In this document: piece by piece, positions 1 to 64,000 of the stretch
How the letters are laid out: each line of letters opens with the position of its first letter
How positions within the stretch are numbered: the stretch's first letter is position 1
Sequence record: OV876907
Strand: one strand, 5' to 3'
Length of the DNA: 64,000 bases
Origin: Escherichia phage UGJNEcP3
Notes under the pieces: generated by a model
Database searches by the model: none
What the model saw: the letters and a program-made list of their open reading frames with translations, nothing else
Told to the model about the DNA's origin: nothing
Made by a program: the position numbers and the translations under genes

Positions 1-528
1 ACCAATTGAAGCATTAGAACCATGAATACGAGCCTTAACCGCGATGACAGAAGGGGTCTTATCAGTAGCTCCTGATTTAATAAGGTCCTTAAGTCGTTTT
101 TCACGCTTTTTAAGGCCTCTTTGGGTGTCTTTAATATTTTTAACGATTTTACGAATTTTATAATAGTTATCGGGGGTGACTTTAAAACTATTAGGCATTT
201 TAGAACTACCTGAAATACGGACCGCTAAACGGGTTTGTGCACGTTTCAATTCGTCTAGAGACAAATCGGCCCGTAAGCTGTTATACTTGATTTTAACTGG
301 GATTACATTACCCTCAATATAGCCGATATCATTATTAAAACGTTCAAATGAAATCTTATCACTAACTGAATTCTCATCAAAGCTCTCGCCTGAATAAGCA
401 CACACTTTTTGTTCGAGAAGTCTACGAACATACTTACTAGACAGATTGAAGTCCTTACCACGTTTATAAGCAGAAGCTTTGGTGTGTTTGCGGCGGTTGT
501 AAACCTTTAACTCAAATTCAGGGGTCAT
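1..528 (-). CDS. HNH/homing-endonuclease-like protein, partial (3' end beyond window)
   Basis: ATG at 528 (minus), frame open to position 1 (176 codons); motif ...FERFNNDIGYIEGNV... resembles HNH-type core; not in ORF track because incomplete. Confidence 0.4.
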   Translation of the reverse strand, partial: MTPEFELKVYNRRKHTKASAYKRGKDFNLSSKYVRRLLEQKVCAYSGESFDENSVSDKISFERFNNDIGYIEGNVIPVKIKYNSLRADLSLDELKRAQTRLAVRISGSSKMPNSFKVTPDNYYKIRKIVKNIKDTQRGLKKREKRLKDLIKSGATDKTPSVIAVKARIHGSNASIG

Positions 529-569
529 GGTATTTTTCTCATCTTACGGACGATTAGTTGATAGGTTCT

Positions 570-599
570 ATAGTATCATGTTGCTTGGTAAAGTAAACA
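570..599 (-). promoter_or_regulatory. early-type promoter-like element (GTTTAC -35, 18-nt spacer, TACTAT -10)
   Basis: read on minus strand; member of recurring conserved intergenic module; lies upstream of ORF starting at 528. Confidence 0.45.
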
Positions 600-667
600 C
601 TTTTTTGCTTTAAATTTTCGACGGTATAATGAATCAAGGACTTTGCCTTTCAATTAAACCGGGTGGT

Positions 668-1282
668 TCAGTAAGAAAGAACGGAAAGATTCCAAATGGT
701 GTAATTATTCCATTTAGGATTTCTCTCAATAGAGTCTACGCGCAGCGTAGTTCCCGCAGGGAACATCATCTCATCTTCATCATTAATTAATTGTAAGTTT
801 GCTACACGTGTAGATTCAGGAAATGCGCCTGGGAACTCTTCAGGGGGCGCAGCACATAACATTTTAAAGATTTCTTCCTGATAATTGTACACAAATGGTG
901 CATCATTAATACAAAAGATATTAAATGTGCCGTAGAAGTTATAAGATGCGAAATTCCTTGCCACGTTGAAGTCTTTAGAGAAGCTCATCACGCGGTCGAA
1001 TTCAATTACCGCACCTACACACATTGTGGACTCTAGATACCTCATAGTCTTTTTAGATATGCCGCGATAGAGCTTATCAGGCACTACAGAAGTCAGGTTC
1101 TTACGAATAATTTTGTTCAGAGTTTCCTGGATAGAATCAGGTTTATTTTCCATACACTGCCAGAGCGTGCTCTGTTCTAAATCAGAATACACCTCATCAA
1201 TTTCTATCTGAGTATTCTCACGGAAATCATCGCATTTGACATTGTTGATAAATTCTGCTAATTTATAGCTTGGATATAACAT
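668..1282 (-). CDS. ADP-ribosyltransferase, ModA/ModB-like (paralog 1)
   Basis: R-S-E type motifs: LYRG, SFS, E-D-E; tandem paralog of next ORF; position before soc/56 as for T4 modA/modB. Confidence 0.55.
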   Translation of the reverse strand: MLYPSYKLAEFINNVKCDDFRENTQIEIDEVYSDLEQSTLWQCMENKPDSIQETLNKIIRKNLTSVVPDKLYRGISKKTMRYLESTMCVGAVIEFDRVMSFSKDFNVARNFASYNFYGTFNIFCINDAPFVYNYQEEIFKMLCAAPPEEFPGAFPESTRVANLQLINDEDEMMFPAGTTLRVDSIERNPKWNNYTIWNLSVLSY

Positions 1283-1336
1283 ATTATTCTCCTCAGTTGA
1301 TAGAAAGATAGTACCACAAGCCTCCTTGCCTGTAAA

Positions 1337-1906
1337 CTAAAAATCCAACATTTTTAAATGAATTATTTTGTACTCGATTTCGTATGGATCCCTTTTGACG
1401 GTTTCGATTGCAACAATCTCAAATCGCGATAGACTAGAGACCATGAACTCGCATTCAGTTTCAACCATATCATAGAGGTCGATACGAGATTCATCTATTT
1501 CAAGCTCATCCACATTCCCTGCAAGAACAAGGTCGATAGCATGATTGTAGTAGTCGAAAATGAACGGTGCATTCCTGAGACTTAAAATGGTTTTGGTTCC
1601 ATACTCCCATGCCCCTGCGAACTGACGAGCCTGAGAGTATTGTGTACTAAAAGAAGTAACTCGACCAGGAGACCATTGACACCCTACTGAAAGGAGCTCT
1701 AATTGCTCAAGTTCTCTGGGGGTAATCCCGCGATACAACTCTACTGGAACCGCTGAAGTAACATGCTTGCGAACCAGTTTGTCGAGGTCGTAATGGAAGT
1801 TAGGGTCCTTTTTAGCGTCCAGACATTTTTCTAAAAGATTCTGTTCGTGTTTTGAGAATTTGGAATTGATTCGGTCTTGATAAAGACATTTTTGTTCGAT
1901 GTTCAT
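1337..1906 (-). CDS. ADP-ribosyltransferase, ModA/ModB-like (paralog 2)
   Basis: LYRG, SFS, E-C-E motifs; alignable with 668..1282. Confidence 0.55.
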   Translation of the reverse strand: MNIEQKCLYQDRINSKFSKHEQNLLEKCLDAKKDPNFHYDLDKLVRKHVTSAVPVELYRGITPRELEQLELLSVGCQWSPGRVTSFSTQYSQARQFAGAWEYGTKTILSLRNAPFIFDYYNHAIDLVLAGNVDELEIDESRIDLYDMVETECEFMVSSLSRFEIVAIETVKRDPYEIEYKIIHLKMLDF

Positions 1907-1930
1907 ATGACCTCCAGTGATTTAGAGGTC

Positions 1931-1959
1931 ATTATAACATGAAGGGAGGAGGTGTAAAC
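1931..1959 (-). promoter_or_regulatory. promoter-like element GTTTAC-N17-TATAAT
   Basis: minus-strand reading of gtaaac(1954-1959) and attata(1931-1936); immediately upstream of ORF start 1906. Confidence 0.5.
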
Positions 1960-2213
1960 TACTTAAACACACCAAGTGGGGCGCCAAACACTGCAATGTC
2001 AGCAGCCATGCCTAATGAGGATTGGGTATATGAAGTATAGGAGCTTTTTGATTCATAAGAGCTTTTTGTTTCTGGCTTCTCGGCTTCAATCTTAGGAGCT
2101 TTCGCCTGAATATTTTTTTGCTCGATTTCCTTACGAGCCTGTTTACGGTCGATATCCAACGCCGATGTAGGTATATTAGTCAGCCAATTCATTATTTTAC
2201 CCAAGGAGCCCAA
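1959..2213 (-). CDS. hypothetical protein (84 aa)
   Basis: ORF on dominant strand; no motif recognised. Confidence 0.35.
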   Translation of the reverse strand: MGSLGKIMNWLTNIPTSALDIDRKQARKEIEQKNIQAKAPKIEAEKPETKSSYESKSSYTSYTQSSLGMAADIAVFGAPLGVFK

Positions 2214-2380
2214 GGTGGAGGGTCTAAGTAATAAGAAGCAAGGTCACTAAGGACCTCTTTAGGCAACTTAAAACCGTGCTTCTGTATAATCATATCAAGT
2301 TCGTTGACAAGGTCAACAGGCGGCTCCTGAGTTGTTTCAGGCTCAGGGTCTGGGATGACAAACATATCAAATAAGTCCAT
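2192..2380 (-). CDS. hypothetical protein (62 aa)
   Basis: ORF on dominant strand, start abuts upstream stop. Confidence 0.3.
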   Translation of the reverse strand: MDLFDMFVIPDPEPETTQEPPVDLVNELDMIIQKHGFKLPKEVLSDLASYYLDPPPWAPWVK

Positions 2381-2871
2381 TAGTAACCACCGATAGGGCC
2401 GTAACCGTACATACGAGCTCGTAGCTTAGCATCATGAATAGCTTCTTCGGTCGGGGTAAAGCGCAAACCTATATCAAAGTGTTTCCAAATCTGACATTCT
2501 ACTTCCGCCAGGTCTTCGACGGTAGAAATCAGATAAGTACGACCTTTAAGACGTTCGCCTGTCATTGTATCATGACCTTTATAGAAAATATCCGTTGTTC
2601 CTTCGGCATACGGGTCCGCCGGATAACGATAGCCTTTGATATGCAAGGCTTGAGCCACACTAAAAGGGCATCCCTCAGCAACATCAACGTTTTGATTATG
2701 GCGTACTTTCATCATAACATTTTCAGGAAGATTGATATCTTTTAAGCGCGATTCTAACTGGGTGATAGAATTCATACCGTTGTCAACAAGGATAAGACTT
2801 GCTGTAGCATCATAAGGACGCGTTTGGCCGGCAGAATCACGTACATGGAATTCGAGTTCATAGACTTTCAT
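2380..2871 (-). CDS. hypothetical protein (163 aa)
   Basis: ORF on dominant strand; no motif recognised. Confidence 0.45.
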
Positions 2872-3021
2872 TATGTTTTCCTCTTCTTAGTTTACCTACT
2901 AAAGGACCATCCGGAATTTTATTTTCTTGGATGTATTTCTCGTTTTCTTCCATCATTTTACTACCAATTTTAAGAAGCAAATCCAGTGCCTCTTTAGCAT
3001 GTTTTTCAGCCTCTTCAGTAG

Positions 3022-3222
3022 TCATGATTTATCCCCATAGATGTCACGCATAATTCTAAGAGCTTCACGTTCTAATTTCTTTTCGCGTTCGTCACGGATG
3101 CCTTTAAGAATCCATTCCTCGGATTCACGTTTCATTTCTGCATTAGCTTGGTCTAACCAACCGTCATCAAGATAATCACCGGGACGGTCTAGCCAATCTT
3201 TAAGCCATGATAAAGGTTTCAT
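3022..3222 (-). CDS. hypothetical protein (66 aa)
   Basis: ORF; stop/start junction with 3222..3557. Confidence 0.35.
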
Positions 3223-3557
3223 TAATCACACGAGCTAGACGACGAGTCACAGCTTCCTGAGTCATAAGACGAATAAGAAGAATCACCAGTCCAAGAACTA
3301 ACAGCCGCCGCAACCATAATAGGAGTACTATCAATATGGCTTGTGCGACGAGCTTCTAAATGTTCTTTTAACTTTTCAGAATTCAAAGGAAGGGCACCTG
3401 GGCCTACATTACCTGCTTTTTCAGGTTGCCGGATAACTTCTTCCATCATACCATCGCCCACATAAACATATTCCCTTAACTTAACGTCTGATGGACTAAT
3501 AGGAACCGGACCTTCGCCTGGGGTAATTTTGAATAAATTCTTAAGCCACTGAATCAT
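3222..3557 (-). CDS. hypothetical protein (111 aa)
   Basis: ORF; overlapping junctions with neighbours. Confidence 0.4.
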   Translation of the reverse strand: MIQWLKNLFKITPGEGPVPISPSDVKLREYVYVGDGMMEEVIRQPEKAGNVGPGALPLNSEKLKEHLEARRTSHIDSTPIMVAAAVSSWTGDSSYSSYDSGSCDSSSSSCD

Positions 3558-3799
3558 AGGAAACCTCGTTTAAATTCAACTTTATCGATATCATCAGTCT
3601 CGTGACGGATTTCAGCATTAAATTCGATAGAACCGTCTTCATGCATCATAAATGAATGGACAATAACTTCGGTATACCAAGGAGTATAAAAGTACTTTTT
3701 CAATACGTGGTTAGCGATAATTTCATCCAAAGTTTTATTAGGTTTAATCCAACGATTTAACATAGTGTTCTCCTCTATAAGGTAAGACCATCTTAACAC
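3554..3799 (-). CDS. hypothetical protein (81 aa)
   Basis: ORF; ATGA-type overlap with downstream ORF. Confidence 0.4.
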   Translation of the reverse strand: MLRWSYLIEENTMLNRWIKPNKTLDEIIANHVLKKYFYTPWYTEVIVHSFMMHEDGSIEFNAEIRHETDDIDKVEFKRGFL

Positions 3800-3828
3800 A
3801 ACCTTTCTAGAAAGTAAACCCTTAAAAC

Positions 3829-3854
3829 GAAAAAAGGAATCCCGAAGGATTCCT
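3829..3854 (-). terminator. intrinsic terminator-like hairpin downstream of soc
   Basis: AGGAATC-loop-GATTCCT stem followed by U-run on minus strand (A-run 3829-3835 on plus). Confidence 0.55.
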
Positions 3855-3859
3855 CATAA

Positions 3860-4102
3860 TTAAACTCCAGGTGATACAGGAGTCGGCGTGAACATTGCTG
3901 CGTTCTTGGTCTTCCAGTCAGCAGCATCAGTCACTACGGTTGAGTAGGCTGCAACGGCCGAAGGAAAAGTCTGATAATGAGCATTGGCAATACGGTGCTC
4001 GTTCGAATAGATTTCAAACGGAACTGATACTTCAACACCTTTAACTTCTTTACCTTCACCAGCTGGATGCGTAAAGGTTTTTATATTAACGAAACCACCC
4101 AT
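3860..4102 (-). CDS. soc: small outer capsid protein Soc
   Basis: 80 aa; ...YVNIKTF...AHYQTFPS...AAYSTV... matches Soc as recalled; late promoter upstream. Confidence 0.8.
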   Translation of the reverse strand: MGGFVNIKTFTHPAGEGKEVKGVEVSVPFEIYSNEHRIANAHYQTFPSAVAAYSTVVTDAADWKTKNAAMFTPTPVSPGV

Positions 4103-4133
4103 AATTAACTCCTTTGTTGTTTAATTACAGGTG

Positions 4134-4141
4134 TATTTATA
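4134..4141 (-). promoter_or_regulatory. T4-type late promoter TATAAATA
   Basis: plus tatttata = minus TATAAATA, about 30 nt upstream of soc ATG. Confidence 0.5.
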
Positions 4142-4144
4142 TCA

Positions 4145-4666
4145 TTAATAACCACGGTCCTGACGAGCAAAGTTCTCGGCATTTTTCAGATAATACAGTT
4201 TAAAGATTTCTTCTGCAGTAAGTCCAAGACCCTGGAACATATTCAGAACAAAGTGCAGAATATCAATCATTTCGAATTTAATTTCGAGTTGGTCTTCAGG
4301 AGACAACTCGTCGATACGACGATTACGGAATTCAGCATGCTGAGCTTTCCAAGGCTTCCACACACTAGAGGCTGCTTTTTCACCGTTGGACATACCGCCA
4401 AGAGAAGTCAGCAGTTCACGGAATTCATCGTCAATATAATCTTTCTGGTTGCGAAGCCAATCGACGACTTGACCTGCGGTAGCCAGTTCATCAGGATTAG
4501 AGTTGAATTCTGATTTTTCGGTAGCCAGGCGAACCTGTAAAGATTTCTGCATATCAAGCATAACTTGCAGAGGGTCTTTATCTTCATGAATCAGAGCATT
4601 AAAATAAGCTTCCTCAGCTTTATCAACACCAGAAATCAAACCACTACATTCGTTAAAAAATGCCAT
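4145..4666 (-). CDS. 56: dCTP pyrophosphatase (gene 56-like, MazG family)
   Basis: 173 aa, size and position as T4 gp56; all-alpha MazG-like sequence character. Confidence 0.7.
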   Translation of the reverse strand: MAFFNECSGLISGVDKAEEAYFNALIHEDKDPLQVMLDMQKSLQVRLATEKSEFNSNPDELATAGQVVDWLRNQKDYIDDEFRELLTSLGGMSNGEKAASSVWKPWKAQHAEFRNRRIDELSPEDQLEIKFEMIDILHFVLNMFQGLGLTAEEIFKLYYLKNAENFARQDRGY

Positions 4667-4670
4667 TATA

Positions 4671-5327
4671 TTATTTCCTATTAAAGTTTTCTATCATTCG
4701 TCGATAACAAATATCAGGATATCCATTATCAACAGCTATTTTATTAAATTTGGTGCGTTTAGGTTTATTATTGTAAACCCATAATTCATAAAGCATATCG
4801 TAACTATTCCATATTTCTCCACGCCTAGGATTTGGCAAACCATATCGAGGGGAATCTTTACCACTAAATCTTCCTTTTCTAGCTTTACTCATATTGGCCT
4901 TGGCTTCATCAGATATAATTTTATCTTTATGAGCCAGGCGCATTTTGGCTTTAGTTTCTTCAGGAGTTTTCATCCCTCTAATCCAGGAAGGTTTACCAAA
5001 CATCGGGTTATTTTTTCCCGAAAATGCTTTAGCGTTATTTTCTCTTAACGTGGCTATAGTTCTACTAGTTAATTTAACTCCTTTATTATATCTCATTAAA
5101 TTAACAGCATAATGTAGACCTTTTACTTCGGGATATATTTTTGTTAAAAGCCTATGAGCTACAAAGTGTTCTCTTGGCAATAAAGCAACTAAATTGTTTT
5201 TATCATCAGAACCATTCATACATCTAGGTATAACATGGTGTTCTTCCGTATAATACGATAAAGACCGCTTAGAACCTCTTAATTTTCCTTTAGATATTAA
5301 TTCCTGGTATATTTTTTCGTAATTCAT
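4671..5327 (-). CDS. HNH homing endonuclease
   Basis: EEHHVIPRCMNGSDDKNNLVALLPREHFVAH HNH core plus repeated GKNNPMFGK / NUMOD-like motifs; free-standing between 56 and 61. Confidence 0.7.
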   Translation of the reverse strand: MNYEKIYQELISKGKLRGSKRSLSYYTEEHHVIPRCMNGSDDKNNLVALLPREHFVAHRLLTKIYPEVKGLHYAVNLMRYNKGVKLTSRTIATLRENNAKAFSGKNNPMFGKPSWIRGMKTPEETKAKMRLAHKDKIISDEAKANMSKARKGRFSGKDSPRYGLPNPRRGEIWNSYDMLYELWVYNNKPKRTKFNKIAVDNGYPDICYRRMIENFNRK

Positions 5328-5360
5328 GGGATAATTGTATCATTAATTTGTAAAGCAAGT

Positions 5361-5368
5361 TATAAATA
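5361..5368 (+). promoter_or_regulatory. late promoter TATAAATA (plus strand)
   Basis: tataaata followed by AGGAGG and ATG at 5390. Confidence 0.45.
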
Positions 5369-5389
5369 TTAATTTAACAGGAGGATAAC

Positions 5390-5590
5390 ATGGGCAGTAT
5401 TTTTTACCAAATCTGGAAATTGGCCGAAAAGAAAGACAAGAAAATGATGTTAGGTTTTCTTGCGCTAGACGTATTCCTTTGGAATCTTTTAGTAGTTCCT
5501 GTAGCCGCTAGCCAAGGGGTAATTTTACCAGCGGTTACAATGGAACACGTATTAAGCATAATTGGATTCTTTAGCGGAGTTCCTGTCTAA
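5390..5590 (+). CDS. small hydrophobic membrane protein (66 aa); rare plus-strand gene
   Basis: occupies a gap with no minus ORF; strong SD AGGAGG; late promoter motif upstream; two hydrophobic segments. Confidence 0.45.
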   Translation: MGSIFYQIWKLAEKKDKKMMLGFLALDVFLWNLLVVPVAASQGVILPAVTMEHVLSIIGFFSGVPV

Positions 5591-6615
5591 ATTTTAGAAT
5601 ATTTTGAAAGCCTCATTTTTGCCATTAACCCTTGGGCTATATTAGCTTTCATATACGCCAATATATCATTTATATCAGCTTTATCTTTCATAACCATATC
5701 ATTTATATCTTTAGAAGGCCATGGAGCCTTGTCCCAGAATAGGACCCTTTCGCCGGCATCAACTAATCGTTGCATACGCTTAATTGTGTCAGGATGACGG
5801 GGTTCATTGTCCATTACCCAAGCACGAGTTTCTTTACATGGAACCATAGCCAAGTCCAACGACCCACCAGTAATTGCTATTGCATTAGGTACGAATAATG
5901 AATCAATAGGACCTTCCATTACCCACACCAATTGACGTTCGTCAACTGTATCCATTCCATATATTTTTGTAGCTTGGTCATGAGCTTTTATTGTAATATA
6001 TTTTTGTGGAGCATCTTTACGCAAGGCTCGGCCCTGAAAACTTTCAATTTGTTTATTCTTATTGAAAATTGGAATAACCAAACGTGGTTCAGGCATTTCT
6101 TTGGAATAGGTCCCTGGATTCACAGAGTTAACTAATGCTGGCCATTCTTTAGTAAACCATAACCGATTCCATTTATTTTCAGGAATGCACCGCAGAGTTA
6201 CATACTTAATAATAGGATGGTCTTTCGGCATTCTATCTAATCGTTCACAGAAATTAAGCTTTTCAATGACAGGCATCTTAGCTTTAATTTTTTCAGATAT
6301 CTCCACCTTAGGTGCAGCTTGTCTCCCAAACGATTGCTCTTTATGTTTCTCAAGAATATATTCGCGATATAAATCAGGCTCATATTCGTATAGGTACTTC
6401 TTAATTCCTGCCGAATAATCACAGTTAAAACAGTGCAGCATTACGGAGCCATCATTAGCTGGATAGGCCCAAAAACGAGCTTTGTTCTCATCTTTTAGGG
6501 AGTCGCCACATACACGACAACGACAGTTTAATTTAAAATCACTACCGGTTACTTGTCTGAATTTAGGTTGGTAATTCAAGGCACGTACAGCAAATTCTCT
6601 ATCGACATATGACAT
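5587..6615 (-). CDS. 61: DNA primase (gene 61)
   Basis: 342 aa; N-terminal zinc ribbon CRCRVCGDS...HCFNCDYS; TOPRIM-like core; position between 56 and 41. Confidence 0.85.
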   Translation of the reverse strand: MSYVDREFAVRALNYQPKFRQVTGSDFKLNCRCRVCGDSLKDENKARFWAYPANDGSVMLHCFNCDYSAGIKKYLYEYEPDLYREYILEKHKEQSFGRQAAPKVEISEKIKAKMPVIEKLNFCERLDRMPKDHPIIKYVTLRCIPENKWNRLWFTKEWPALVNSVNPGTYSKEMPEPRLVIPIFNKNKQIESFQGRALRKDAPQKYITIKAHDQATKIYGMDTVDERQLVWVMEGPIDSLFVPNAIAITGGSLDLAMVPCKETRAWVMDNEPRHPDTIKRMQRLVDAGERVLFWDKAPWPSKDINDMVMKDKADINDILAYMKANIAQGLMAKMRLSKYSKI

Positions 6616-6653
6616 TGTTTTTCCTTGGGCTCTAAATTAATAGAGCCATTATA

Positions 6654-6815
6654 TCATTCGTTTTCGGATTTTTCTTTACGCTTTTTGGATGGGATTTGTT
6701 CAGGCCCTTTGTTGACGACTGCACCTGAGGTAGTTCCGGAGGCAATATTAGATGGGTTTCCACCTGCATCACCTGCGACCATATCTTCGTTCATAACTTC
6801 TTTAAAAGATTTCAT
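6654..6815 (-). CDS. small hypothetical protein (53 aa)
   Basis: ATG 6815 preceded by AGGAG and minus-strand TATAAATA (6829-6836); below ORF-track size cut-off. Confidence 0.3.
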   Translation of the reverse strand: MKSFKEVMNEDMVAGDAGGNPSNIASGTTSGAVVNKGPEQIPSKKRKEKSENE

Positions 6816-6831
6816 AGGCTCCTGGCCTTAT

Positions 6832-7023
6832 TTATATTACGAAAATAGCTTTATCGCCATTTGCATCAGTGACTTCGTACGTATCTTCGTGGTAAAGTGG
6901 GATAATCCAGGTCACACCATCATCAGCAATAACATGGATAGCTTCTTGGTCTTTTGATACGATTTCATATTCTTCGAACAACTCGAATACAGAAATCTTA
7001 GAGCCCGTACACATTGCACTCAT
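6832..7023 (-). CDS. hypothetical protein (63 aa)
   Basis: ORF on dominant strand. Confidence 0.35.
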   Translation of the reverse strand: MSAMCTGSKISVFELFEEYEIVSKDQEAIHVIADDGVTWIIPLYHEDTYEVTDANGDKAIFVI

Positions 7024-7219
7024 ATTGTTCCCTTCTTTTAATCAGGTGGCGATGAGCCTTTTTAAGTTTACGAAGCTGGCGTTTAGTTGGCCGTGCAACA
7101 TAAGCTTGAGTAGTTACTCGTCCAAAAACACCATACTTAGGTGAAGGAGAATCAATAAAGACTTCCCACTGGCAGGAGTAACCATATACCGCTTTAGAGA
7201 ATTGAGTTAAAACAAACAT
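6998..7219 (-). CDS. hypothetical protein (73 aa)
   Basis: ORF; start lies inside the 44-bp repeated junction. Confidence 0.35.
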   Translation of the reverse strand: MFVLTQFSKAVYGYSCQWEVFIDSPSPKYGVFGRVTTQAYVARPTKRQLRKLKKAHRHLIKRREQYECNVYGL

Positions 7220-7260
7220 ATCAACCTCGATTCATAAAGGCATTAAAAATCTGGTCGTCG
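7217..7260. repeat. 44-bp direct repeat copy A (gene-junction module)
   Basis: about 90% identical to 7569-7612; encodes the C-terminal VDDQIFNAFM(N/K)R of the upstream ORF, its stop and the ATG of the next ORF. Confidence 0.7.
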
Positions 7261-7571
7261 ACAGACTGTTCTTGAGCTTTGTCTACCCCGTTCAAAATGT
7301 CGTTCGCTTCATCAGATAGCATGACTCCAATTTTGGGATTTCCTGTTATCCAGGCGGCGCAATCACGTACATTCTTTTTATCAAATGGATAGCCACGAGT
7401 ATCTTCATAAGGTCCATTCATTACCAGGAATGAGCGAGCCTTTATGATAATATCATCTTTAACGATAATATAACCAATCGCTTGATTAAACCGAGGGTCG
7501 CGGAATTCATAATGAGCATTACCATCATTATTGCTCGCCAGTTCAAAATTCAGAAAATTGTAATCATTCAT
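7221..7571 (-). CDS. hypothetical protein (116 aa), C-terminal VDDQIFNAFMNRG
   Basis: ORF; shares C-terminal tail with 7573..8007. Confidence 0.45.
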   Translation of the reverse strand: MNDYNFLNFELASNNDGNAHYEFRDPRFNQAIGYIIVKDDIIIKARSFLVMNGPYEDTRGYPFDKKNVRDCAAWITGNPKIGVMLSDEANDILNGVDKAQEQSVDDQIFNAFMNRG

Positions 7572-7612
7572 ATCAATCTCGCTTCATGAAGGCATTAAAA
7601 ATCTGGTCGTCA
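7569..7612. repeat. 44-bp direct repeat copy B
   Basis: see copy A. Confidence 0.7.
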
Positions 7613-8007
7613 ACTGAATATACAGGGGTTTCCAGAATTTTCAACAGGCTGTTTTTGATGTACTTGCTAGGGATATCCATATTAACGCAGTCGTTCAATT
7701 CGTTGTTAGGGATGATGTCTTTAAATTCAAACCCTTCAAACTCAACCTTGTCAGGAATACCATCAGCGAAAAAATAAACCAATTGGTGCATTGTATTGCA
7801 TGAAAATAATTTAGACTTCACTGCAATAAGTTCTTGCCAATGGTTTAATTCTCTATTAAGAAGTTTATGGGCAAATACAATCCTATCATCACTATCAACA
7901 ATAAAATAGCCCAGGTATTGATGGTCATCGTTCCAATACATCCTGTATGCCTGGGCATTTGGATTTTTACAACGAAGTTTTTTGATAACCAAATTTCTGT
8001 TAATCAT
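7573..8007 (-). CDS. hypothetical protein (144 aa from internal ATG), C-terminal VDDQIFNAFMKRD
   Basis: track ORF extends to 8094, overlapping the upstream gene; ATG at 8007 has SD AGGTGA. Confidence 0.4.
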   Translation of the reverse strand: MINRNLVIKKLRCKNPNAQAYRMYWNDDHQYLGYFIVDSDDRIVFAHKLLNRELNHWQELIAVKSKLFSCNTMHQLVYFFADGIPDKVEFEGFEFKDIIPNNELNDCVNMDIPSKYIKNSLLKILETPVYSVDDQIFNAFMKRD

Positions 8008-8008
8008 T

Positions 8009-8302
8009 TTATTCACCTGTAACTTCTTTAACGATATTTTTGTTATCGAAATTAGCATCGCAGTACAGAACATAGTTATACTGCATAACACCACCTGAAG
8101 CTAATTGGTCTGACACTTCTTTAGCCATATCAGGGCGGTCACGTTTAGTGATGTTCATGATATCAGCATAAATCTGATGTTCGACTGATTCTTGGTCTGC
8201 AGTCATAGACCATTCACAAAGGTCTTTATCCAATCCGGCTGTAACTGGAGCTGTACCACATGATGCTACTGTAAGGATTGCTGCGATTAATAACTTTTTC
8301 AT
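8009..8302 (-). CDS. secreted/lipoprotein (signal peptide MKKLLIAAILTVASCG)
   Basis: track ORF starts further upstream (non-ATG); ATG at 8302 with SD GAGGAG gives classic lipobox; possibly Spackle-like by position (weak). Confidence 0.5.
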   Translation of the reverse strand: MKKLLIAAILTVASCGTAPVTAGLDKDLCEWSMTADQESVEHQIYADIMNITKRDRPDMAKEVSDQLASGGVMQYNYVLYCDANFDNKNIVKEVTGE

Positions 8303-8330
8303 TTGAATCTCCTCGTTAGTTGATAGGTCT

Positions 8331-8360
8331 ATAGTATCACTACCATAGACCGTTGTAAAC
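8331..8360 (-). promoter_or_regulatory. promoter-like element GTTTAC-N18-TACTAT with inverted repeat
   Basis: conserved module ttgataggtctatagtatca; upstream of lipoprotein start. Confidence 0.45.
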
Positions 8361-8362
8361 AC

Positions 8363-8659
8363 TTATTTTACTTTAGAGTAATCCAAAGTTACTAACTGTG
8401 GTTCCATTGCCAGCCGACGCTGACGACGGAGAACCTCACCACCAACATAAGCTCGAAAAGCTTTTTTGCACTGGCGAATCTGACGCTTAGTAGGGCGAAC
8501 AGTAAATTCGTAGAACTCTACAAAATCCATTTCGCCTTTAGTTTCCTGAGAAAGGACAAGTTCCCAACGACTATTAATACGGTCTACATAAAACTTGTGC
8601 TTACCAAAAGACCGGTCCCAAAAGCCACTTTTAACAGGTTTCATAATTTGAATATTCAT
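8363..8659 (-). CDS. hypothetical protein (98 aa)
   Basis: ORF on dominant strand. Confidence 0.45.
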   Translation of the reverse strand: MNIQIMKPVKSGFWDRSFGKHKFYVDRINSRWELVLSQETKGEMDFVEFYEFTVRPTKRQIRQCKKAFRAYVGGEVLRRQRRLAMEPQLVTLDYSKVK

Positions 8660-8800
8660 TTATTCCTCACCTTCATGTTTGTGAGCAAATTCTTCGTATT
8701 CGCTGTCGCAGTCTAAACAGGTAGCGTTGTCCCAAGCATCAAATACTGCCTGGTCTTCACATACTGAACAACCACATACTACACATTCAACTTCTTCCAT
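8660..8800 (-). CDS. small Cys-rich zinc-ribbon-like protein (46 aa)
   Basis: MEEVECVVCGCSVCEDQ...CLDCDSEYEE; fills gap exactly between neighbouring ORFs; below track cut-off. Confidence 0.3.
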   Translation of the reverse strand: MEEVECVVCGCSVCEDQAVFDAWDNATCLDCDSEYEEFAHKHEGEE

Positions 8801-9007
8801 TTAGATTTCCTCAATGCGGGCATCATATTCAAAAACTTTATTGTCATTAACAAAGGCTTTCACCAGTGCATTATTCACTTCTGCATACTGCACTGTAACC
8901 CATTCAATCATTTTTTGGTCACTAACATCCAGCGCAGTTTCTTTGGTAAACATATTACCATTTTCAAACCAACCAATAAACACTACGATCTCTTTTAATT
9001 TCCACAT
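8801..9007 (-). CDS. dmd: Dmd-like antitoxin (inhibitor of RnlA/LsoA-type toxins)
   Basis: ...GWFENGNMFTKE...VQYAEVNNALVKAF... matches T4 Dmd (gene 61.5) as recalled; SD GAGGAAA. Confidence 0.6.
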   Translation of the reverse strand: MWKLKEIVVFIGWFENGNMFTKETALDVSDQKMIEWVTVQYAEVNNALVKAFVNDNKVFEYDARIEEI

Positions 9008-9325
9008 TTAGATTTCCTCACAGAAGGCCCATTCAGCATGATAAACCGTAGCGCCTTTAGTATCATTTAAACAAACCACATCTACCGGAGCAATTACACG
9101 ATAAAGACGGGGTTCTCCTCCCACTGAACGAGCTGCTCGTCCAGCATAAATCTTAGCCAAACCGATATCTTCAGTAAAGAACACACGATTTAGGTTTTTC
9201 TTACGACCGGTTTCAGACAGAACTCCTGTTTCCTCGGGAGGACAAAGCATATTACCGATATTAGCAACACTGCAACTTCCGTGATAATACACTTTATATT
9301 CTGTTTTACAGTCGATGGTTTTCAT
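9008..9325 (-). CDS. hypothetical protein (105 aa from second ATG)
   Basis: leader ATGGAGAACAAAATG: first ATG belongs to the conserved GGAG leader, second is the likely start. Confidence 0.45.
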   Translation of the reverse strand: MKTIDCKTEYKVYYHGSCSVANIGNMLCPPEETGVLSETGRKKNLNRVFFTEDIGLAKIYAGRAARSVGGEPRLYRVIAPVDVVCLNDTKGATVYHAEWAFCEEI

Positions 9326-9349
9326 TTTGTTCTCCAAGTTGATAGGTCT

Positions 9350-9378
9350 ATAGTATCATGCCTATAGGAGATGTAAAC
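9350..9378 (-). promoter_or_regulatory. promoter-like element GTTTAC-N17-TACTAT
   Basis: conserved module; follows the terminator after gene 41. Confidence 0.5.
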
Positions 9379-9385
9379 CCTTAAA

Positions 9386-9410
9386 ACAAAAAAAGGAGCC
9401 GAAGCTCCTT
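9386..9410 (-). terminator. intrinsic terminator after gene 41
   Basis: AAGGAGC-CGAA-GCTCCTT hairpin then U7 on minus strand. Confidence 0.6.
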
Positions 9411-10839
9411 AAAATTTGATAGATGCTGCTAAATCGTCCAAATCACTTCTATTAACACGCGTCTGTCGATTGACCTCGGCTTGTCGATTCATCTCACCTG
9501 TAGCCTCACGAACGGTGTTCACTGGACCCGGGTTGGAATCGTCTTCAACTTCATACCAACGTTGATTTCCTTTCTTAACACCAATCTTAAATTTGTTGTA
9601 GTAGCTCTTATCGCCATAACGAGATTTAAGCTGCTTAACCATCTGCATACCCATCTGGGCAAACTCTTCTGTCTCGACCACACCTAACATGAAGTCTGCA
9701 GTATGTGCAATACCAAAGGATTCAGCAATATCGGCCATATCGATTTCGGCTGCAACGTTCGCACCACGAGTAGTCTGGGCTGCAGTCCACAACAATAATT
9801 TCTTCTCTACTGCAAGTCCACGTAGTTCTTCGGCAACCATCTTAATCAATCCGTAACTGTTTTCAGAGAAAACTTTCGTACGAGACGATGCACAGATGGC
9901 CAAGTAGTCGACGATAACGACCTGTGGGACAAAGTTTTGTTTGAGCTTATATTCGTTTAATAATGCACGGAATGTATCGGCATTCGCACCACCAGTAGGA
10001 TACTGTTTAATCTTTAAACGACCTAAGGTAGCAGTTGAACGCCATTTATCCATCTTAGCTTTATATTCAGGCCATGAGACGTGACCATCATCGATATCGT
10101 CCAGTGACACGTCCAGAAGGTTGGCATCGATACGCTTAGCACATACTTCCTCTGCCATCTCCATGGAGATATAAAGAACATCGTATCCGGATTGAAGGTA
10201 ATCAGCAGCCAATGAACAAAGACCAAGAGACTTACCTACGTTTGTTCCTGCCAACAATACGTTTTCAGTACCAAACTCGGCACCACCCTTGGTAATCTTA
10301 TTCAGAATATTAAGACGGAATGGAACCTTACGTGCTTTATCGGAATAACTTTTGAATCGTTCTTCATAGTCATCCATCCAGTCATGACCTAATTCAGAAT
10401 CGAAACAAATCGATAATGCATCACGCATGATATCCGGAATAGCACCAATACCTGGAAGTTTTCTATTTTGTTGCTCAACCGGAAGGTCGGCATTAGTTTG
10501 GATTTCAATGATTTTTGAAGTTGCATTATACATCGCTGCTTTCTGAACGTATTTCTCCGTCTCTTTAACCAACCATTCTTGGTCTTCAGGTCCGGCATTC
10601 AGCGAACTTAAAAGCTCTTTAGCGCCTTGGTGTTCAACTTCTGAAAGCGTACTGTTATCTAACGCAATACTCAATGCATTCTTAGAAGGCACTGCATTAT
10701 ATTCATTGACATGTTTTTTAATTTCTTTGAAAAGGGTCTTTGCAGGACCCTGGTCAAAATATGAATCATTCATATAAGGCCAAACCTTAGTGAAATAATC
10801 ACTATTGCCTAGCAGTTGAGCCAAAATAGTTTCTACCAC
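9409..10839 (-). CDS. 41: replicative DNA helicase (gene 41, DnaB-like)
   Basis: Walker A AGTNVGKS; strong match to T4 gp41 over full length as recalled; likely GTG start at 10839 (SD GAGG 8 nt upstream); track start 10848 is an alternative. Confidence 0.85.
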   Translation of the reverse strand: MVETILAQLLGNSDYFTKVWPYMNDSYFDQGPAKTLFKEIKKHVNEYNAVPSKNALSIALDNSTLSEVEHQGAKELLSSLNAGPEDQEWLVKETEKYVQKAAMYNATSKIIEIQTNADLPVEQQNRKLPGIGAIPDIMRDALSICFDSELGHDWMDDYEERFKSYSDKARKVPFRLNILNKITKGGAEFGTENVLLAGTNVGKSLGLCSLAADYLQSGYDVLYISMEMAEEVCAKRIDANLLDVSLDDIDDGHVSWPEYKAKMDKWRSTATLGRLKIKQYPTGGANADTFRALLNEYKLKQNFVPQVVIVDYLAICASSRTKVFSENSYGLIKMVAEELRGLAVEKKLLLWTAAQTTRGANVAAEIDMADIAESFGIAHTADFMLGVVETEEFAQMGMQMVKQLKSRYGDKSYYNKFKIGVKKGNQRWYEVEDDSNPGPVNTVREATGEMNRQAEVNRQTRVNRSDLDDLAASIKF

Positions 10840-11162
10840 TTCCACCACCTCTTAGATTTAATTTTATCCAGTTCTTCTTGTATTTGCATTGTAACACATT
10901 TTTCTACATGAAGCGCTAGCTCTTCTTTTCGGTCTTCGGAAGGTGTTCCGAAATCAACCGACACTTTTCCATCTTTCTCAATAACAATATTCATCACATA
11001 AACGATGTGAGCAGTGCCATCGGGTAAAGTAAGCATAATTTCCTGCTTAACAGAACCCATTGACTTACGGATTATATCTAATGATTTCTCATAATAACGA
11101 GGGTCACTAGGACCCTCTTCGGTATCTTTAACAAAATTATCTAAATCAGATAAATCAGTCAT
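10833..11162 (-). CDS. 40: gene 40-like head-assembly protein
   Basis: 109 aa in the position between uvsX and 41. Confidence 0.5.
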   Translation of the reverse strand: MTDLSDLDNFVKDTEEGPSDPRYYEKSLDIIRKSMGSVKQEIMLTLPDGTAHIVYVMNIVIEKDGKVSVDFGTPSEDRKEELALHVEKCVTMQIQEELDKIKSKRWWKW

Positions 11163-12327
11163 CTAAATCCATCTCTTCTAAATCGTTTTCGATATCAGCA
11201 GCGCTTTGGGTATTTCCACCTAATTTAACAGCAACGTTCTTAGAGACGCGAGAGTTAATAAGGTCGTTAACCGCATCGTCAACTTCTTTAATAGAATTAA
11301 TTGCACCGAGCTTATACTTATTCTCGATTGCTTCACGGAACGGAGCATGTTTAAACAGCGGTCCCCAGAACTCAACGCAATCGGTAGCTTTAGCACGCCA
11401 TGCTTTTTCTTCTTGAACCATTTCACCTGTGGTTTCGTCAAGGAATGCACGATTATACCAGCCAGCTTTAGGTTTCACGACAAAGCCGATATCAGTAGCC
11501 ATTTCAAGCAATCCACTGAATGGGTCGATACCACCTTCGAAGTTAACGGTGATAGGGAACGTTGATTTCTCTTTAACCGTACGAGATTTCTCGGCCTTCA
11601 GTGTGAAGTCATAACCTGTGAGCTCGGTACCATCTTTAACCTGACGTTTAGAGATAAAGAATACGGTAGAAGCAGAGTACAGAATACCAGTACCACCACC
11701 CATAATCTCTTTAGGATACATTCCACCAATTTCCATAGCCGTGTGGTTAATTGCTACACAAGGAATATCCTTGATGGTCAGATAAGGCGTTACGATACGG
11801 AACAGAGATTTCAGTGACTTAGCACGAGTCATATCACCTACAACTTTCTCGTTCAAAGCATCTTCGGTTTCTTTCTTAGAAGCAGTGTTACCAATAGAGT
11901 CGATAAAGATAATAACCTTTTCGCCACGAGTAATTTCTTCTAACTGGTTGGTCATATCAACTTTAAGCTGTTCGACTGACTGGATTGGGGTATGAACCAC
12001 ACGTTCCAAATCAACACCCATCGAACGGAAATAAGATTCTGAAGCACCAAACTCAGAGTCATAGAACAAACAAATTGCGTCTGGATATTTCTTCATATAT
12101 GCCGCAACCATGGTAAGTCCAAACAACGTTTTAAAGTGCTTAGATGGAGCAGCAAAGATTGTCAAACCTGATTGTAAGCCTGCATTCAACGCACCACCCA
12201 ATGCAATATTCAGCATAGGGATACGAGTAGGAACTTCGTCACGACCATTAAACAATTTAGATTTGGTCAGGTCGGCAGTCATTTTAGAAGTAGAAGCTTT
12301 AATCAAACGGGATTTTAAATCAGACAT
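11155..12327 (-). CDS. uvsX: recombinase UvsX (RecA/Rad51 family)
   Basis: 390 aa; RecA-like core; position 41-40-uvsX as in T4. Confidence 0.85.
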   Translation of the reverse strand: MSDLKSRLIKASTSKMTADLTKSKLFNGRDEVPTRIPMLNIALGGALNAGLQSGLTIFAAPSKHFKTLFGLTMVAAYMKKYPDAICLFYDSEFGASESYFRSMGVDLERVVHTPIQSVEQLKVDMTNQLEEITRGEKVIIFIDSIGNTASKKETEDALNEKVVGDMTRAKSLKSLFRIVTPYLTIKDIPCVAINHTAMEIGGMYPKEIMGGGTGILYSASTVFFISKRQVKDGTELTGYDFTLKAEKSRTVKEKSTFPITVNFEGGIDPFSGLLEMATDIGFVVKPKAGWYNRAFLDETTGEMVQEEKAWRAKATDCVEFWGPLFKHAPFREAIENKYKLGAINSIKEVDDAVNDLINSRVSKNVAVKLGGNTQSAADIENDLEEMDLDD

Positions 12328-12404
12328 TATATTTTTCCATAGGCATCATTATATTTTACTCACGTTTTAAGATAGGGTAATTATATCACTTCACATTTAC
12401 AGCG

Positions 12405-13298
12405 TTAAAGGACCACGTCCTCATAACTTGGCATTTCGTGCTCAGAATGGATATGGGCACCGAAATAAATGAATTCAGCTAGACCAGGATGGAATACTAA
12501 ACCAGGATTCTCGTGATAAATGATATGAGGTCTTGATTTCAGAATCTGATAATATTCAACCTTACTAGGTTTGAATTTAATAATCTCTACATCAGGACGA
12601 TAGTCTTCACGTTTAAATGAATCATTCGGGTCGGTGATATAAAGGCGAGAACCTTCAGCTGCAGCTTGGTCTACAACTCTTTCGAATTGATAACATTTAT
12701 CAGAGATACGGAATGGATGGAAAATACCATCAATTTTAATAGGCGCTAGACCTTCAGAGTAACGCTCAATTACTGCGGGATTAATTACCTTTTGGTCTAC
12801 AAAAATCTTATCAGAGGACGCACCTCGTGACACCAGGACGTCTTTCTGGCATTGATTCAGGACTGTAGTATAAATCGAACGTTCAACTGAGGACACGTCG
12901 GTATCAATAAACTCGTCGATATAATAACGAGGAACTTCAGGGTCCATTGTAATGTTAAAGTTGAATTGTACAGTCTGAGTGCCATCATAACCTGTGATAT
13001 CGGTTACTAATCCTGAGCAGTCATAGTATTCGATTAACGAATCAACAACGAACTCGTTTTCAGACCAAAAATGTTTACGAGTTTCATAAGCATTTTCTTT
13101 ATACCAAAGCGGTACAAAATTCAGTTCAGGAAATAATTCAATGCATTCTTTGATATCGCTCGAATTTCTAGGATAAGCCAGATAATCACCTGGGCAAGCA
13201 CGGTTTAAATGGAGTTGAAAATTACCGTCCTTAAGGACGGCATATTCACCTGTTTCGTAACTACGCATACTGAAAATAGGAACGATAAACAGACTCAT
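12405..13298 (-). CDS. hypothetical protein in the beta-glucosyltransferase slot; candidate DNA-base transferase
   Basis: 297 aa; sits where T4 beta-gt lies (between uvsX and 42); no resemblance to T4 beta-gt seen by eye; ATGA overlap with gene 42 homolog. Confidence 0.5.
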   Translation of the reverse strand: MSLFIVPIFSMRSYETGEYAVLKDGNFQLHLNRACPGDYLAYPRNSSDIKECIELFPELNFVPLWYKENAYETRKHFWSENEFVVDSLIEYYDCSGLVTDITGYDGTQTVQFNFNITMDPEVPRYYIDEFIDTDVSSVERSIYTTVLNQCQKDVLVSRGASSDKIFVDQKVINPAVIERYSEGLAPIKIDGIFHPFRISDKCYQFERVVDQAAAEGSRLYITDPNDSFKREDYRPDVEIIKFKPSKVEYYQILKSRPHIIYHENPGLVFHPGLAEFIYFGAHIHSEHEMPSYEDVVL

Positions 13299-13993
13299 TT
13301 CAGGAATCCTCGAACATAGTCAAAATCACGTTCAAATACATGTGCACTAACCATAGTATGGGAATACGTACCCAGACCAACACCACACTGTTCAGCAATA
13401 AAGGCCATCAGTTTACCCTGCAGATAGAAATCCAGCTGCATAACGATAGCACAGTTCTGTGAACGCATATGAGTGTGTGCATACAGACGTCCATCACGAA
13501 TATAATATGTCACCGAATCGGTACAAGGATATTCTAAGGATTCGTCAGAATCAAGGAGGGCTTGGTCTTGTTCTTGGAGAATCTGGAACACAACTCTTCT
13601 TGAGTTAGGCTTCTCTTTAAGCTCTTTAAGTAAGGCTGGGAGTTGGGCCACAATTCGAGGTCCATAGAAAGTGTTGAAGTTTGCAGGCAATACGTCACTT
13701 TTCGGCTTATCAATGAACTTAGCAACATTAGGGTATTCCTTAAATGCTTCGGCGGCGTCAGTACCACCGGAAATCATAAACTTCCAGAAAGATTCGGCAT
13801 AATCATAGTTGATACGATTAATACGAGGGTCGGTGAATTTATAGGTGCTTGCATCCAGAACTTCAACTGAAGCCGAACCAATTTCATAACAACGACCGAT
13901 ACGAGAATCAACTGCAAACTGTGGAGCTTCCAGGATTTCTTCGTTCATTTGTTTAAATGCATTTTCAAAACTAACAGCGGTAATGTGTTTCAT
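13295..13993 (-). CDS. 42: deoxynucleotide hydroxymethylase (gene 42-like, thymidylate-synthase fold), divergent
   Basis: PNSRRVVFQ, PCTDSVTYYIRD (catalytic Cys), MRSQN...LD motifs; far more divergent from T4 than flanking core genes. Confidence 0.7.
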   Translation of the reverse strand: MKHITAVSFENAFKQMNEEILEAPQFAVDSRIGRCYEIGSASVEVLDASTYKFTDPRINRINYDYAESFWKFMISGGTDAAEAFKEYPNVAKFIDKPKSDVLPANFNTFYGPRIVAQLPALLKELKEKPNSRRVVFQILQEQDQALLDSDESLEYPCTDSVTYYIRDGRLYAHTHMRSQNCAIVMQLDFYLQGKLMAFIAEQCGVGLGTYSHTMVSAHVFERDFDYVRGFLK

Positions 13994-14526
13994 TTATTCA
14001 CCTCATAATTAATGTATTCATTAAGACGTTTTAATTCTACCATATCGACGTTAAGCAAGTTATTATGGCCGTCGTGATTTAAGATTTTAAACACGTTTTC
14101 AAAACATGTTTCATATTGGCGGATAGTTAGGTTGAACTCATCTTTAGTCAGTTTAATGAGGTCATCTTCAAAGTCTTTATCCAACGGATTACGGGTTAAA
14201 ATAACCTCAATGATATTGAATTCTTTTTTGAAATCAATCCAATCTGCTAGTTCTACATAAGGGTCCATTTCACCACGAAGGAATCCCGAGTAAACAATAT
14301 TACTAGGATAACCACGGTCTAGGATGTAAACGAAATTAGGGTCTAAAAACTTATACAACGTCTCGACTAAAGCCTTGTCATTATCAGTTCCTAACGAAAT
14401 ACATTTACCATTAATCTTTTTAGGAAAATCAATAAGACGATATTTCTTATCAGATAAAAGGGTTTCGATTAAAGTAGACTTCCCGGAATTATCCGGGCCG
14501 TCTATAACAATGATTTTTGGATTCAT
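13990..14526 (-). CDS. P-loop kinase (nucleotide/nucleoside-kinase-like)
   Basis: Walker A VIDGPDNSGKSTL near N-terminus; later DRGY motif; 178 aa. Confidence 0.55.
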   Translation of the reverse strand: MNPKIIVIDGPDNSGKSTLIETLLSDKKYRLIDFPKKINGKCISLGTDNDKALVETLYKFLDPNFVYILDRGYPSNIVYSGFLRGEMDPYVELADWIDFKKEFNIIEVILTRNPLDKDFEDDLIKLTKDEFNLTIRQYETCFENVFKILNHDGHNNLLNVDMVELKRLNEYINYEVNK

Positions 14527-14897
14527 GGATGATAGGCCTTATAACTATCAAGAGTTCCTTCGCGAACCATTTCTTTAAAGTGGTCAGGACGAATTGCTCG
14601 GTCATCGATGATAAAAGTATAACTCGGCTTGTGTGTAAGCAAATTGTGATATTTCAATCCAATTTTTTCAAGGTTCTTAACCAATGCAGGAACTACTTCA
14701 ACCAAGATTCGGCCTGGGCCGCATGAAGTCATACCACGGGCAGTGAACAATGTAATCTCATGACCTTCATCGTACAGCTTATTAATCATGGACACCATTT
14801 CGGTGTCCGGTTTAAAGTTTTCATAATCACGGTCATCTTGCCAGTGAGTAATGGTATTATCGATGTCAAAGCACAAATGCATTAAATTTTCTTCCAT
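14523..14897 (-). CDS. HAD-superfamily phosphatase-like protein
   Basis: N-terminal motif I LCFDIDNTIT (DxDxT); 124 aa. Confidence 0.5.
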   Translation of the reverse strand: MEENLMHLCFDIDNTITHWQDDRDYENFKPDTEMVSMINKLYDEGHEITLFTARGMTSCGPGRILVEVVPALVKNLEKIGLKYHNLLTHKPSYTFIIDDRAIRPDHFKEMVREGTLDSYKAYHP

Positions 14898-16555
14898 TGT
14901 TTGTGGAGTTCAGTAGAACCTGTAGGTTTATATTTTACACCAGTTTCCTGGTCAAGCAAAACCCACTTATCAGGGCATCGAGTGATAATTTGGGCCGTAA
15001 TAGGGTCACGAACTTCATCGACAAATTCACCTGTAATAAGCTTACGCTTACGAGGATGCCGCTTCAGCAGCACACTCAGTTGATATAGACCGTTGTAATA
15101 AGCGCCCAGAGCTTTCAGAGGGTTATTTTTAAAGTAACCTGCCAACGCCATCCAGATAACAGCAATCCAGAGCTTGTGCTTAAATGTACACATTGGAATA
15201 TCATCTAAAGGCATAACCTTTTCAATATCAACGAATACTCGAGTTCCATTACGAGTTAAGCCACCCCATAGAGGGTCAGAGTTAAATTTGTCATAACCAT
15301 CGATAGAATAAAGCACCTTAGCTTCATCATAAATCGCAGGGCCTTTAGAACTATTACCAAAATAACCGCGTGGGTCGATGATTTTAATATCACCTTCGTC
15401 CGACAGCATAATATTACTGTAGTGCGGGTCGCCGTGAATAAGTTGGTACGGTTCTTTATGTTCAGACAGAATTTCTAGTGCATGACGAAGAAGTTTTTCT
15501 GGGTCGCCTACCTTAAAGTCATTGACATGGGTAATGCCCTGTGGAGCAAAGCCTTCAATCAATCCAGCAATAGAAGCATTACGAATAAGGACCTTGTCCA
15601 ATACTTCTTTCTTAACATCGGAATACCATTGCTCATCGGATGGATTATCGATAGTTCCACCAAATGAACGTAATGCACTAATGACCTTATAAACCATGAG
15701 GACTTTAGTTTCTTTAGACATAAACCGATAGGCATCTGCCATGGTGCGACCAAAGATACGTTCCATTTTAATGAATTCACCTGGAGCAAAGTCTACAATG
15801 CTCGGAACAAATTCAGAATCAATAGAATTATACCAATTGATTTCTTTAGATTGGATTTCTTTACCTAATTCGTTGGTAGGTACTTTAATAGCCAGATTCT
15901 CAGTGAACTCTAATTTATTAAATTCACGGTTAATTTCAGAATCTTCATGGGCCTTAGCCAGTTTCAATTTGTCACCGACATCAACTACAAAGTCCAGCTT
16001 ACGTTCGGTCAAATGGACCATCGAATCTAGGTTATCAGCAAGGTCTTCGCCATAATTAGAACGGTTGAAGCCTGTCCAATTAGCCACCTGATACAAACCA
16101 ACCACACCACCGCCAGTACCAATTTCACGCAAGTACGGTTCTTCAAATGTAAAACGACAGTCAGTCCCGTAGGTATAGCAATAGTCGTTATCCCACTCAA
16201 CTTTATGACCCTCAGGAATGATGTCACACCAGTTAAACAAGACGTTATGGCCAATGATATCTTCAGCAATGCAATCGATAGCATGAGCTGAACCATTAGC
16301 CACATCTACGTTACGAATAGTGAATTTAGGCTTATCACTATTAATCATGTTAATGGATTTAATATAGCCTTTAACGAGGTCGTTAAATTTGCTGTGAATA
16401 ACCAGAATAATTTCATCTGATTGGTTACTATACAAATCATACAAATGTTTTAATACAGTATGTTGTTTGTAGTTAACCAATACCTTCGGGATTTCGTTAG
16501 TAATTGGATACAACCGTGAGCCAAGACCCGCGCCTAAAATAACAACCTTTTTCAT
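14882..16555 (-). CDS. bifunctional nucleotidyltransferase / APH-family (sugar- or choline-type) kinase
   Basis: N-terminal VILGAGLGSRLYPIT...PK (NDP-sugar pyrophosphorylase signature); C-terminal LIHGDPHYSNIML and IIDPRG (Brenner phosphotransferase motif); ATG 16555 with SD GAGGAA. Confidence 0.65.
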   Translation of the reverse strand: MKKVVILGAGLGSRLYPITNEIPKVLVNYKQHTVLKHLYDLYSNQSDEIILVIHSKFNDLVKGYIKSINMINSDKPKFTIRNVDVANGSAHAIDCIAEDIIGHNVLFNWCDIIPEGHKVEWDNDYCYTYGTDCRFTFEEPYLREIGTGGGVVGLYQVANWTGFNRSNYGEDLADNLDSMVHLTERKLDFVVDVGDKLKLAKAHEDSEINREFNKLEFTENLAIKVPTNELGKEIQSKEINWYNSIDSEFVPSIVDFAPGEFIKMERIFGRTMADAYRFMSKETKVLMVYKVISALRSFGGTIDNPSDEQWYSDVKKEVLDKVLIRNASIAGLIEGFAPQGITHVNDFKVGDPEKLLRHALEILSEHKEPYQLIHGDPHYSNIMLSDEGDIKIIDPRGYFGNSSKGPAIYDEAKVLYSIDGYDKFNSDPLWGGLTRNGTRVFVDIEKVMPLDDIPMCTFKHKLWIAVIWMALAGYFKNNPLKALGAYYNGLYQLSVLLKRHPRKRKLITGEFVDEVRDPITAQIITRCPDKWVLLDQETGVKYKPTGSTELHKQWKKI

Positions 16556-16615
16556 TATCTGTTCCTCAAGTGAATGTAGGTACATTATACACTATTTTTA
16601 ATAAATTGGTATTGC

Positions 16616-17116
16616 TTAAATCTTATCTTTACCGATTTCAATACACTGTTCTATTGCCGCCGGTACTTTGGTCTTGAGCTTATCGATTTGTTTCTTATAA
16701 TCACGAGCTTTACCGAAGCTCTCGGTTTCGAGCATTTCGTAATAACGAGCCTCGTGGATGGAAATCTGTAGATTGATATGGTTTACGCACATCGCATACA
16801 GTTTCTGCTTTTTGTACAAATCATCTTGGCGCTTCATTTCTGCCTGGTGTTTGGCTAGTACCGCTTCACGCTTAGACTCTTGTTCACGTTGGAATTCGAT
16901 TTCCCTTTGAGCATATTTTGCACAGTTATTACCACATTGATTATTAGCTCGGGTATACACAAGTCCAGAACCGGCACGGAATTTCATTTCGCCATCGAAT
17001 TGTTTCTGTTCAGCTGCGATACGAGCTTTACCAACTTCATCGGCTGAAACTGCATCACCATATTGGACCGCACAACCTGATAGGAGCATACTCATTGCGA
17101 TAATTAACTTTTTCAT
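16616..17116 (-). CDS. lipoprotein (signal MKKLIIAMSMLLSGC)
   Basis: lipobox LSGC; coiled-coil-rich mature part. Confidence 0.5.
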   Translation of the reverse strand: MKKLIIAMSMLLSGCAVQYGDAVSADEVGKARIAAEQKQFDGEMKFRAGSGLVYTRANNQCGNNCAKYAQREIEFQREQESKREAVLAKHQAEMKRQDDLYKKQKLYAMCVNHINLQISIHEARYYEMLETESFGKARDYKKQIDKLKTKVPAAIEQCIEIGKDKI

Positions 17117-17123
17117 AATATCC

Positions 17124-17261
17124 TCAATTAAAACAGTTATACTTAATTTGTGCTATAAGAATAATCCATCCTATGATTAATGTCGGAATCATTGGCGGAA
17201 TTGCCACTGCCCAATAAACGGTAAAGGCAGCCATTATAAGAAATAAAATAATTATCTTCAT
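17124..17261 (-). CDS. small hydrophobic protein (45 aa)
   Basis: ATGA overlap with imm stop; below ORF-track cut-off. Confidence 0.25.
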   Translation of the reverse strand: MKIIILFLIMAAFTVYWAVAIPPMIPTLIIGWIILIAQIKYNCFN

Positions 17262-17494
17262 TGTTTAACGATAATGATTTGTGCGGTTGATTTACGTTCA
17301 GCGACGATAGCCCAGATTAAAGCCACTACCCAACCAATCATCGTCCATCCTAACAGGAGATTAAGGAAGAAGATTCCGACATTGTTACGAGTGCCTCGCA
17401 GAAGAGCTAGAATCCATGGTAAGAAGTAAGCGATGAACATCATAACCAGAGAACCGAATCCTAAAACACCAGCACTAACGATTAAAGCTTCCAT
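17258..17494 (-). CDS. imm: superinfection immunity protein Imm
   Basis: 78 aa two-TM protein with ...FFLNLLLGWTMIGWVVALIWA... motif; position next to gene 43. Confidence 0.6.
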   Translation of the reverse strand: MEALIVSAGVLGFGSLVMMFIAYFLPWILALLRGTRNNVGIFFLNLLLGWTMIGWVVALIWAIVAERKSTAQIIIVKQ

Positions 17495-17526
17495 TGTAAT
17501 TTCCTCTTAAGTAGTTGTTAGGAAGG

Positions 17527-17556
17527 ATAATACCACGTTCCATGTGGTATGTAAAC
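17527..17556 (-). promoter_or_regulatory. promoter-like element GTTTAC-N18-TATTAT
   Basis: upstream of imm. Confidence 0.45.
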
Positions 17557-17558
17557 AC

Positions 17559-20270
17559 TTAAAAGTCAAACATGTCAAATAATGTTGCTTTTTTCTCGTA
17601 GTCGATTTTAGCAGACTCGGTGAAACCGGTAAGAGGTTTGATAAAGGTCTTTTGGAACAATACGTTGTAGTCCATCCAACGGAGGACTTGGTCACGAATC
17701 TGAACTGGAAGTTCAATACCTGATGGCCATGCCATACAAGCTTCACCGAACGGGTTGCCTTCTTTAAGTGGAAGTACATATACCTTTTCACCGTCGACGA
17801 TACGTGGCATAGTCAAATCACCAGCAGAAGCACGCATGTAAGCTAAGCAACCTTTGATGTGATACGGGCATTTAGAACCAGGGAATCCACCTTCATTATA
17901 TTTCTCGATGTTGTTAGCACTGGATACTGCTGCAATGCTTACATAGTTTAGTTCGTTAAATTCCTTATTAAACTGTTTGAAATATTCTTGCAAAGAGGCC
18001 TCGCCTTCCTGAAGCATACGACGGATACATTCTTTCAGAGCTTTCTGAACTGCTTTAGGTGTACTTGATTTCTGAGTTTCGAGACCCATGATTTTCAAGT
18101 GTGGTTCAGCATAACGAGTACCTTCCATGTCCCAAACGTTCAGTGCATAACGTTTCTTGCCTGTCCAGAATCCACCAAGACCTTTAGAACCAAGTGGAGG
18201 TCCTGCGATAGCTTCTCGGTCCATGAACATCAAGTGCTGTTTGTTGTTCATGTATTCACACATCTCACGGAAGCCTGCATCAATAGCAGGTTCCATACGT
18301 TCACGTGCAAATTTATCTAAGAAGTCGACCCAGTGGTTAGTATCACGGAATTTTTCTTCGCCAACTTTATTGATGATGGCATCTGCCTTAACATAAATGG
18401 AGTCAGTATCACCATAGAGCACGAACTTCTGGTTTTCAGTCTTGCACACTCTATTCAGATATTCGTTAACCTTACGTTCAATCCATTGGAGGGCCATTTG
18501 ACCAAACAGTGTGATTGCAGTTGCGTTCCTGAGGTCATAATAACGGAACCATACGTTACCAAGTGCACCATAAAGGGAGTTGATAAGCAACTTACGGTTA
18601 ATCTGAGCAGTGTTACCTGCAACTTCAGTGAGCTCGGCTTTCTTCAACATTTCTCTTAAAGAAGGCCCTGACAGTGCTTTAATCTGGGCTTTGATTTCGT
18701 CAGAGAAGTCAAAACGATAATCGATATCTAGTGGACTATCAACTGAGAGATTAGGATTTTCCAATGCTTCTTTAATTAACTCACCATTACGTTGAGCTGC
18801 AAGCATGTAACCTTTATGTTCTTTACGCTGCAAGAATACCTTGGTGATTTCTGTCGGAATCACACCTTCACGGTCTTTATAATACATCATGCCGTTAGGA
18901 GAGCAACTGTAGGTGTCGCTAGGACGCTGAGCAGTTCCGGCAATATATTCATGTATCGGTGCGTTGGCGAATGTCCCTGCGATGGTCTCTGGGCTTATAT
19001 TCACTTGCCGAATGATACTCGGGTACAGAGATGTAAGGTCAAAACTCATTACATATTTGTAAGCGTTAGGAATAGGTTCCTTAACGAAAGCACCAGGATA
19101 AGGTTGGACCACGTGTGAACGACCCTGTGGAATTACCTTGCCTTGTTCTTTAAGACTATTAAAGATAATAGCGTCCCAAGTCTTAATTGGACTGAACACC
19201 GACTGAATCTGCATCTTGGCATAATAACCCATGTCCAAACTCAGAAGAATGAACTGACGTTTCATATCAATCTGCACTACACGATATACGTCGATAATGT
19301 TATAGGAAATATATCGTTGGTGGTTCGTCTCACGTAACTTAGAGATTGGACCATCATATTTCAACTTACCTACTTTCAATTCATATTCAGAAACATAATC
19401 CAGAGAATAAGAAGGCTGGTTGGTAAAGCTGAATTTTTTATACAGGTCGATATAATCCAGAACAGAGATACCGAACAGTGTAATAATTTCACGAGCACCG
19501 TACATGTTCTCAATAACTTTAACACGAGTTTTACGATGCGGGCTTAATCGCTTAGCAGTGTTCTCACCGAACAGATTTTTCAGACGGTTATAAACGTACG
19601 GCACGTCAAATGACTCAACGTTCCACCCAGTCAAAATCACAGGAGTTTTCTGTTGCCAGAAATTCAGGTACTCAAGCATCATTTCTTCTTCAGAATTAAA
19701 CGAAAGATAAACGATTTTGTCAATGATTTCCTGTGGAACTTCGTCACCACCTTCGTCTTGGAGTTTCTCAGCGATTTTAATCGACCACTCTTCAACAGTA
19801 CCATAAGGCGAAACTAAAAGGTCGAATACATAGAATTTATCGTCAATCGAGTCGTAGTGGGTAATGGCATCGATAGGATGTTTAGCCTGAGCTGGTTCAG
19901 GGAATCCATCAGGAGATGTTACCTCGATGTCGAAGTTAGCAATACGAATCTTAGAAGAATCATATTTGATTTCTTTACGATAGGTATCAGACAAATAGGC
20001 TAATTTATAGTCGTCCATACCCAGGGCTTCGAGACCCATATCGTCCATACGTTTCATCCATTGGGATGCATCACGCATAGAGTCGAATTCTTTCTTAACA
20101 CAACCCTTACCATAGATATCAATGTATTTTACGGCTTGCTCTGGATTGGCATGCATAAACATTGTAGGCTTGTATGGAACTTCACGACTACGTTCGTTAC
20201 CATTTTTATCGATGTAACGTTCGAGAATATTATCACCGATTTGTTCGACTGTCAAATAGAATTCTTGCAT
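17559..20270 (-). CDS. 43: DNA polymerase (gene 43, family B)
   Basis: exo motif FDIE, DLTSLYPSII, KLLINSLYG, YGDTDS; track ORF starts at a TTG 60 nt upstream; ATG at 20270 with SD AAGGAAA matches T4 N-terminus. Confidence 0.9.
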   Translation of the reverse strand: MQEFYLTVEQIGDNILERYIDKNGNERSREVPYKPTMFMHANPEQAVKYIDIYGKGCVKKEFDSMRDASQWMKRMDDMGLEALGMDDYKLAYLSDTYRKEIKYDSSKIRIANFDIEVTSPDGFPEPAQAKHPIDAITHYDSIDDKFYVFDLLVSPYGTVEEWSIKIAEKLQDEGGDEVPQEIIDKIVYLSFNSEEEMMLEYLNFWQQKTPVILTGWNVESFDVPYVYNRLKNLFGENTAKRLSPHRKTRVKVIENMYGAREIITLFGISVLDYIDLYKKFSFTNQPSYSLDYVSEYELKVGKLKYDGPISKLRETNHQRYISYNIIDVYRVVQIDMKRQFILLSLDMGYYAKMQIQSVFSPIKTWDAIIFNSLKEQGKVIPQGRSHVVQPYPGAFVKEPIPNAYKYVMSFDLTSLYPSIIRQVNISPETIAGTFANAPIHEYIAGTAQRPSDTYSCSPNGMMYYKDREGVIPTEITKVFLQRKEHKGYMLAAQRNGELIKEALENPNLSVDSPLDIDYRFDFSDEIKAQIKALSGPSLREMLKKAELTEVAGNTAQINRKLLINSLYGALGNVWFRYYDLRNATAITLFGQMALQWIERKVNEYLNRVCKTENQKFVLYGDTDSIYVKADAIINKVGEEKFRDTNHWVDFLDKFARERMEPAIDAGFREMCEYMNNKQHLMFMDREAIAGPPLGSKGLGGFWTGKKRYALNVWDMEGTRYAEPHLKIMGLETQKSSTPKAVQKALKECIRRMLQEGEASLQEYFKQFNKEFNELNYVSIAAVSSANNIEKYNEGGFPGSKCPYHIKGCLAYMRASAGDLTMPRIVDGEKVYVLPLKEGNPFGEACMAWPSGIELPVQIRDQVLRWMDYNVLFQKTFIKPLTGFTESAKIDYEKKATLFDMFDF

Positions 20271-20330
20271 TTCATTTCCTTTATAGACGAGTGATTGTCT
20301 TTTGTTTGTTGATGAATCATTATACTCCAA

Positions 20331-20348
20331 AAGGGACCGAAGTCCCTT
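20331..20348 (-). other. stable RNA hairpin (8-bp stem, UUCG-type loop) followed by TGGAGTATAATG
   Basis: AAGGGAC-CGAA-GTCCCTT; between small upstream ORF and gene 43 leader. Confidence 0.5.
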
Positions 20349-20351
20349 TGC

Positions 20352-20567
20352 TTAAATTTCTATTGTTTGACGTTTAATGGTTGAATTACCATCTTCGTCT
20401 TTAGTTTTAATCATAGCCTGGAAGACTTGCTGACCGGGGTGTAGTAACTTTTGGAGGTCCTTTTGAAATTCTATTTGGAGCTCTTCGGAAAGGTCAAAAA
20501 TCGTTTGAGTTGGAGAAAGTCCGTATACCTCTTTAAGACGTTCACACGTTTCAATTTCAAGAATCAT
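20352..20567 (-). CDS. hypothetical protein (71 aa)
   Basis: track ORF overlaps regA; ATG at 20567 directly after regA stop. Confidence 0.3.
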   Translation of the reverse strand: MILEIETCERLKEVYGLSPTQTIFDLSEELQIEFQKDLQKLLHPGQQVFQAMIKTKDEDGNSTIKRQTIEI

Positions 20568-20568
20568 A

Positions 20569-20931
20569 TTAATTACCAATGGTATACTTAGACAGTAGTT
20601 CCCAGTCATTTTTCTGCTTAAAGGAAATGACACGGAAGTTATTGGTGATTTCGAACAGCTCAGAGTCGTCTACGATATCAATCAGTCCCCACTCCTTAAG
20701 AAGCTGAGCAATTGAATCTCGACGTTGATAGTCTTCACCATCGATATCAACCTGGCGGCCATCCATACGTAACATCTCTTTAAAGTGGACGATATAATAT
20801 AGCCCTTGCTTTTGCAAAATGTGACAAGATTGATATAGTTTCTTTTCTTTATTATTAGCGATACCCATACGAGTTAGGGTCTCTTTCACTTTCAAGAAGT
20901 CTTCAGGTTGTTTCAGAGTAATTTCAATCAT
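20569..20931 (-). CDS. regA: translational repressor RegA
   Basis: 120 aa, MIEITLKQPEDFLKVKETLTRMGIANNKEK... matches T4 RegA as recalled. Confidence 0.8.
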   Translation of the reverse strand: MIEITLKQPEDFLKVKETLTRMGIANNKEKKLYQSCHILQKQGLYYIVHFKEMLRMDGRQVDIDGEDYQRRDSIAQLLKEWGLIDIVDDSELFEITNNFRVISFKQKNDWELLSKYTIGN

Positions 20932-20937
20932 TTTAAT

Positions 20938-21510
20938 TTACCATTCCAATGCTTTCTTTTTCAAGTCTTTTTGTTCTTTAACATTTTTAGTTACGGATTT
21001 CAGGAATTCGTCCGTAACCAACCCTTTCATCTTCTTAAGCACCGCCGGAAGATGGCCTTTAATTTTATAAGTCTCGAGATAACGATAAGCGTCATCATTA
21101 TTAATTGAATGGTATTTCATCAATAAACGAGTAATAAAAACTACACTAACTTCATCATCATGGGCCTTAGCCCATTTACCAAATCTCTTACCCTTAGGAA
21201 CCGCGTGTAAAAGATAGTTAAAATGACTTTGGTCATCAAGTTTCAAACAGTTAACCATTGCAGCTTGCATAATGCAATCCACATGTTGGCTCAAACTATT
21301 ATCGAGCCAAAATTGATTGTAGTTTTCCGACTGAGCCAAGTTACGTTGGTTCTTACCATATGTGATATCGTTCATAATGGCGAACAATTCGTTTTCAGCC
21401 TTTTCTTTAAATGAATCGGCCAAGGCTTGAATAGCCGCATCGTTACGTTGTTTCCAAGCAACTTCATGTTCGTTCAGTTCAACGTCATCATCAAAAAGAC
21501 TTATAGCCAT
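20938..21510 (-). CDS. 62: clamp-loader small subunit (gene 62)
   Basis: 190 aa immediately upstream of gene 44 with overlapping junction. Confidence 0.7.
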   Translation of the reverse strand: MAISLFDDDVELNEHEVAWKQRNDAAIQALADSFKEKAENELFAIMNDITYGKNQRNLAQSENYNQFWLDNSLSQHVDCIMQAAMVNCLKLDDQSHFNYLLHAVPKGKRFGKWAKAHDDEVSVVFITRLLMKYHSINNDDAYRYLETYKIKGHLPAVLKKMKGLVTDEFLKSVTKNVKEQKDLKKKALEW

Positions 21511-22460
21511 TGGAGCTCCAGAGCAAGTTGGATGAACAGATAAGTCATGTGAATTTCTGGGTTAGCAGCAATACCATGGTATTGGTTATTTTCACCGACA
21601 ATTTCATACATTCTAACAATGCTTGGCCCAGGCAATTTACCATAGAGTTCGTTAGCCAATGTCATAATAAAGTTGGCATAATCATTGACATGGCGTGGGG
21701 CTAATGCACGGAGTTCTTTAAAGTTTTTATCTTTAAGTGCAGCCACTACTTCATCGATAGGCGAATTGGTATTCATTACAATACTCAAAATGCCTGAATC
21801 GATTTTACCACCGGACGAGTAACGGTCTAGTTGGTTAACTGTTTTACGGAAGTCAGGAAAGTTTTGTTTAACTAAAGCAGCAATAACTTTAAGGTCTTCG
21901 ACTTCGATATTTTCGTTTTTACAGATTGCTACAGCACGATGAATCATTTCTTTCATCATGTTTGTTTGGTCGGCCGGAGTGGCTTCACCAAATTTAATAA
22001 CACGACAACGGGACTGAAGTGGACCGATAATACCATCAATATTGTTCGCTGTAATAATTACAGAACAGTTTGAGGAATAGGCTTCTAAGAACGAACGAAG
22101 GTGACGTTGAGCTTCAGCAACACCGGCCCGGTCGAATTCGTCGATAACAATTACCTTACGCTTACCTTCGATAGATTTAGAAGATGCAAAACGAGTAAGT
22201 TCATTACGAACGAAATCAATACGGCAGTCAGAACCGTTAACAAAAAGCATATCTGAATTTGTATCAGCACACAATGCTTTAGCTACGGTAGTTTTGCCAG
22301 TGCCTGGTGAAGCAGAGACTAGGATAATGTTAGGGATTAGGCCCTTATTAACAATGGCTTGGAGAGTTTCTTTATCATGAGCAGGCAGAATACATTCAGA
22401 TAAAGTACCCGGACGATATTTCTGCTCGAACATGAATTCATTATTATTTACTGTAAGCAT
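21501..22460 (-). CDS. 44: clamp-loader ATPase (gene 44, AAA+)
   Basis: Walker A SASPGTGKTT, Walker B VIVIDEFD; 319 aa. Confidence 0.85.
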   Translation of the reverse strand: MLTVNNNEFMFEQKYRPGTLSECILPAHDKETLQAIVNKGLIPNIILVSASPGTGKTTVAKALCADTNSDMLFVNGSDCRIDFVRNELTRFASSKSIEGKRKVIVIDEFDRAGVAEAQRHLRSFLEAYSSNCSVIITANNIDGIIGPLQSRCRVIKFGEATPADQTNMMKEMIHRAVAICKNENIEVEDLKVIAALVKQNFPDFRKTVNQLDRYSSGGKIDSGILSIVMNTNSPIDEVVAALKDKNFKELRALAPRHVNDYANFIMTLANELYGKLPGPSIVRMYEIVGENNQYHGIAANPEIHMTYLFIQLALELQWL

Positions 22461-22497
22461 ATTAATTTCCTCAGGTTTGTTTTTACATTATACTCCA

Positions 22498-22516
22498 AGG
22501 GAGGATATTCCTCCCT
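22498..22516 (-). other. RNA hairpin followed by TGGAGTATAATG upstream of gene 44
   Basis: AGGGAGGA-loop-TCCTCCCT; same arrangement as upstream of gene 43. Confidence 0.45.
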
Positions 22517-22521
22517 ATGCT

Positions 22522-23220
22522 TTAGAACGAGTGGCTTGAGCCTGCTTCCATAGCCAATACATAAGAAGCTTGTGAACCTTCAAACTTGGCTGCGAAACGA
22601 GCATCCTGACCTTCACCACGAGCCCATAGCAATACATGGTAATCAGCCGGCATCATTTTCATATTGGTTTTGTTAATGATGAACTTAAAGTCAGGGCCAT
22701 CATGGTCTGCAACCACTAAGGAATACAATGGACGTGCCAGGTCCTTATCATCAACTTGTTTGTAGCCATTGATTACAATTTTACCATTGTCTACAGTAAT
22801 AGCAAATGTATCAATACCCAGACCGGAGGACACACGCATCAACTGTTGGTAATCTTCGGCTTTAAGGTCAAAAATAACTTCAGCCACTGGGAACGGAATA
22901 GCTTTGCTTGGGAATGCTATTGTGCTTGGGTCGGCAATAGGCCACTTAATAGTTGAACGTTGGTCTTTAATAATTAAGGTGGTTTGGTCTTCACTTACCG
23001 AAACTTCAGCACTTTCAGATACTAAAGACAGAATACTTAAGAAGCCGTTCAAATCATAAATTGCAGCTTCGATATCAAAGGTATCACTTACAGTAGCTTC
23101 ACCATAACTTGCACCTGTTACTGAACGGGTTAGAATAGTGTTACCAGGTTTAAGCATGATACCTGGGTTAATACCGGAGAAGTTTTTCAGAATGTTCAGA
23201 GTTTCTTTAGAGAATTTCAT
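22522..23220 (-). CDS. 45: sliding clamp (gene 45)
   Basis: 232 aa; matches T4 gp45 as recalled. Confidence 0.8.
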   Translation of the reverse strand: MKFSKETLNILKNFSGINPGIMLKPGNTILTRSVTGASYGEATVSDTFDIEAAIYDLNGFLSILSLVSESAEVSVSEDQTTLIIKDQRSTIKWPIADPSTIAFPSKAIPFPVAEVIFDLKAEDYQQLMRVSSGLGIDTFAITVDNGKIVINGYKQVDDKDLARPLYSLVVADHDGPDFKFIINKTNMKMMPADYHVLLWARGEGQDARFAAKFEGSQASYVLAMEAGSSHSF

Positions 23221-23244
23221 AATGTTTCCTTATCAAGACAAAAA

Positions 23245-23673
23245 TTAAGCAATAACGATCATTTGTTTACGAATGGATTCAGGCAGAGATTCAATATACT
23301 CTGGAATCTGGGAAGCAACAATAGCACCGGCTTCAAGCAGTTGTTCGTCAAAATCTACGCAATAATCATCTTCGAGACGTTCAGAACCATCACGGTCGAT
23401 AACCAGTTTAGCACCTGCGGCCAGCGAATCGTTATAATGACGACGCATGATTTCTACCCACTTATCGGATACGTCGTTATCAATGATACCGTAGAGCATG
23501 AACTTGGTTTCTTGTGGAAGAGACTGCAGACGACGTGCAGAGTCGGTATCAATATTCAGTACCCATGATTTACGAATACGGTTTTGATTGTGTGGGTTGG
23601 AATCGGTACGAATGGTTTTAACTTGGATATCTTTAACAGTAATAGCGTTAGCAAACATAATATTTTCTCTCAT
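23245..23673 (-). CDS. hypothetical protein in the rpbA position
   Basis: 142 aa ORF downstream of gene 45; assignment positional only. Confidence 0.35.
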   Translation of the reverse strand: MRENIMFANAITVKDIQVKTIRTDSNPHNQNRIRKSWVLNIDTDSARRLQSLPQETKFMLYGIIDNDVSDKWVEIMRRHYNDSLAAGAKLVIDRDGSERLEDDYCVDFDEQLLEAGAIVASQIPEYIESLPESIRKQMIVIA

Positions 23674-23714
23674 TTGGTTGGTAAATGTATTATAAATCTA
23701 TATTTTAAAGCAAT

Positions 23715-23906
23715 TTAATCAAAGTACTCGTAGACAAACCATGCCGGATTTCTATTTGACATGATTTTATCATATTCTGACTTAAAAGCATTTCGGAGAT
23801 ATTCTTCAGTAACAAGATGCTCATCTCCAGAGAAGTTGTTAACTAAAACGTATCTCTTTATTTCTGGAAAGGCCAACAAATGCTGGCCTGTTATAAAATC
23901 ACTCAT
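23715..23906 (-). CDS. hypothetical protein (63 aa)
   Basis: ORF on dominant strand. Confidence 0.35.
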   Translation of the reverse strand: MSDFITGQHLLAFPEIKRYVLVNNFSGDEHLVTEEYLRNAFKSEYDKIMSNRNPAWFVYEYFD

Positions 23907-24589
23907 TATGAAGCATCCTTTAATTTACAATTATCAAAGTGCCATCGTTTCATAATGTTGTTAGAGCCAATTTTATCACAATATGGGCACTTTACAGTTG
24001 GTCTGCTTTTAGCTTTTGCAGATTGTTTGCTTTTCATAGCCTGTTTTGCTTCGTCAGACCTAGAATTAAGGGCTATAGAAATTTTATCCCTTGTTTCTTG
24101 GCTATGAGTTTTTCCGAACATAGGGTTGTTCTCAGGCAAATATGTACCATTTCTTATATTACTCTGACGAATTTTTTCTATATGTTCTTTAGATTTATTT
24201 CTTAGCTCTAGGCATTTAGATTTCTTTCTAGTTTTAAAAAGGTTTTCATAAAATGAATACGGTCTATTTTTAGCAGCTATACTCTGTTTAAGTCTGGTTT
24301 CCTCTTTTATAAAAGGTGCGGCATTACCTCCTAAAGAAATATTATATGTAAGAGGGTTCTTTATAAATTCCTCATTGACTATAATTCTTTCCATTTGGAT
24401 AGCCTCTTCTCTGGTATCAAAATTATAAAGTATTTCCTTTCTATGATTTTCCAAACCATATTTTTTAATAGAAGCTTTAATATATAAACCAGAGCCCATA
24501 TACGAATCTTTAATATTTTCAGTACTATGTATCCCTACATAGTACTTATTATTAACTAAATTTATTATTTTGTAAACAAGATGTCTCAT
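23906..24589 (-). CDS. GIY-YIG homing endonuclease (Seg-like)
   Basis: N-terminal YKIINLVNNKYYVGIHS...YMGSG...R...E...NISLGGN; basic C-terminal DNA-binding region; free-standing between 45 and 46. Confidence 0.65.
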   Translation of the reverse strand: MRHLVYKIINLVNNKYYVGIHSTENIKDSYMGSGLYIKASIKKYGLENHRKEILYNFDTREEAIQMERIIVNEEFIKNPLTYNISLGGNAAPFIKEETRLKQSIAAKNRPYSFYENLFKTRKKSKCLELRNKSKEHIEKIRQSNIRNGTYLPENNPMFGKTHSQETRDKISIALNSRSDEAKQAMKSKQSAKAKSRPTVKCPYCDKIGSNNIMKRWHFDNCKLKDAS

Positions 24590-26283
24590 TATTCTAATAC
24601 TGTAAAGCGGCCAACCTTCTTCATTTGTAAATGTTGTCCATACGATTGTGGGTCATGGTCTTTGTGTGAAATTATAAAGACATTAGAATCTTCCAAAGAA
24701 TTTATAATATTTGATACACCTTTAATACCTTCTGCATCAAAACTTCCATCAAAGACCTCATCAAGAATAAGAGTAGATATATTAATGCCTGAAACCTTTG
24801 AAGCAATATCTCGCCAGGTAAATAACAGAGCCACATCTATTCTAGACTTTTCACCTTCACTAAATGAAGCATAACTAAAGTCTTCGCGTCCACGCGACTT
24901 AATCGTCTCATTGAACTCTTCGTCAAGAGAAAAACTATAATCCGCCTCTAACATCTTCAAATAAGAATTTATTTGCTTATTAAAGATAGGAATGTATTTC
25001 TTAATAATGGAACCTTTAATACCAGTGTCCTTCAACATTTCTGTCAGAATTCCACGGTGATATTTTTCCATTACCAATGACGATTTGGTAGAGACGATTT
25101 TATCAAGCTCTGCTTGAAGCGTGGCAATCTCTTCGGCATTACTTACGAACTCTGCAGCCGCTTGGTCAATTAATACTTTAACCTTTTTAGCTTTCTCGAC
25201 AGCAGTAATGGCTTGCTGCTTATGAGTAGCTATCTGAGATTTAATAGCCAGCGCTTTATTACGTTGCTCGGTTACTTGGTCTTTAATAAGTTTGAGCTCT
25301 TGGTACTGCTCATTAATCTTATCCAAAGATTTTTGAAGCTCAAAGTTCTTATCCTTAATTTTAGTAAGGATGTTCCCATGTTCTTCCAATCCTTGCATAC
25401 ATGTAGGGCAGTGACCACCTGTTTCGTATAACTTAACCACCTTTGTAAAGGTTGCCATATCATTTTTGATTGCAAACCCTTTATTACTCAGGTCACTCAT
25501 GGAGTCGCTAGGGTCATCATCTACGATAACATTGAGTAATTCATCAGTCAGGAATTCTATGCTCGCTTTCGCAGTCCTGGCTTCTTTAACGAGCTCATCA
25601 TACATTAATTGTAGTCGTGCCGCATTCTCGCCGGATAATTTACGCTGACGCTCTTCGTTGTCATTATAAATTTTAATTTGCTGGGTAATAGAATCCTGTT
25701 TAACGTCTATCACCTGGATTTGGCTATTAGTCTCACGAATCAAAGATTTGTTCAACTTATCCATATCCGCTAATACAGAAACCTCTAAAAGGTCTTCCAC
25801 CAGCTTTCGACGCGCTGGGGTTGACAAACCCATGAAGGGGGTATACCCTGCCGTGCCAAGAACGACAATCTGTTTGAAGCTTGCATAGGACATTCCGATA
25901 AGCTGTTCAAATTCTGCTTGGAAGTCTTTACTGCTGGCAGATTCATCAAGACGTTCACCGCCACAAGAGATTTCAAAAACGTTCGGTTTTTGTCCGCGTT
26001 TGATATAGTATTCTTTGCCATCGTATTCCATCCACAGTTCGACCAAAAGGTCTTTCTTGTTACTTGAGTTAATCAACTGCCCTTTCTTAACATCACGAAA
26101 AGGCTTACCGAACAGAGCAAATGTTACAGCTTCAAGGAATGTTGATTTCCCTGCACCATTTTTACCAGTGACTAAGGTCTTTTGGACCTTATCAAGTTGG
26201 ATTGTAATGGGCTGCTGCCCGACCGACATAATATTTTTATACGTTACTTTCTTTAACTTAAAAGTCTTCATCGTTATAAGCAT
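24589..26283 (-). CDS. 46: recombination nuclease subunit gp46 (Rad50/SbcC-like ATPase)
   Basis: N-terminal Walker A GKNGAGKST, long coiled coil, C-terminal LILDEVFDGSFD. Confidence 0.85.
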   Translation of the reverse strand: MLITMKTFKLKKVTYKNIMSVGQQPITIQLDKVQKTLVTGKNGAGKSTFLEAVTFALFGKPFRDVKKGQLINSSNKKDLLVELWMEYDGKEYYIKRGQKPNVFEISCGGERLDESASSKDFQAEFEQLIGMSYASFKQIVVLGTAGYTPFMGLSTPARRKLVEDLLEVSVLADMDKLNKSLIRETNSQIQVIDVKQDSITQQIKIYNDNEERQRKLSGENAARLQLMYDELVKEARTAKASIEFLTDELLNVIVDDDPSDSMSDLSNKGFAIKNDMATFTKVVKLYETGGHCPTCMQGLEEHGNILTKIKDKNFELQKSLDKINEQYQELKLIKDQVTEQRNKALAIKSQIATHKQQAITAVEKAKKVKVLIDQAAAEFVSNAEEIATLQAELDKIVSTKSSLVMEKYHRGILTEMLKDTGIKGSIIKKYIPIFNKQINSYLKMLEADYSFSLDEEFNETIKSRGREDFSYASFSEGEKSRIDVALLFTWRDIASKVSGINISTLILDEVFDGSFDAEGIKGVSNIINSLEDSNVFIISHKDHDPQSYGQHLQMKKVGRFTVLE

Positions 26284-26521
26284 CCTTGATGCATGATTCA
26301 GCCATATGAATTAATGTTTCTGGAGTATCATCTACCATTACATTAAAGCTAAATTCTACAGCCCAATCGGTAGCAACATAAACTTTAATAAGCTCGCCGG
26401 TATCACGAGTGCTCACGGCTTCAAACCAGAACTTAATTGTACTAGGTTGACCATCATCATCAATAACTATACAGTCGTGTTCCAGTTCAAGTCCCGATTT
26501 TTTGAATTCATCTAAAGTCAT
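26258..26521 (-). CDS. hypothetical protein (87 aa)
   Basis: ORF between 47 and 46. Confidence 0.4.
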   Translation of the reverse strand: MTLDEFKKSGLELEHDCIVIDDDGQPSTIKFWFEAVSTRDTGELIKVYVATDWAVEFSFNVMVDDTPETLIHMAESCIKDAYNDEDF

Positions 26522-27540
26522 CGTGTAACCTCATTATAAAGTTGTGCAGCCATAGTCTTAAGGGCTTTAACATCGGCTTCAGTGTGGCCATCAGGAAGGG
26601 CATCGATATAATCATACATCATATCCAAGAGGGATTTAACTTCGTCTTCCTCTTCAGAATCATCAATATCAACACTATTATCTACCTTAGACACAATACG
26701 TAAAGAGTGAACAACCTTTTCAAGCTCTGATTCGAACTTAGTAAGACCGTCATCGATTTTATCGACTATAACACGAACTGCGATATTTGTAAAATCTTTG
26801 TAATCGATAGTCTCGTTAGGATAATGAATCTTACGATGCCAACAGGTTTCATTAATGATGAAATCCATTTTATGAGTTTCGGTATCGAAAATCCAGAAAC
26901 CACGAGGGTCGTTCTCATCGCCTGCAGTAAGGGTCCATGGCGTACCAATGTACTTGACGTTTGCTGCATCAGAAATGGTGTGGAAGTGGCCAGACCATAC
27001 TTGCTTATACTTCTTAAGGAAATCAGGTTCTAAACCATGTGATTTCATTCCTTTATAGAAATAGAAACCATTTAATTCCCAGTGGCCAATACAGAAATCT
27101 GCCGTGGTATTTTTGATATGGTCCATGATATCAGTGGTGTTTTCTTCACACATCCATGGAATCAAATCAATTTCGGTGCCATCAAAGTTAACCGTAGTAG
27201 GTTTCTCAATAACCTTGATATGGTCATATTTACCCAGAACTTCAGAAGCTGCGTTCGGCGTCAGGGTATTTTTGTAGTGGGCATCATGGTTACCAACGAC
27301 CGTATACATGGTAATGCCACTTTCTTTAAGCAAATCAGAGATTTCGCGAGCGAATTCCATACACTTATGGGTAATTGCTTTACGAACGTCAAAGATATCA
27401 CCGTATTGAATCCACACGGTAATACCATTTGCTTTAGAATAATTGATAGCGTCTTGGATACCTTGACGTTGGATATTTTGTACCCACACATCATCGGCCT
27501 TCACTCCAAGGTGCCAGTCACCTGTGTTTAATATTTTCAT
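26518..27540 (-). CDS. 47: recombination nuclease subunit gp47 (Mre11/SbcD-like)
   Basis: phosphoesterase motifs GDWHLG, GDIFD, GNHD, GHWE, GHFH; track ORF begins at upstream TTG; ATG at 27540. Confidence 0.85.
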   Translation of the reverse strand: MKILNTGDWHLGVKADDVWVQNIQRQGIQDAINYSKANGITVWIQYGDIFDVRKAITHKCMEFAREISDLLKESGITMYTVVGNHDAHYKNTLTPNAASEVLGKYDHIKVIEKPTTVNFDGTEIDLIPWMCEENTTDIMDHIKNTTADFCIGHWELNGFYFYKGMKSHGLEPDFLKKYKQVWSGHFHTISDAANVKYIGTPWTLTAGDENDPRGFWIFDTETHKMDFIINETCWHRKIHYPNETIDYKDFTNIAVRVIVDKIDDGLTKFESELEKVVHSLRIVSKVDNSVDIDDSEEEDEVKSLLDMMYDYIDALPDGHTEADVKALKTMAAQLYNEVTR

Positions 27541-27680
27541 AAGCCGAGCACCGTTATCGCAATGCAAAATAAAATTATTGAGATGAACCCATCAGGAGTA
27601 GAAAAGAATCCTATCCAACAGGCTCGTGTGAATGTGTAGAATGCCATGAATAACACGACATATCCTAAAAGTAATTCCAT
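27537..27680 (-). CDS. small hydrophobic protein (47 aa)
   Basis: SD GAGGAG + ATG; stop overlaps gp47 ATG. Confidence 0.3.
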   Translation of the reverse strand: MELLLGYVVLFMAFYTFTRACWIGFFSTPDGFISIILFCIAITVLGL

Positions 27681-27723
27681 ATGTTCTCCTCAGTTGGTTC
27701 ATTTTATCATCCGAATATAAAGC

Positions 27724-27745
27724 AAAAAAGGAGCCTAAGCTCCTT
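27724..27745 (-). terminator. intrinsic terminator-like hairpin
   Basis: AAGGAGC-CTAA-GCTCCTT followed by U-run on minus strand. Confidence 0.5.
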
Positions 27746-27900
27746 TACCAATTAATACGCCATACAGAGGTTCATGAGAAGACCTGAACTTGATAGGCTT
27801 ATAGGTAATAGTACCTTCATTTTCCGCTTTAATACGAGCAGCTTCAAATTTAAGTATCATCTCATTTTTGTCAGATTTAATCTTATCAAAATCCATCGAA

Positions 27901-27977
27901 TTCGTCATTCATAAAACCTCTTAAACTTTTTCGTATTCGTCATTCATAGCTTAAAAATCTGGATGTTCGTCTTTCAT
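27901..27977. repeat. three spaced copies of ttcgtcattcat (third degenerate) forming tandem 8-codon mini-ORFs
   Basis: copies at 27901-27912, 27936-27947, 27965-27977; minus-strand ATGAATGACGAA... each closed within 8 codons. Confidence 0.6.
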
Positions 27978-28180
27978 TAGCCACCTGTCCATGTTATCAT
28001 CGTTGCCACCACTTCTTAAGTTGATGTGAATCCACCCAAACCTTGGCTACAGGCTCAATCCGAAAAATTTCATCGGAATACTGCCCAACCATTTTATATT
28101 CGGTTTCAGTCTGCTTAATACAAATATTACCGTATGAGCGAAGTCTGAAGGCGGCTCCAATAAGAAGCCGTTTAAAGGGT

Positions 28181-28492
28181 TTATTTACTAGCGCCATTGA
28201 TAATTTCCCAAATCTGTTTACGCGTAGTTTCCCACATAACTCTAACGATTTCGTCAGTAGTTGGTTGACGGTAAATACCACGTAATTTAATTATAGCATA
28301 TTTGTAAGCTTCGAAATTGTTTTCGAGAACAGCGCCCTGAGCATGTGTATTAAGACGCTTAATTTCACGGGCATTCTTTTTAAGAATTTTGGCAGCTTGG
28401 GAAGCGGCTTCTTTAGCATTATTCTCTTCTAAACGCTTCTGGGCTTCTTCAATTTGCTCTTCGGTCAATTGAGAAATGTCGGTGCTTTGCAT
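28181..28492 (-). CDS. hypothetical protein (103 aa)
   Basis: ORF on dominant strand. Confidence 0.4.
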   Translation of the reverse strand: MQSTDISQLTEEQIEEAQKRLEENNAKEAASQAAKILKKNAREIKRLNTHAQGAVLENNFEAYKYAIIKLRGIYRQPTTDEIVRVMWETTRKQIWEIINGASK

Positions 28493-28493
28493 A

Positions 28494-28742
28494 TTAATCC
28501 TTGTAATTCAGTTTTATATAAAAATCTTCGTCGGTAACGTGATAGTTATAAGTTAATGTTCCTTTTTCAGCTTTAATTTCTACCGAATCAGGGTGTTTTG
28601 GGTCTATTACAATAGGAAGCTTGGCAATATCCTTAAGATACATTTTAAGAACATAAGGAATTGCCGAATACTCTCCATCTACTTCTTCTAAAAGGCCTAC
28701 CAGGTTAATCTTGAGTTCCATATAAAAAATCCAGCTCACCAA
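28494..28742 (-). CDS. hypothetical protein (82 aa or shorter)
   Basis: ORF; overlaps gene 55 3' end. Confidence 0.35.
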
Positions 28743-29262
28743 CTTTAGATTCGGCGCTCTTATCAGACCCTGGCGCTTTAACTAAAGAGGTTTCATACTG
28801 AGTCATTTTGTCGTAAATATCCTGGATAAAAGTTTCATCTGCGATACCTACCATGTCGTCGTCATTGGCGTCATAAACGTTATGGACGAAGTAGCTGTAT
28901 TTCTTTGCCATTTCTTTACGTTCTTTCTTGATACGCTGAACAAAGGCATTAAAACAAGCCATAGTGATATATGCATGTGGGTTGTCGTATTTTGTTTCGT
29001 CGAAGTTATGAAGACCTTTAATAGAGGCTTCGATTCCATCAGCAATCATTTCTTGCTTCCAAGATTGGGTATATCCGGAGAAGTTGAAACGCTTAGAAAG
29101 GCCTTCAGCAATGAGCATAATAGCCAAGCCGATAACGTCGTTCTGACGAACTATTTTATTAGGGTCGGTATTTTCTCGGAGTTCTGTTTTCCACTGGGTA
29201 ATGGCTTTCAGAAGCTCCTTATTATTTACATAGTTATTTTTAGTCAGTTTAATTTCGGTCAT
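28705..29262 (-). CDS. 55: late sigma factor gp55
   Basis: 185 aa; [10 protein letters not shown]...[55 protein letters not shown]... near-identical to T4 gp55 as recalled. Confidence 0.9.
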
Positions 29263-29328
29263 TGTTACCTCAGATAACTCAAATCATAGGTCTATTATAT
29301 CATAGTATTTGGAGACCCGTTTAAAGCA

Positions 29329-29592
29329 TCAACGGAGTAAGCAATAAGCCTGAAATACTGTTTCAAGGATTTGTATGAACTCGGGATAAGAAATTGTATC
29401 AGTACATCCATGTTCGGACATATATCCGCAAAATTCTTTAAAAAGTTCCGGATAATCCCGATGGTTGTATTTGGAAATACGAGACTTCCATACTAAAGAA
29501 GTCTCACCACAAACAAACTCAACATCCATACAGTTATCTATTAAGAAAAATCCGAGACCTTCATAAGCGAGGGTGGTGGATATGGGTTTCAT
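29329..29592 (-). CDS. hypothetical protein (87 aa)
   Basis: ORF. Confidence 0.4.
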   Translation of the reverse strand: MKPISTTLAYEGLGFFLIDNCMDVEFVCGETSLVWKSRISKYNHRDYPELFKEFCGYMSEHGCTDTISYPEFIQILETVFQAYCLLR

Positions 29593-29855
29593 TGTAGGAA
29601 TCGAGCTCCTTCTAATGCATCATCAAGATTATCAAACTCATCGACGTAATCAATACCGCCAACTTCATCTTTAGCGTATAGCCAGTACCGTTTAAATTCA
29701 TATTCGATAATAAAGTGGTCACCTTCAATCTGGAGAGCCCCATCACCATTAAATTGGACTGCATAACCTGTAAAGCGGACATCATTCAGGAGTTCTTCTT
29801 TCATAGCAATCATTTCCAAGTTTTTATCGTAATTAGAGAGTTTTATTTTAATCAT
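29589..29855 (-). CDS. hypothetical protein (88 aa)
   Basis: ORF. Confidence 0.4.
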   Translation of the reverse strand: MIKIKLSNYDKNLEMIAMKEELLNDVRFTGYAVQFNGDGALQIEGDHFIIEYEFKRYWLYAKDEVGGIDYVDEFDNLDDALEGARFLQ

Positions 29856-30096
29856 TTAAATAATCCTCAAATTCATTTAATGTCATGCCTTCATCCCAAG
29901 CTATTTTAGGATCCGGCATTTTCATATAAGTGGTCTTAGAGCTTATAGGAAATATCCTAAAATCGCGATGACTTCCACTTAGCATATTAGCCGCTTTTAT
30001 AATGGTTTCACTATTATTCATCATAGGGGTACGTTGGAAACCGGCTAAAGCTTTAAGGACTATTATAACCGATACATCTTCAGGCAAATTACTCAT
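29848..30096 (-). CDS. hypothetical protein (82 aa)
   Basis: ORF. Confidence 0.4.
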   Translation of the reverse strand: MSNLPEDVSVIIVLKALAGFQRTPMMNNSETIIKAANMLSGSHRDFRIFPISSKTTYMKMPDPKIAWDEGMTLNEFEDYLND

Positions 30097-30422
30097 TTAG
30101 CTGCCTTAACAATTTTCAGGTCAACGAATTTTTTCTTACGTTGATTCTTCATACGACGGATGGTTTTGTCTGTGATTTCACCTGGCTGCCAAGCTTTAGA
30201 TTCGACACCAAAGGCGGCCACATCAAACTCGTCGAGAATATATTGAACCAGGATTTCACGAATACCGTTCTTACCAATTTTTTGGTCTTTAGAGTGCATG
30301 ATTGGTAACAGTTCAGCAACCCATTGGTCAAGAACCTGAGGAGTTACAAAGCCAGTTTTCATCAGTTCATTAACTTTATCGAAAGCGAAAGAGTTCAGTA
30401 CGTTTTTAATAGCTTGTGACAT
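30093..30422 (-). CDS. hypothetical protein (109 aa)
   Basis: ORF. Confidence 0.45.
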   Translation of the reverse strand: MSQAIKNVLNSFAFDKVNELMKTGFVTPQVLDQWVAELLPIMHSKDQKIGKNGIREILVQYILDEFDVAAFGVESKAWQPGEITDKTIRRMKNQRKKKFVDLKIVKAAK

Positions 30423-30491
30423 AATAATTTCCTCAGTTTAAAAATTTATAATCCGTAGGACCATTATACTCTGGTCCCAAGAGTTTGTAAA

Positions 30492-30692
30492 CTATTTTTG
30501 TGCTAATGCACCTTTCCAACCTTCATACATCATTGCGGCTGATATTAATATTGCTCCTGCGCATTTTGAATATTTGTTATTCCAAAACCAGTTTAGAAAA
30601 ACTTCGTCATCAATACCTTGAGCTATCATATTTTCAAAGAACTGACGACGGGCTTCAGCAATTCGTTGTGATAATTTAGATTCAGGATTCAT
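30492..30692 (-). CDS. hypothetical protein (66 aa)
   Basis: ORF. Confidence 0.35.
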   Translation of the reverse strand: MNPESKLSQRIAEARRQFFENMIAQGIDDEVFLNWFWNNKYSKCAGAILISAAMMYEGWKGALAQK

Positions 30693-30824
30693 TTAAATTT
30701 TCCAGTTGCCGTTTTCATCAATAAATTTAATCCAGTCATTTACTGACCACTTAGTCGTATCGCCTTTTGGAGTAACATTTAAAGTGTATAATCCTTGTTT
30801 AAAAAGCATACGTTTGATATTCAT
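30693..30824 (-). CDS. small hypothetical protein (43 aa from internal ATG)
   Basis: ATG 30824 with SD GAGGAAAA; track ORF extension overlaps upstream gene. Confidence 0.3.
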   Translation of the reverse strand: MNIKRMLFKQGLYTLNVTPKGDTTKWSVNDWIKFIDENGNWKI

Positions 30825-30831
30825 ATTTTCC

Positions 30832-31125
30832 TCAGCTGTAACGATAGCATTCGTTTGATTTACGTTTTGCAACTCGATGAGAAGTATTGTAATCGGGTTC
30901 ATCGTCGCTGTAAACATCTTTTTTCAGTTTTCTCACTTCTTTACGAAGTTGGCGGTTCATTTCATTCTTAACTTCAGAATCAACGCCGCTAAAGCGTTTC
31001 CATTTATCTGACCGGAAGATATTTTCATTCAAAGTTTCTTCCGATACGCCATCAGGTGCTTTACGTCTAGCAATGCAATTAAAATCTCTAGATGGCAATT
31101 CTTTACGACGGATAGTTTTACCCAT
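30832..31125 (-). CDS. hypothetical basic protein (97 aa)
   Basis: ORF. Confidence 0.4.
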   Translation of the reverse strand: MGKTIRRKELPSRDFNCIARRKAPDGVSEETLNENIFRSDKWKRFSGVDSEVKNEMNRQLRKEVRKLKKDVYSDDEPDYNTSHRVAKRKSNECYRYS

Positions 31126-31127
31126 AG

Positions 31128-31382
31128 TTACCTCAACAGTTTGTATCCAATAAGGTTTTTAATGTACTGGATGTCTTTGATATCCAAATCCAACTTAAGG
31201 TCTTTCAGACGGTCGGCCAGGGTCAAAAAGGTTACATGCTTCCAATTCTTAACAGGACAGCAATAAGTCTTAGGACCATTTGCAATTTCAATATTCTTAT
31301 CAGTGACGGTGAGAAAAATTAGGCGCTCATCATCCAGATTAAGGGTGATGACATTTTTCATTGAATGCAATTTCAGGCTCAT
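31128..31382 (-). CDS. hypothetical protein (84 aa)
   Basis: ORF. Confidence 0.4.
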   Translation of the reverse strand: MSLKLHSMKNVITLNLDDERLIFLTVTDKNIEIANGPKTYCCPVKNWKHVTFLTLADRLKDLKLDLDIKDIQYIKNLIGYKLLR

Positions 31383-31614
31383 AATTTAATTTCCTTAGCT
31401 ATCGAACAAAATACACCACGGTCACAAATCATTTTAATATTAAGGTCAATTATGGTATACCACACGTCTAGGCTAGATATTTCAGTTACTAGAACAGCTT
31501 TGCCGTTGATTGAATAATACTGGTTGACTTTAATTTCTTTATCTTGGATAGTCATAATGTTCTCCTCATGTGTTGATAGGATAGACTATAACACGTGAGG
31601 AGAGGAAGTAAACA

Positions 31615-31932
31615 CTAATCTTCAATTAAATCTCGGTCATAGCCAAGCTCAATCAAAAGGGATTTGAAGGCAGGAATATTTTCTATTTTCTTATTATCAA
31701 CAAAGATTACAGGATAGCGTATAGCTAAGCTCTTGAAGCCGGCACGTTTGGCCAATGATACTATAAGAGGCTTGTCATATACTGCGCCTGACGGCGTCTG
31801 GTTAATCACAGGATAGAAAGTATGTGGGATAGAAAGGGAATTTAGGAGCGATAGAACTGCAATGCACCCTGGACAGCGCATGACTGCCTCAGGGATACCG
31901 TAAATCTCAATTTTAGTTAACTTTTGGTCCAC
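31615..31932 (-). CDS. glutaredoxin/thioredoxin-like protein (CPGC motif)
   Basis: KIEIYGIPEAVMRCPGC; probable GTG start at 31932 with SD AAGGAG 9 nt upstream; track start further upstream. Confidence 0.4.
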   Translation of the reverse strand: MDQKLTKIEIYGIPEAVMRCPGCIAVLSLLNSLSIPHTFYPVINQTPSGAVYDKPLIVSLAKRAGFKSLAIRYPVIFVDNKKIENIPAFKSLLIELGYDRDLIED

Positions 31933-32209
31933 AGGAAATAACTCCTTGGTAGTCCCAAGTTTTGATAACTTCGTCTTCATTAGTTCCGTATGGGACGTAA
32001 ATCTGGATAAGGAAACCCGTGTCATCAAAAGAGAAATAAACCGTTGGTTTAATACCATGAATCTCTGACAGAGCATAGATGTCCTTAAGGTCGTCTTCCT
32101 TACCTTTAAAGAATTCAGGGTTCAGGTCACAGTCATGGAAGTACCAGTCATTACCGAACTTGTCCCATGCGGTCCAATTCAAAGCTACATACTCTTCAAA
32201 ACGTTTCAT
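31913..32209 (-). CDS. hypothetical protein (98 aa)
   Basis: ORF. Confidence 0.4.
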   Translation of the reverse strand: MKRFEEYVALNWTAWDKFGNDWYFHDCDLNPEFFKGKEDDLKDIYALSEIHGIKPTVYFSFDDTGFLIQIYVPYGTNEDEVIKTWDYQGVISCGPKVN

Positions 32210-32433
32210 TCTTTCACCTTCATCATTTTAGAAATAACACTATGAACAGCCTGGATTCGTTTGTCGAACTCAGTCCCTTCAAGACCCTTTTCAGTACTCA
32301 ATGCACCAATAATAACGAACAGCACTCCAAATGGGATAACCAGGATTAAAAGGCACACAATAAACAGGACAAATGTAATATTGGCCAGGATATCAGAAGC
32401 AGCATTACGAAATTTATTCATACGATAGTCCAT
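32206..32433 (-). CDS. small membrane protein (75 aa)
   Basis: long hydrophobic segment. Confidence 0.4.
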   Translation of the reverse strand: MDYRMNKFRNAASDILANITFVLFIVCLLILVIPFGVLFVIIGALSTEKGLEGTEFDKRIQAVHSVISKMMKVKE

Positions 32434-32527
32434 GTATTAGTTACAACAAATAACCATTGAGCAGGATACTCAACACCCATGCGCCGGATAATATCGTTCA
32501 TAGATTCGGTTAAGGCATAAAAATTAA

Positions 32528-33001
32528 TCATTTAAGCGATTTCCTCAGTTGTTTTTTAAATGAATCGACCATTTGTTTCTTTGTGTCAGATTCATTATAA
32601 GTCATTCCGTGTGAAAGCATTTCAGCAATCATTTCTTCCTTACCTAATCTACTGAACTCTTTGGTTTTATCAGGAACGAAATTAGGATGGATATTGTTTT
32701 CAGTATAATCAGATTTCAGATAGACAAGCAAATTCTCTAACCATTCGAGGTAGTCAACGTTTTGACCTTTAAGACCAGAGCGGTTAAACTTATGCTTCAT
32801 TTGTCCTTCTGCGGCATTACACAGGTTGCATAGTAACCCACGAACCTTACCAGCTTTTGGCCCGTTTAATTCGTGGTCATGGTCAAGGTGGTTGCTTTGA
32901 ACATCAGGGTTTAATTCACGGGTACAGATTAAACACTTACCATCCTGTGCATCATAAAGTTTTTGTTTTTCTTCTTTGTATAATTTACCAGTCAACAACA
33001 T
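32528..33001 (-). CDS. 49: endonuclease VII (gene 49, Holliday-junction resolvase)
   Basis: 157 aa; MLLTGKLYKEEKQK...CLICTRELNP...HLDHDHELNGPKAGKVRGLLCNLCNAAEG... near-identical to T4 gp49 as recalled. Confidence 0.9.
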   Translation of the reverse strand: MLLTGKLYKEEKQKLYDAQDGKCLICTRELNPDVQSNHLDHDHELNGPKAGKVRGLLCNLCNAAEGQMKHKFNRSGLKGQNVDYLEWLENLLVYLKSDYTENNIHPNFVPDKTKEFSRLGKEEMIAEMLSHGMTYNESDTKKQMVDSFKKQLRKSLK

Positions 33002-33212
33002 AATAAACCCTTACCTGTATTAGATAAGGGTATTTATTAAACATTATAAAATGAGCGATGCAACCGTTTAAATTGACGAATCATCTTTTTAGTAGGACGA
33101 GTATACAATCCAATACAGGTGGCCATAAACTGGTCGGTAGGACTTCCTTTAATAAGAAGTTTCCAGACTTTGTCACCATTTAACTTTTCGGTATAGACTA
33201 ATTTAGTTTTCA

Positions 33213-33641
33213 TCAGAATGCCTCATCAGAATAGCGAAGTTGAGCTTCAAGCCAATGGATATAATCAGCTGCGGCAGCAATCAGATTTGATTCCTGGTCT
33301 GGTAATGAACCGGAATCTGCTAGTTCATAAAGTGAATTCTCAATCAAACGACCTTTATGACGTCCTGGGTGGTGACGTTCTTCAAATTCTTCAACTTCTT
33401 TAAGTTGATTCATTGTGGCATTGCAATAGAAGCACCAGAAGCAAGATTCGCGACTATTTACATGGAGATACACGCCATTCTTAATTTTAACAGAAGTAAT
33501 ACCATCCGCATAATCAAGGTCACGAGCGGCAGTGGTAATAACCTTGAATACAACACCCTTCTTCAATTCAGGAAACTGCATCAGCAACTCTTCATCGTCG
33601 GCGATGATTTCAAATACTTTATTCACTAAATTCATACCCAA
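33213..33641 (-). CDS. hypothetical protein (142 aa)
   Basis: ORF. Confidence 0.45.
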   Translation of the reverse strand: MGMNLVNKVFEIIADDEELLMQFPELKKGVVFKVITTAARDLDYADGITSVKIKNGVYLHVNSRESCFWCFYCNATMNQLKEVEEFEERHHPGRHKGRLIENSLYELADSGSLPDQESNLIAAAADYIHWLEAQLRYSDEAF

Positions 33642-33751
33642 ACTCCATATCGATTAAATCATTGTTTGAAGGTTCATTATAATCTATTTCGGAACCGTTG
33701 TAAACCGGTTCCTCTGGCTCGGTAGTTTCCCACCGAGCGACATACCACGGC

Positions 33752-34060
33752 TTAACGGTCACACCACCAACTCGATACTTCAAAATCAGGCTCGCCGTTT
33801 TCCCAATACCAAGGGCCAACTGGATGCCAATCGCCATGCTCATCTTCTTCAAATTCTTCAGATTCTAGCCCAACGTATTGCCATTGGACTTCATAAGCAG
33901 TGCCACCGATTACAACAGTATTCTCGCCATATGGGTTAGCCACAACAAAATCAATACCTTCTGCTTTAGCCAACCAAACCATATATTCGTATAGCTTATA
34001 TTCCAGGTCATCTTCGGTACCATCACCTAGAAAAATAGTCTGTTCATTTAATTCAATCAT
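33752..34060 (-). CDS. hypothetical acidic protein (102 aa)
   Basis: ATG with SD GGAG; ATGA overlap with upstream ORF. Confidence 0.45.
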   Translation of the reverse strand: MIELNEQTIFLGDGTEDDLEYKLYEYMVWLAKAEGIDFVVANPYGENTVVIGGTAYEVQWQYVGLESEEFEEDEHGDWHPVGPWYWENGEPDFEVSSWWCDR

Positions 34061-34302
34061 AACTCCGCCATAAATTCAAATAGTTGGTCACGTACACAGG
34101 TATCAGTCCAGCCCCATTCGGTGGCTTCTTCTTTTAACCAAACCGGGAGATTTGCCAATACGGTTTCTTTACTAGGGGCAGGAGTATCAAACTCTCCTGC
34201 GCAGGTTTCATAAGCTGTATCAAATTCAGTCATTTGAAGTTCCAGAATGAAGCACCAACCAGAAATAAAGGCCAACAAATCATTGACGTCAACCACCAAC
34301 AA
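34057..34302 (-). CDS. hypothetical protein (81 aa)
   Basis: ORF. Confidence 0.4.
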   Translation of the reverse strand: MLVVDVNDLLAFISGWCFILELQMTEFDTAYETCAGEFDTPAPSKETVLANLPVWLKEEATEWGWTDTCVRDQLFEFMAEL

Positions 34303-34387
34303 AAATCACCGGAATCATCCAATTTAGCTAGGGTCTTAGCATAACCAATGCCAATGATAAGATACAAAATAACTAATGATAATTCAA

Positions 34388-34651
34388 TCATTTGAAATAT
34401 GCTCGCAGTTGGTCAAAGCCGCCAATAGAAGTTCCGTCCGGAGCAAATACCTGAGGCATAGTCAAACCCACCTGAGATTCACGTCCAAGAGCGGCCAGGA
34501 GTTCAGCAATCTTCTCATCATCAAACACACCTTTTTCTGGCATAATGTTGATGAATTCGTAAGGTTGTTTCTTAACATCCAAAAAACGTTTAGCATTATC
34601 ACAGAAAACACAACGATGAATATTTGAATCATAACCATAAATTTTAAACAT
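34388..34651 (-). CDS. nrdC: thioredoxin/glutaredoxin NrdC
   Basis: 87 aa; MFKIYGYDSNIHRCVFCDNAKR...IMPEKGVFDDEKIAELL... matches T4 NrdC as recalled; CxxC. Confidence 0.85.
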   Translation of the reverse strand: MFKIYGYDSNIHRCVFCDNAKRFLDVKKQPYEFINIMPEKGVFDDEKIAELLAALGRESQVGLTMPQVFAPDGTSIGGFDQLRAYFK

Positions 34652-34652
34652 T

Positions 34653-34889
34653 TTAAATTCCTAATACTTGTTTGAAGGTCTCAGTATAATCCGGGTATTG
34701 ACCGGTTTGTTCTTTATGTTTGTCCATAATATCATAAACTTCTGAACGCATATTATTATATGAGCGAGTTAAAGCAGATTTCAATACTGAATAACTGTCT
34801 GGGAATTTACCATGCTCTTTATAATAAGCCAGAGTAAGTTCACGAACCGCCTTATCGGCGGCCTCTACATATTCTTTACGCTTTGCCAT
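34653..34889 (-). CDS. hypothetical protein (78 aa from internal ATG)
   Basis: track ORF overlaps upstream gene; internal ATG at 34889. Confidence 0.35.
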
Positions 34890-35097
34890 TATCTTCTCGC
34901 TCAAATTTATGTTTGCAATGTCGGCATTTGTAACGAAGATTACTAGACTGCCAATGGACCAGTTGGACTTGTTCGGTTCCGCATTCCGGACAGTTAGGAA
35001 CATTCTTGGAAGCTTGTTCACGGCGATGAACCATAGCCATCACAGCATCCCAATCAGGAATAGTTTGGTCAATATCGTCAGCTAATTGATATTTCAT
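34876..35097 (-). CDS. zinc-ribbon protein (73 aa)
   Basis: CPECG...CRHCKH. Confidence 0.4.
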
Positions 35098-36104
35098 TTC
35101 AACAGCTCCAGAGCTTGTTCAAGGCGGTCTAAACGATTAGTAGACTCTTCCCAAAGTTTCTTGGCAGCAGTATATTGTCCAGTCAGTTTTTTGTTAATAG
35201 CAAGGGCGTCTTTATACGCTTTTTCCAGAGCAACGACTTCTGGTAACTTGGATTTAGTAATTGGTGTAGGGACCATGATAGGGCTGTTCAAGTCGTTAAT
35301 CAAGTCTTCTAATGTAGCAGGCTCTTTATCAGTATTCACAATTTCCTCACATTTTTCTTGGTAAATTTCAGCATCGGTTTTTGGAACATGACATTTGATT
35401 TCACGGACTGTTACTAAAACTTCATATCCTTTCCAGCCTAAGTGGTGTTTAACTTCTTGGGTCTCATATTTCTCTACGGTATCCATCAGAGCTAAAGCCT
35501 GTTCGATAGTATTCAAGGTATCGTAAGCAATATCTTGATACTTTACAACTTCTGGCTCATCTTTAGGTTTCCGGTTTGGTGACCAGATAACGGAAATAAG
35601 CACCTTTCCTTTATAGGCGTTTGTTTTAATCATGCAATTTGCCATAGGATGAATGGTGCGGCTATCACCAGCAACTACTGTTTTAGTGGCGGCTTTGAGG
35701 ATTAATGCAGAGTTAGCCTTGAATTCAGCGGCCCAACGTTGTGGAAATAAACTACTAGGGTCCATACCTTTAATTTTGACATAACCTTTTATGGTATCGC
35801 CAAACCATTTGTAGCTAACAACATGGCTAGAACCAGGATATTTCTCTCTACCAAACTCAGAAAGGATGTCCTTATTGACCAGCCGCGAAAGCAGTCGAGA
35901 ACCTTTAAATGTATCTACGATATCATTAATAAACAAGCGACCCGCGATCTTTTCGATTTCAGCTTTGAAACAGCGCGATAATGCATCATCAATTTGGTCG
36001 ACCCATTTATTGATATTAGAAACTATTACCACATATGGGGTTAATGGAGGGGTATTGGCAGTGATATACGTAGTAAAGGCATTGATGTATTCGGTACGAG
36101 TCAT
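35094..36104 (-). CDS. hypothetical protein (336 aa)
   Basis: large ORF; no motif recognised. Confidence 0.5.
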   Translation of the reverse strand: MTRTEYINAFTTYITANTPPLTPYVVIVSNINKWVDQIDDALSRCFKAEIEKIAGRLFINDIVDTFKGSRLLSRLVNKDILSEFGREKYPGSSHVVSYKWFGDTIKGYVKIKGMDPSSLFPQRWAAEFKANSALILKAATKTVVAGDSRTIHPMANCMIKTNAYKGKVLISVIWSPNRKPKDEPEVVKYQDIAYDTLNTIEQALALMDTVEKYETQEVKHHLGWKGYEVLVTVREIKCHVPKTDAEIYQEKCEEIVNTDKEPATLEDLINDLNSPIMVPTPITKSKLPEVVALEKAYKDALAINKKLTGQYTAAKKLWEESTNRLDRLEQALELLK

Positions 36105-36161
36105 GATATTCTCCTCAAGTTGATAGAAAGATTATACTCCATCCGTCCTTGGATGTAAACA

Positions 36162-37067
36162 TTATTTTAGAGCTAATACTGCAGCGCGAAGCTTATCACG
36201 TTGGAGTTCCATGTTCTTGATGCGAATCAATACGTCTTGAATGCTCTTTTTCTCATCTTCAATCTGACCATTTAAACGGTGGATTGATTCCTGAATGCTA
36301 TCTGCATAATAGGTCTCAATAGGTTTCATCGTAGGGTTAGTAACAACCAAAGAATTATCAGGTTTAATTTTCCAATGATATGGTTCGGAATTGAATGGAC
36401 TAGGCACAGCAGTGGTTTTGAATTTGTCATAGGCTGCATACTGGGCTACACTGTCACATGATACTGTAGAGGTAGCGATAGATATACGACGTTCCATTTG
36501 TGGGTCCTTTTGTTGGGATTGATAAGGGGCATAAGACAAAAGATATTCACGAGTTAGTTTAACATTAAAATACACCGCATCAGCCCGTCCAGAACAATCA
36601 GCATATTCATCGGTTGTAACTTTATATGATTCTACGGCCTTAATACGAGTCATTGCTTCTCTGAATAAGGTTTCGAATGCTTCACGAAGGGCCTTATTAC
36701 CTTTTGAGGTAGGACGGAAACGAACTTGAATACCGTCAGCCAGAATATTAATGACTAGGTTACGAGCCGTAAAATTAATACTTTTGATATTAACAGGAAC
36801 CGTAGAAATACGTCCTGCGGTAGCCAAGAGGTCTTTGATATTAGCCCGCAATGTTGCACCAAACAGGTGGGCTGGGCAACGGCAATAATCGTTCAAAGAA
36901 CCGATATAAGTTCCTTTACGTCCTACACCATAAGTATAATTACCATTACGAATATAGCCAAAGTCGGCTAGCCGATCGATAGCGATACGACGAGTCGTGT
37001 CATGGTCGTATATAGAGTATTCTTTACGTGTTTTAATGTTCATATTAAAGTCCAAATAATTTTTCAT
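36162..37067 (-). CDS. hypothetical protein (301 aa)
   Basis: large ORF; no motif recognised. Confidence 0.5.
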   Translation of the reverse strand: MKNYLDFNMNIKTRKEYSIYDHDTTRRIAIDRLADFGYIRNGNYTYGVGRKGTYIGSLNDYCRCPAHLFGATLRANIKDLLATAGRISTVPVNIKSINFTARNLVINILADGIQVRFRPTSKGNKALREAFETLFREAMTRIKAVESYKVTTDEYADCSGRADAVYFNVKLTREYLLSYAPYQSQQKDPQMERRISIATSTVSCDSVAQYAAYDKFKTTAVPSPFNSEPYHWKIKPDNSLVVTNPTMKPIETYYADSIQESIHRLNGQIEDEKKSIQDVLIRIKNMELQRDKLRAAVLALK

Positions 37068-37245
37068 AGAATTTAGCGATTGGCCAGGTTATAATAAAAA
37101 CTATCCCAAACATAACAAGAACTGGCCAGATAAAGGTGGCAAACACTGCTTCACCACCTGAGTTAATTTCCATATGATTACGACCAATAAGGACAGTAAT
37201 GAATCCTAATGCAAGGTACAGAAGAATAAAACCTGCGATTTCCAT
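37045..37245 (-). CDS. small membrane protein (66 aa)
   Basis: two hydrophobic segments. Confidence 0.4.
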   Translation of the reverse strand: MEIAGFILLYLALGFITVLIGRNHMEINSGGEAVFATFIWPVLVMFGIVFIITWPIAKFYEKLFGL

Positions 37246-37247
37246 AA

Positions 37248-38093
37248 TTAATCCTTAAGAAGATTTAAAATATCTGTATATTTCCTACGTTCAGCCTTAG
37301 CTTTAGCGTTCAGACCAGAGAGTCGGAAAATCTCATCATCTTGTTGTTGGATTGTAACATTCAAGCAAGTAAGCAAATTGCTAAAATACTCGATTTGAGC
37401 TTGATGCTTCTCATTGCTGCGCACTGGTACAGGTTCTGGTTTAGGAGCTTGTTCTGAAGGCTCTTCAGCCAGGTCTTTAATTTTATAAAGTTTAATACGC
37501 TGACCCACTCCAGTTTCGGCATCACCGAAACTAAGAACACCATGCTGTTCTAATTCAGACAGGGCCAAGCGCAGATGGAACTTCCAGTTGTCGTATTGAC
37601 ACCCACTGTAATGGGAAATAGTATACTCATTTTCATTTCCTGGGTGGTTAACAATATTAAAGATAATCCAATCACCTGAGCCATTGGTCTTAAAGGTCAT
37701 TTGTTTATCAAGACCTTTTGCAAGGCGAGCGCCAAGAGCCAGTAGACGTCGTTGGTTGGCATTAAGGTCTTGAACAACTTCGTCAAATGACATCGCCGGG
37801 ATTAAACGACCATAAAGGTCGTAGCCTTTGTTATAATTTTTAAGAATAATTTTGGCATTAGCACGAGACAACATACCTGTTTTACGAAGAGTTTTCATGA
37901 CCCGGTCTTCTAAGGTAAAAGACCCTTTGGTCTTTTCAAAGATTTTAGTGAAGTCATCTTTAACAGTACAAACATTGAACTTGTCCCACATCATATATAG
38001 AACCTTTTCAACTACTTCTTTAGAACTCGGAATACGACCAAATTTAATAACTTTTTTAACTTCAGAACGAATTTGATTAATTGCCTGTGACAT
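37248..38093 (-). CDS. hypothetical protein (281 aa)
   Basis: ORF. Confidence 0.5.
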   Translation of the reverse strand: MSQAINQIRSEVKKVIKFGRIPSSKEVVEKVLYMMWDKFNVCTVKDDFTKIFEKTKGSFTLEDRVMKTLRKTGMLSRANAKIILKNYNKGYDLYGRLIPAMSFDEVVQDLNANQRRLLALGARLAKGLDKQMTFKTNGSGDWIIFNIVNHPGNENEYTISHYSGCQYDNWKFHLRLALSELEQHGVLSFGDAETGVGQRIKLYKIKDLAEEPSEQAPKPEPVPVRSNEKHQAQIEYFSNLLTCLNVTIQQQDDEIFRLSGLNAKAKAERRKYTDILNLLKD

Positions 38094-38156
38094 AATAATT
38101 TCCTCAGTAAGTAATTAAGAACCTAGAACCATTATACCATCCTTGGTATAAAGCGT

Positions 38157-38681
38157 TTATGCGAGAACCGTCTTTAAACGCTCTTCAAATTTCTGAAGCA
38201 GAACTTGGCGTTCAGCTCGTTGTGATTTGTACTGCTCGATACGACCTGAAGTGAGGGCGTACTGTTCGTTTACTGATTCCCGCATGAATTCAGGAATCTC
38301 TTTACAAGCTTTGATTTCGTCAAACTTATCAATAACAGCTTGTTGTTCAGCAATCAGATTATCGAAATAAGCGATATCAGATTTAACGTTTGCCAGGTCA
38401 GATTCGGTAGGCATTAAACGTTTGTTACGTTCAGCTTGATAAGCTTGATTGGTTTCACGGCTCCAGTGAAGAGTACGTTTTTTGTTAGTGTTTTTATAGA
38501 GCTCTACAATACCAACTGAATCGATGACTGCAATCCAGTTCCAACGGCTTTTGTAAATCTCTCCTCCAGATACGGTAATCTCATTACCACAAGCAACGTC
38601 GTTAAAGAACTTGCTTTGTTTTTCAGATTTGAAATTACCGTTGTTGAAATTAATCAGTGAAAAAATATCTTTAGCGTTCAT
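38157..38681 (-). CDS. hypothetical protein (174 aa)
   Basis: ORF. Confidence 0.45.
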   Translation of the reverse strand: MNAKDIFSLINFNNGNFKSEKQSKFFNDVACGNEITVSGGEIYKSRWNWIAVIDSVGIVELYKNTNKKRTLHWSRETNQAYQAERNKRLMPTESDLANVKSDIAYFDNLIAEQQAVIDKFDEIKACKEIPEFMRESVNEQYALTSGRIEQYKSQRAERQVLLQKFEERLKTVLA

Positions 38682-38707
38682 GATAACCTCCAGTAGTTGA
38701 TAGGTCT

Positions 38708-38736
38708 ATAGTATCATTTCTACTGGAGATGTAAAC
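38708..38736 (-). promoter_or_regulatory. promoter-like element GTTTAC-N17-TACTAT flanked by 9-bp inverted repeat
   Basis: ctccagtag (38688-38696) / ctactggag (38721-38729) bracket the -10. Confidence 0.5.
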
Positions 38737-38738
38737 AA

Positions 38739-39080
38739 CTAATAGAAACTTTTTTCACCGGATTGTCCACTAAACCATGCTGATTGGGTGTTCTCTTTCC
38801 GTTGATGTTCAATACGAATGCGATATTCATTCCTGATGGCGCAGAGTTCACCTCGGAAGTCGCCTGCCAACTTTACCTGCTTGCGGTCTAGATTTATTAA
38901 GGCCTGGGTCTTCGCTGCCAAGAGCAGTCTCTTGTAGTCTCCTTCTTCACAATCAGTTTTATAAACTCTATTAGTATATCCATCGATAAGTTCTTTATCA
39001 TAGTCCTCGACAGACTGTTTCATGGCTTTGGAAAAAGTCTGACCTGCGTTATAAAGATTGTAAATAAATTGTTCGAACAT
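38739..39080 (-). CDS. hypothetical protein (113 aa)
   Basis: ORF. Confidence 0.45.
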   Translation of the reverse strand: MFEQFIYNLYNAGQTFSKAMKQSVEDYDKELIDGYTNRVYKTDCEEGDYKRLLLAAKTQALINLDRKQVKLAGDFRGELCAIRNEYRIRIEHQRKENTQSAWFSGQSGEKSFY

Positions 39081-39090
39081 AATTTCACCT

Positions 39091-40146
39091 TTATTTCAGA
39101 AGTGTAACTTCAGCGATTTCGCTCCAGTCATTTTTATCGGTGGCAATGAAATCCGCCAGATAAAGAGCTGTACGTAATGATACGTTACGAAGACGAGATA
39201 CATTAGCCTTCATCCAGGACAGTGCTTGATAAGTCTCGGCATCAGTCAGACCACGGTTTTGCATCATATCAGTGGACAGGATAACGTCTTCAACACGAAC
39301 CATAATCTCTTCGTTAGAGTGAACTCCGAGGTCTAAGTAAACTGAACGAGATACTAAAGCCTGGAGGTGTGGAGCAAGTTTAGTTCCACGCTCTAATTCA
39401 CGGTCAATATCAACGTTGGTGATGAACACGATGGTGCCTTCGTATTCGAATTCTTTATCGATATTTTTATCATCAAGGTAAGAACTTGAAGTGCTCCAGC
39501 ACACCTTACGTTTTTCACCGGTATCCAATGCTGCTTTTAACAGGTTCAGGATATCCATATCAGAGAATACATCAACATCATCAATAAGAAGAACACTATT
39601 AGGGCCGCGGTTATTCCAAAGCTGCTCGTAAAGACCGATTCCACTAATCTTTCCGTTGATTGATTTATATTCGATAGTTTCATTTTCGTGGGCATTTTGT
39701 AATGCTTTATCCAAAGAGTACGTTTTACCAATACCTGCTGCACCAGAGATGATAAGGGAACGAATTTTACCATCGATGATTCCATTAGTCATCATATTCA
39801 TTACTTTAAAACGTTTGTTGATGCGGTGTTTCATTTCATCCTGGGATTCAGTTACGACTACAGGAGATTCAGTACCTTCCATTTCGATGTCACATTTGAA
39901 CACCCATACACCACGTTCAACACCATCAATCTGTACAAATACCTTGCCATCACCGAGATGAGCTTCGGATTCATGAATTTTATTAGGGAACCAGGTTTTA
40001 CCTGAACTCATGAACGTACCAGAGATTTCATTACCGCGATAGATGCCTTTGTTGATTTTGATAGTTAACATTTTATTCTCCATTTCACTCAGTAGATTTG
40101 ATAGGTCCATAATAACATGCTCTACGAGGTTGTAAACACTTTTTTG
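39091..40146 (-). CDS. AAA-type P-loop ATPase
   Basis: Walker A ISGAAGIGKTYSL, Walker B VLLIDDVD; start at second ATG of ATGGAGAATAAAATG leader. Confidence 0.55.
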   Translation of the reverse strand, partial: QKSVYNLVEHVIMDLSNLLSEMENKMLTIKINKGIYRGNEISGTFMSSGKTWFPNKIHESEAHLGDGKVFVQIDGVERGVWVFKCDIEMEGTESPVVVTESQDEMKHRINKRFKVMNMMTNGIIDGKIRSLIISGAAGIGKTYSLDKALQNAHENETIEYKSINGKISGIGLYEQLWNNRGPNSVLLIDDVDVFSDMDILNLLKAALDTGEKRKVCWSTSSSYLDDKNIDKEFEYEGTIVFITNVDIDRELERGTKLAPHLQALVSRSVYLDLGVHSNEEIMVRVEDVILSTDMMQNRGLTDAETYQALSWMKANVSRLRNVSLRTALYLADFIATDKNDWSEIAEVTLLK

Positions 40147-40187
40147 CACTAGACCCAAAAAAGGACCCTTCTGGGTCCTAAATTTAG

Positions 40188-41186
40188 TTATCGATAATAG
40201 GCGTTGTGGTTGTCAAGATAAACCTCTTCAACAAATTTGTCCCAGAAGCTCATGTCTACCTTATCAGGCATACCGTTCTTGGCGGCCCAGATAGCATTTG
40301 TTTCGACTTCATCAACGATTGATTCAAGCTCAGCTTGGACATCTTTAAAAGCGTGTAGACCCTGCTTGATTTCCAGGATAAACGGAGCAGTTCTTAAAGG
40401 GTACTTTAAGTCACCAGTCATATAAATTTCTTTCAACTGATAACCAGCACGATAAGCATGACTCAGAGCTTTCCAGTCAATACCTTCATTAGCTTCGGCC
40501 TTACGAGCACGTTCACCATATTCAGCGTCCAGTTTGTTCAGAGACTGCTTAAGCTCGATAAGAGAAAGCGTTGTCTGATATTTTCGACCCAACACAGTGT
40601 AGAATGTTTGTGGACCTGTTTTCTCGTGATTGTGGAATACCCATTCGCAGAATTCGTTCTCTGGGAGTCGATGTTTAATATCTTCTACCTTAGTACGACG
40701 TTGTTTAGTTGAACCATCTTCTTGATAATCGACCCATTGTTCAGGAATCTGGTTGACGATTGCCAGTACACCACGCAGAGCAGCCAGACGAGAACCTTTA
40801 ACACCATATTTAGAAGCTTGCTTACGGACGTACCCTAAATAGGCTTTCATGTTAGTCGTATAGAACCGAGAACGGTTATCTTGGATAAATTTCCATACAT
40901 CAGGTAAATCGGATTTAACCACCATTTCAGGCGGAGTATGGAGCATATCCAGAGCAACGGTTTCGCCTTCAGCCGCTAGTTTAAAGAAATATTTCAGACT
41001 GTAAAGCTCATGGTCAACATCATCTTTAGTGTTTTTGGACGCAGTGTTATTCGTGTTCAGGTTGGTATGGTTCATTGCCGTACCCAACAGAATATCACGC
41101 GGATGTGGAACAAAGATTTCTTTAAAATCGACATCAGATTCCGGAGTACTTGTTCCATAAAGATGGCTACCGAAGTAGCCTTTCAT
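40188..41186 (-). CDS. Pol-beta-superfamily nucleotidyltransferase-like protein
   Basis: N-terminal GSHLYGTSTPESDVDF (GS-x10-DxD); start at second ATG (41186). Confidence 0.45.
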   Translation of the reverse strand: MKGYFGSHLYGTSTPESDVDFKEIFVPHPRDILLGTAMNHTNLNTNNTASKNTKDDVDHELYSLKYFFKLAAEGETVALDMLHTPPEMVVKSDLPDVWKFIQDNRSRFYTTNMKAYLGYVRKQASKYGVKGSRLAALRGVLAIVNQIPEQWVDYQEDGSTKQRRTKVEDIKHRLPENEFCEWVFHNHEKTGPQTFYTVLGRKYQTTLSLIELKQSLNKLDAEYGERARKAEANEGIDWKALSHAYRAGYQLKEIYMTGDLKYPLRTAPFILEIKQGLHAFKDVQAELESIVDEVETNAIWAAKNGMPDKVDMSFWDKFVEEVYLDNHNAYYR

Positions 41187-41194
41187 AATTGTTC

Positions 41195-41647
41195 TCATTC
41201 TTTGTTCTCGAAGTGGATTACAGGACACATCTTAGATTTACGAGCTTTAATATATTGGATAACGATGTTTTCTTTAATTTCCTTTCCTGCTCGTCGGGCT
41301 TTAATACGTTCCCATTCCTTTTCTTCTCTACGCATATCATACCATGCGTGTAAATTCATCGCGCCGAATGCCAAACCAATGGATAACGCAATAATAAGAG
41401 CTATTGCAACCAACCCTAAAACAAACCCTAGACTCAACAGAATAGGGGTACTTAATACAAAGAAATGCTCTAATACACCAGCGCCTGCAACAGTCAATCC
41501 AAAAAGCGTACTACCCGCAACAACAGCACAAGCAAAACAGGCCCAAACCATTTTCCAGAAATAAGCACACAAAGAGTGTGGTCGAGAATGACGGTCATAA
41601 AAACGGTCGTGTAATTTAACGTGCCAAGAGTTTGTATTGATAATCAT
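41195..41647 (-). CDS. membrane protein (150 aa)
   Basis: several hydrophobic segments. Confidence 0.45.
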   Translation of the reverse strand: MIINTNSWHVKLHDRFYDRHSRPHSLCAYFWKMVWACFACAVVAGSTLFGLTVAGAGVLEHFFVLSTPILLSLGFVLGLVAIALIIALSIGLAFGAMNLHAWYDMRREEKEWERIKARRAGKEIKENIVIQYIKARKSKMCPVIHFENKE

Positions 41648-41657
41648 AATATTTTCC

Positions 41658-42218
41658 TTAAGAGTTCATAGTTGGGATAACAGAGTTCAGATAAGAGACT
41701 AAAGCCTTGAGCTCGTCTTTAGTAAATACCACTTCATTTTCACCATCATGTCTTTGGACCAAGGATAGCAAATCACGGCCCTGGTGTTGATACACAGATA
41801 ATTCGGTATCATAATCCAGTTCTTCTTCGTCGCCTTCAAAGGTTTCACTAGAACGAATCACAGCATCTTGGCCTGGGACTTTCCATTCAACTTCAGGCTT
41901 ACATTCTTCTTGGAAGAGTTTAAAAATGCATTTAAAGAAATTAGCAGAATCACTAATGCTTAGGCATTCTGCATCCGTTTCCAAATTAAACCCGTTGTCA
42001 TGGTTATAAATCTGGGCCCACGTATTATCGTTAATAACAAATACACCTCTAAAACTACCATTAAGATATTCGTGTTTGTCCAAAACCTTTAAATCGTAAA
42101 GTGGTTTGATATCTTGGATAGTTAGTACGATTTTATCGTCTTCTTGTGAAAGCTCAATTGCGTTATTAACTACTTCAGCAGTCAGGTCACCAAACAAGCC
42201 AGATGTTTCGATAATCAT
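41658..42218 (-). CDS. hypothetical protein (186 aa)
   Basis: ORF. Confidence 0.45.
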   Translation of the reverse strand: MIIETSGLFGDLTAEVVNNAIELSQEDDKIVLTIQDIKPLYDLKVLDKHEYLNGSFRGVFVINDNTWAQIYNHDNGFNLETDAECLSISDSANFFKCIFKLFQEECKPEVEWKVPGQDAVIRSSETFEGDEEELDYDTELSVYQHQGRDLLSLVQRHDGENEVVFTKDELKALVSYLNSVIPTMNS

Positions 42219-42229
42219 TTTCTATTTCC

Positions 42230-42412
42230 TCATTTCACATTTTGTTTAATAAAATTTAGCAATTCTTTAAGAGCTTTATCTTCTTCTTTAGAAAGCCTAG
42301 TACAATCATCAACCGAGTAATGGTGGCAAAATGCTGTTTCGAATCTAGCAACTGTACCGGCATAGGCCTCGATAAGCTCTTCAAGCTTTAAGTGCTTTTC
42401 TTTAGTTTTCAT
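42230..42412 (-). CDS. hypothetical protein (60 aa)
   Basis: ORF. Confidence 0.3.
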   Translation of the reverse strand: MKTKEKHLKLEELIEAYAGTVARFETAFCHHYSVDDCTRLSKEEDKALKELLNFIKQNVK

Positions 42413-42415
42413 AAA

Positions 42416-42688
42416 TCACCGGTTGTGTTTTAAAATACTATAAAGCTCTTCAACTTGACTCGCGTCCAAACAAATCATATCATTTTCTTGTTGAAGCGTA
42501 ATTCCACCATGGCAGTCCCACTCTGTAACGAAAACATCGTCGTCAGAGTCTTTGTTATCCGCAAAAAGGACAATAATACCATCTTCAGAATTACCACTCG
42601 GATCATATAACATTACAGTTTCCTCGCTAACCATGAAAAGAATAAACCAATTAAAACAGGCCCTACAAGCATTGTTAACCAAGCCCAA
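42416..42688 (-). CDS. hypothetical protein (90 aa)
   Basis: ORF. Confidence 0.35.
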   Translation of the reverse strand: MGLVNNACRACFNWFILFMVSEETVMLYDPSGNSEDGIIVLFADNKDSDDDVFVTEWDCHGGITLQQENDMICLDASQVEELYSILKHNR

Positions 42689-42733
42689 GGTTCAAGATAG
42701 TAAATCATCTTCAGGCTCCTGTGCCAATAGCCG

Positions 42734-42916
42734 TTATGCTTTCAACTCATTCAGATACTCAACCAAGGCTGCTTTAGAGTTAGCCAAATCTCGTTTACAC
42801 TGCTCTATTCCGGAATACGAATAGCCTTCACAATGTTCTACTGCACTATCATAAGAATCACGTTCAATATCAGTAGCAAGTTTAATAATTTTCTCAATCT
42901 GTTCGGTAGTTAACAT
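42734..42916 (-). CDS. hypothetical protein (60 aa)
   Basis: ORF; promoter module at 42945-42973 upstream. Confidence 0.35.
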   Translation of the reverse strand: MLTTEQIEKIIKLATDIERDSYDSAVEHCEGYSYSGIEQCKRDLANSKAALVEYLNELKA

Positions 42917-43013
42917 AACTTTCTCCTCATTAGTTGATAGGTGTATAGTATCACGTTCCTAGAGGATGTAAACACTAAAACGAAAAAAGGTCCCACCGAA
43001 GTGAGACCTTTGG

Positions 43014-43400
43014 TTATTCTAACGTTAACAAATACTTAGTCTGGTAAAAGACACCAGTGATGTCGTCCAAAGTCGATTGGATGGCCTTAGGAAGATTTTT
43101 GTAGATTTTATCAGACGCTTTAATAAGTTCATCAAGAAAATCTATAGGGTCTTTAGGCAGTTCTGAAGCAGATGGTAGTGATGCTTTATATTCTTTGCCA
43201 CTAAATCCTAAATACTGTTCACTGAACTGGTCTAGTGGTCCTTGAACTTCTGTATAATAGAAGTCATATGCTTTGTGTCTTGCATAGCTTTTGGTTTCCA
43301 AATGGGCTGACTTAAAATAGGCTAAAGAAACCAACAGCCAACCAATATAAGAATCTACTTCAGTCCCTCGACTAAGTACGAAATCATTGAATTTCATCAT
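43014..43400 (-). CDS. hypothetical protein (128 aa)
   Basis: ORF. Confidence 0.45.
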   Translation of the reverse strand: MMKFNDFVLSRGTEVDSYIGWLLVSLAYFKSAHLETKSYARHKAYDFYYTEVQGPLDQFSEQYLGFSGKEYKASLPSASELPKDPIDFLDELIKASDKIYKNLPKAIQSTLDDITGVFYQTKYLLTLE

Positions 43401-43677
43401 CTACCTTCATTAGTTTAGCGTATCGTTCTCCGATAGCCCGACCTTCAATCGAGCAAGACTCTATTGTATTGCAATTTGAAATTTTCCAAGAAGCAGTTAC
43501 ATAAGCCCAGTAGTCTTCGGAGGCCTTTACACTAGGTTTACTCATTTGCGCATAAACTGGCATCGCACTACTAGCAAAGGCGTCCATCAATTTAGGGTCG
43601 GATTTGTTTGCTAGTGAAGATGTTGGGCTTAAACATCCAATCATAAGGATACAAGCCACTGTACGGAAAATACCCAT
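43384..43677 (-). CDS. secreted/lipoprotein-like protein (97 aa)
   Basis: N-terminal hydrophobic signal ...ACILMIGC. Confidence 0.4.
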   Translation of the reverse strand: MGIFRTVACILMIGCLSPTSSLANKSDPKLMDAFASSAMPVYAQMSKPSVKASEDYWAYVTASWKISNCNTIESCSIEGRAIGERYAKLMKVDDEIQ

Positions 43678-43770
43678 ACAAAAGTCCTTTGTTATTTTAT
43701 ACGAATTTGCCTTTCGGCCTTAACCGATAGCGATTACCAAAAGCTAAAGCTCTACGGTTAGTATTACTAT

Positions 43771-44049
43771 TTATAGCTTTTTAAGCTTACGACAATAAGA
43801 ATAGAACACGTCGTTAAAATTATATTCAACCCAATTCCTCTGTATAGGCGAGGTAATGGAAAGCATATAATGTGCTTTAATTAAATCCATTCCATTTTTA
43901 TTAGGGCATTCTTTATTATTAGCATTATACGTCGCTGCTACAACTTCTATCTCTCTTTTGTAAGCCGCATCATCCATGATGGGCGAAAGAACAATATAAG
44001 AGATGGCCACAGCGAACGCTAGAATTAAAATCTTTGAATTTAGGTCCAT
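43771..44049 (-). CDS. secreted protein (92 aa), possibly RI-like lysis-inhibition factor
   Basis: signal peptide; position immediately upstream of tk; weak resemblance only. Confidence 0.35.
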   Translation of the reverse strand: MDLNSKILILAFAVAISYIVLSPIMDDAAYKREIEVVAATYNANNKECPNKNGMDLIKAHYMLSITSPIQRNWVEYNFNDVFYSYCRKLKKL

Positions 44050-44056
44050 AGTACCC

Positions 44057-44629
44057 TCAACTCGTTATTTCTATCCAGTGCTTCCTGCACAATGACACGT
44101 AAGAATCGTTGCCACCTATAGAAACTTGGGCTCCGTCCTTAATTGCGACACCATCTTGGACCCTAGCAGTCATAGTAGCTTTACGGCCGCAATGGCACAC
44201 ACCTTTGTACTCAACGAGTTTATCTGCCGTAGCGAGTAATTCAGCAGAACCAGGAAACAGTTTACCCTGAAAATCAGTTCTTAGCCCATAACACATAACT
44301 GGAACATTATAATTGTCTACTATCTTTGCCAGTTGTTTTATCTGTGCAGGTTCTAAGAATTGTGCTTCATCCACAAACACACAGTGGATATCTTTTTGAG
44401 ATTCAGCCCAACGATAGAACTCGTATAGGTCCATATCTGGAGTCACCCCATTAGCCTCTTGACTAATCCCTATACGAGACGAAATGGTATGGCTTGATTC
44501 TCTATTATCTATCGCAGGCTTTAAAAGGAGTACGCCCATACCGCGTTCTTTGTAGTTATGAGCTGCCGTTAGCAATGAAGCGGTCTTACCGGAATTCATT
44601 GCTGCATAATGAAAATAAAGTTGGGCCAT
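44057..44629 (-). CDS. tk: thymidine kinase
   Basis: Walker A AAMNSGKTASLL; C-terminal zinc-binding CHCGRKAT...C; 190 aa. Confidence 0.85.
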   Translation of the reverse strand: MAQLYFHYAAMNSGKTASLLTAAHNYKERGMGVLLLKPAIDNRESSHTISSRIGISQEANGVTPDMDLYEFYRWAESQKDIHCVFVDEAQFLEPAQIKQLAKIVDNYNVPVMCYGLRTDFQGKLFPGSAELLATADKLVEYKGVCHCGRKATMTARVQDGVAIKDGAQVSIGGNDSYVSLCRKHWIEITS

Positions 44630-44798
44630 ATTACCTTCTTAAAGACTATTTACATAAGCAATTAATTCATTTTCCTTTTTAGAAAACTCATCCTCTTCGT
44701 CACCTCTCCAGTCCCAATCCAGAGAGTTATCAAATTCACATTCTGTGTTGAGTTCCATAAGCTCATGGATAAGCTCAAACAATTTATCTTTCTGCTCT

Positions 44799-45254
44799 TT
44801 ACTTAGGCTCATAATCTACCACCACCAAATTAATATCAGGAGTAAACAAATTAATCAATTGATAAACCTTATCCCAATCACCACCGGCAATACCACAACC
44901 AATACGAGGGATATAAATTCTCGGTTTAAACAAAAGACCTTTTGCTTGTTGATTTAATTCTATCATACAGTTTACTAAAGCACTGTAATCAAGATTAGGA
45001 CCTGGTTCATATTGCGTATAAAGATTATAGCAAATTTGGCCGTTATTGCCTGTGGCTTTAGTAAATGTTCCAAGTTTTGCTGCATCACCTAAATAGGTGG
45101 CTTCTCTATCAATAGCAAGAATAGGTGAATACGCCTTAGCCAATTGACCTGCTACACCTGAACCCATAGTATGGAAACAGTTACACCCATGAGCAACGTT
45201 ATTACCTTGAAGAAACAGGGCGACGATATCGCCCTTAATATAATCAATAATCAT
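44799..45254 (-). CDS. macro-domain-like protein (ADP-ribose binding/processing)
   Basis: GDIVALF...NVAHGCNC...GSGVAGQL resembles macro-domain glycine-rich motifs. Confidence 0.45.
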   Translation of the reverse strand: MIIDYIKGDIVALFLQGNNVAHGCNCFHTMGSGVAGQLAKAYSPILAIDREATYLGDAAKLGTFTKATGNNGQICYNLYTQYEPGPNLDYSALVNCMIELNQQAKGLLFKPRIYIPRIGCGIAGGDWDKVYQLINLFTPDINLVVVDYEPK

Positions 45255-45607
45255 TTAGAGTTTAGCCCTCGGTTGTAAGAGTCAACGAGTCTGTCTACCA
45301 TAGACGCGCACATTTCTTTGTACTTTTTATCAGATGGAACACATTCAGTGACGTTTAGACGTTGCTCGTATCTTTTAGAAAGAGTTTTCTCTTTCATTCG
45401 ACGATGCTCGACGTCGTTCTGCCCATCTTTAAAAGCAGCTGTTATTTTTGAACTGAATTCAATAACACATTCAGTATTACTCGGATGACAATAATCTTTT
45501 GCTGTACGGGTGGCATACTCGACAATTGAATTATTTGTATCATCAACCTGTGATGCTAATACTCCCGGAGCAATCAACATAAGCGCTATAGTCATCTGTT
45601 TAATCAT
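45251..45607 (-). CDS. secreted protein (118 aa)
   Basis: signal peptide MIKQMTIALMLIAPGVLAS. Confidence 0.45.
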   Translation of the reverse strand: MIKQMTIALMLIAPGVLASQVDDTNNSIVEYATRTAKDYCHPSNTECVIEFSSKITAAFKDGQNDVEHRRMKEKTLSKRYEQRLNVTECVPSDKKYKEMCASMVDRLVDSYNRGLNSK

Positions 45608-46147
45608 TTAATATACCGCCTCAAACATCTTTTTAGATTTTAGGTAATTGGCCTTTTCTAGAACTTCGGAAGCATATTTACTGCCTGCTTTGACATTCCA
45701 GCCCGCATTATAAGAAGCAATCGCTTTTCTCAGGTCACCTTTGTGAACATTAATCCAATAAGACAGTTCAATGTAGGCCCAAGAGGCACTGTTCTGTCGT
45801 TTTTGGACCATACGAATTATTTCTTTGTCAGACATCTTCCAACCTACCTGTTGAACACGACTTCTTAACGTAGGCAAGTAATTTTGGAACATGCCATAAG
45901 CATGGTGCTTATCTTTATTTAAACCCTGATTAATTCCGGCGGATGATTCCTGCCATAGTAATCCGGCCATAATATATCCTAATCCTTTTTGATTAGGGTT
46001 TTCTTTGAACTTTCCCGACTTTTGGTATTGTTCACCGAAAGCATACGCATAATGTAAATTATCGAGTTGTTCATTACTGAAAGTAGGCTCTACGCTATGG
46101 GCAGACATACTAACTGTCAATAGTAAAGTGGCTAATACTTTTTTCAT
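45608..46147 (-). CDS. periplasmic lytic-transglycosylase-like protein (SLT domain)
   Basis: signal peptide; WQESSAG, GMFQ, SYNAGW motifs typical of SLT family. Confidence 0.5.
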   Translation of the reverse strand: MKKVLATLLLTVSMSAHSVEPTFSNEQLDNLHYAYAFGEQYQKSGKFKENPNQKGLGYIMAGLLWQESSAGINQGLNKDKHHAYGMFQNYLPTLRSRVQQVGWKMSDKEIIRMVQKRQNSASWAYIELSYWINVHKGDLRKAIASYNAGWNVKAGSKYASEVLEKANYLKSKKMFEAVY

Positions 46148-46159
46148 GAGACCTCATTA

Positions 46160-46618
46160 TTAAAGATAGATTACTTTCGTGCTGGTTTTACCTTCTAAAC
46201 GTTTAGAGTTAACAAATGCCATACGACATTTAAGGGAATATCCTTTATCAGGATGTTTACGATCTACGGTCATACCTAGCCATAAGGTTTTATCGGTAAT
46301 TTCGAGACGCAGTGGGCGATACACCTTACCTGGGACAATTTCAGATTCTACGTCAGGAAGAGGCTCCTGGATTAAAAATTCATGGATTTCTTTAACATGG
46401 TTATGGAGCTTCTTGAACAAAGAGAAAACATATTTTTCGTCAATTTCACGTTGGATAGCACGGTCCAACAAGTGATTAGAGTACTTAATAAAGAAAGCTG
46501 GGACACCGCTCTTAATGGCGGCTTTTTTGATGGACGCGTTAAGTTCACGAAATTCGGTTTCGAACTGACGACGTAATTTGTTGCGGCGGATGAATACTTC
46601 TGAATTAATTTCTGACAT
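46160..46618 (-). CDS. regB: endoribonuclease RegB
   Basis: 152 aa; EVFIRRNKLRR...HLLDRAIQREIDE...RLEITD..LWLG... matches T4 RegB as recalled. Confidence 0.8.
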   Translation of the reverse strand: MSEINSEVFIRRNKLRRQFETEFRELNASIKKAAIKSGVPAFFIKYSNHLLDRAIQREIDEKYVFSLFKKLHNHVKEIHEFLIQEPLPDVESEIVPGKVYRPLRLEITDKTLWLGMTVDRKHPDKGYSLKCRMAFVNSKRLEGKTSTKVIYL

Positions 46619-46646
46619 TTTATAATCTCCTGTAGTTTATAGGTCT

Positions 46647-46675
46647 ATAGTATCATGTCTACAGGAGATGTAAAC
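46647..46675 (-). promoter_or_regulatory. promoter-like element GTTTAC-N17-TACTAT flanked by 9-bp inverted repeat
   Basis: ctcctgtag (46627-46635) / ctacaggag (46659-46667); upstream of regB. Confidence 0.5.
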
Positions 46676-46680
46676 TGCTT

Positions 46681-46959
46681 TTAGTATTTTTCTTCAGGTT
46701 GGAAAACGGAACGACAGGCCCACATGGATGCTTCTTTCAAGCGTTCGATTGCCGTACGAATCTGGGCGAGACGTTCATGAGTGAGGTCGAATTCTTCATC
46801 ACTCATTTTATCGACACCTGAGCATGTAAAGGCTTCAACGTATTCTTCTTCTAATGCTTTAAAGATTAAGCCTAATCGAACTTCAGCATCTTTAATGGCA
46901 TTCACTTTACCGATTTTATCGTCGGTATGCGGCTTGTAACCTTTGATATCTTCAATCAT
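46681..46959 (-). CDS. hypothetical protein (92 aa)
   Basis: ORF. Confidence 0.4.
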   Translation of the reverse strand: MIEDIKGYKPHTDDKIGKVNAIKDAEVRLGLIFKALEEEYVEAFTCSGVDKMSDEEFDLTHERLAQIRTAIERLKEASMWACRSVFQPEEKY

Positions 46960-47174
46960 TTTACTTCCTCATCAGATGCAATATCATATTCTACAAAACG
47001 AAGGCCATCGTATCCACCACTAACAGAGATATACGTAGTCGGGTAAACAATTTCTTTACCGTTCCATTGGCCACCGTCCCAACACTCCATAAAGCCTTGT
47101 TCACCCTGTTCGTGGAACCAGTCAACAAACATCTTCAGAGCTTCATCAGAGCCTTCAATTGTCAATTTAGACAT
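46956..47174 (-). CDS. hypothetical protein (72 aa)
   Basis: ORF. Confidence 0.4.
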   Translation of the reverse strand: MSKLTIEGSDEALKMFVDWFHEQGEQGFMECWDGGQWNGKEIVYPTTYISVSGGYDGLRFVEYDIASDEEVK

Positions 47175-47463
47175 ATTTTTTCCAGTCAGAAATCATATGA
47201 ATCTCTTGGTCATACGTCAAGAGACTGCGAGTAATAATACCCTTACACGGCCCAGAGATGAACTCGAGAGTGAAGTAAGGAACCTGTTTCATTAATCGGA
47301 TGCTTGGGGCATGACATCTAAAACGAGAGCCCTTAAAGGGCCCTGACATGAATACATATTCTAATGGATAGAAATAAGCATATTCGAAATTTGCAGTAAG
47401 GTCCTCTCTTCGAACCTTACGTGAGAAATAACAGAACTCAAAAAGCTCTTCATCAGTCATCAT
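47167..47463 (-). CDS. hypothetical protein (98 aa)
   Basis: ORF. Confidence 0.4.
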   Translation of the reverse strand: MMTDEELFEFCYFSRKVRREDLTANFEYAYFYPLEYVFMSGPFKGSRFRCHAPSIRLMKQVPYFTLEFISGPCKGIITRSLLTYDQEIHMISDWKKYV

Positions 47464-47987
47464 TGCATTCCTATCACAAAGAACAGTGGCAGAGGTTTAG
47501 AACCCTGGCACATAAATTTGTTAATCATTACCTGGTAAGCTTCATAGAACTTATCCATCGATGGAAGGCGCATTGGCTCTTCGATAATAATCAATAATCG
47601 AGTAACTGATAGACCACGATACTTATGGAAGTTATCTTCGTCTAAAAATGAACGCACGGTATCATATACAACAAATCCAGGACCTTCTACTTGAAGGTGT
47701 GGTTGGGCCTTAGAAACCCTTTTTATTATATTACAGATTTCTCGTGAGCGATGCGAAGAACTTGACATAACAATCACATCATTACCCTTGGAAACCCAAT
47801 CAGCTGCGAACTGAGCAAGGGCACTTGTTTTACCTGTTTGACGCCCGCCGTCAAGTCGAAGAGTACCAAACTCTTGCATTCTTGAAGTGGGTTCGTACCA
47901 GGTATATTGGTCTGAGTCTAAACGTTCAATGGCGCGTTCAGCGAAGGCGTGCATTAAGGTTAGATAAATGGGAGTTAAAAATTTCAT
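47460..47987 (-). CDS. P-loop protein (175 aa)
   Basis: Walker A-like GGRQTGKTS. Confidence 0.45.
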   Translation of the reverse strand: MKFLTPIYLTLMHAFAERAIERLDSDQYTWYEPTSRMQEFGTLRLDGGRQTGKTSALAQFAADWVSKGNDVIVMSSSSHRSREICNIIKRVSKAQPHLQVEGPGFVVYDTVRSFLDEDNFHKYRGLSVTRLLIIIEEPMRLPSMDKFYEAYQVMINKFMCQGSKPLPLFFVIGMQ

Positions 47988-48147
47988 AATGGTCTCTTAG
48001 TTGTGGGGCCGTTCCTTGGCACATAATTCAACCATGTATCCGAATGTAAACCCCTTACCGCACTCGGGCTCGACCTTATTACAGGTAGGGAAAGGTCCAT
48101 CACTCAGAGGACGCGACGTTCATGAGGAGAGGGTCGGTTTGCCTTTA

Positions 48148-48447
48148 TTAGAAAGAACCAGAACCTCTAATTGTGTTCTGGCGACCTTTATTTTCTAATT
48201 CGGAGTGGTCGATTTCATATGCTTGTGCTACGCCAAAGGCCTTTTTAACTTTAGCTAAAGAACCTTTAGATGTAACAATATTAAAAGTATTACCTTTGGT
48301 AAAATCAACAAAATCGACTTGTACGCCCTGTTTACCGAGGCTTGCTACAATAGCATCAACATATTCTTGGTCTAAATTGCCTTGAACTCCAATTTGAAAT
48401 GCTTTAGGAGCTTTGGCTTCTGTGATAAATTCTTGATAAGTTTTCAT
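48148..48447 (-). CDS. internal-protein-like capsid cargo (CTS MKTYQEFITEA)
   Basis: N-terminal capsid-targeting sequence shared with T4 IPI/IPII/IPIII. Confidence 0.55.
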   Translation of the reverse strand: MKTYQEFITEAKAPKAFQIGVQGNLDQEYVDAIVASLGKQGVQVDFVDFTKGNTFNIVTSKGSLAKVKKAFGVAQAYEIDHSELENKGRQNTIRGSGSF

Positions 48448-48490
48448 TGTTATTCCTTAAGTTGATAGAAGTATTCTATCACGGATTTAA

Positions 48491-48907
48491 TTAAGCGTAA
48501 ATAGCCTTGCCATAATGTTTGTACCAGGTAGGACGCTGTGCAATTTTTTCATCCAAACGGGTCTGAGATATAGCAATAGAAGCTTCGTGTGGAGTATAGT
48601 CACCACGGAATTCCTGAGGAATGTCACTAATGTCCTGGACAGTAGTGTCCTTGATATTAAAACCACGTTTTAAACATTCGGCTATAAGCTCAATTTGTCG
48701 CTTACGTAAAAATTCAAGCTTATCGTAAAAGAATGTAACATGGCCTGTGCCAAGGATAAAAGTAGGACTGATTTTGAAATCACGGACACGTTTACCATTA
48801 GCAACATGCTTACGAACTGCACCGAAAACACGTGGTAATTCACGGTACTCGGCCATTAAGTGTTGGTCAGCCAATTCAGATACTAAGGTAAGGTTGATAC
48901 GAGTCAT
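48491..48907 (-). CDS. denV: endonuclease V (pyrimidine-dimer DNA glycosylase DenV)
   Basis: [35 protein letters not shown]... near-identical to T4 DenV as recalled; start at second ATG (48907). Confidence 0.9.
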
Positions 48908-48967
48908 TTTAGTGTTCTCCATGTTTGTATGAGAACACTATATCACAACTATCGTAAAAATAAACCG

Positions 48968-49270
48968 TTATTTACCTTTAATTGCTTTAGCTGCTTCGGT
49001 AGCCGCTTGCTGAAGGTCATCCATAGACATACCGAATTTAGAAGCAAAGTTATCAATTTTCTTTTCGACAGAATTCAAAGGCTTGGCCTGTTTACCTTCA
49101 TTAGCGCCAGGGAGAGCGAGAATACGCTCTTTCTCAATATAAAGGCTTACAAGTTTCTTACGGTCTTTATCTGGCAAATCATGAAATGAATGGGCCTTTT
49201 TATTTACGGCGGCTTCTAATTTACCTGCAGTTACGCGGGCTTCAGTGATAAATTCTTGATAGGTTTTCAT
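48968..49270 (-). CDS. internal protein (IPII-like), CTS MKTYQEFITEA
   Basis: CTS; 100 aa; position between denV and e. Confidence 0.6.
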   Translation of the reverse strand: MKTYQEFITEARVTAGKLEAAVNKKAHSFHDLPDKDRKKLVSLYIEKERILALPGANEGKQAKPLNSVEKKIDNFASKFGMSMDDLQQAATEAAKAIKGK

Positions 49271-49311
49271 ATGTTTCCTTTAAAGGTAAATAGGTCTAAG
49301 TAATCTCTTTA

Positions 49312-49908
49312 TTAATTACCACGGGCTGCATTAGCAACGGCGTAAGCGTACTGAATATTAGCGTCTTTAAACGTACCTTTAGAGGTATCTATTTCTGCCT
49401 TAAAGCCGCCTTTAGCCATAACATCAGCAAATTCTTTACGGAAAGTCATTGCATCAAGACCTTTCCATGTTGATTTGTGCTTGGCAAATTCAAGACCAGC
49501 GAAGTTAACTGCTTTAGCCAATTTATTATCAATAGTCCATTTACCTGCTTTAGGTACAAATACCGGACCTTTCTGTTTAGAGAACAGTTTTAAATTCCAG
49601 CGACGAAGGTCACCGTCAGCTTTAACAAAAGCTGCGTCCAAGTTACTAGCAACAACATCTTGGATATGGGCAAATTTAAGTCCATCAGCTTCAATATTTA
49701 GGTCGTTACGCCAGCGAAGTCCTTCCCAGGCGAAAGCTTTAAAGTCGGAAGCTTTTGTAGCCAAGTACCGTTCAATAGGAGCTGTTTTAGCGTCAAAACC
49801 GTTTCCTGGGTTGTCAACGCCGTTTCCTTTGTAAGTCCACTCATCTTTATTAATGCCTTGGACCTTTCCTACAGAAGCTTCGGCGATAAATTCTTTATAC
49901 GTTTTCAT
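49312..49908 (-). CDS. internal protein (IPIII-like), CTS MKTYKEFIAEA
   Basis: CTS; 198 aa basic protein. Confidence 0.6.
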   Translation of the reverse strand: MKTYKEFIAEASVGKVQGINKDEWTYKGNGVDNPGNGFDAKTAPIERYLATKASDFKAFAWEGLRWRNDLNIEADGLKFAHIQDVVASNLDAAFVKADGDLRRWNLKLFSKQKGPVFVPKAGKWTIDNKLAKAVNFAGLEFAKHKSTWKGLDAMTFRKEFADVMAKGGFKAEIDTSKGTFKDANIQYAYAVANAARGN

Positions 49909-49990
49909 ACGGGTTCCTTAAAGGTAAATATTTTAATTGGTCTGTTCAAGTAACTGTAGATATACTATCACAATTCTAGGAGATGTAAAC

Positions 49991-50389
49991 TTATTTGTAG
50001 GTTTTCATCCAATTCTTGAACAAAGCCGCGACGTCTTTCTCTTTAACGTTCAGTTTAACATCCAACATTTTACCACCCGCTGCTCTTGTTTGGCGAATCT
50101 TAGCAGTACCGGTTTCGCCATTCCACTCAACATAATACTGTCCAGTGTTCATTGCAATACCATCGCCGTAGTCTTCGTTTTTAGAAGTGGTGAAGGCCAG
50201 CTTCATAGTCTTAGAGACACGAGCCTGCATGCCTGTCTGAAGAGCATTACGAACGCGAATAACCTGAGGAGTGGCCTGGGTCAGGTTCTCATTCAGTTCT
50301 TCAGTGAACTCTTCAGATTCAAACATAGCCAAAAGTTCTTTAGATGCAGGAATTACATTCTCTGCGATAAATTCATTATAAGTTTTCAT
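49991..50389 (-). CDS. internal-protein-like cargo, [13 protein letters not shown]
   Basis: CTS; 132 aa. Confidence 0.55.
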
Positions 50390-50870
50390 ATGCTTTCCAA
50401 GTACCTGTTTTAAATGTAGAAATCACGCGCTTAGCACGATTAGGAGTTTGTCTATACCAACGAGATTGGGCCAGGTTAACTGCCGCATCGTCCCAACGTT
50501 TCTGTTGGAGCATACGTAAAGAGTTAGTGAACCCGGCTACACCTGCTTCACCCATCTGGAAGACCATGTTAATTAAAGCACAACGACGAACTTCGTCTAA
50601 TACATCATAAACAGGTTTCAATTTAGGATTACGCAGAATAGCTCTACGAGCATTTTCAACCGATCGATTAAAGAGTTGCTCGGCTTCAGCCATAGTAATA
50701 CGACCATTACAAACTCGGCCCATAAGCTTATCAAGTTCAGCACGAGCAACATCTTTAGATGGGTTCTTGGTAACTAACTGGCCAATACCAATAGTCCAAT
50801 AACCTTCGGTGTCTTTATAAAGATTTAAATCAAGACCTTCGTCTTGACGCAACATATCAAAAATATCCAT
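50376..50870 (-). CDS. e: lysozyme (endolysin e)
   Basis: 164 aa; ...[20 protein letters not shown]...[22 protein letters not shown]...[10 protein letters not shown]... matches T4 lysozyme as recalled. Confidence 0.9.
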
Positions 50871-50900
50871 AATACCTCCTGAGTATAGGAGGTATTTATA

Positions 50901-51350
50901 TCAAAAGAGCGAATCTAAAACCTTAAACATCGACGGGCCCATGACATATTCCCATTGCGGACGTTTAATCAAGGCAAAAGCATCAAATTCAGGAATAGTA
51001 CGACCATCAGGGAACGTATGGTAAGCTGTACATTTGCAATCCTTGAACTGCTCGTGTTCCACAGGCACTGTATATAAGAACAGATGTAGATTCTTATTGC
51101 TTGAATATTTGAACTCACCTAGGTCTTTCAGGAATGCAGGATCGTATGCTGTGAATCCAATCTCTTCTTCGGTTTCGCGCATTGCCGCTTGAATAGGCTC
51201 TTCGCCTGGTTCGACATGACCCTTAGGAATGTCCCATTTATGACGCATGTTCTCTGGATTACGAGAGCCTGTTACACGGCCCATGACCAGTTCTTTATCA
51301 ACGGTCATGAATAAAATACCTGCCGATAATTCCTTAGCTTTCTTACTCAT
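50901..51350 (-). CDS. nudE: Nudix hydrolase (NudE-like)
   Basis: Nudix box GHVEPGEEPIQAAMRETEEEIG; internal ATG 51350 preferred over track start. Confidence 0.7.
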   Translation of the reverse strand: MSKKAKELSAGILFMTVDKELVMGRVTGSRNPENMRHKWDIPKGHVEPGEEPIQAAMRETEEEIGFTAYDPAFLKDLGEFKYSSNKNLHLFLYTVPVEHEQFKDCKCTAYHTFPDGRTIPEFDAFALIKRPQWEYVMGPSMFKVLDSLF

Positions 51351-51579
51351 CGTCTCGTTCCCATGATTGTTTAAAGATATCTCGTATAATAATTTCAACA
51401 CATGTTTCTGTTGACGGGCTTTCACTATCAGATATTTGGACCATATAATCAGAAATAGGTCGGAACATATCCAAGTCACTTTCTAAATCTTCTTTGATTT
51501 TCTCTTCTGATGTTCCGGTGTCATAGGAATACAGATAAGAATCACATGACTCAGATTTAATATAAATTGCAATACTCAT
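51343..51579 (-). CDS. hypothetical acidic protein (78 aa)
   Basis: ORF; RBS embedded in upstream gene tail. Confidence 0.4.
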   Translation of the reverse strand: MSIAIYIKSESCDSYLYSYDTGTSEEKIKEDLESDLDMFRPISDYMVQISDSESPSTETCVEIIIRDIFKQSWERDDE

Positions 51580-52163
51580 TTACGGCATTCCTTAATAAAA
51601 GAGTTTAATGTATTTTTCTTAGTGATATCGTCATATACCTTTTTAACTTTAGAAATACGAAAAGGTACTTCGATAACAGAGGTCCATAAAAATGATGCGA
51701 TAAGACCTAAGATAGCAGCAGACATCGCTGAAGCGAATACACAAATAGGCAGGTCATTATCTGTTGTCAGGAAAAACCCTAGGAGTGGGAAAAATAATAT
51801 ACCCATCCAAACATAGAATCTAGAACTCACCAATTTGTCGTATTCATCACTCCATGCACGGAAGCCGTATTTTTTGCTATAACAAATCAATGGGTCTGGA
51901 GTCTGTTCTTTATGTGGTTCCGCTTGCCAGCCGTTTACGATATAGCCCATTTTATATTCCTCAATTAAAAGCTGTTTCATTTCGGCAGTACAACCTGACC
52001 AATCTATTGTACTGGCTGAAATTCCTTCATCGCCGTCATCGATATTTCGCCAGGACTTTTTAATAATCATAGTCTCACCACTTGGGATAATAATTCCAGC
52101 ATTTTCCGACCGACGGATGAAGTTTGTGTCAATACCCATACAACCGGGTTCATAAAGGGCCAT
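51576..52163 (-). CDS. membrane protein (195 aa)
   Basis: hydrophobic segments; C-terminal FIKECRK overlaps downstream RBS. Confidence 0.45.
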   Translation of the reverse strand: MALYEPGCMGIDTNFIRRSENAGIIIPSGETMIIKKSWRNIDDGDEGISASTIDWSGCTAEMKQLLIEEYKMGYIVNGWQAEPHKEQTPDPLICYSKKYGFRAWSDEYDKLVSSRFYVWMGILFFPLLGFFLTTDNDLPICVFASAMSAAILGLIASFLWTSVIEVPFRISKVKKVYDDITKKNTLNSFIKECRK

Positions 52164-52852
52164 TACCAGCCCTCCATAGGGAATTCCAGATATACTTGAG
52201 CATTAACGCGGATTTCATTTGTAATCTTTTTAACACGGTCTGTATTACGAGACACACGACCAAACCAGCGCCACCCGTTACTTACTGCACGAGAACCTGT
52301 ATGCCATGTCTGCCAATCAAACTGGAGCAACGTGCGGTCAGGAGCATCCCACTTGGTTAATTCATTGGACTCAATTTTTTCCAGAACTTCTTTATGCCAC
52401 TGGCGATAGATAAGTTCGCCTTCAGGAATCTGACTAAATTGAGCAGTTCCGGTTGCAAAATGAGTAGGACACACATCAGCGTTAACAAGACCAAGAATAT
52501 GTTCAGAATGGTATCGAGGATTATCATAATCAGGTTGCCCTGCGGTAATAAAGTGTTGACCCACCGGAATATCCGGGCGTGGTACATCATCATGGTGGAA
52601 GCCTGGAATTGCAGGGTACCAGCCAGGCATTAACATATGTACACGGGAATCAAATACAATATCAGGGCCACATTGCCAATCTTCAGGCAGGTTTTCAATA
52701 AAGCTACGAGTAATAGGACCGCCGTGTTTATGAGCAAAATAAGCATCGCAATTAAAGAACATAGGCTCATTTTTAATCATATCATTATTGATATCTTGAG
52801 CAAAACCACCGACTGCACGAGCTTGAGAATTAAAAGTTTTCGGGCCGTTCAT
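52163..52852 (-). CDS. hypothetical protein (229 aa), His/Asp-rich
   Basis: ORF; HHDD...H cluster could be a metal site (speculative). Confidence 0.45.
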   Translation of the reverse strand: MNGPKTFNSQARAVGGFAQDINNDMIKNEPMFFNCDAYFAHKHGGPITRSFIENLPEDWQCGPDIVFDSRVHMLMPGWYPAIPGFHHDDVPRPDIPVGQHFITAGQPDYDNPRYHSEHILGLVNADVCPTHFATGTAQFSQIPEGELIYRQWHKEVLEKIESNELTKWDAPDRTLLQFDWQTWHTGSRAVSNGWRWFGRVSRNTDRVKKITNEIRVNAQVYLEFPMEGW

Positions 52853-52866
52853 AATATTTTCCTCAA

Positions 52867-53079
52867 TTACTTTTTGTTGAAAAAGTACATTTTACCTTTA
52901 GGAGATAAGGATACACGAAGTGCGTTACCAATACCAACTGAACATTTAACCAGGTCAGCAGATTTCAATTCACCAAATGCTTGACGAAGGTCACCGTCAC
53001 GAGTGTTAACCATCAGACATTTAGCACCAGCTGCACGAACTTCGTTTAACATGTTGATTGCTTGGTTAGAAAGTTTCAT
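52867..53079 (-). CDS. hypothetical protein (70 aa from second ATG)
   Basis: ATGGAGAATAAAATG leader; promoter module 53117-53145 upstream. Confidence 0.4.
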   Translation of the reverse strand: MKLSNQAINMLNEVRAAGAKCLMVNTRDGDLRQAFGELKSADLVKCSVGIGNALRVSLSPKGKMYFFNKK

Positions 53080-53157
53080 TTTATTCTCCATTTCACTCTG
53101 TTGTTTTGATAGGTCTATAGTATCACACCTATAGACCTTGTATACTGTTTTATGCAA

Positions 53158-54117
53158 TTATTTTTCGAAAGGACGAATTAAATGATGGTTATCTTGGAAC
53201 CGCTTGATGTAGTCATTTTCACCTAGGGTCTTATACATGTTCACTACCGAGTTATAATTCTCGTATGCGTATTCGCGGAACCAACCTGAAGTGATTGAGG
53301 TGCACACTTTCTCAAGAGCCATATAGAAACTTAATGACGGCGAAATATTAAAGTCATTAGGAACCTGTGAACGTTCTAGTGCCAGGACACAAGTTTCTTC
53401 ATACACACCGGCCAATTTAATAGCTTCAGGCAAAGCTTCAAACTTCTCACGAGAGGTCATGACTTCAGAACCATCCTTCATATAAAAGGTATATGCAGGG
53501 CGCCCTGCCAATGCTACTGCTTCGTGGATGGAGTCATGGTCCAGCGTATAAATGGTATCATTAAAGAATGATGATTTGTTAACGTCTAATTTAGGGTGAG
53601 AATAGCTCAACGTTTCTTTTTGACGTTGCAACATAATTTCCTGGAGTTCTTCGTTCAGGGTCACGCCTTTATTACGAAGGTATTTGATGTGGGACATAGT
53701 TTTCAAGAAGAACGGATTATTCTTAAGGAAACGATGAGAGGTTTTGATAGCCAGACAGATATCAGGGGTTGCCCAATAGAAACCTGTAAGACGGTCCTTT
53801 TTAATATGATTTTCAGCATATTTCAGGAGACGATAGCTTGAGGTGTAGTCTTCATCTTGGAGCTCACCGGTAATTTCTCGTACATTAGTCAGGGCACGGA
53901 CGATATAAGCTTCGAAATAGGTTTCTTTACCATTATGCATACATTTGAAAGCCTGAACATCAGGATTGTCAACGTGTACATGGGCGCCGAACATCCGAGC
54001 TTTAAAGTGGTTCCATGAGCCTTGGTCGGCAATGAAATCCCAATCAGAATTTTCGATATACTTATTTTCAATCAGACCTGCGTGGTGCAGTGCACGAGAA
54101 CCAATAACTAGCATCAT
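53158..54117 (-). CDS. hypothetical protein (319 aa from internal ATG)
   Basis: ATG 54117 with SD GAGGAAAA; track start further upstream. Confidence 0.45.
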   Translation of the reverse strand: MMLVIGSRALHHAGLIENKYIENSDWDFIADQGSWNHFKARMFGAHVHVDNPDVQAFKCMHNGKETYFEAYIVRALTNVREITGELQDEDYTSSYRLLKYAENHIKKDRLTGFYWATPDICLAIKTSHRFLKNNPFFLKTMSHIKYLRNKGVTLNEELQEIMLQRQKETLSYSHPKLDVNKSSFFNDTIYTLDHDSIHEAVALAGRPAYTFYMKDGSEVMTSREKFEALPEAIKLAGVYEETCVLALERSQVPNDFNISPSLSFYMALEKVCTSITSGWFREYAYENYNSVVNMYKTLGENDYIKRFQDNHHLIRPFEK

Positions 54118-54136
54118 AATATTTTCCTCAGTAAAC

Positions 54137-54376
54137 TTAAATTTCGGCAACGTAAGTATTATGTAATTCCCACATATCATTGGAATTACTCTCAACGATA
54201 GGAATTATCTCATTAGAGATTTCTTCTGCATAAGGGTCATTGATACAGTGAGCATCTTCAAAACGAACACCGTAATCAGACTTCTTATAAGAGAAGCCAT
54301 AAATCTTTTTAAACTTGGCACGAGTAATGCGTACCGGTTCATTAGACTTATCGGACATCGGGGCGTAATACCACAT
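54137..54376 (-). CDS. hypothetical protein (79 aa)
   Basis: SD GAGGAG. Confidence 0.4.
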   Translation of the reverse strand: MWYYAPMSDKSNEPVRITRAKFKKIYGFSYKKSDYGVRFEDAHCINDPYAEEISNEIIPIVESNSNDMWELHNTYVAEI

Positions 54377-54419
54377 ATGTACTCCTCATGTTTGTGTAAG
54401 GTAATAGTAACACGTATTT

Positions 54420-54770
54420 TTAGAGTTGTACATCACTTCTGCAATATTCTAAAAATAATTTATCGTTGTCTACTGTATCCCAACGACGCCAAGATGGATT
54501 CCAGACCAGAGCGTTGTCACCACAATCATTGAGCTTAAAATGGTCGTAGTACATAGCTATATGTCTAGTTTCGTCACCAGAGAACCCCAGTATAGGCTCA
54601 CCATGGGTGTGATACATATGATGGTGCATTGAGAGGTCGCATTTGTAAAACATCTCACGTTTACCACGAACGAACAAGAAGGCCTGTCCATTCATATAGA
54701 ATTCTTTATTTGTTTTCAAAAGATATTTGAATACTGAATCTTTATGCATAAGTCCTCCTACCACATCCAT
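54420..54770 (-). CDS. hypothetical protein (116 aa)
   Basis: ORF. Confidence 0.4.
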   Translation of the reverse strand: MDVVGGLMHKDSVFKYLLKTNKEFYMNGQAFLFVRGKREMFYKCDLSMHHHMYHTHGEPILGFSGDETRHIAMYYDHFKLNDCGDNALVWNPSWRRWDTVDNDKLFLEYCRSDVQL

Positions 54771-54779
54771 GTGGTTAAA

Positions 54780-55007
54780 TTATTTTCCTAACGAAACACG
54801 AGTAGGTTTTTTACCAAAATAGTCTTCGTAAGAACCATCTAAACGGCCTGCTTTAGACCGACAATACGAATCATACTTTTTGTAATAAGTCATCTCGGTA
54901 TTATAACGTGGGTGTCTATCAGCCATAATAATACTTAGTGGCCAACCTTTGGCATAATCGCGAAGACCATTTATTTTACGAATGTATCGTTTTTTCAATT
55001 TTAGCAT
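54780..55007 (-). CDS. hypothetical protein (75 aa)
   Basis: ORF. Confidence 0.4.
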   Translation of the reverse strand: MLKLKKRYIRKINGLRDYAKGWPLSIIMADRHPRYNTEMTYYKKYDSYCRSKAGRLDGSYEDYFGKKPTRVSLGK

Positions 55008-55225
55008 GAGCTTGGGTACCAGATTTTACCATCGGCCTGAGCAACGAAGGTGCGACCAGCTTCTTCACCATAACAAGAGCTATTCAGCCAATCTTCGAGA
55101 CGAACTTCACCGTCATAATCATCGAGCTCAACACCGAAATCCTGGGCAGAAGCCATATCTTTTACTTTCTTATACAGTGCAGCCAGTTCAAGAGCAGCTT
55201 TTTCTAATTCATTAATATCAGACAT
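55001..55225 (-). CDS. small protein, C-terminal tail family member 5 (...WYPSSC)
   Basis: ATG 55225 with SD AAGGAA; tail related to W-x-S-S-x-x-C family. Confidence 0.4.
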   Translation of the reverse strand: MSDINELEKAALELAALYKKVKDMASAQDFGVELDDYDGEVRLEDWLNSSCYGEEAGRTFVAQADGKIWYPSSC

Positions 55226-55235
55226 TTTTATTTCC

Positions 55236-55448
55236 TTAGCAAGACATAGAAGAAGTAAACCAGAAACCATCACCATCAGGAATGCCGTAATCATCACGGA
55301 CCCATTCGTAATCATCATATTCCGGGTTCTTTGGAGAAATGTATTGTCCACGACCAGAAACATGGAACTCTTCACCTGTTTCGTCAGCCACGGACTGGCC
55401 TTTACGTACTAATTCACGGATTTGTTTTTCAATTTCATCAATAGTCAT
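55236..55448 (-). CDS. small protein, C-terminal tail family member 4 (...WFTSSMSC)
   Basis: tandem paralog array. Confidence 0.45.
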   Translation of the reverse strand: MTIDEIEKQIRELVRKGQSVADETGEEFHVSGRGQYISPKNPEYDDYEWVRDDYGIPDGDGFWFTSSMSC

Positions 55449-55457
55449 TTTATTACC

Positions 55458-55655
55458 TTAGCATTCGTAAGAGGAGGACACCCAAGAGGTACCACTAATA
55501 GTAATACAACCGTTATAAAGCGTGATATGTCGTTCTAGGTCACGAACACCATCGATATAGATATCAGCTTCTTCGCGTTCTTCTTTACAAATCTGGATAA
55601 CGTTTTCAATAGCTGCGGCTGCAGTACGGATTGCACAATCTAGTTCACGAGACAT
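55458..55655 (-). CDS. small protein, C-terminal tail family member 3 (...WVSSSYEC)
   Basis: tandem paralog array. Confidence 0.45.
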   Translation of the reverse strand: MSRELDCAIRTAAAAIENVIQICKEEREEADIYIDGVRDLERHITLYNGCITISGTSWVSSSYEC

Positions 55656-55664
55656 AATAATTCC

Positions 55665-55946
55665 TTAACATTCAGAAGAAGAGGATACCCATCCACCATT
55701 TTCTAGGCTGGTAGTGTAATCATGTTGGTTTACAATAGCGTACTGAGCTTCACCGTATTCTTCCCAGTGGGCAAGGTCGGCTTTCAGGGCGCCAGGAGAA
55801 TAATAGTCACCGCCCATACCGCGAGCAGGGTATATATTAAAATGAGTCTCATATTTGTTAGCAATTTCCTCAGCACGACGAATAGCTTTATGAATATCAT
55901 TTACTGCTTCAGCCAGCTCTTTATTTTTACGGTAATCATTCATCAT
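55665..55946 (-). CDS. small protein, C-terminal tail family member 2 (...WVSSSSEC)
   Basis: tandem paralog array. Confidence 0.45.
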   Translation of the reverse strand: MMNDYRKNKELAEAVNDIHKAIRRAEEIANKYETHFNIYPARGMGGDYYSPGALKADLAHWEEYGEAQYAIVNQHDYTTSLENGGWVSSSSEC

Positions 55947-55955
55947 AGAATTTCC

Positions 55956-56246
55956 TTAGCACATTGCTGAAGAGGAGACCCAAGCACCAACTGTAACGAC
56001 ACCGTTTTCAACTTCACCGCCATTGTTTTCAATTTCATCTTTAAACCACTGGGAGCATTCATAACCGACAGGATAATATGTACGGCCTGAACCATAATCA
56101 CCGGTACCGAATTGAATACCGTACTTATCGGCAATAGCTTCGCATTCATGTTCGATGGTATCTACTTTATTCAGAAGAGCATAGATAGCCTTTTCTGCAG
56201 ACAGCGCGCTGTTGTATTCAGGGATTTCAATTTCAATTTTATTCAT
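55956..56246 (-). CDS. small protein, C-terminal tail family member 1 (...WVSSSAMC)
   Basis: tandem paralog array. Confidence 0.45.
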   Translation of the reverse strand: MNKIEIEIPEYNSALSAEKAIYALLNKVDTIEHECEAIADKYGIQFGTGDYGSGRTYYPVGYECSQWFKDEIENNGGEVENGVVTVGAWVSSSAMC

Positions 56247-56596
56247 GATTTACATTCCTTAATAAAGGTTTCAAGGTCATTACGTTTAGTTTGTTTTACA
56301 TACTCATTATAATTAGCCATAGCTAAAGCATATCTCTTTTTACGTGGCTTGTTTATTTTATTAGTTTGGGCAATATCAAAGACCCATGGGATAAAAAATC
56401 CTATTAAAGCCGGAACCCAAATCCACGCGAGGCTCATATCTTCAAACGGATGGCGAGGCATACCATTAATAATCCCACCGACAAGAAATCCAATTATCCC
56501 TGCAGTCATACTAGTAGCAATGCCGAGGAATAATGAAATAGAGATATCGTAATCTGCTAATGCGTAACCAGGGTCGGTTTTACTAGGCTTATGCAT
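56243..56596 (-). CDS. membrane protein (117 aa from internal ATG)
   Basis: hydrophobic core; ATG 56596 with SD AGAGG. Confidence 0.4.
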   Translation of the reverse strand: MHKPSKTDPGYALADYDISISLFLGIATSMTAGIIGFLVGGIINGMPRHPFEDMSLAWIWVPALIGFFIPWVFDIAQTNKINKPRKKRYALAMANYNEYVKQTKRNDLETFIKECKS

Positions 56597-57125
56597 TTTG
56601 AACCTCTTTAGCGTATTCGCGACATTCAGCAATAAAACGATTAAGCTTACGTTGTTGTTTACGACTTTCTAATGTGTACTCATTAGACAAAATAATAAGC
56701 TCATCTTTATCGTAATTTTTAATATCAGAGTAAGATGGGCGACGGTCAACCATTCCAAATACATCACCATTTTCTAAAGCTACATAGCATACTAAATGGT
56801 AATCATCGTCTGCCATATTAAGAAGCACACAATCAGCGCTCTCGTTTAAAGAATATACTGAATAACGTAGTCCAGCGAATTCCACTCGTTGAATAGCCAG
56901 ATTTACGTCAATAATTTCCAAAGCATCTTCAAAAGAAAGGTCTTCAGCTAAAGCAAAAATAAAAGGTAATTTGGTAGTATCGCCACGGCTAGATGTTCTG
57001 CTTAAGAAATCGTTTGAATAGCCTAGGTCTTGGCGAATTCTATAAAGAACTGAATTGGTTTCATGGGAAAGACCACTATTTTTAAACCAATCAATATTTG
57101 ATATCAGGTCGTCATATAAACTCAT
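56589..57125 (-). CDS. hypothetical protein (178 aa)
   Basis: ORF. Confidence 0.45.
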   Translation of the reverse strand: MSLYDDLISNIDWFKNSGLSHETNSVLYRIRQDLGYSNDFLSRTSSRGDTTKLPFIFALAEDLSFEDALEIIDVNLAIQRVEFAGLRYSVYSLNESADCVLLNMADDDYHLVCYVALENGDVFGMVDRRPSYSDIKNYDKDELIILSNEYTLESRKQQRKLNRFIAECREYAKEVQNA

Positions 57126-57173
57126 AATATTCTCCTCTCCTCCAAATAGGGAGACCGAAGTCTCCCGGTAACA

Positions 57174-57767
57174 TTACTTAAGTGAATTAATGTAGTCTTC
57201 GATATCAGCAGAAGTCGTATCCATTCCAACTTGCGGGCCTTTAAACGTTTCTACGCGCATCAGGGTGTCTTCGATATCAATCTTGGTCAGTGCAGCAATT
57301 TCAACAACATCGTCGGCAGTAGCAATACCAAGGGCAGCCATATTACGAGTTTCACGAATGTACTCAAGCTTAACCGCTAGTTCCTGGCGAGAGTCATCAA
57401 GTTCCTTGACCTTAAGCTTAATTTCATTACGCATTTCAACATAATCATCGGCTTTCTTACGAAGTTGAGTAGCCGTACGACGATAAAGGAGGCCGAGTTT
57501 AGCATGTACCTGGACATCGGCACCTTCTTTAATCAGTTTACGAATTTCGCGTTCTTTGGAACTAGCCAGTTGGTCCTTTTCGTTAGCGAGTTCACGAATA
57601 CGTTTTTCTTCATTCACAGACTTAACATGGGCAGTCTGGAGCTCAGTGATTTTATCAATCAAGGTAGAAGCAGCTTTAGTATACTGGTCTTCAATTGACA
57701 GGTTCTGAGCCATTGCGGTACCCAGTTTAGAACGAATGAATTCAACGAGTTTCTTTAAAGTGTTCAT
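57174..57767 (-). CDS. coiled-coil protein (197 aa), possibly PspA/IM30-like
   Basis: heptad-rich, charge-alternating sequence; family assignment speculative. Confidence 0.4.
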
Positions 57768-57845
57768 AGTATTTCCTTCAGTTGGTTAACGTTTTGTAAT
57801 CCATGAGGACATTATACCCTGTCCTCTGAGGGTTGTAAACATTTT

Positions 57846-58244
57846 TTATTTCATTTTTGCGAGGCAAATTTCATTGGCTTCCCATTGAGCTTGCTTAATA
57901 ATAGCTTTGGATACAGGAGCCCTTTGGCCATAAGTTTTTGACGTTGAGAGAACAATACATTTGTTTGCTTCATTATGCCAGCCCCATGATTTTTCGCCAT
58001 GGGTGCCTTTAACTACAGCTGACACCTCAACAGAGCAACCACCATCAGAAATCTTGGTTTCGACAATCCATTCATTTCTCTCAACAGCTTCAATTTCTAA
58101 TCTAGTTTTTTCTTCATACATCGCGGCCCAATCAGTTTTTGCCAAGTTGAAAGTAAGAGCTTTCTCTAATTCTTTGGCATATTTTTGTTGTTCAGGTGTT
58201 AATGAATTATACAACTCTTGCATTTCTTTATCTTCGATATTCAT
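57846..58244 (-). CDS. hypothetical protein (132 aa)
   Basis: ORF. Confidence 0.45.
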   Translation of the reverse strand: MNIEDKEMQELYNSLTPEQQKYAKELEKALTFNLAKTDWAAMYEEKTRLEIEAVERNEWIVETKISDGGCSVEVSAVVKGTHGEKSWGWHNEANKCIVLSTSKTYGQRAPVSKAIIKQAQWEANEICLAKMK

Positions 58245-58302
58245 TATGTTCTCCTCAAATTATGGGCTCATAATATCTTAATCATGAGCCCATGTAAACG
58301 TT

Positions 58303-58581
58303 TTATTTCATATTATTGAAATAATTTTCTGCATCAAAATCATTACCATGGTAAACTTTGGTAGACGATTTGGCGTAACCTTCAGCTGAGAACATATTAA
58401 TCACAACTTTAATTGTATACCACTGTCCATCTTCATTACCCATTACTGCATAGGTTTCATACACCGGGTGTTCAGGACCGATAACTTTAATATCGTTAAC
58501 TGTAGCACCAAATTCTTCCGGAACACATTTCATAAAGAAATTAAACACTTCACCATAATTATCCATTTTACTCTCCTTCAC
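58303..58581 (-). CDS. hypothetical protein (92 aa)
   Basis: ORF; promoter module 58602-58630 upstream. Confidence 0.45.
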   Translation of the reverse strand: MKESKMDNYGEVFNFFMKCVPEEFGATVNDIKVIGPEHPVYETYAVMGNEDGQWYTIKVVINMFSAEGYAKSSTKVYHGNDFDAENYFNNMK

Positions 58582-58653
58582 ACTGTTGTTTTGATAGGTC
58601 TATAGTATCATGTTCTACGAAAGAGTAAACATCTTTTTTAAACTTTTTAGAAA

Positions 58654-58682
58654 CAAAAAAGGCCCAACCTTTCGGAAGGGCC
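58654..58682 (-). terminator. intrinsic terminator
   Basis: GGCCC...GGGCC hairpin followed by U7 on minus strand. Confidence 0.6.
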
Positions 58683-58687
58683 TAGAA

Positions 58688-59242
58688 TCAGTTCTTGTAG
58701 AACCGGAACGGGTTTACATGGAAGGCTAACATGGCCTTAGGGATTTTACGAGACAAAAGGCTCTTAAGCTTCCAACCACAGTACACGCGAAGGTAAAAGG
58801 TAATCCCACCAACCTTAAGATATGGAACTGAAGCAAATACACCCCAGGCGTCGTCATTCCACATCCATAACCACCCGTGATGAGCTTTATCAGGAGAACC
58901 GGATTCAACGTCGGGATTACCACGATAATGGAATTCTGAGCTACAATCACGACCGAGTTTATGGTAAGCAAAGTTATAAGCTTTATTTCGCCATAGCCAA
59001 GCTACTCTCTGGAGATAAACACCACCTGGCATTTTCCTGATTTTAGCCCAACGTTTAATGTGACCTTTGTCACCGTCAATTGGATTATCGTATGTCATCA
59101 TCCAATCAAAGCCATAAGGCAATTTACCGGTCTTTTTATTGTGGAAAGGAACTACAAAAGGCGCAAGGATAACAGCCAGAACCATAGAGATAAAATCCAG
59201 TGGAACCAACAGAACCCAACTCAAATATTTTAAAAGTTTCAT
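58688..59242 (-). CDS. membrane-anchored protein (184 aa)
   Basis: N-terminal TM segment; ATG 59242 preferred over TTG at 59263. Confidence 0.45.
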   Translation of the reverse strand: MKLLKYLSWVLLVPLDFISMVLAVILAPFVVPFHNKKTGKLPYGFDWMMTYDNPIDGDKGHIKRWAKIRKMPGGVYLQRVAWLWRNKAYNFAYHKLGRDCSSEFHYRGNPDVESGSPDKAHHGWLWMWNDDAWGVFASVPYLKVGGITFYLRVYCGWKLKSLLSRKIPKAMLAFHVNPFRFYKN

Positions 59243-59286
59243 ATATTTCTCTAATTTAACCAAAAAAGCACCAGATGGGGCTTTCG

Positions 59287-59751
59287 TTATTTGATTTGTT
59301 TAGCGGACCAGATACGGTCTTTGATGATTTTCTGAATATCTTCAACATACTCTAAGTCGTGAGCATGCGGATTATCTTTGAAGCTATGTGCTCGTGCCAG
59401 TTTCTGGCCTTCTGTTTTGATTACTAAAAGCTCTTTAAGAATTGCTTCATACTTAGAAATAATTCCTTTGGCGATATTTTTTTCTTGAGCGGCTTTAGGG
59501 TCCGCTTTTGTAGCAGGTGCTTTACCTGTAGCTTTCTGGAACAATTCACCTGATGCAGCTAGGCTTTTAAAAACTCGGCTAACAGTATTAGCATTAGTAA
59601 AACCTTCGGCTTTAAAATCTCTAATAAAACGGAAACGTTCTTCATCAGAGGCGTCTTTGTAAGAATATTTACCTGCTTGAATTGCTGCAATCGCAGCGGC
59701 TTTTACATCTGAACTAGATTGTTCAGTCAAAAATTCATTGTAAGTTTTCAT
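59287..59751 (-). CDS. internal-protein-like cargo, CTS MKTYNEFLTE
   Basis: CTS; 154 aa. Confidence 0.55.
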   Translation of the reverse strand: MKTYNEFLTEQSSSDVKAAAIAAIQAGKYSYKDASDEERFRFIRDFKAEGFTNANTVSRVFKSLAASGELFQKATGKAPATKADPKAAQEKNIAKGIISKYEAILKELLVIKTEGQKLARAHSFKDNPHAHDLEYVEDIQKIIKDRIWSAKQIK

Positions 59752-59791
59752 TATTATTTCCTAAGTTAATTAACTTATCTATTTATTATGC

Positions 59792-59820
59792 CAAAAAGCC
59801 CCAACCTTTCGGAAGGGGCT
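59792..59820 (-). terminator. intrinsic terminator downstream of tRNA/small-RNA cluster
   Basis: AGCCCC...GGGGCU hairpin followed by U-run on minus strand. Confidence 0.6.
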
Positions 59821-59861
59821 ATGCCTTGCGGCAACCTTGTCGGGGTTCCACCTGCTAGGCA

Positions 59862-60201
59862 AGTGTTTGTACGAAACGCCGGGATTCGAACCCGGTTATT
59901 AAGTAGTTGACGCTACTCAATATTTTTAAAAGGCCATATCTCGACCATATCCGAACGTTCCGTCAAAAACGCTACTCGGCTTACGGCAAAGATATTTCCT
60001 CGAATCGATAATTCGGTGCGCCGTTTCTGCTGTGATGTAAGGGGGCGTTAACAGATCGTAAAGATTTGTTAATGCCAGTCCTTACTCAGGGAACATCAGT
60101 CCGACGACTTACCGGTAGCGACCCGGTTTCTTGTTTGTTGCGCCGGTGAATGCTGGTAATCAGTCTTCATACGACGGCTTGACTATATAATAGTCTTCAT
60201 T
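59862..60201 (-). ncRNA. candidate stable small RNA(s) with tRNA-like 3' T-arm
   Basis: 340 nt with no ORF between tRNA-Arg and terminator; CCGGGTTCGAATCCCGG T-arm at 59880-59896 but no acceptor/anticodon fold; local hairpins; T4 has stable RNAs next to tRNA-Arg. Confidence 0.35.
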
Positions 60202-60276
60202 TGGTATCCCGCCCTGGGATCGAACCAGGACCGCAAACTTAGAAGGATCGTATGCTATCCATTACACCAGCGGGAC
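60202..60276 (-). tRNA. tRNA-Arg (anticodon TCT)
   Basis: 75 nt incl. encoded CCA; acceptor GTCCCGC/GCGGGAT, T-arm CCTGG-TTCGATC-CCAGG, anticodon loop CTTCTAA; folded by hand. Confidence 0.75.
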
Positions 60277-60281
60277 ATAGT

Positions 60282-60359
60282 TGGTGACCCGGACCAGATT
60301 TGAACTGGTAACCTTTCCCTTATGAGGGGACTGCTGCTAACCAATTGAGCTACAGGGCC
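60282..60359 (-). tRNA. tRNA with anticodon CAT (Met, or Ile if C34 is modified)
   Basis: 78 nt incl. encoded CCA; T-arm ACCAG-TTCAAAT-CTGGT; anticodon loop CTCATAA; acceptor stem with one mismatch; folded by hand. Confidence 0.65.
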
Positions 60360-60364
60360 TTAAT

Positions 60365-60631
60365 TTAAATTACAAATCCAGCAGGAGCATTATCATCTTT
60401 AGCCATGTGCTGAATTGTATGATAAGTCATTTCTTCAGGAGCAACCAGATAAGCCGCAACGTTAACTAGTGGAATTATTTTTGGTTTAGCGAACGTGCTA
60501 TCAGAAATTGCCATAAAGGGCTCGCCATCGGTCTCAACTTCACCAAATTGGCATTCATATGAAATAGAACAACGTTTGGTAGTTGTTGTCTTGGTTTTAG
60601 GGTCATAAAAAGCTAATTTCAATACTAACAT
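60365..60631 (-). CDS. hypothetical protein (88 aa)
   Basis: ATG 60631 with SD GAGGTG. Confidence 0.4.
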   Translation of the reverse strand: MLVLKLAFYDPKTKTTTTKRCSISYECQFGEVETDGEPFMAISDSTFAKPKIIPLVNVAAYLVAPEEMTYHTIQHMAKDDNAPAGFVI

Positions 60632-60760
60632 AAACACCTCAAATAAAATTAAGTAAAGTAAGTTTTATTAATAGACCTTGTCTATTATGAAAGGTTCTTT
60701 GAGGGAAGAACCTTTGGTAATAGAGGGTATTAATGATAGAGTAATAATATCACATAATTC

Positions 60761-61246
60761 TTAAAGCATATTAAGTGCTTTAACACTAGGTATTTGGATT
60801 TCTTCTTCAACGATGTACAGCTTAACATAAGAAATTACACGGATGAAATCGCCATCATATTCACAAGCCATACCAAGGAGCTCAGTAAGAGCTTCATTCA
60901 AGTAGTATGCTTCTTCATCGTCATTCAACAAGGCTTCTAAGTCTTGAATACCTAGGACCTTATCTAAAAATTCCGGAGTCAACTGGCCCGATTTTACACC
61001 AGATTCAATGTGAGCAATAACCAAATGCTTAACTACGCCCCAGTCTTCGTTACCACATTTATCCGGGCTGTTACAATGCGAACCATGGAAAAGTTCTAAG
61101 ATATATTTGTACTGTTGGATTTCCTGTTCTTCTACACCAAATACAGTCTGGGTTTTATAGTTATCACCATCATTTTCCCAGGTTTCGATTTCAAGAACAT
61201 AACCTTTAGGAATAACTTGTCCAAATTTAATATTCATTGCGGCCAC
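60761..61246 (-). CDS. hypothetical acidic protein (161 aa)
   Basis: ORF. Confidence 0.45.
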   Translation of the reverse strand: MAAMNIKFGQVIPKGYVLEIETWENDGDNYKTQTVFGVEEQEIQQYKYILELFHGSHCNSPDKCGNEDWGVVKHLVIAHIESGVKSGQLTPEFLDKVLGIQDLEALLNDDEEAYYLNEALTELLGMACEYDGDFIRVISYVKLYIVEEEIQIPSVKALNML

Positions 61247-61524
61247 ATATTAATGTAATCAAGTTTAATAGAAGCAATCTTCAAAGGATTTTTAAAGATG
61301 TCGTATTCGATCAATCCATTTTCAGTTGCGGTATAAAAAGTAAAGTTAACAGAATTATAACGATGGCTGTTAACTTTGAGTTTAACATCGCTTGAACTAC
61401 GGCCAATATTAACCTGTTGAACATCAAGCACAGCATCTTTGCCGTAATTTCGAATCAACAACTCGGCTGCAACCTGGTCTGAATTATAGCCGTTCTCCGG
61501 ATTAGTAACCTTAACGTATAGCAT
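61234..61524 (-). CDS. hypothetical protein (96 aa)
   Basis: ORF. Confidence 0.4.
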   Translation of the reverse strand: MLYVKVTNPENGYNSDQVAAELLIRNYGKDAVLDVQQVNIGRSSSDVKLKVNSHRYNSVNFTFYTATENGLIEYDIFKNPLKIASIKLDYINMWPQ

Positions 61525-61905
61525 TTAACCCTCGTCTACAATAGTGTGGGTATTGGCATTAACAATTTGCCACCAGTCAAAACGATTGGACCCATATTGA
61601 GGTGTATTCTCGTTTTCTTTAATGATATCACGTAGTTCATCTTCAGTAGCAGCTTTTGCGATTAAGTCGGCATAGCCGCCGCGAGGATAATAGTTATCAC
61701 CTGCGAAAAGTAAAAAGTTTGGTTTGATATTATTGAACTCTTCAAGAGTAATAACCGTTCCGTTTGGTTGAACAATATCTACATAACTATATCCTAATTT
61801 CTGAGCTTCGGAAACCGCTTCAAGCAGGGTATCATGGGCCCATCCAATTTGACAATCGGGTTTTTCGGATGGATTAGCTTGGTAGTCCGCATACACTTTA
61901 TACAT
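61525..61905 (-). CDS. hypothetical protein (126 aa from internal ATG)
   Basis: ATG 61905 with SD AAGGTGA. Confidence 0.4.
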   Translation of the reverse strand: MYKVYADYQANPSEKPDCQIGWAHDTLLEAVSEAQKLGYSYVDIVQPNGTVITLEEFNNIKPNFLLFAGDNYYPRGGYADLIAKAATEDELRDIIKENENTPQYGSNRFDWWQIVNANTHTIVDEG

Positions 61906-61906
61906 T

Positions 61907-62092
61907 TTACTCACCTTTAGAGATTTTATCCATAACAAAAGAGATTGAACCAATTAAAAATGCCACTACTAAAGAGATTATATTCTCGGAAGTTGAAAGC
62001 ATATCGAGCATGAATCCTGCAAACATACTAAAGCCAAAAGCAGTAACGGCGGCCAGTGCAGTAACATTTCTAATTAATTCACAACGTTTCAT
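61907..62092 (-). CDS. small membrane protein (61 aa)
   Basis: second ATG of conserved leader; hydrophobic. Confidence 0.4.
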   Translation of the reverse strand: MKRCELIRNVTALAAVTAFGFSMFAGFMLDMLSTSENIISLVVAFLIGSISFVMDKISKGE

Positions 62093-62160
62093 TTTATTCT
62101 CCAATCACTCATTTGTTTTGATAGGGCTATAGTATCATCACTAGAGCCCGTTGTAAACAA

Positions 62161-62433
62161 TTATTTTAGATAAATTGCATACTTTTTATAACCAGCCGTT
62201 TCGTGACGCAGTCCTTTTTCATTAGCAAAACGTTCAATATTGTTAATTTGATTCTGGTCGAGTTCTGAAGTATCAAAAACAAAAAAGTTTCGCTTATTGC
62301 CTAAAGTTACGTGATTAGTCAAATCAATGTTATAGAGATGATTTATATTATCAATCATAGTCTTAACAGATTTGTTAATTTTTACTTCTTCATTAAGAAT
62401 AGATTCAGCGATAAATTCTTGGTATGATTTCAT
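62161..62433 (-). CDS. internal-protein-like cargo, CTS MKSYQEFIAE
   Basis: CTS; in the ipI position. Confidence 0.55.
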   Translation of the reverse strand: MKSYQEFIAESILNEEVKINKSVKTMIDNINHLYNIDLTNHVTLGNKRNFFVFDTSELDQNQINNIERFANEKGLRHETAGYKKYAIYLK

Positions 62434-62434
62434 T

Positions 62435-62656
62435 TTATTCTACGCCCGCGGCTTTCAAAAGTTTTTTAAGATTGGCAGTGCCTTGAGCAGAAAATGTGAC
62501 CTTGCCGCCTTTTTCGCTGATGCTCCCAGTCAATTTAGCAAGTTTATCACTAGAGACTTTTTTAAAATCAGCCAATGTACCGTCAAAGGTTTTTGTAACA
62601 ACCGGCAGTTGGTCATGTTTTTTAGCTTCTGTAATAAATTCTTGATAAGCTTTCAT
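62435..62656 (-). CDS. internal-protein-like cargo, CTS MKAYQEFITEA
   Basis: CTS; 73 aa. Confidence 0.55.
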   Translation of the reverse strand: MKAYQEFITEAKKHDQLPVVTKTFDGTLADFKKVSSDKLAKLTGSISEKGGKVTFSAQGTANLKKLLKAAGVE

Positions 62657-62693
62657 TTTGATTTCCGTTTGGTTAGTTTGTTTTGATAGGTCT

Positions 62694-62722
62694 ATAGTAT
62701 CACGCCTATAGACCTTGTAAAC
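62694..62722 (-). promoter_or_regulatory. promoter-like element GTTTAC-N17-TACTAT with perfect 9-bp inverted repeat
   Basis: ggtctatag (62689-62697) / ctatagacc (62706-62714). Confidence 0.5.
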
Positions 62723-62734
62723 ACCTTTTTTAAA

Positions 62735-63427
<693 letters not shown>

Positions 63428-63435
<8 letters not shown>

Positions 63436-64000
63436 TTTTATTTCCTAATAATTTATCAATAGTAGTGTATAGTTCAGAAAGAGTGCCGTTATTTTCAACA
63501 ACAACGTCACCAGGTAAAATTGGTAGACCCGCTTCAGTGATGTGCGAGTCTTGTACTTGACCGGTTTCAGCGCGAACTACATGAATAATCGTAGCACCCA
63601 TCGCTCTGAGTGAATCAATTTCGTGTGTTTGACGAACATCAGGTACGACATAGTATTTCGCATCAGAGTATATTTTATCAAAATAGTCTAAAGCGAACAA
63701 CTTAACCCAATACATCTTATCAAATTGGTTAACAATAATATCAGTCCCAAGGGTCTGCATGAGACGACGTACTGACCAATTGTTATTTTTATTTATTACT
63801 TCAAATAGCTGGTCTTTTGTTTCTTCAGACAGATATTGGACCGGGGTAAGACCGTAATGATATGCGGTAAGAACATCAATTCCTGGAATAGGAAGGATAT
63901 TATTCAGTTTAACAATAGCATGTTCAAAAATATCAACCACATCATACGGTTTTAAAGGAAGGGTTTCTTCACGGTCGTAACCGATACCTTCAAAACAATT
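63428..64000 (-). CDS. 1: dNMP kinase (gene 1), 5'-truncated by window edge
   Basis: ...NWSVRRLMQTLGTDIIVNQFDKMYWVKLFALDYFDK...VPDVRQTHEIDSLRAMGATIIHVVR...HITEAGLP... matches C-terminal two-thirds of T4 gp1; frame stays open to position 64000. Confidence 0.8.

What the first reader, a model, noticed from the sequence alone, without database searches (positions are those of the whole stretch)
20312..22516. Hairpin plus TGGAGTATAATG motif upstream of genes 43 and 44
Both replication-gene leaders are preceded by a strong GC hairpin directly followed by TGGAGTATAATG (20331-20348 and 22498-22516), with no GTTTAC -35. This may be a separate promoter class, or a processing or translational-control element; T4 gp43 is known to autoregulate through an RNA operator in its leader.
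Basis: partly seen in the sequence, partly recalled or inferred. Interest (0 to 1): 0.5.

Follow-up and report, generated by a model that had tools for sequence, protein, structure and literature searches.

The report
Stem-loop plus promoter cassettes, T4-type
The two hairpin-plus-TGGAGTATAATG sites are real, but the one before the DNA polymerase gene is the counterpart of phage T4's already mapped middle promoter P43 sitting against a conserved hairpin, and the one before gene 44 is a genus-specific, dispensable copy, so this is ordinary T4-type regulation rather than a new promoter class.

Summary
On the minus strand, GC hairpins at 20330-20349 and 22498-22516 are each followed directly by TGGAGTATAATG. 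They lie upstream of genes 43 and 44 of a Dhakavirus that is 100% identical to phage UGJNEcP4. Neither site has a -35 element.

Site 43 is orthologous to the T4 regA-43 spacer, which reads GGGGC-TTCG-GCCCC ttaTTTGGAGTATAAT. The published T4 middle promoter P43 starts 5 nt after that TATAAT. Hairpin and -10 hexamer are kept in all but one (L016) of the T4-like lineages examined. Three distant lineages carry a canonical MotA box between them. In T4 and this phage the hairpin loop (CTTC) sits at about -30 instead.

The real gp43 operator is a different, weaker hairpin at 20285-20300. Its loop AAUCACUC matches T4's in 7 of 8 positions, it shows covariation, and it lies downstream of the predicted start.

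At site 44 the hairpin is conserved with covariation in every lineage that keeps a 45-44 spacer. A perfect TATAAT occurs only in Dhakavirus, there is no MotA box, and the cassette is missing in the isolated phage Bp7.

GGAG after the hairpin could also be a RegB cleavage site; regB is in the window. In IME08, both copies coincide with published TTGGA|G virion-DNA end hot spots, which sequence preference alone explains.

Low novelty.

The parts
20330..20349 (-). GC hairpin AAAGGGAC-UUCG-GUCCCUUU, 2 nt after the stop codon of ORF43.1 (TAA 20352-20354). It is a C(UUCG)G-type intercistronic hairpin followed by only 4 U. Its loop bases CTTC (20342-20339) fall at about -30 to -27 of the promoter below.
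   Evidence: Sequence. Fold -10.9 kcal/mol, z -3.2. A hairpin is present at this position in all examined T4-like lineages except L016, with all scored stem pairs canonical and several pair types per position. The minus-strand copy is not flagged as a classical terminator.
20318..20329 (-). TGGAGTATAATG. The -10 hexamer TATAAT is at 20324-20319. This is the orthologue of the -10 region of T4 middle promoter P43. The GGAG at 20328-20325 is a candidate RegB site in read-through RNA.
   Evidence: T4 has TTGGAGTATAAT at the same place. The listed T4 P43 start, 29933, lies 5 nt after that hexamer. A -10-like hexamer is conserved in all lineages but L016.
20312..20313 (-). Predicted transcription start of the P43 orthologue, 6-7 nt after the -10 hexamer. 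This is inferred, not measured.
   Evidence: Based on the spacing in T4 control promoters from the same published table.
20285..20300 (-). Homologue of the gp43 translational operator hairpin: AGAC-AAUCACUC-GUCU, followed by AUAAAGGAAAUGAAAUG (Shine-Dalgarno and start codon of gene 43).
   Evidence: The loop matches T4 AAUAACUC in 7 of 8 positions. Stems covary across 10 lineages with 100% canonical pairs. The structure is weak (-2.9 kcal/mol), as expected for a protein-bound operator. Operator described in PMC3014915.
22498..22516 (-). GC hairpin AGGGAGGA-AUA-UCCUCCCU in the 45-44 spacer, 5 nt after the gene 45 stop codon (TAA 22522-22524).
   Evidence: Fold -12.5 kcal/mol. A hairpin is present here in 13 distinct lineages, with all scored pairs canonical and 2-4 pair types per position. 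The loop varies among near-identical Dhakaviruses while the stem is invariant.
22486..22497 (-). Second copy of TGGAGTATAATG, with TATAAT at 22492-22487. It is a possible genus-specific internal promoter for genes 44-62-regA, with a predicted start near 22480-22481, and/or a RegB site (GGAG 22496-22493).
   Evidence: Sequence. It is invariant in the 8 other Dhakavirus genomes that keep the spacer. Relatives keep GGAGTA but have TATTAA, TACAAA or TATTGA instead of TATAAT. There is no MotA box (3 of 9 or fewer). It is absent from Bp7 and L009.
46160..46618 (-). regB gene, encoding the endoribonuclease that cuts GG^AG. It is the trans-acting factor in the processing alternative.
   Evidence: Pfam REGB_T4, E = 1.6e-69. 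Annotated as 'endoribonuclease' in the identical genome.

Best explanation
These are two intercistronic 'stem-loop plus -10' cassettes of the T4-type replication gene cluster 45-44-62-regA-43.1-43.

Site 43. The hairpin marks the end of the upstream transcription unit, acting as a weak terminator or 3'-end stabiliser. It is fused to the orthologue of T4's middle promoter P43. RNA polymerase carrying AsiA-remodelled sigma-70 uses the perfect TATAAT. It needs no -35, and the -30 position is occupied by the CTTC of the hairpin loop, a degenerate MotA box. Transcription starts near 20312-20313 and yields a monocistronic gene 43 mRNA. Its leader lacks the GC hairpin and begins 12 nt before the true gp43 operator hairpin at 20285-20300.

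Site 44. The hairpin is the conserved 45-44 intercistronic hairpin. It probably limits read-through or protects gene 45 mRNA, which would set the gp45 to gp44/62 ratio. In Dhakavirus it is followed by the same -10 context, which probably gives an auxiliary, non-essential internal promoter.

What is shown: the sequences, the orthology, the conservation and the covariation. What is inferred: the start sites, MotA dependence in this phage, and any activity at site 44.
For: - T4 has the same layout: GGGGC-TTCG-GCCCC ttaTTTGGAGTATAAT, then the operator.
- The published table of T4 middle promoters lists P43 with start 29933, which is 5 nt after that TATAAT. Control promoters from the same table start 7 nt after theirs.
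- In T4 the gene 43-45 region is strongly MotA-dependent.
- motA and asiA are present in the identical genome.
- Canonical MotA-box promoters exist in this phage, for example a hairpin followed by TTTGCTTTA-N11-TAAAAT at window 27746-27700.
- Hairpin, -10 hexamer and operator hairpin are kept, in that order, in all lineages except L016 (L026 and L032 keep hairpin and hexamer but no operator was scored for them). CGG4-1-like, myPSH1140-like and Moon-like phages have TGCTAT plus a 12-bp spacer between hairpin and -10. The T4/Dhakavirus form therefore looks like a compressed version of that layout.
- In this phage CTT lies exactly in the 13-bp-spacer register.
- MotA tolerates degenerate boxes, whereas the -10 must be excellent.
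- There is precedent in T4 for a weak terminator followed by a middle promoter, at mobE/nrdB.
- PeSL-like sequences at the gene 43 locus of JS98 were already noted in print.
Against: - The MotA-box match is poor: 4 of 9 at site 43 and 3 of 9 or fewer at site 44, against 8-9 of 9 for controls.
- T4 P43 itself has its GCTTC 2 bp outside the canonical spacing. How MotA acts there is therefore unclear, and orthology carries that uncertainty over.
- At site 44 the hexamer is not a usable -10 in the sister lineages (TATTAA, TACAAA and TATTGA all lack the T at -7), although GGAGTA is conserved there.
- No T4 promoter is listed between 29933 and 32626.
- The cassette is absent from the isolated phage Bp7.
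- No transcript data exist for any Dhakavirus.
Confidence: 0.6

Rival explanations
1. RNA-level processing cassette. In read-through polycistronic RNA, RegB cuts GG^AG immediately 3' of the hairpin. The upstream mRNA (gene 45, or regA-43.1) is left with a protective 3' hairpin. The downstream mRNA (44-62-regA, or 43) gets a new 5' end only about 13 nt upstream of the promoter-derived one. This does not exclude the promoter explanation.
For: - RegB cuts GGAG/U in intergenic regions. The consensus for strong sites is GG*AGRAYARAA, and RegB processing stimulates gp43 synthesis in T4.
- regB is in the window.
- GGAGUAUAAUG matches 4 of the 7 downstream consensus positions.
- GGAG is unpaired in the site 44 fold.
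- At site 44, GGAGTA is invariant in Dhakavirus, PEi20, VR25-like and CIP9-like phages, while the stem sequences and the hexamer differ. This fits an RNA or GGAG constraint better than a -10 constraint.
Against: - At site 43, GGAG is lost (GTAG) in VR25-like phages and absent in CGG4-1-like phages, while the -10 is kept.
- Purine-rich -16 to -13 positions are also typical of early and middle promoters here and in T4, so GGAG may simply be promoter context.
- Most middle transcripts with an intergenic GGAG are reported to be RegB-resistant.
- T4 has no GGAG in its 45-44 spacer.
- No cleavage data are available.
Confidence: 0.3
2. The site 44 TATAAT has no function of its own. Only the hairpin matters, and the identity to the P43 12-mer arose by two substitutions from an ancestral GGAGTATTAAG, or by a short conversion tract.
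For: - The sister lineages have TATTAA, TACAAA or TATTGA.
- There is no MotA box and no -35.
- Bp7 and L009 lack the whole cassette, and a homing-endonuclease-like ORF fills the spacer.
- T4 lists no promoter there.
Against: - The 12-mer is invariant in all 9 Dhakavirus genomes that keep the spacer, while the adjacent loop shows 5 variants. At 96-99% overall identity this is weak evidence.
- The inserted ORF in Bp7 brings its own TATAAT about 60 nt before gene 44. That hints that a promoter is useful at this position.
Confidence: 0.25
3. A new hairpin-dependent promoter class, in which the extruded hairpin or cruciform replaces the -35 or MotA box.
For: Both sites place a GC hairpin exactly where the -35/-30 element should be, in the same register. 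The MotA-box match is poor.
Against: - There are only two copies in the genome, and one copy per genome in 17 other T4-like contigs.
- Site 43 is orthologous to a promoter already classed as a middle promoter.
- In three lineages the same promoter has a normal MotA box, with the hairpin further upstream. The hairpin is therefore not needed for promoter function.
Confidence: 0.05
4. The GC hairpin is itself the binding site for gp43 (or RegA), that is, a translational operator.
For: Its proximity to gene 43, and the known autoregulation of gp43.
Against: - The operator homologue, with the conserved AAUNACUC loop, is a different hairpin at 20285-20300.
- The GC hairpin lies 60-80 nt from the AUG and upstream of the predicted start.
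- Its loop is UUCG, which one commentary states binds no protein (PMC4371310).
- RegA sites are unstructured and AU-rich and lie at the AUG.
Confidence: 0.03
5. The selected feature is at the DNA level. TTGGA|G is a preferred cleavage site, assigned to terminase by the authors, and the two copies are kept as packaging or cleavage hot spots.
For: In IME08, which is 96% identical here, the read-start hot spots ranked 3 and 11 are cccttttgga|gtataatgat and ctcccttgga|gtataatgta. These are exactly the two motif copies.
Against: - Most hot spots lie inside genes, with no hairpin or promoter nearby.
- The genome has 60 TTGGAG sites and 19 TTGGAGT sites. About 8 of those 19 are in the top 20, so both copies being hot follows from sequence preference alone (about 0.16).
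- TTGGAG at site 43 is also conserved in T4, where no such preference is documented.
Confidence: 0.05

Closest known systems
T4 middle promoter P43 (MotA/AsiA sigma-appropriation class), with start 29933 in Hinton 2010 Table 1 (PMC2988021, citing Guild 1988 and Hsu & Karam 1990)
   Same: - Same locus: the spacer before gene 43.
- Same order of elements: stop codon, C(UUCG)G hairpin, TTGGAGTATAAT, operator hairpin, Shine-Dalgarno sequence and AUG.
- Identical 11-mer TGGAGTATAAT.
- No -35 element.
- Only a GCTTC/ACTTC core in the hairpin loop near -30.
   Different: - The hairpin-to-hexamer distance is 2 bp shorter here. That puts CTT in the canonical 13-bp register, whereas in T4 it is 15 bp.
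- The leader before the operator is about 12 nt longer.
- The operator loop is AAUCACUC rather than AAUAACUC.
- An extra ORF (43.1) precedes the hairpin.
- No transcript mapping exists for this phage.
PeSL / PmSL promoter-stem-loop cassettes of T4-like phages (Arbiol 2010, PMC2839356; Comeau 2014, PMC4122927)
   Same: It is a composite of a stem-loop (terminator) immediately upstream of a sigma-70-type promoter, then a Shine-Dalgarno sequence and start codon. 'PeSL-like sequences' at the gene 43 locus of JS98, a Dhakavirus, were already mentioned in print. Site 44 lies at an indel hot spot with homing-endonuclease insertions.
   Different: - PeSLs have a full -35 (TTTACW) and PmSLs a TGCTT Mot box downstream of the stem-loop. 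Here the stem-loop overlaps the -35/-30 position and neither box is present.
- There are only two copies, in the conserved core and not in hyperplastic regions.
- It is not dispersed: one CTTCGG-type copy per genome.
T4/RB69 gp43 translational operator
   Same: A true homologue exists in this leader at 20285-20300. It has a 4-bp stem and an 8-nt loop, making it 16 nt long like RB69's, and it lies adjacent to the Shine-Dalgarno sequence.
   Different: The flagged GC hairpin is a separate upstream element.
RegB endoribonuclease target sites (GG*AGRAYARAA)
   Same: An unpaired intergenic GGAG followed by an A/U-rich tract. regB is present. In T4, RegB processing is reported to raise gp43 synthesis.
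   Different: Only 4 of the 7 downstream consensus positions match. The sites lie in middle-gene spacers rather than in the Shine-Dalgarno sequences of early genes. Cleavage here is untested.
T4 mobE terminator plus nrdB middle promoter arrangement (PMC2988022)
   Same: A weak intrinsic terminator limits read-through, and a middle promoter in the next spacer re-initiates transcription for an essential downstream gene. The arrangement is thought to tune subunit stoichiometry.
   Different: A different locus. In that case the terminator and the promoter do not overlap.

Membership tests
T4-type MotA/AsiA-dependent middle promoter | Excellent sigma-70 -10 element (TAnnnT) | tested here: met
   A perfect TATAAT at both sites.
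T4-type MotA/AsiA-dependent middle promoter | MotA box (a/t)(a/t)TGCTT(t/c)a centred at -30, 11-13 bp upstream of the -10 | tested here: not met
   Site 43 matches 4 of 9 at spacer 13 (GGGACTTCG, only the CTTC core). Site 44 matches 3 of 9 or fewer at spacers 11-13. Controls match 8-9 of 9. The validated T4 P43 itself matches only 5 of 9, at spacer 15.
T4-type MotA/AsiA-dependent middle promoter | No sigma-70 -35 element | tested here: met
   At most 3 of 6 to TTGACA and 2 of 6 to GTTTAC. Neither site is listed by the promoter scan.
T4-type MotA/AsiA-dependent middle promoter | The phage encodes MotA and AsiA | tested here: met
   In the 100%-identical genome OV877765, a MotA-like activator is annotated at 165939-166574 and an anti-sigma factor at 164250-164525. 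This rests on annotation only. Canonical MotA-box promoters are present elsewhere in the genome.
T4-type MotA/AsiA-dependent middle promoter | Orthology to an experimentally mapped middle promoter | tested here: met
   Met for site 43 only, through T4 P43. Not met for site 44: no T4 promoter is listed between 29933 and 32626.
T4-type MotA/AsiA-dependent middle promoter | MotA- and AsiA-dependent primary transcript start | not testable with these tools
   Needs RNA 5'-end mapping in wild-type versus motA-mutant infections.
PeSL / PmSL cassette | Stem-loop immediately upstream of a promoter, followed by a Shine-Dalgarno sequence and start codon | tested here: met
PeSL / PmSL cassette | A complete early promoter (-35 TTTACW, N17, -10) or a TGCTT Mot box plus -10, downstream of the stem-loop | tested here: not met
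   The stem-loop occupies the -35/-30 position and neither box is present. True PeSL and PmSL examples do exist elsewhere in the window: hairpins at 43011-42986, 9410-9393 and 3855-3834 followed by GTTTAC, and 27746-27727 followed by TTTGCTTTA.
PeSL / PmSL cassette | Many dispersed copies, enriched in hyperplastic regions and at indels | tested here: inconclusive
   There are only 2 copies, in the core replication module, and one per genome in 17 contigs. However, the 45-44 spacer is an insertion hot spot.
Intrinsic (Rho-independent) terminator | GC-rich stem-loop followed by a U tract (at least 5 U in 8 nt) | tested here: not met
   The stems qualify, but only 4 U (site 43) or 2 U (site 44) follow. 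The scan does not list the minus-strand copies. T4's site 43 hairpin has UUAUUU.
gp43 translational operator | Hairpin with an 8-nt loop AAUAACUC-like, adjoining the Shine-Dalgarno sequence of gene 43 | tested here: not met
   The flagged GC hairpin has a UUCG loop and lies 60-80 nt upstream of the AUG. The feature is met instead by the hairpin at 20285-20300.
RegB cleavage site | Unpaired intergenic GGAG/U with an A-rich 3' context (GGAGRAYARAA), and regB present | tested here: inconclusive
   GGAG is present and unpaired at site 44. The downstream match is 4 of 7. regB is present. Cleavage is not testable here.

The most novel reading that the evidence does not exclude
The hairpin-UGGAGUAUAAU junction is a deliberately dual-use signal. 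On DNA it is a -35-less promoter whose -30 contact is built into the loop of the upstream unit's hairpin. On read-through RNA the same GGAG is cut by RegB just after the protective hairpin. Early read-through transcripts and middle promoter-initiated transcripts therefore converge on nearly the same operator-bearing gene 43 mRNA, and in Dhakavirus on a similar gene 44 mRNA. This would explain why RegB raises gp43 synthesis in T4.
Probability: 0.15. Interest if true: 0.5.

Novelty: new member of a known kind. Interest (0 to 1): 0.25.

Why it matters
The main value is for correct annotation. The result assigns the gene 43 promoter, the real gp43 operator and the conserved 45-44 hairpin in Dhakaviruses, which are used in phage therapy work.

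It also shows that the classical T4 P43 is an atypical middle promoter across several genera. Its -30 region lies inside a C(UUCG)G hairpin, and comparison with three distant lineages suggests it is a compressed form of a normal 'hairpin, MotA box, -10' layout.

If the dual promoter and RegB-site reading held, it would give a simple mechanism for the old observation that RegB stimulates DNA polymerase synthesis. That reading is untested.

Tried and rejected
1. **Concerted evolution or gene conversion between the two cassettes.** Within-genome local alignment scores between site 43 and site 44 were no higher than cross-genome scores. The means were 13.7 against 13.7, and the permutation p was 0.54. 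Rejected.
2. **A dispersed mobile cassette.** CTTCGGNCCC-N1-6-GGAGTATAAT occurs once per genome in 17 IMG/VR T4-like contigs. There are only 2 hairpin-linked copies in this genome. Rejected.
3. **A mini-ORF.** GGAG-N4-AUG at the end of the motif gives AUG-UAA at site 44 and a 22-codon ORF at site 43. The AUG is absent in T4, PEi20 and the Mosigvirus-like phage. Rejected as chance.
4. **An N-terminal extension of gp44 from GTG** in the PEi20 and CIP9-like phages. It is not conserved.
5. **Known RNA families.** Rfam gave no relevant hit.
6. **The DNA-end hot spot as the reason the motif is conserved.** Sequence preference for TTGGAGT explains it.
7. **Long-range pairing** of AAGCAUA (22516-22522) with UAUGCUU (22455-22461), which would hide the gene 44 AUG in read-through RNA. 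It appears in the minimum-energy fold but at an ensemble frequency of 0.014, and it is not conserved outside the genus. Left as a note.
8. **Primary papers.** Hsu & Karam 1990, Yeh et al. 1998, Guild et al. 1988, Miller et al. 2003 and Zuber et al. 2007 are not held in the library. The T4 P43 assignment therefore rests on the table in PMC2988021.
Full report
**What the window is**

Bases 17500-23300 are 100% identical to Escherichia phage UGJNEcP4 (Dhakavirus). They are 96-97% identical to IME08, WG01, QL01 and others.

All genes here lie on the minus strand:

| Gene | Window coordinates |
|---|---|
| 45 | 22522-23220 |
| 44 | 21501-22460 |
| 62 | 20938-21510 |
| regA | 20569-20931 |
| ORF43.1 | 20352-20567 |
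| 43 | 17559-20270 |

ORF43.1 matches Pfam Phage_RB18_ORF43.

Read on the minus strand, the 43.1-43 spacer is TAA gc AAAGGGAC-TTCG-GTCCCTTT TGGAGTATAATG. The 45-44 spacer is TAA agcat AGGGAGGA-ATA-TCCTCCCT TGGAGTATAATG.

The hairpins fold at -10.9 and -12.5 kcal/mol. The 12-mer is exact only at these two places in the window. In the whole 170.6-kb genome there is one further copy, inside the terminase gene.

A repeated 12-mer alone means little. With two mismatches allowed, there are 10 hits against 7.8 expected. The context is what stands out. Of 40,755 pairs among 286 GC hairpins in the genome, only two pairs share the 12 bases directly 3' of the stem, and this pair is one of them.

There is no -35 element. 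The window's early promoters, by contrast, are GTTTAC-N17/18-TAtaaT.

**Site 43 is the orthologue of a known T4 promoter**

The T4 regA-43 spacer reads TAA gcaa GGGGC-TTCG-GCCCC ttaTTTGGAGTATAAT atatcaAGAGCCTAATAACTCGGGCT...ATG. That is the same order of elements, with an identical 11-mer.

Hinton's review lists the T4 middle promoter P43 with start site 29933 (PMC2988021). This position is 5 nt after that TATAAT. Other promoters in the same table start 7 nt after theirs.

Middle promoters combine a sigma-70 -10 element with a MotA box at -30 and have no -35. In T4 the gene 43-45 region is strongly MotA-dependent (PMC6024815).

The identical UGJNEcP4 genome has annotated motA and asiA genes. 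It also has many canonical MotA-box promoters. One example is a hairpin followed by TTTGCTTTA-N11-TAAAAT upstream of gene 47, at window 27746-27700.

**Comparative evidence**

I collected 32 T4-like loci through gp44. I extracted the sequences upstream of genes 43 and 44 and named lineages by their best matches.

Upstream of gene 43, every lineage except L016 keeps a GC hairpin and then a -10-like hexamer (TATAAT, TAAAAT or TATACA). In ten lineages I also scored a hairpin with loop AAU(A/C/U)ACUC abutting the Shine-Dalgarno sequence; L026 and L032 were not among them.

All scored pairs in both hairpins are canonical, with several pair types per position. This is covariation.

In CGG4-1-like, myPSH1140-like and Moon-like phages, a canonical MotA box (TGCTAT) lies 12 bp upstream of the -10, between the hairpin and the hexamer. 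In T4, the Mosigvirus-like phage, PEi20, VR25-like, CIP9-like phages and Dhakavirus, those roughly 13-15 bp are missing and the hairpin abuts (T)GGAGTATAAT. The T4/Dhakavirus form therefore looks like a compressed version of an ordinary 'hairpin, MotA box, -10' cassette. This is inference.

In this phage the loop's CTT falls exactly in the 13-bp-spacer register, but the box matches only 4 of 9 positions. T4's matches 5 of 9, two bp out of register. P43 is thus an atypical middle promoter in T4 as well. MotA is reported to tolerate degenerate boxes, while the -10 must be excellent.

**The operator**

The homologue of the T4/RB69 operator (PMC3014915) is AGAC-AAUCACUC-GUCU at 20285-20300. It has the following properties:

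- It is 16 nt long, as in RB69.
- Its loop is identical to T4's at 7 of 8 positions.
- It is thermodynamically weak (-2.9 kcal/mol).
- It lies downstream of the predicted start.

A P43-initiated mRNA would contain this operator but not the GC hairpin.

**Site 44**

A hairpin follows the gene 45 stop codon in all 13 distinct lineages, with covariation, and usually has a UUCG loop. The UUCG hairpin was first described in T4 mRNA (PMC4371310).

The sequence after the hairpin is not conserved as a promoter:

| Lineage | Sequence after the hairpin |
|---|---|
| Dhakavirus | GGAGTATAATG |
| PEi20 and CIP9-like | GGAGTATTAAG |
| VR25 | GGAGTACAAAG |
| L031 | GGAGTATTGAG |
| T4 | TATAAT, with its first bases inside the stem |
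| Other lineages | Nothing comparable |

There is no MotA-like box at site 44 in Dhakavirus, and T4 lists no promoter there.

Within Dhakavirus the stem and the 12-mer are invariant in all nine genomes that keep the spacer. The loop shows five variants.

Bp7, an isolated phage, and contig L009 lack the whole cassette. A 192-aa ORF starts at the gene 45 stop codon and fills the spacer. In L011 a related ORF is inserted directly after hairpin-TGGAG and uses that GGAG as its Shine-Dalgarno sequence.

Site 44 is therefore dispensable. At best it is an auxiliary, genus-specific promoter.

**The RNA-processing alternative**

RegB cuts GG^AG in intergenic regions. The consensus for strong sites is GGAGRAYARAA, and RegB processing stimulates gp43 synthesis in T4. 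regB is at window 46160-46618.

GGAGUAUAAUG matches 4 of the 7 downstream consensus positions. A cut there would leave the hairpin at the 3' end of the upstream RNA. It would also create a 5' end about 13 nt upstream of the promoter-derived one.

In favour of this reading, GGAGTA at site 44 is conserved where the hexamer is not. Against it, GGAG is lost at site 43 in VR25-like and CGG4-1-like phages while the -10 stays. In addition, purine-rich -16 to -13 positions are normal promoter context. I rate this at 0.3. It is compatible with the main explanation.

**An unexpected link**

The IME08 termini paper (PMC3105952) lists read-start hot spots in virion DNA with the consensus TTGGA|G. Rank 3 is cccttttgga|gtataatgat and rank 11 is ctcccttgga|gtataatgta. 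These are exactly the two motif copies, and IME08 has the same sequences. Rank 17 is the early promoter TGGAGTATAATC.

Mapping the top 20 onto this genome shows that most lie inside genes, with no hairpin or promoter nearby. The genome has 19 TTGGAGT sites, of which about 8 are in the top 20. The coincidence is therefore explained by sequence preference. I treat it as a side observation.

**Comparison with known systems**

- **Closest match:** T4 P43 itself.
- **PeSL/PmSL cassettes:** the general design of a stem-loop plus a promoter is that of these cassettes (PMC2839356, PMC4122927). The first of those papers already mentions PeSL-like sequences at the gene 43 locus of JS98. The defining -35 or Mot box downstream of the stem is not met here, and the element is not dispersed.
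- **Precedent in T4:** a weak terminator followed by a middle promoter occurs at mobE/nrdB.
- **Classical terminator:** neither hairpin qualifies, because the U tract is too short.
- **Rfam:** no relevant family matches.

**Verdict**

The sequence observation is real and the conservation shows it is functional. It is not a new promoter class. Site 43 is already known through its T4 orthologue. Site 44 is a new, lineage-restricted and dispensable instance. Interest is low to moderate.

The primary mapping papers could not be read. The T4 assignment therefore rests on the review table.

Noticed in passing
window 20325/20326 and 22493/22494 (minus strand), and about 20479/20480 (plus strand): In the closely related phage IME08, published high-frequency read starts in virion DNA have the consensus TTGGA|G and were interpreted as terminase-preferred cuts. 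Ranks 3 and 11 fall exactly in the two motif copies, and rank 1 lies inside ORF43.1. Five of the top 20 lie in the gene 43-45 region of IME08 (28.8-32.7 kb).
   Followed up: partly
L095 (Bp7) 4979-5557; L009 3521-3990; L011 3406-3996: The 45-44 spacer is an insertion hot spot. A homing-endonuclease-like ORF of about 192-196 aa replaces the hairpin-motif cassette in Bp7 and L009, or follows directly after hairpin-TGGAG in L011. In L009 the ORF is fused in frame to gene 44.
   Followed up: partly
window 22506-22508 (loop of the site 44 hairpin): The loop is hypervariable among Dhakaviruses that are 96-99% identical. The variants are AATAT, AGATT, AAATT, AATTT and AATCT, while the stem and the 12-mer are invariant.
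   Followed up: partly
window 33691-33712, 30456-30479, 57805-57826, 58262-58293, and the repeat at 62688-62715 / 53111-53138 / 8326-8351 (minus strand): Many early promoters have their -35 (GTTTAC) or -10 element inside the loop or stem of an inverted repeat. A roughly 28-bp palindromic unit, AGGTCTATAG..CTATAGACCT, recurs three times directly after GTTTACA. The 5' ends of these early mRNAs would form stem-loops.
   Followed up: no
window 27700-27746, 42986-43011, 9393-9410, 3834-3855 (minus strand): Canonical composite cassettes are present elsewhere in the window. One is a hairpin followed by TTTGCTTTA-N11-TAAAAT (PmSL-like, upstream of gene 47). Several are UUCG hairpins with a T tract followed by GTTTAC early promoters (PeSL-like).
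   Followed up: partly
window 22516-22522 and 22455-22461 (minus strand): AAGCAUA, which overlaps the gene 45 stop codon, is complementary to UAUGCUU, which contains the gene 44 AUG. In read-through RNA this could mask the gene 44 start unless a ribosome terminates at gene 45. It appears in the minimum-energy fold, but at low ensemble frequency, and it is not conserved outside the genus.
   Followed up: partly
genome OV877765 13242 (+), 77429 (+), 155816 (-): Canonical MotA-box plus TATAAT matches point antisense to the local genes. They may be anti-sense or 'anti-late' transcripts like those described in T4.
   Followed up: no

What the first reader, a model, noticed from the sequence alone, without database searches (positions are those of the whole stretch)
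27540..28705. No alpha-glucosyltransferase between genes 47 and 55
T4 carries alpha-gt (about 400 aa) in this interval. Here it holds only small ORFs, a terminator and the ttcgtcattcat repeats. Together with the replaced beta-gt slot, this phage probably makes no glucosyl-hmC.
Basis: partly seen in the sequence, partly recalled or inferred. Interest (0 to 1): 0.55.

Follow-up and report, generated by a model that had tools for sequence, protein, structure and literature searches.

The report
T4-like phage without DNA glucosyltransferases
This JS98-type relative of phage T4 really lacks the glucose-adding enzymes of T4 and instead carries the recently described gene set for arabinose-decorated 5-hydroxycytosine DNA, a situation already reported for this phage group.

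Summary
The window is 100% identical to Escherichia phage UGJNEcP4, a Dhakavirus (JS98 group). Between gene 47 and gene 55 lie only homologs of T4 47.1, a-gt.2, a-gt.3, a-gt.4 and a-gt.5, in T4 order. Where T4 has a-gt and mobB, 54 bp remain, holding a terminator hairpin and a MotA-type middle-promoter-like site. The 12-mer repeats are real. They are tandem copies of the a-gt.2 start region.

The b-gt slot instead holds orthologs of the RB69 arabinosyl-5-hydroxycytosine pathway:
- a GT-B transferase;
- a thymidylate-synthase homolog, 78% identical to RB69 gp48, with the diagnostic D169N residue;
- a phosphatase;
- a bifunctional sugar kinase/nucleotidyltransferase.

So the phage probably makes no glucosyl-hmC, and probably no hmC at all. 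It most likely makes arabinosyl-5-hydroxycytosine, likely with one arabinose, since the second transferase is absent.

This is already known. The missing glucosyltransferase genes in JS98 were reported in 2010, and a 2026 paper lists Dhakaviruses among phages with the syntenic cluster. No Dhakavirus DNA chemistry was found in the searchable library.

The parts
26518..27540 (-). Gene 47 (SbcD/Mre11-like recombination nuclease subunit); its ATG at 27540 overlaps the stop of 47.1
   Evidence: T4 gp47 aligns at 71% identity over 341 aa; annotated in JS98 and UGJNEcP4
27537..27680 (-). 47.1, a 47-aa predicted membrane protein
   Evidence: 80% identity to T4 47.1, E = 1e-20; annotated in JS98
27701..27724 (-). 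MotA-type middle-promoter-like site: TGCTTTA, 11 nt, TAAAAT. It is followed by the SD GAGGAG and the ATG of 47.1
   Evidence: Pattern match: 11 sites in the window against 1.85 expected, 8 of them on the transcribed strand. Conserved in Dhakaviruses and RB69. Function is inferred
27721..27746 (-). Intrinsic terminator: stem AAAGGAGC/GCUCCUUU, loop UUAG holding the TAG stop of a-gt.2, then a T6 run. This is the place where T4 has mobB and a-gt
   Evidence: VR5, RB69 and T4 keep the stem through compensatory changes
27735..27908 (-). a-gt.2 homolog (57 aa, DUF5486)
   Evidence: Pfam PF17588, E = 1.9e-20; 47% identity to T4 a-gt.2
27901..27977 (-). Three tandem copies (30 and 35 nt apart) of the a-gt.2 start region, ATGAA(A/T)GACGAA. 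They create the 8-codon mini-ORFs MKDEHPDF*, MNDEYEKV* and MNDEFDGF*.
   Evidence: Copy number varies: 3 in this phage and JS98, 2 in VR5, WG01 and dhabil, 1 in RB69. The T4 a-gt.2 N-terminus (VKDEHP) aligns to the first copy
27997..28197 (-). a-gt.3 homolog (66 aa)
   Evidence: 45% identity to T4 a-gt.3, E = 4e-14; JS98 annotation
28181..28492 (-). a-gt.4 homolog (103 aa, DUF2654)
   Evidence: Pfam PF10849, E = 1e-24; 43% identity to T4
28494..28721 (-). a-gt.5 homolog (75 aa, DUF5491)
   Evidence: Pfam PF17595, E = 1e-18; 51% identity to T4
28705..29262 (-). Gene 55, late sigma factor
   Evidence: 78% identity to T4 gp55, E = 6e-96
12405..13298 (-). 297-aa GT-B-fold transferase in the slot where T4 has b-gt; ortholog of RB69 gp46:47 (proposed first arabinosyltransferase)
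13295..13993 (-). Thymidylate-synthase homolog, predicted 5-hydroxy-dCMP synthase (not a dCMP hydroxymethylase)
   Evidence: 78% identity to RB69 gp48, 25% to T4 gp42. C146 kept; L143E, N177D and D169N present. E = 1.5e-125 to PDB 9iqu/9iqc
13990..14526 (-). P-loop nucleotide-kinase-like protein (RB69 gp45 homolog)
   Evidence: 37% identity, E = 4e-30; phrog_761, thymidylate kinase
14523..14882 (-). Small HAD-like phosphatase (RB69 gp51 / HY126 AfhF type)
   Evidence: 61% identity to RB69 gp51; E = 2e-51 to PDB 9iqw
14882..16555 (-). 557-aa fusion of a nucleotidyltransferase and a sugar-kinase domain (RB69 gp52:53 / AfhE type)
   Evidence: 41-44% identity to RB69 p052 and p053; Pfam NTP_transferase plus APH
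16616..17116 (-). 166-aa lipoprotein (lipobox LLSGC) in the position of T4 imm.1; not a sugar enzyme
   Evidence: Alignment of 12 homologs; no enzymatic Pfam hit
4145..4666 (-). Gene 56, dCTPase/dUTPase, which excludes unmodified dCTP
   Evidence: 68% identity to T4 gp56, E = 6e-76

Best explanation
The window comes from a JS98-type T4 relative (Dhakavirus, phage UGJNEcP4) that belongs to a different DNA-modification lineage from T4. The gene 47 to gene 55 interval keeps the T4 neighbours 47.1 and a-gt.2 to a-gt.5. The a-gt (plus mobB) cassette is precisely absent. In its place a single module follows a-gt.2: an intrinsic terminator, then a MotA-type middle promoter and a ribosome-binding site that restart expression of 47.1, 47 and 46. 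No a-gt, b-gt or ba-gt homolog exists anywhere in the genome. Cytosine replacement is instead predicted to run through the RB69/HY126-type pathway encoded between uvsX and gene 43. In that pathway gp56 dCTPase supplies dCMP. A flavin-dependent thymidylate-synthase homolog hydroxylates dCMP to 5-hydroxy-dCMP, which is phosphorylated and incorporated into DNA. An AfhE-like kinase/pyrophosphorylase and an AfhF-like phosphatase make UDP-arabinofuranose from arabinose 5-phosphate, which here would have to come from host KdsD/GutQ. A GT-B transferase sitting in the b-gt slot attaches arabinose to the 5-hydroxyl. There is no homolog of the second transferase (RB69 gp3), so mono-arabinosyl-5-hydroxycytosine is expected. 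What is shown: the gene content, the orthology, the signature residues and the fold. What is inferred: the enzyme activities, the sugar identity, and the terminator and promoter function.
Against: I found no chemical analysis of any Dhakavirus DNA in the searchable library; several relevant papers are not held. Three RB69 pathway genes have no homolog here: the arabinose-5-phosphate isomerase gp55, the second transferase gp3 and the U32-peptidase-like gp50. The pathway is therefore a reduced version, and the sugar or its chain length could differ. The AfhE-like enzyme is only 41-44% identical to RB69's. The first transferase has not been shown active in vitro, even for RB69 or DLP3 (PMC13326640). 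The promoter and terminator are consensus and structure matches only; the hairpin region's folding z-score is a modest -1.6.
Confidence: 0.85

Rival explanations
1. The phage glycosylates its DNA with a sugar other than arabinose, for example glucose or xylose on 5-hydroxycytosine. The 297-aa GT-B enzyme and the AfhE-like enzyme would have a different sugar specificity.
For: There is no arabinose-5-phosphate isomerase and no gp50 homolog. The AfhE-like protein is only 41-44% identical to RB69's. The homolog of this GT in Shewanella phage Thanatos was reported to show UDP-xylose pyrophosphorylase activity in vitro (PMC12838424). Glycosylated 5hoC with hexoses exists in Rhizobium phage RL38J1.
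Against: The transferase is 64-69% identical and the phosphatase 61% identical to the RB69 proteins. E. coli supplies arabinose 5-phosphate through KdsD/GutQ (established knowledge), so a phage isomerase is dispensable. The published synteny analysis groups Dhakaviruses with arabinosylating phages.
Confidence: 0.08
2. The DNA carries a bare modified base (5-hydroxycytosine or hmC) without any sugar. The transferase and sugar-activation genes would be inactive relics.
For: Petrov et al. 2010 left open whether JS98 uses unglycosylated Hm-dCMP. No activity data exist for the first transferase.
Against: All five cluster ORFs are intact and conserved in about 50 Dhakavirus genomes. The GT family shows 23 invariant columns across 42 diverse homologs. 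The model folds with pLDDT 95.
Confidence: 0.04
3. A glucosyltransferase is present but too diverged for sequence detection, hidden among the unassigned ORFs, so the phage still makes glucosyl-hmC.
Against: There is no hmC synthase to provide the acceptor: the only dCMP-type TS homolog has the 5hoC signature D169N, and the other TS is an ordinary dUMP-type ThyA, 52% identical to E. coli ThyA. The unassigned ORFs belong to conserved phage families of unknown function (PHROGs). T4 a-gt is no closer in structure to the 297-aa protein than generic GT4 enzymes are (rank 29).
Confidence: 0.03

Closest known systems
Escherichia phage JS98 / Dhakavirus genomes (EF469154, NC_010105; Zuber et al. 2007, cited from Petrov et al. 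2010; Petrov et al. 2010, PMC2993671)
   Same: Same gene order 47, 47.1, a-gt.2, a-gt.3, a-gt.4, a-gt.5, 55 with no a-gt. DNA identity is 98.2% over 26500-29300, including the three repeat copies. The lack of glucosyltransferase genes alongside genes 42-like and 56 was already published.
   Different: UGJNEcP4 has an extra Seg-like homing endonuclease between 45.2 and 46. The modification cluster is only about 93% identical to JS98's, with an indel.
RB69 (Mosigvirus) arabinosyl-5-hydroxycytosine pathway, gp45-gp55 plus gp3 (PMC6024577; PMC13326640); HY126 Afh proteins
   Same: Also has no a-gt between 47 and a-gt.2, with the same terminator/promoter module. Orthologs are present for the first GT, the 5hodCMP synthase with D169N, the kinase-like protein, the AfhF-like phosphatase and the AfhE-like bifunctional enzyme.
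   Different: There is no homolog of gp3 (second arabinosyltransferase), gp55 (arabinose-5-phosphate isomerase), gp50 or gp49. Gene order within the cluster differs: here the GT lies next to uvsX, whereas in RB69 the kinase does. One arabose unit rather than two is predicted.
T4 / Tequatrovirus and Klebsiella Jiaodavirus alpha-glucosyltransferase locus
   Same: Same flanking genes in the same order. In T4 and in Klebsiella phage Mineola, a-gt sits exactly between a-gt.2 and 47.1/47 and is followed by a terminator.
   Different: The a-gt ORF, and T4's mobB, are absent here. T4 carries the hairpin + GCTTTA + -10 module twice, flanking mobB and a-gt; this phage has it once.

Membership tests
T4 DNA alpha-glucosyltransferase (a-gt) | Detectable sequence homology to T4 a-gt (400 aa) anywhere in the genome | tested here: not met
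   tblastn against the whole 170,590-bp genome: best E = 0.055 over 36 aa. phmmer --max against 783 ORF segments: best 6.4 bits
T4 DNA alpha-glucosyltransferase (a-gt) | An ORF of about 400 aa between a-gt.2 and 47.1/47, as in T4 and Mineola | tested here: not met
   Only 54 bp separate the a-gt.2 stop (27735) from the 47.1 start (27680)
T4 DNA beta-glucosyltransferase (b-gt) and T2/T6 beta-alpha-glucosyltransferase | Sequence homology anywhere in the genome | tested here: not met
   T4 b-gt best E = 4.3. T6 ba-gt best E = 0.039 over 35 aa, 10.5 bits in phmmer
dCMP hydroxymethylase (T4 gp42 type) | Close homology to gp42, with Asp at the ThyA-169 position | tested here: not met
   25% identity to T4 gp42; position 169 is Asn
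5-hydroxy-dCMP synthase (RB69 gp48 / DLP3 gp80 type) | Thymidylate-synthase fold with the catalytic Cys146 | tested here: met
   Pfam PF00303, E = 5e-14; Cys aligned with ThyA C146
5-hydroxy-dCMP synthase (RB69 gp48 / DLP3 gp80 type) | N177D (dCMP preference), L143E, and the diagnostic D169N | tested here: met
   All three are present and identical to RB69 gp48; criterion from PMC13326640
5-hydroxy-dCMP synthase (RB69 gp48 / DLP3 gp80 type) | Flavin-dependent hydroxylation of dCMP, demonstrated by assay | not testable with these tools
   Needs expression and LC-MS. Closest characterised relatives: RB69 gp48 at 78% identity, and PDB 9iqu at E = 1.5e-125
Arabinosyl-5hoC cluster (RB69 gp45-55 / HY126 Afh) | GT-B transferase orthologous to RB69 gp46:47 next to the TS homolog | tested here: met
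Arabinosyl-5hoC cluster (RB69 gp45-55 / HY126 Afh) | Bifunctional sugar kinase/nucleotidyltransferase (AfhE type) and HAD phosphatase (AfhF type) | tested here: met
   Pfam NTP_transferase plus APH in one 557-aa ORF. Phosphatase 61% identical to RB69 gp51 and E = 2e-51 to 9iqw
Arabinosyl-5hoC cluster (RB69 gp45-55 / HY126 Afh) | Phage-encoded arabinose-5-phosphate isomerase (RB69 gp55, DLP3 gp83) | tested here: not met
   No hit genome-wide, best E = 0.95. The ORF in the corresponding position is a lipoprotein
Arabinosyl-5hoC cluster (RB69 gp45-55 / HY126 Afh) | Second arabinosyltransferase (RB69 gp3) for di-arabinosylation | tested here: not met
   No hit genome-wide, best E = 1.6
Arabinosyl-5hoC cluster (RB69 gp45-55 / HY126 Afh) | Arabinosylated 5-hydroxy-deoxycytidine in virion DNA | not testable with these tools
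   Requires nucleoside LC-MS or NMR; no Dhakavirus data found
Intrinsic terminator | G+C-rich hairpin followed by a U run, with the stem kept by compensatory changes | tested here: met
   8-bp stem plus T6. VR5, RB69 and T4 have different but complementary stems. Termination itself was not tested
T4 MotA-dependent middle promoter | MotA box TGCTTtA 11-13 bp upstream of a TAnnnT -10 element, and a MotA homolog in the genome | tested here: met
   Site at 27701-27724 (minus strand). The pattern occurs 11 times against 1.85 expected. A MotA-like activator is annotated. Activity was not tested

The most novel reading that the evidence does not exclude
Dhakaviruses carry a minimal version of the pathway: one transferase, no phage isomerase and no gp50-like enzyme. 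It would depend on host KdsD/GutQ for arabinose 5-phosphate and give purely mono-arabinosylated 5-hydroxycytosine. Less likely, it would attach a different sugar to 5-hydroxycytosine, which would be a new DNA base variant. Neither has been checked chemically for this genus in the literature I could search.
Probability: 0.12. Interest if true: 0.45.

Novelty: already known. Interest (0 to 1): 0.15.

Why it matters
The type of cytosine hypermodification decides which restriction, CRISPR and type IV (GmrSD/BrxU-like) defences a therapeutic coliphage escapes or triggers. It also decides whether the phage can recombine with T-even phages. For this phage the practical message concerns annotation. 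Several Dhakavirus records label the gene at 13295-13993 "dCMP hydroxymethylase" or "thymidylate synthase", and the phosphatase "phosphoheptose isomerase". These labels are probably wrong. The DNA is predicted to carry arabosyl-5-hydroxycytosine, not hmC. Nothing here changes the current understanding of the field.

Tried and rejected
1. I looked for a hidden a-gt, b-gt or ba-gt with tblastn and phmmer --max across the whole genome. Only noise came back.
2. I tested whether the 166-aa ORF in the position of RB69's isomerase is a novel sugar enzyme. It is a lipoprotein analogous to imm.1.
3. I scanned the larger unassigned ORFs (35094-41186, 52163-54117) for glycosyltransferase domains. Pfam gave only DUFs, an AAA ATPase and RlaP, and PHROGs gave conserved families of unknown function.
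4. I considered that the 12-mer repeats might be protein-binding or regulatory sites. Alignment shows they are polymorphic tandem duplications of the a-gt.2 translation start, with two allelic units joined in this phage and JS98. No independent function is supported.
5. I tried to find chemical data for Dhakavirus DNA, and the JS98 genome paper. PMC2168658 is not held, the He et al. 2026 HY126 paper is not in the library, and no Dhakavirus LC-MS data turned up.
6. A sequence search of the 297-aa GT against the PDB found nothing. Only fold comparison identified it.
Full report
**Identity of the window.** A megablast of 26500-29300 finds Escherichia phage UGJNEcP4 (OV877765.1, Straboviridae, Tevenvirinae, Dhakavirus) at 100% identity. 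JS98 matches at 98.2%, JS10 at 98.0%, and other Dhakaviruses at 90-99%. I rebuilt the complete 170,590-bp genome from four fetched pieces. The window equals genome positions 12639-76638 exactly.

**The observation.**
- All genes in this region are on the minus strand.
- T4 gp47 aligns to 27540-26521 at 71% identity, and T4 gp55 to 29262-28708 at 78%.
- Between them lie five small ORFs: 47.1 (27537-27680), a-gt.2 (27735-27908), a-gt.3 (27997-28197), a-gt.4 (28181-28492) and a-gt.5 (28494-28721). Their identity to the T4 proteins is 80, 47, 45, 43 and 51%.
- Pfam assigns DUF5486, DUF2654 and DUF5491 to a-gt.2, a-gt.4 and a-gt.5.
- The JS98 GenBank record annotates exactly these genes and no a-gt.
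- In T4 the order is 47, 47.1, a-gt, mobB, a-gt.2, a-gt.3, a-gt.4, a-gt.5, 55. The 400-aa a-gt and the HNH endonuclease mobB are therefore precisely missing.
- Only 54 bp separate the a-gt.2 stop from the 47.1 start.

**What the 54 bp contain.**
- Read on the minus strand, the a-gt.2 stop codon TAG lies in the loop of the hairpin AAAGGAGC-TTAG-GCTCCTTT (27746-27727). A T6 run follows. The terminator scan finds it, and it is the centroid structure of the RNA fold.
- The stem is kept with different sequences in VR5 (GGAAGC/GCTTCC), RB69 (GGAACTC/GAGTTCC) and T4 (GGAGC/GCTCC). This is the compensatory pattern expected of a real hairpin.
- Directly downstream comes TGCTTTA, 11 nt, then TAAAAT (27724-27701). 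This fits the T4 MotA-dependent middle-promoter layout.
- That pattern occurs 11 times in the window against 1.85 expected, with 8 sites on the transcribed strand. A MotA-like activator is annotated in the genome.
- The SD GAGGAG and the ATG of 47.1 follow.
- T4 carries a hairpin + GCTTTA + -10 module twice: once after a-gt.2 (before mobB) and once after a-gt (before 47.1). This phage and RB69 carry it once.
- In Klebsiella phage Mineola (Jiaodavirus), a-gt sits in the same slot as a-gt.2 | a-gt | terminator | 47.
- The slot is plastic within Dhakavirus. Phage Esco_phi_B-01 has a 205-aa ORF, which by eye looks like a GIY-YIG endonuclease (not scanned), in place of 47.1. Phage dhabil lacks 47.1.
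- Whether a-gt was lost here or gained in the T-even and Jiaodavirus lines cannot be decided from these data.

**The repeats.**
- TTCGTCATTCAT occurs exactly at 27901 and 27936, and with one mismatch at 27966. About 0.7 matches are expected in the whole window.
- On the coding strand they read ATGAA(A/T)GACGAA. They are three tandem copies, 30 and 35 nt apart, of the a-gt.2 translation-start region.
- They generate the 8-codon mini-ORFs MKDEHPDF*, MNDEYEKV* and MNDEFDGF*. The real a-gt.2 start (ATGACGAAT, MTNS...) lies inside the third copy.
- The N-terminus of T4 a-gt.2 (VKDEHP) aligns to the first copy, which is now cut off from the gene body by in-frame stops.
- Copy number is polymorphic: three in UGJNEcP4 and JS98, two in VR5, WG01 and dhabil, one in RB69.
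- The two upstream units of this phage match the VR5/dhabil-type and WG01-type single units respectively. This suggests a duplication or recombination between alleles.
- I see no evidence of a separate function.

- tblastn of T4 a-gt, T4 b-gt and T6 ba-gt against the whole genome gives best E-values of 0.055 (36 aa), 4.3 and 0.039 (35 aa).
- phmmer --max against all 783 stop-to-stop segments of at least 60 aa gives at most about 10 bits.
- In the phage database, a-gt homologs occur in 657 records, mostly E. coli, Shigella and Yersinia phages at 90-100% identity and Klebsiella phages at about 66%. The 40 rows listed were Tequatrovirus-like or Klebsiella/Raoultella phages.

**What replaced b-gt.** In T4 the order is uvsX, segA, b-gt, 42, imm, imm.1, 43. 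Between uvsX and imm this phage has six minus-strand ORFs.

| ORF (window) | Size | Best relative | Other evidence |
|---|---|---|---|
| 12405-13298 | 297 aa | RB69 gp46:47, 64-69% identity | GT-B fold (below) |
| 13295-13993 | 232 aa | RB69 gp48, 79% by tblastn (78% in the alignment) | Only 25% to T4 gp42; Pfam Thymidylat_synt |
| 13990-14526 | 178 aa | RB69 gp45 kinase-like, 37% | phrog_761, thymidylate kinase |
| 14523-14882 | 119 aa | RB69 gp51 phosphatase, 61% | E = 2e-51 to PDB 9iqw |
| 14882-16555 | 557 aa | RB69 gp52:53, 41-44% | Pfam NTP_transferase plus APH kinase |
| 16616-17116 | 166 aa | None in RB69 | Lipoprotein, lipobox LLSGC |

RB69 gp46 and gp47 are one gene split by a sequencing error, according to PMC13326640.

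- The 297-aa protein has no Pfam or PDB sequence match.
- Its AlphaFold2 model, built from 42 homologs, has pLDDT 95.2.
- These are the same top hits published for RB69 gp46:47.

**The base itself.**
- RB69 DNA was first described as arabinosyl-hmC (PMC6024577). It has since been shown to contain arabinose linked by an ether bond to 5-hydroxycytosine.
- The 5-hydroxy-dCMP is made by gp48, a flavin-containing thymidylate-synthase homolog. Asn at the ThyA-169 position (D169N) is diagnostic for this activity (PMC13326640).
- I aligned the window protein with E. coli ThyA, the phage's own ThyA-type enzyme, T4 gp42 and RB69 gp48. The window protein has C146, L143E, N177D and D169N, identical to RB69 gp48. 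T4 gp42 keeps D169.
- The protein also matches PDB entries 9iqu/9iqc at E = 1.5e-125. These are labelled only "Thymidylate synthase". I infer a phage HY126 origin from the neighbouring entry 9iqz, which is labelled as the HY126 glycosyltransferase.
- The phage therefore very probably makes 5-hydroxycytosine, not hmC.

**Differences from RB69.**
- No homolog exists of gp3 (second arabinosyltransferase), gp55 (arabinose-5-phosphate isomerase), gp50 or gp49.
- The simplest reading is mono-arabinosylation, with arabinose 5-phosphate drawn from the host KdsD/GutQ enzymes. That host supply rests on established E. coli metabolism and was not tested here.
- The reduced set leaves a small chance that the sugar differs.

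**Supporting context.** gp56 dCTPase is present at 68% identity to T4. Alc-like, DenB-like and dNMP-kinase genes are annotated in the genome. This fits complete replacement of cytosine. The cluster is conserved at 91-96% DNA identity in about 50 Dhakavirus records.

**Comparison with the literature.**
- Petrov et al. 2010 already stated that RB69 and JS98 encode gene 42 and 56 homologs but lack glucosyltransferase genes. They asked whether another modification is used.
- Thomas et al. 2018 noted the IME08 (Dhakavirus) homolog of ORF53_52c.
- The 2026 NAR paper lists Dhakaviruses among groups whose syntenic region implies 5hodC biosynthesis.
- I found no direct chemical analysis of a Dhakavirus genome.

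**Verdict.** It should be sharpened to "no hmC at all; arabinosyl-5-hydroxycytosine instead". It is already known at the level of comparative genomics, so interest is low. The residual open point is chemical confirmation of the base, and of the number and identity of sugars, in this genus.

Noticed in passing
window 4671-5327 (minus strand): An intact 218-aa ORF with an HNH MobB-like N-terminus (42% identity to T4 MobB residues 1-136) and a Seg/NUMOD-like C-terminus. It lies between gene 56 and gene 61, where T4 has dam. The GenBank record annotates only its last 100 codons (record 17309-17611).
   Followed up: partly
window 23906-24589 (minus strand): A 227-aa SegA-like homing endonuclease (NUMOD3; 40% identity to T4 SegA) inserted between 45.2 and gene 46. 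JS98 has no gene there.
   Followed up: partly
L010 (Esco_phi_B-01) 1128-1745; L013 (dhabil) around 1141-1199: The a-gt slot varies within Dhakavirus. One phage has a 205-aa ORF, by eye GIY-YIG-like (motif YIGST) but not scanned, replacing 47.1. Another lacks 47.1 altogether.
   Followed up: partly
window 16616-17116 (minus strand): A 166-aa lipoprotein (lipobox LLSGC, conserved CGNNC motif) sits where RB69 has its arabinose-5-phosphate isomerase and T4 has imm.1. Function unknown; only 11 homolog clusters were found.
   Followed up: partly
window-wide, e.g. 4770-4795, 5334-5357, 23689-23712, 44957-44982, 56306-56330, 60744-60768 (minus strand): The MotA-type middle-promoter pattern TGCTTYA-N11-13-TANNNT occurs 11 times against 1.85 expected, mostly on the transcribed strand. 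It could serve as a map of candidate middle promoters.
   Followed up: no
window 35094-36104, 37248-38093, 52163-52852 (minus strand): Three ORFs of 229-336 aa have no Pfam domain and match only PHROG families of unknown function. They are the largest unassigned proteins in the window.
   Followed up: partly
genome record positions 44253-45639 (window about 31615-33001): As in JS98, gene 49 follows 55.8 with only one tiny (37-aa) ORF between them. No anaerobic ribonucleotide reductase genes (nrdD, nrdG) appear in the annotation, unlike T4.
   Followed up: no

What the first reader, a model, noticed from the sequence alone, without database searches (positions are those of the whole stretch)
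44799..45254. Macro-domain-like protein downstream of tk
The GDI...VAHGCNC...GSGVAG motifs resemble macro-domain phosphate-binding loops. Phage macro domains have been linked to counter-defence against ADP-ribosylation-based or NAD-derived signalling systems.
Basis: partly seen in the sequence, partly recalled or inferred. Interest (0 to 1): 0.5.

Follow-up and report, generated by a model that had tools for sequence, protein, structure and literature searches.

The report
Phage macrodomain gene tk.4 (adfM)
This is a real macro-domain gene, the counterpart of phage T4 tk.4/adfM, which most likely strips ADP-ribose off phage DNA to defeat the bacterial DarTG2 defence; the gene is already annotated and its T4 counterpart was characterised in 2025, so it is correct but ordinary.

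Summary
The ORF at 44799..45254 (minus strand, 151 aa) is real and is a macrodomain. Pfam Macro scores 31.1 bits against a cut-off of 22. The AlphaFold2 model has pLDDT 96.7, and its best solved-structure matches are TARG1, Poa1p, BT1257 and DarG.

The window is 100% identical over the 4 kb tested to Escherichia phage UGJNEcP4, a Dhakavirus. There the CDS is annotated "phosphatase". It is the syntenic ortholog (54% identity; regB-vs.1-vs-tk.4-tk) of T4 tk.4.

A 2025 preprint renamed T4 tk.4 adfM. It was the only transposon-screen hit under DarTG2, and a clean knockout sensitised T4 to DarTG2.

One nuance: this lineage is not DarG-like in detail. The column holding the catalytic lysine of DarG and TARG1 holds an invariant glutamine (Q81), as in SCO6735 and BT1257. 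In SCO6735 that glutamine is essential for hydrolysis of thymidine-linked ADP-ribose on DNA. PhiKZ "AdfM" is a separate, lysine-bearing, DarG-like lineage.

No biochemistry exists for the Tk.4 lineage, and this ortholog is untested.

Novelty: already known. Interest: low.

The parts
44799..45254 (-). tk.4/adfM ortholog: CDS for a standalone 151-aa macrodomain protein (stop codon included)
   Evidence: ORF list. Pfam Macro 31.1 bits. PHROG 335 at 4.6e-65. Identical annotated CDS CAH1616710.1 'phosphatase' in OV877765.1. 54% identity over full length to T4 Tk.4. AF2 pLDDT 96.7.
45225..45233 (-). Codons G8-D9-I10, at the end of strand beta1; G8 is nearly invariant. The Asp is at the position that contacts adenine in other macrodomains (own knowledge, not tested here).
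   Evidence: Sequence; conservation; secondary structure.
45177..45197 (-). Codons V20-AHGCNC-26. H22, G23 and N25 are invariant. H22 and N25 align with SCO6735 H24 and N27, and N25 aligns with PhiKZ AdfM N23.
   Evidence: SCO6735 residue numbering was checked against chain 5e3b. PMC13309987 reports that mutating a conserved active-site Asn of PhiKZ AdfM reduces activity and lists an N23A construct.
45147..45164 (-). Codons G31-SGVAG-36: macrodomain loop 1 (the GxG motif). G31 and G33 are invariant even across DarG, TARG1 and SCO6735.
45012..45014 (-). Codon Q81 (CAA): an invariant glutamine in the column that holds the catalytic Lys of DarG (K80) and TARG1 (K84), and Gln85 of SCO6735.
   Evidence: Invariant in 68 homologs. 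Alignments. PMC9411070 reports that SCO6735 Q85A and Q85E lose activity on ADPr-thymidine DNA.
44880..44909 (-). Codons P116-RIGCGIAGG-125: macrodomain loop 2 (diphosphate-binding loop), near-identical to PRIGCGLAGG of BT1257 and SCO6735.
45251..45254 (-). ATGA overlap: the stop of vs (TGA) shares bases with the start of tk.4 (ATG). This implies co-transcription and probable translational coupling.
   Evidence: Sequence; ORF coordinates; the same arrangement in T4, where vs ends at 3004 and tk.4 starts at 3001 of L002.

Best explanation
The gene encodes a small standalone macrodomain enzyme, the Dhakavirus ortholog of T4 Tk.4/AdfM. It is expressed with the pre-replicative genes regB, vs.1, vs and tk. 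Its most likely job is to act as an 'orphan antitoxin'. When a host DarTG2 system releases DarT2, that toxin ADP-ribosylates thymidines in single-stranded phage DNA and blocks replication. The macrodomain would bind the ADP-ribose through loop 1 (G31-S-G33 with N25) and loop 2 (G119-CGIAGG-125), then hydrolyse the thymine-ribose bond, releasing free ADP-ribose and restoring the template. The active site is of the Gln type found in SCO6735 and BT1257 (H22, N25, Q81), not the Lys type of DarG and TARG1. Catalysis is therefore probably lysine-independent and water-mediated, as proposed for SCO6735. What is shown: the macro fold, membership of the TARG1/ALC1-like class, orthology and synteny with T4 tk.4, and, from the literature, the T4 genetic phenotype. 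What is inferred: that this ortholog has the same phenotype, that the chemistry is removal of ADP-ribose from thymidine in DNA, and that Q81 is catalytic.
For: Macro family and fold. Orthology: 54% identity over the full length to T4 Tk.4, PHROG 335 at 4.6e-65, and conserved gene order regB-vs.1-vs-tk.4-small ORF-tk with neighbours at 45-70% identity. JS98 and JS10 records label the same gene tk.4. T4 genetics: tk.4 was the only significant hit under DarTG2, and a clean knockout was sensitised to DarTG2. T4 lacking adfA and adfN stays DarTG2-resistant, which implies a further anti-DarTG2 factor (PMC11825919). Precedent for the chemistry in a Gln-type macrodomain: SCO6735 removes DarT-made ADP-ribose from thymidine in vitro and in cells, and Q85A/E abolish this (PMC9411070). 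Q81 aligns with SCO6735 Q85 and is invariant in 68 homologs. A second phage macrodomain, PhiKZ gp104, removes DarT2 marks from DNA in vitro (PMC13309987).
Against: No enzymatic assay exists for any member of the Tk.4 lineage; the preprint infers the mechanism from structural similarity. This protein is only 54% identical to T4 Tk.4, and its loop 2 (GCGIAGG) differs from T4's (GAGIGKG). The DarG catalytic lysine is absent. The two lysines that position DNA in SCO6735 (K34, K89) align with S32 and G85 here, and the long mobile loop of SCO6735 and BT1257 is missing. The T4 result comes from one preprint and one DarTG2 system.
Confidence: 0.7

Rival explanations
1. It is an ADP-ribose-1''-phosphate phosphatase, or an O-acetyl-ADP-ribose deacetylase, acting on small soluble ADP-ribose derivatives. 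This is what the database names 'phosphatase', 'Poa1p-like' and 'O-acetyl-ADP-ribose deacetylase' imply. It would then clear by-products of RNA repair or NAD metabolism rather than repair DNA.
For: Annotated 'phosphatase' (PHROG 335) or 'Poa1p_like' in many records. Yeast Poa1p is among the best structural matches, with TM 0.80, and among the sequence matches. [quoted passage not shown]
Against: The names are transferred by homology, not tested. The only functional data for this orthologous group are the DarTG2-specific phenotype. The closest solved relatives by sequence are BT1257 and SCO6735, and SCO6735 is a DNA and protein de-ADP-ribosylase.
Confidence: 0.1
2. It erases ADP-ribose from proteins or RNA. 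It would either tune the phage's own Alt/ModA/ModB modifications, or reverse host ADP-ribosyltransferase defences other than DarT2, such as CmdT acting on mRNA.
For: The same window carries two 'RNA polymerase ADP-ribosylase' genes, modA and modB, at 668..1282 and 1337..1906. SCO6735 and TARG1 also act on protein substrates.
Against: T4 tk.4 was not required in the no-defence control, and was a hit specifically in the presence of DarTG2. CmdTAC gives strong defence against wild-type T4, which carries tk.4 (PMC11618068), so Tk.4 does not neutralise CmdT effectively. SCO6735 was inactive on 2'-OH-linked RNA ADP-ribosylation; on 5'-phosphate-linked nucleic-acid ADP-ribosylation the same paper reports it inactive in its results but active on RNA phosphate ends in its discussion (PMC11833690).
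Confidence: 0.1
3. It degrades NAD-derived immune signals, such as the Thoeris cyclic ADP-ribose isomers or His-ADPR, and so acts as an anti-Thoeris factor.
For: There is only a general prediction that Macro domains could act on cyclic ADP-ribose-type molecules (PMC9503650).
Against: No experimental link was found in the literature searched. The active site matches enzymes that cleave ADP-ribose from macromolecules. The section of the T4 study read here did not list Thoeris among the defence systems tested, so the idea is untested rather than excluded.
Confidence: 0.05

Closest known systems
T4 Tk.4 = AdfM (anti-DarT factor Macrodomain; bioRxiv 10.1101/2025.11.20.689424)
   Same: 54% identical over the full length. 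It occupies the same position between vs and tk, with the same ATGA overlap with vs. It belongs to the same PHROG (335) and has the same H-G-C-N and T-Q motifs.
   Different: Loop 2 is GCGIAGG here, which is the family consensus, and GAGIGKG in T4. T4 has three small ORFs between tk.4 and tk, whereas this phage has one. The anti-DarTG2 phenotype has been shown only for T4.
Streptomyces coelicolor SCO6735 (PDB 5E3B) and Bacteroides BT1257 (PDB 2FG1/2AFC)
   Same: These are the closest solved relatives by sequence, at E 6e-9 with the single sequence and 3e-20 with the profile. They share the His-x-x-Asn motif, Gln at the catalytic-Lys column, and PRIGCGLAGGxW in loop 2. SCO6735 hydrolyses thymidine-linked ADP-ribose on DNA and needs that Gln.
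   Different: Identity is only 25-28%. The phage protein lacks the 6-residue mobile loop after the Gln. It also lacks the two DNA-positioning lysines: SCO6735 K34 aligns with S32 and K89 with G85. These relatives are cellular, not phage, proteins.
DarG antitoxin of DarTG2 (Mtb 5M3I, T. aquaticus 5M31/5M3E)
   Same: Same fold and class, with Foldseek probability 1.0 and TM 0.75-0.77. It presumably acts on the same substrate, ADPr-thymidine in single-stranded DNA.
   Different: The catalytic Lys80 is replaced by Gln. There is no C-terminal DarT-binding domain and no adjacent darT gene. The NCBIfam DarG equivalog model scores 21.3 bits against a cut-off of 250.
PhiKZ gp104 'AdfM' (Cell Rep 2026, PMC13309987)
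   Same: It is a standalone phage macrodomain that counters DarTG2, and its removal of DarT2 marks from DNA is biochemically shown.
   Different: It belongs to a different lineage. It keeps the DarG lysine (FPTKDNWR) and matches Mtb DarG at 9e-25. Against the window protein it gives only a 40-residue local BLASTP match at E 8e-4. The shared name does not mean orthology.
Human TARG1/OARD1 (PDB 4J5R) and yeast Poa1p (PDB 6LFR)
   Same: These are the best structural matches, with TM 0.79-0.85 for TARG1 and 0.80 for Poa1p.
   Different: The TARG1 Lys84/Asp125 dyad aligns with Q81 and A123 here. Sequence identity is 20-23%.

Membership tests
Macro domain superfamily (Pfam PF01661) | Profile score above the curated gathering score | tested here: met
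   31.1 bits against a cut-off of 22, E 2.5e-7, model positions 2-117 of 118.
Macro domain superfamily (Pfam PF01661) | Three-layer alpha/beta/alpha macro fold | tested here: met
   AF2 pLDDT 96.7 and pTM 0.91. Foldseek found 148 PDB matches at E<=0.001; the 50 best listed are macrodomains or proteins designed on that fold, with TM up to 0.85.
Macro domain superfamily (Pfam PF01661) | ADP-ribose-binding loops: a GxG loop 1 with a conserved Asn, and a Gly-rich loop 2 | tested here: met
   N25, G31-S-G33 and G119-C-G121-IAG-G125. G31, G33, P116 and G119 are invariant even across DarG, TARG1 and SCO6735.
T4 Tk.4/AdfM orthologous group | Full-length similarity and shared phage protein family | tested here: met
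   54% identity over 153 columns, E 2.6e-64; PHROG 335 at 4.6e-65.
T4 Tk.4/AdfM orthologous group | Conserved position between vs and tk in a T-even genome | tested here: met
   The order regB-vs.1-vs-tk.4-small ORF-tk-rI holds in both phages.
T4 Tk.4/AdfM orthologous group | Protects the phage from DarTG2 | not testable with these tools
   Shown only for T4 by transposon screen and knockout. It needs a deletion mutant of this phage or a complementation test.
Gln-type TARG1/ALC1-like macrodomains (SCO6735/BT1257) | Gln in place of the catalytic Lys, plus the His-x-x-Asn motif | tested here: met
   H22, N25 and Q81 align with SCO6735 H24, N27 and Q85, and all three are invariant in the family.
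Gln-type TARG1/ALC1-like macrodomains (SCO6735/BT1257) | DNA-positioning lysines K34 and K89, and the long mobile loop | tested here: not met
   K34 aligns with S32 and K89 with G85, and the 6-residue loop insertion is absent.
DarG antitoxin (NCBIfam NF048014 equivalog) | Score at or above the curated equivalog cut-off | tested here: not met
   21.3 bits against a cut-off of 250, matching only model positions 3-149 of 338. PADLOC DarG scores 26.9 bits over positions 3-146 of 329.
DarG antitoxin (NCBIfam NF048014 equivalog) | Catalytic lysine (K80) | tested here: not met
   Q81 occupies that column.
DarG antitoxin (NCBIfam NF048014 equivalog) | C-terminal DarT-binding domain and an adjacent darT gene | tested here: not met
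   The protein is 151 aa and consists of the macrodomain only. Its neighbours are vs and a 57-aa ORF.
Poa1p-like ADP-ribose-1''-phosphate phosphatases | Fold and sequence similarity to yeast Poa1p | tested here: met
   Foldseek TM 0.80 to 6LFR; profile E 2.9e-13 to 6LFU.
Poa1p-like ADP-ribose-1''-phosphate phosphatases | Appr1p phosphatase activity | not testable with these tools
   This needs an enzyme assay. The 'phosphatase' label is transferred by homology.

The most novel reading that the evidence does not exclude
The Tk.4 lineage may be a compact, lysine-independent DNA de-ADP-ribosylase with wider scope than DarG. Like SCO6735, it might hydrolyse both thymidine-linked DNA marks and protein marks, and might also inhibit DarT2 by direct binding. 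It could then also modulate the phage's own Alt/ModA/ModB modifications. The conserved GC-rich hairpin in its first codons could in turn gate its expression.
Probability: 0.15. Interest if true: 0.45.

Novelty: already known. Interest (0 to 1): 0.22.

Why it matters
Reversing ADP-ribosylation is a recurrent move in virus-host conflict, from coronavirus Mac1 to phage AdfN and AdfM. This gene adds one more T-even ortholog to a counter-defence family that gives tblastn matches in about 2,700 deposited phage records. The useful points are practical. The 'phosphatase' annotation is probably misleading. The Tk.4 lineage has a glutamine-type active site like SCO6735, so DarG-derived assumptions about its mechanism may not transfer. 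Two unrelated macrodomain lineages now share the name AdfM.

Tried and rejected
(1) DarG membership was rejected. The NCBIfam equivalog score is far below cut-off, the catalytic Lys is absent, and there is no C-terminal domain and no darT neighbour.

(2) Orthology with PhiKZ AdfM was rejected. BLASTP gives only a 40-residue local match, while PhiKZ gp104 is clearly DarG-like.

(3) Accelerated, arms-race-type divergence relative to neighbours is not supported. The 54% identity to T4 lies within the 45-70% range of flanking genes.

(4) A sigma-70 promoter scan of 43900..48300 gave 14 sites against 11.5 +/- 3.3 expected, so it is uninformative.

(5) I looked for an adfA (T4 61.2) counterpart next to the primase gene. 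The 173-aa ORF at 7573..8094 matched 86 phage records, and every listed match covering most of the ORF is in a phage of the JS98-like (Dhakavirus) group. It has no NCBIfam hit. T4 AdfA itself was not used as a query, so absence is not proven.

(6) The CmdTAC paper contains nothing on phage macrodomains, and T4 is sensitive to CmdTAC.

(7) The large representative-protein search, the metagenome scan and the genome scan were not run, because the question was already settled.

Full report
**The observation**

The stretch 44799..45254 is exactly one ATG-to-TAA ORF of 151 codons on the minus strand.
- G8-D-I10
- V20-AHGCNC-26
- G31-SGVAG-36

Pfam's Macro model (PF01661) matches at 31.1 bits. The curated cut-off is 22, E is 2.5e-7, and the match covers model positions 2-117 of 118.

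PHROG 335, labelled 'phosphatase', matches at 4.6e-65. By sequence, the nearest solved structures, in order of E-value, are Bacteroides BT1257, Streptomyces SCO6735, yeast Poa1p, Mtb DarG and human TARG1.

- 'Downstream of tk' is true only in + strand coordinates. Both genes are on the minus strand, so the macro gene is transcribed before tk.

**Where the window comes from**

A 4-kb segment around the gene is 100% identical to Escherichia phage UGJNEcP4 (OV877765.1). This is a Dhakavirus, a JS98-like T-even phage. In that record the ORF is CDS CAH1616710.1, 'phosphatase'.

JS98 and JS10 records call the same gene tk.4. A tblastn search finds relatives in 2,720 phage records. They include T-even-like phages of Escherichia, Klebsiella, Salmonella, Vibrio, Acinetobacter and Aeromonas, and unrelated myoviruses such as PAK_P1-like Pseudomonas phages.

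**Orthology with T4 tk.4**

The T4 protein between vs and tk is 54% identical over its full length. The order of genes along the transcribed strand is the same in both phages: regB, vs.1, vs, tk.4, small ORF(s), tk, rI.

Neighbouring proteins are 45-70% identical between the two phages. The macro gene is therefore not unusually diverged.

In both phages the vs stop and the tk.4 start overlap as ATGA. Here the next 57-codon ORF starts 14 nt before the tk.4 stop. The genes are thus packed into one co-transcribed block. A sigma-70 consensus scan of the region was no better than chance.

**Fold**

An alignment of 68 homologs gave an AlphaFold2 model with mean pLDDT 96.7 and pTM 0.91. Foldseek against the PDB returned these as the best matches, all at probability 1.00:

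| Match | PDB | TM-score |
|---|---|---|
| TARG1 | 4J5R | 0.79/0.85 |
| Poa1p | 6LFR | 0.80 |
| BT1257 | 2FG1 | 0.73 |
| Mtb DarG | 5M3I | 0.77 |
| T. aquaticus DarG | 5M31 | 0.75 |

Coronavirus Mac1 structures follow.

**What the T4 ortholog does**

A bioRxiv preprint of November 2025 (HIDEN-SEQ, 10.1101/2025.11.20.689424) infected a DarTG2-expressing host with a saturated T4 transposon library. tk.4 was the single significant hit. [quoted passage not shown]

A clean tk.4 knockout became sensitive to DarTG2. The authors renamed the gene adfM, for anti-DarT factor Macrodomain. They inferred, from structural similarity to Mtb DarG, that it removes ADP-ribose from DNA.

This fits earlier work showing that T4 lacking both adfA and adfN (gene 30.3, a NADAR enzyme specific for guanosine marks) stays resistant to DarTG2. 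That result implied another factor (PMC11825919). No enzymology of Tk.4 is reported.

**Active-site anatomy**

Fourteen residues are invariant in the 68-member alignment: H22, G23, N25, G33, A35, G62, N77, Y79, Q81, P116, I118, G119, G121 and G125.

I aligned the window protein with T4 Tk.4, BT1257, SCO6735, TARG1, both DarG macrodomains and PhiKZ gp104. The comparison sequences were taken from the alignments printed by the PDB searches, and PhiKZ gp104 from the paper's methods.

The column that holds the catalytic lysine of DarG (K80) and TARG1 (K84) splits the set in two:

| Residue at that column | Proteins |
|---|---|
| Gln | window protein (Q81), T4 Tk.4, BT1257, SCO6735 (Q85) |
| Lys | Mtb DarG, T. 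aquaticus DarG, TARG1, PhiKZ gp104 |

The TARG1 partner Asp125 aligns with A123. H22 and N25 align with SCO6735 H24 and N27. Loop 2 is nearly identical to that of SCO6735 and BT1257 (PRIGCG-I/L-AGG-x-W).

The SCO6735 study (PMC9411070) reports four relevant things:
- This Gln-type enzyme removes DarT-made ADP-ribose from thymidine in DNA, in vitro and in cells.
- Q85A and Q85E abolish that activity.
- A water-mediated, lysine-independent mechanism is likely.
- A catalytically dead mutant still inhibits DarT.

A precedent therefore exists for the proposed chemistry with exactly this active-site type. There are also differences. SCO6735's DNA-positioning K34 and K89 align with S32 and G85 here. 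The six-residue mobile loop after the Gln is absent from the phage proteins.

**Not a DarG, and not the PhiKZ AdfM**

NCBIfam's DarG equivalog model scores 21.3 bits against a cut-off of 250 and covers only the macro part of the model. PADLOC's DarG model gives 26.9 bits over positions 3-146 of 329. The protein has no C-terminal DarT-binding domain and no darT neighbour.

PhiKZ gp104 was also named AdfM, in Cell Rep 2026 (PMC13309987), and was shown to remove DarT2 marks from DNA in vitro. It matches Mtb DarG at 9e-25. Against the window protein it gives only a 40-residue local BLASTP match at E 8e-4.

Two macrodomain lineages have thus been recruited by phages against DarTG2, and both carry the same name.

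**Mechanism and rivals**

My best explanation, at about 0.7, is an orphan-antitoxin DNA ADP-ribosylglycohydrolase. It would restore thymidines modified by DarT2, using a Gln-type active site.

- **Small-molecule phosphatase or deacetylase.** This is what the annotations imply, and it rests only on transferred names and on fold similarity to Poa1p.
- **Protein or RNA eraser.** The phage's own modA and modB ADP-ribosyltransferase genes are in this window at 668..1906. However, T4 tk.4 matters only in the presence of DarTG2, and T4 remains sensitive to the mRNA ADP-ribosyltransferase system CmdTAC.
- **Anti-Thoeris role.** This has no support in what I found, but it is untested.

These roles are not mutually exclusive.

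**Verdict**

The feature is already annotated, and its function was assigned in T4 in 2025. It is therefore a correct but ordinary finding.

The residual value lies in three points. The active site is of the Gln type, like SCO6735. The lineage is distinct from PhiKZ AdfM. No biochemistry yet exists for the Tk.4 lineage.

Noticed in passing
window 45217..45235 (- strand), codons 7-12 of tk.4: A GC-rich 8-bp hairpin, AGGGCGAT-ATC-GTCGCCCT, is followed by a U-rich tract and starts 15 nt after the start codon. It is kept almost base for base in T4, in a second Tequatrovirus and in Krischvirus FL04. In FL04 the closing U-G pair becomes U-A. The stem uses GGC, GTC and GCC codons. It is absent from the Karamvirus, Jiaodavirus, Slopekvirus and Biquartavirus orthologs. 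It may be an attenuator or translation element, or a by-product of the G-D/I-A codon palindrome. The fold z-score of the 81-nt context is only -1.37.
   Followed up: partly
literature: T4 Tk.4 compared with PhiKZ gp104: The name AdfM is used for two non-orthologous phage macrodomains. The T4 Tk.4 lineage has Gln at the catalytic column and resembles SCO6735 and BT1257. PhiKZ gp104 has Lys and resembles DarG.
   Followed up: yes
L002 3001..3468 (T4 tk.4) compared with window 44880..44909: T4 Tk.4 has an atypical loop 2, PRIGAGIGKG. The window protein keeps the family consensus, PRIGCGIAGG. The A123 and G124 positions are at least 90% conserved in the family.
   Followed up: partly
window 668..1282 and 1337..1906 (- strand): Two adjacent genes are annotated 'RNA polymerase ADP-ribosylase' (modA/modB type). 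The phage therefore carries its own ADP-ribosyltransferases about 43 kb from the macrodomain gene.
   Followed up: no
window 50901..51350 (- strand): A Nudix hydrolase gene lies next to the endolysin gene, at the position of T4 e.1. From my own knowledge, T4 NudE.1 hydrolyses ADP-ribose, so it could consume the product released by the macrodomain. This was not tested.
   Followed up: no
window 7573..8094 (- strand): A 173-aa ORF (GTG start; annotated from a later ATG as 144 aa) lies next to sp. It matched 86 phage records, and every listed match covering most of the ORF is in a phage of the JS98-like (Dhakavirus) group. It has no NCBIfam hit. It sits where T4 has the 61.x genes, including adfA, but no T4 similarity was seen.
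   Followed up: partly
window 23906..24589 (- strand): A gene annotated 'homing endonuclease' is inserted between the SbcC-like gene 46 and the rpbA/gene 45 block.
   Followed up: no
window 60202..60359 (- strand): Two adjacent tRNA genes are annotated in the identical record, tRNA-Arg and tRNA-Met.
   Followed up: no
window 45251..45607 (- strand), vs: This is the gene immediately upstream and translationally coupled to tk.4. Its T4 ortholog was the strongest conditionally required gene in minimal medium in the same HIDEN-SEQ study. Here it is only 45% identical to T4 Vs.
   Followed up: no
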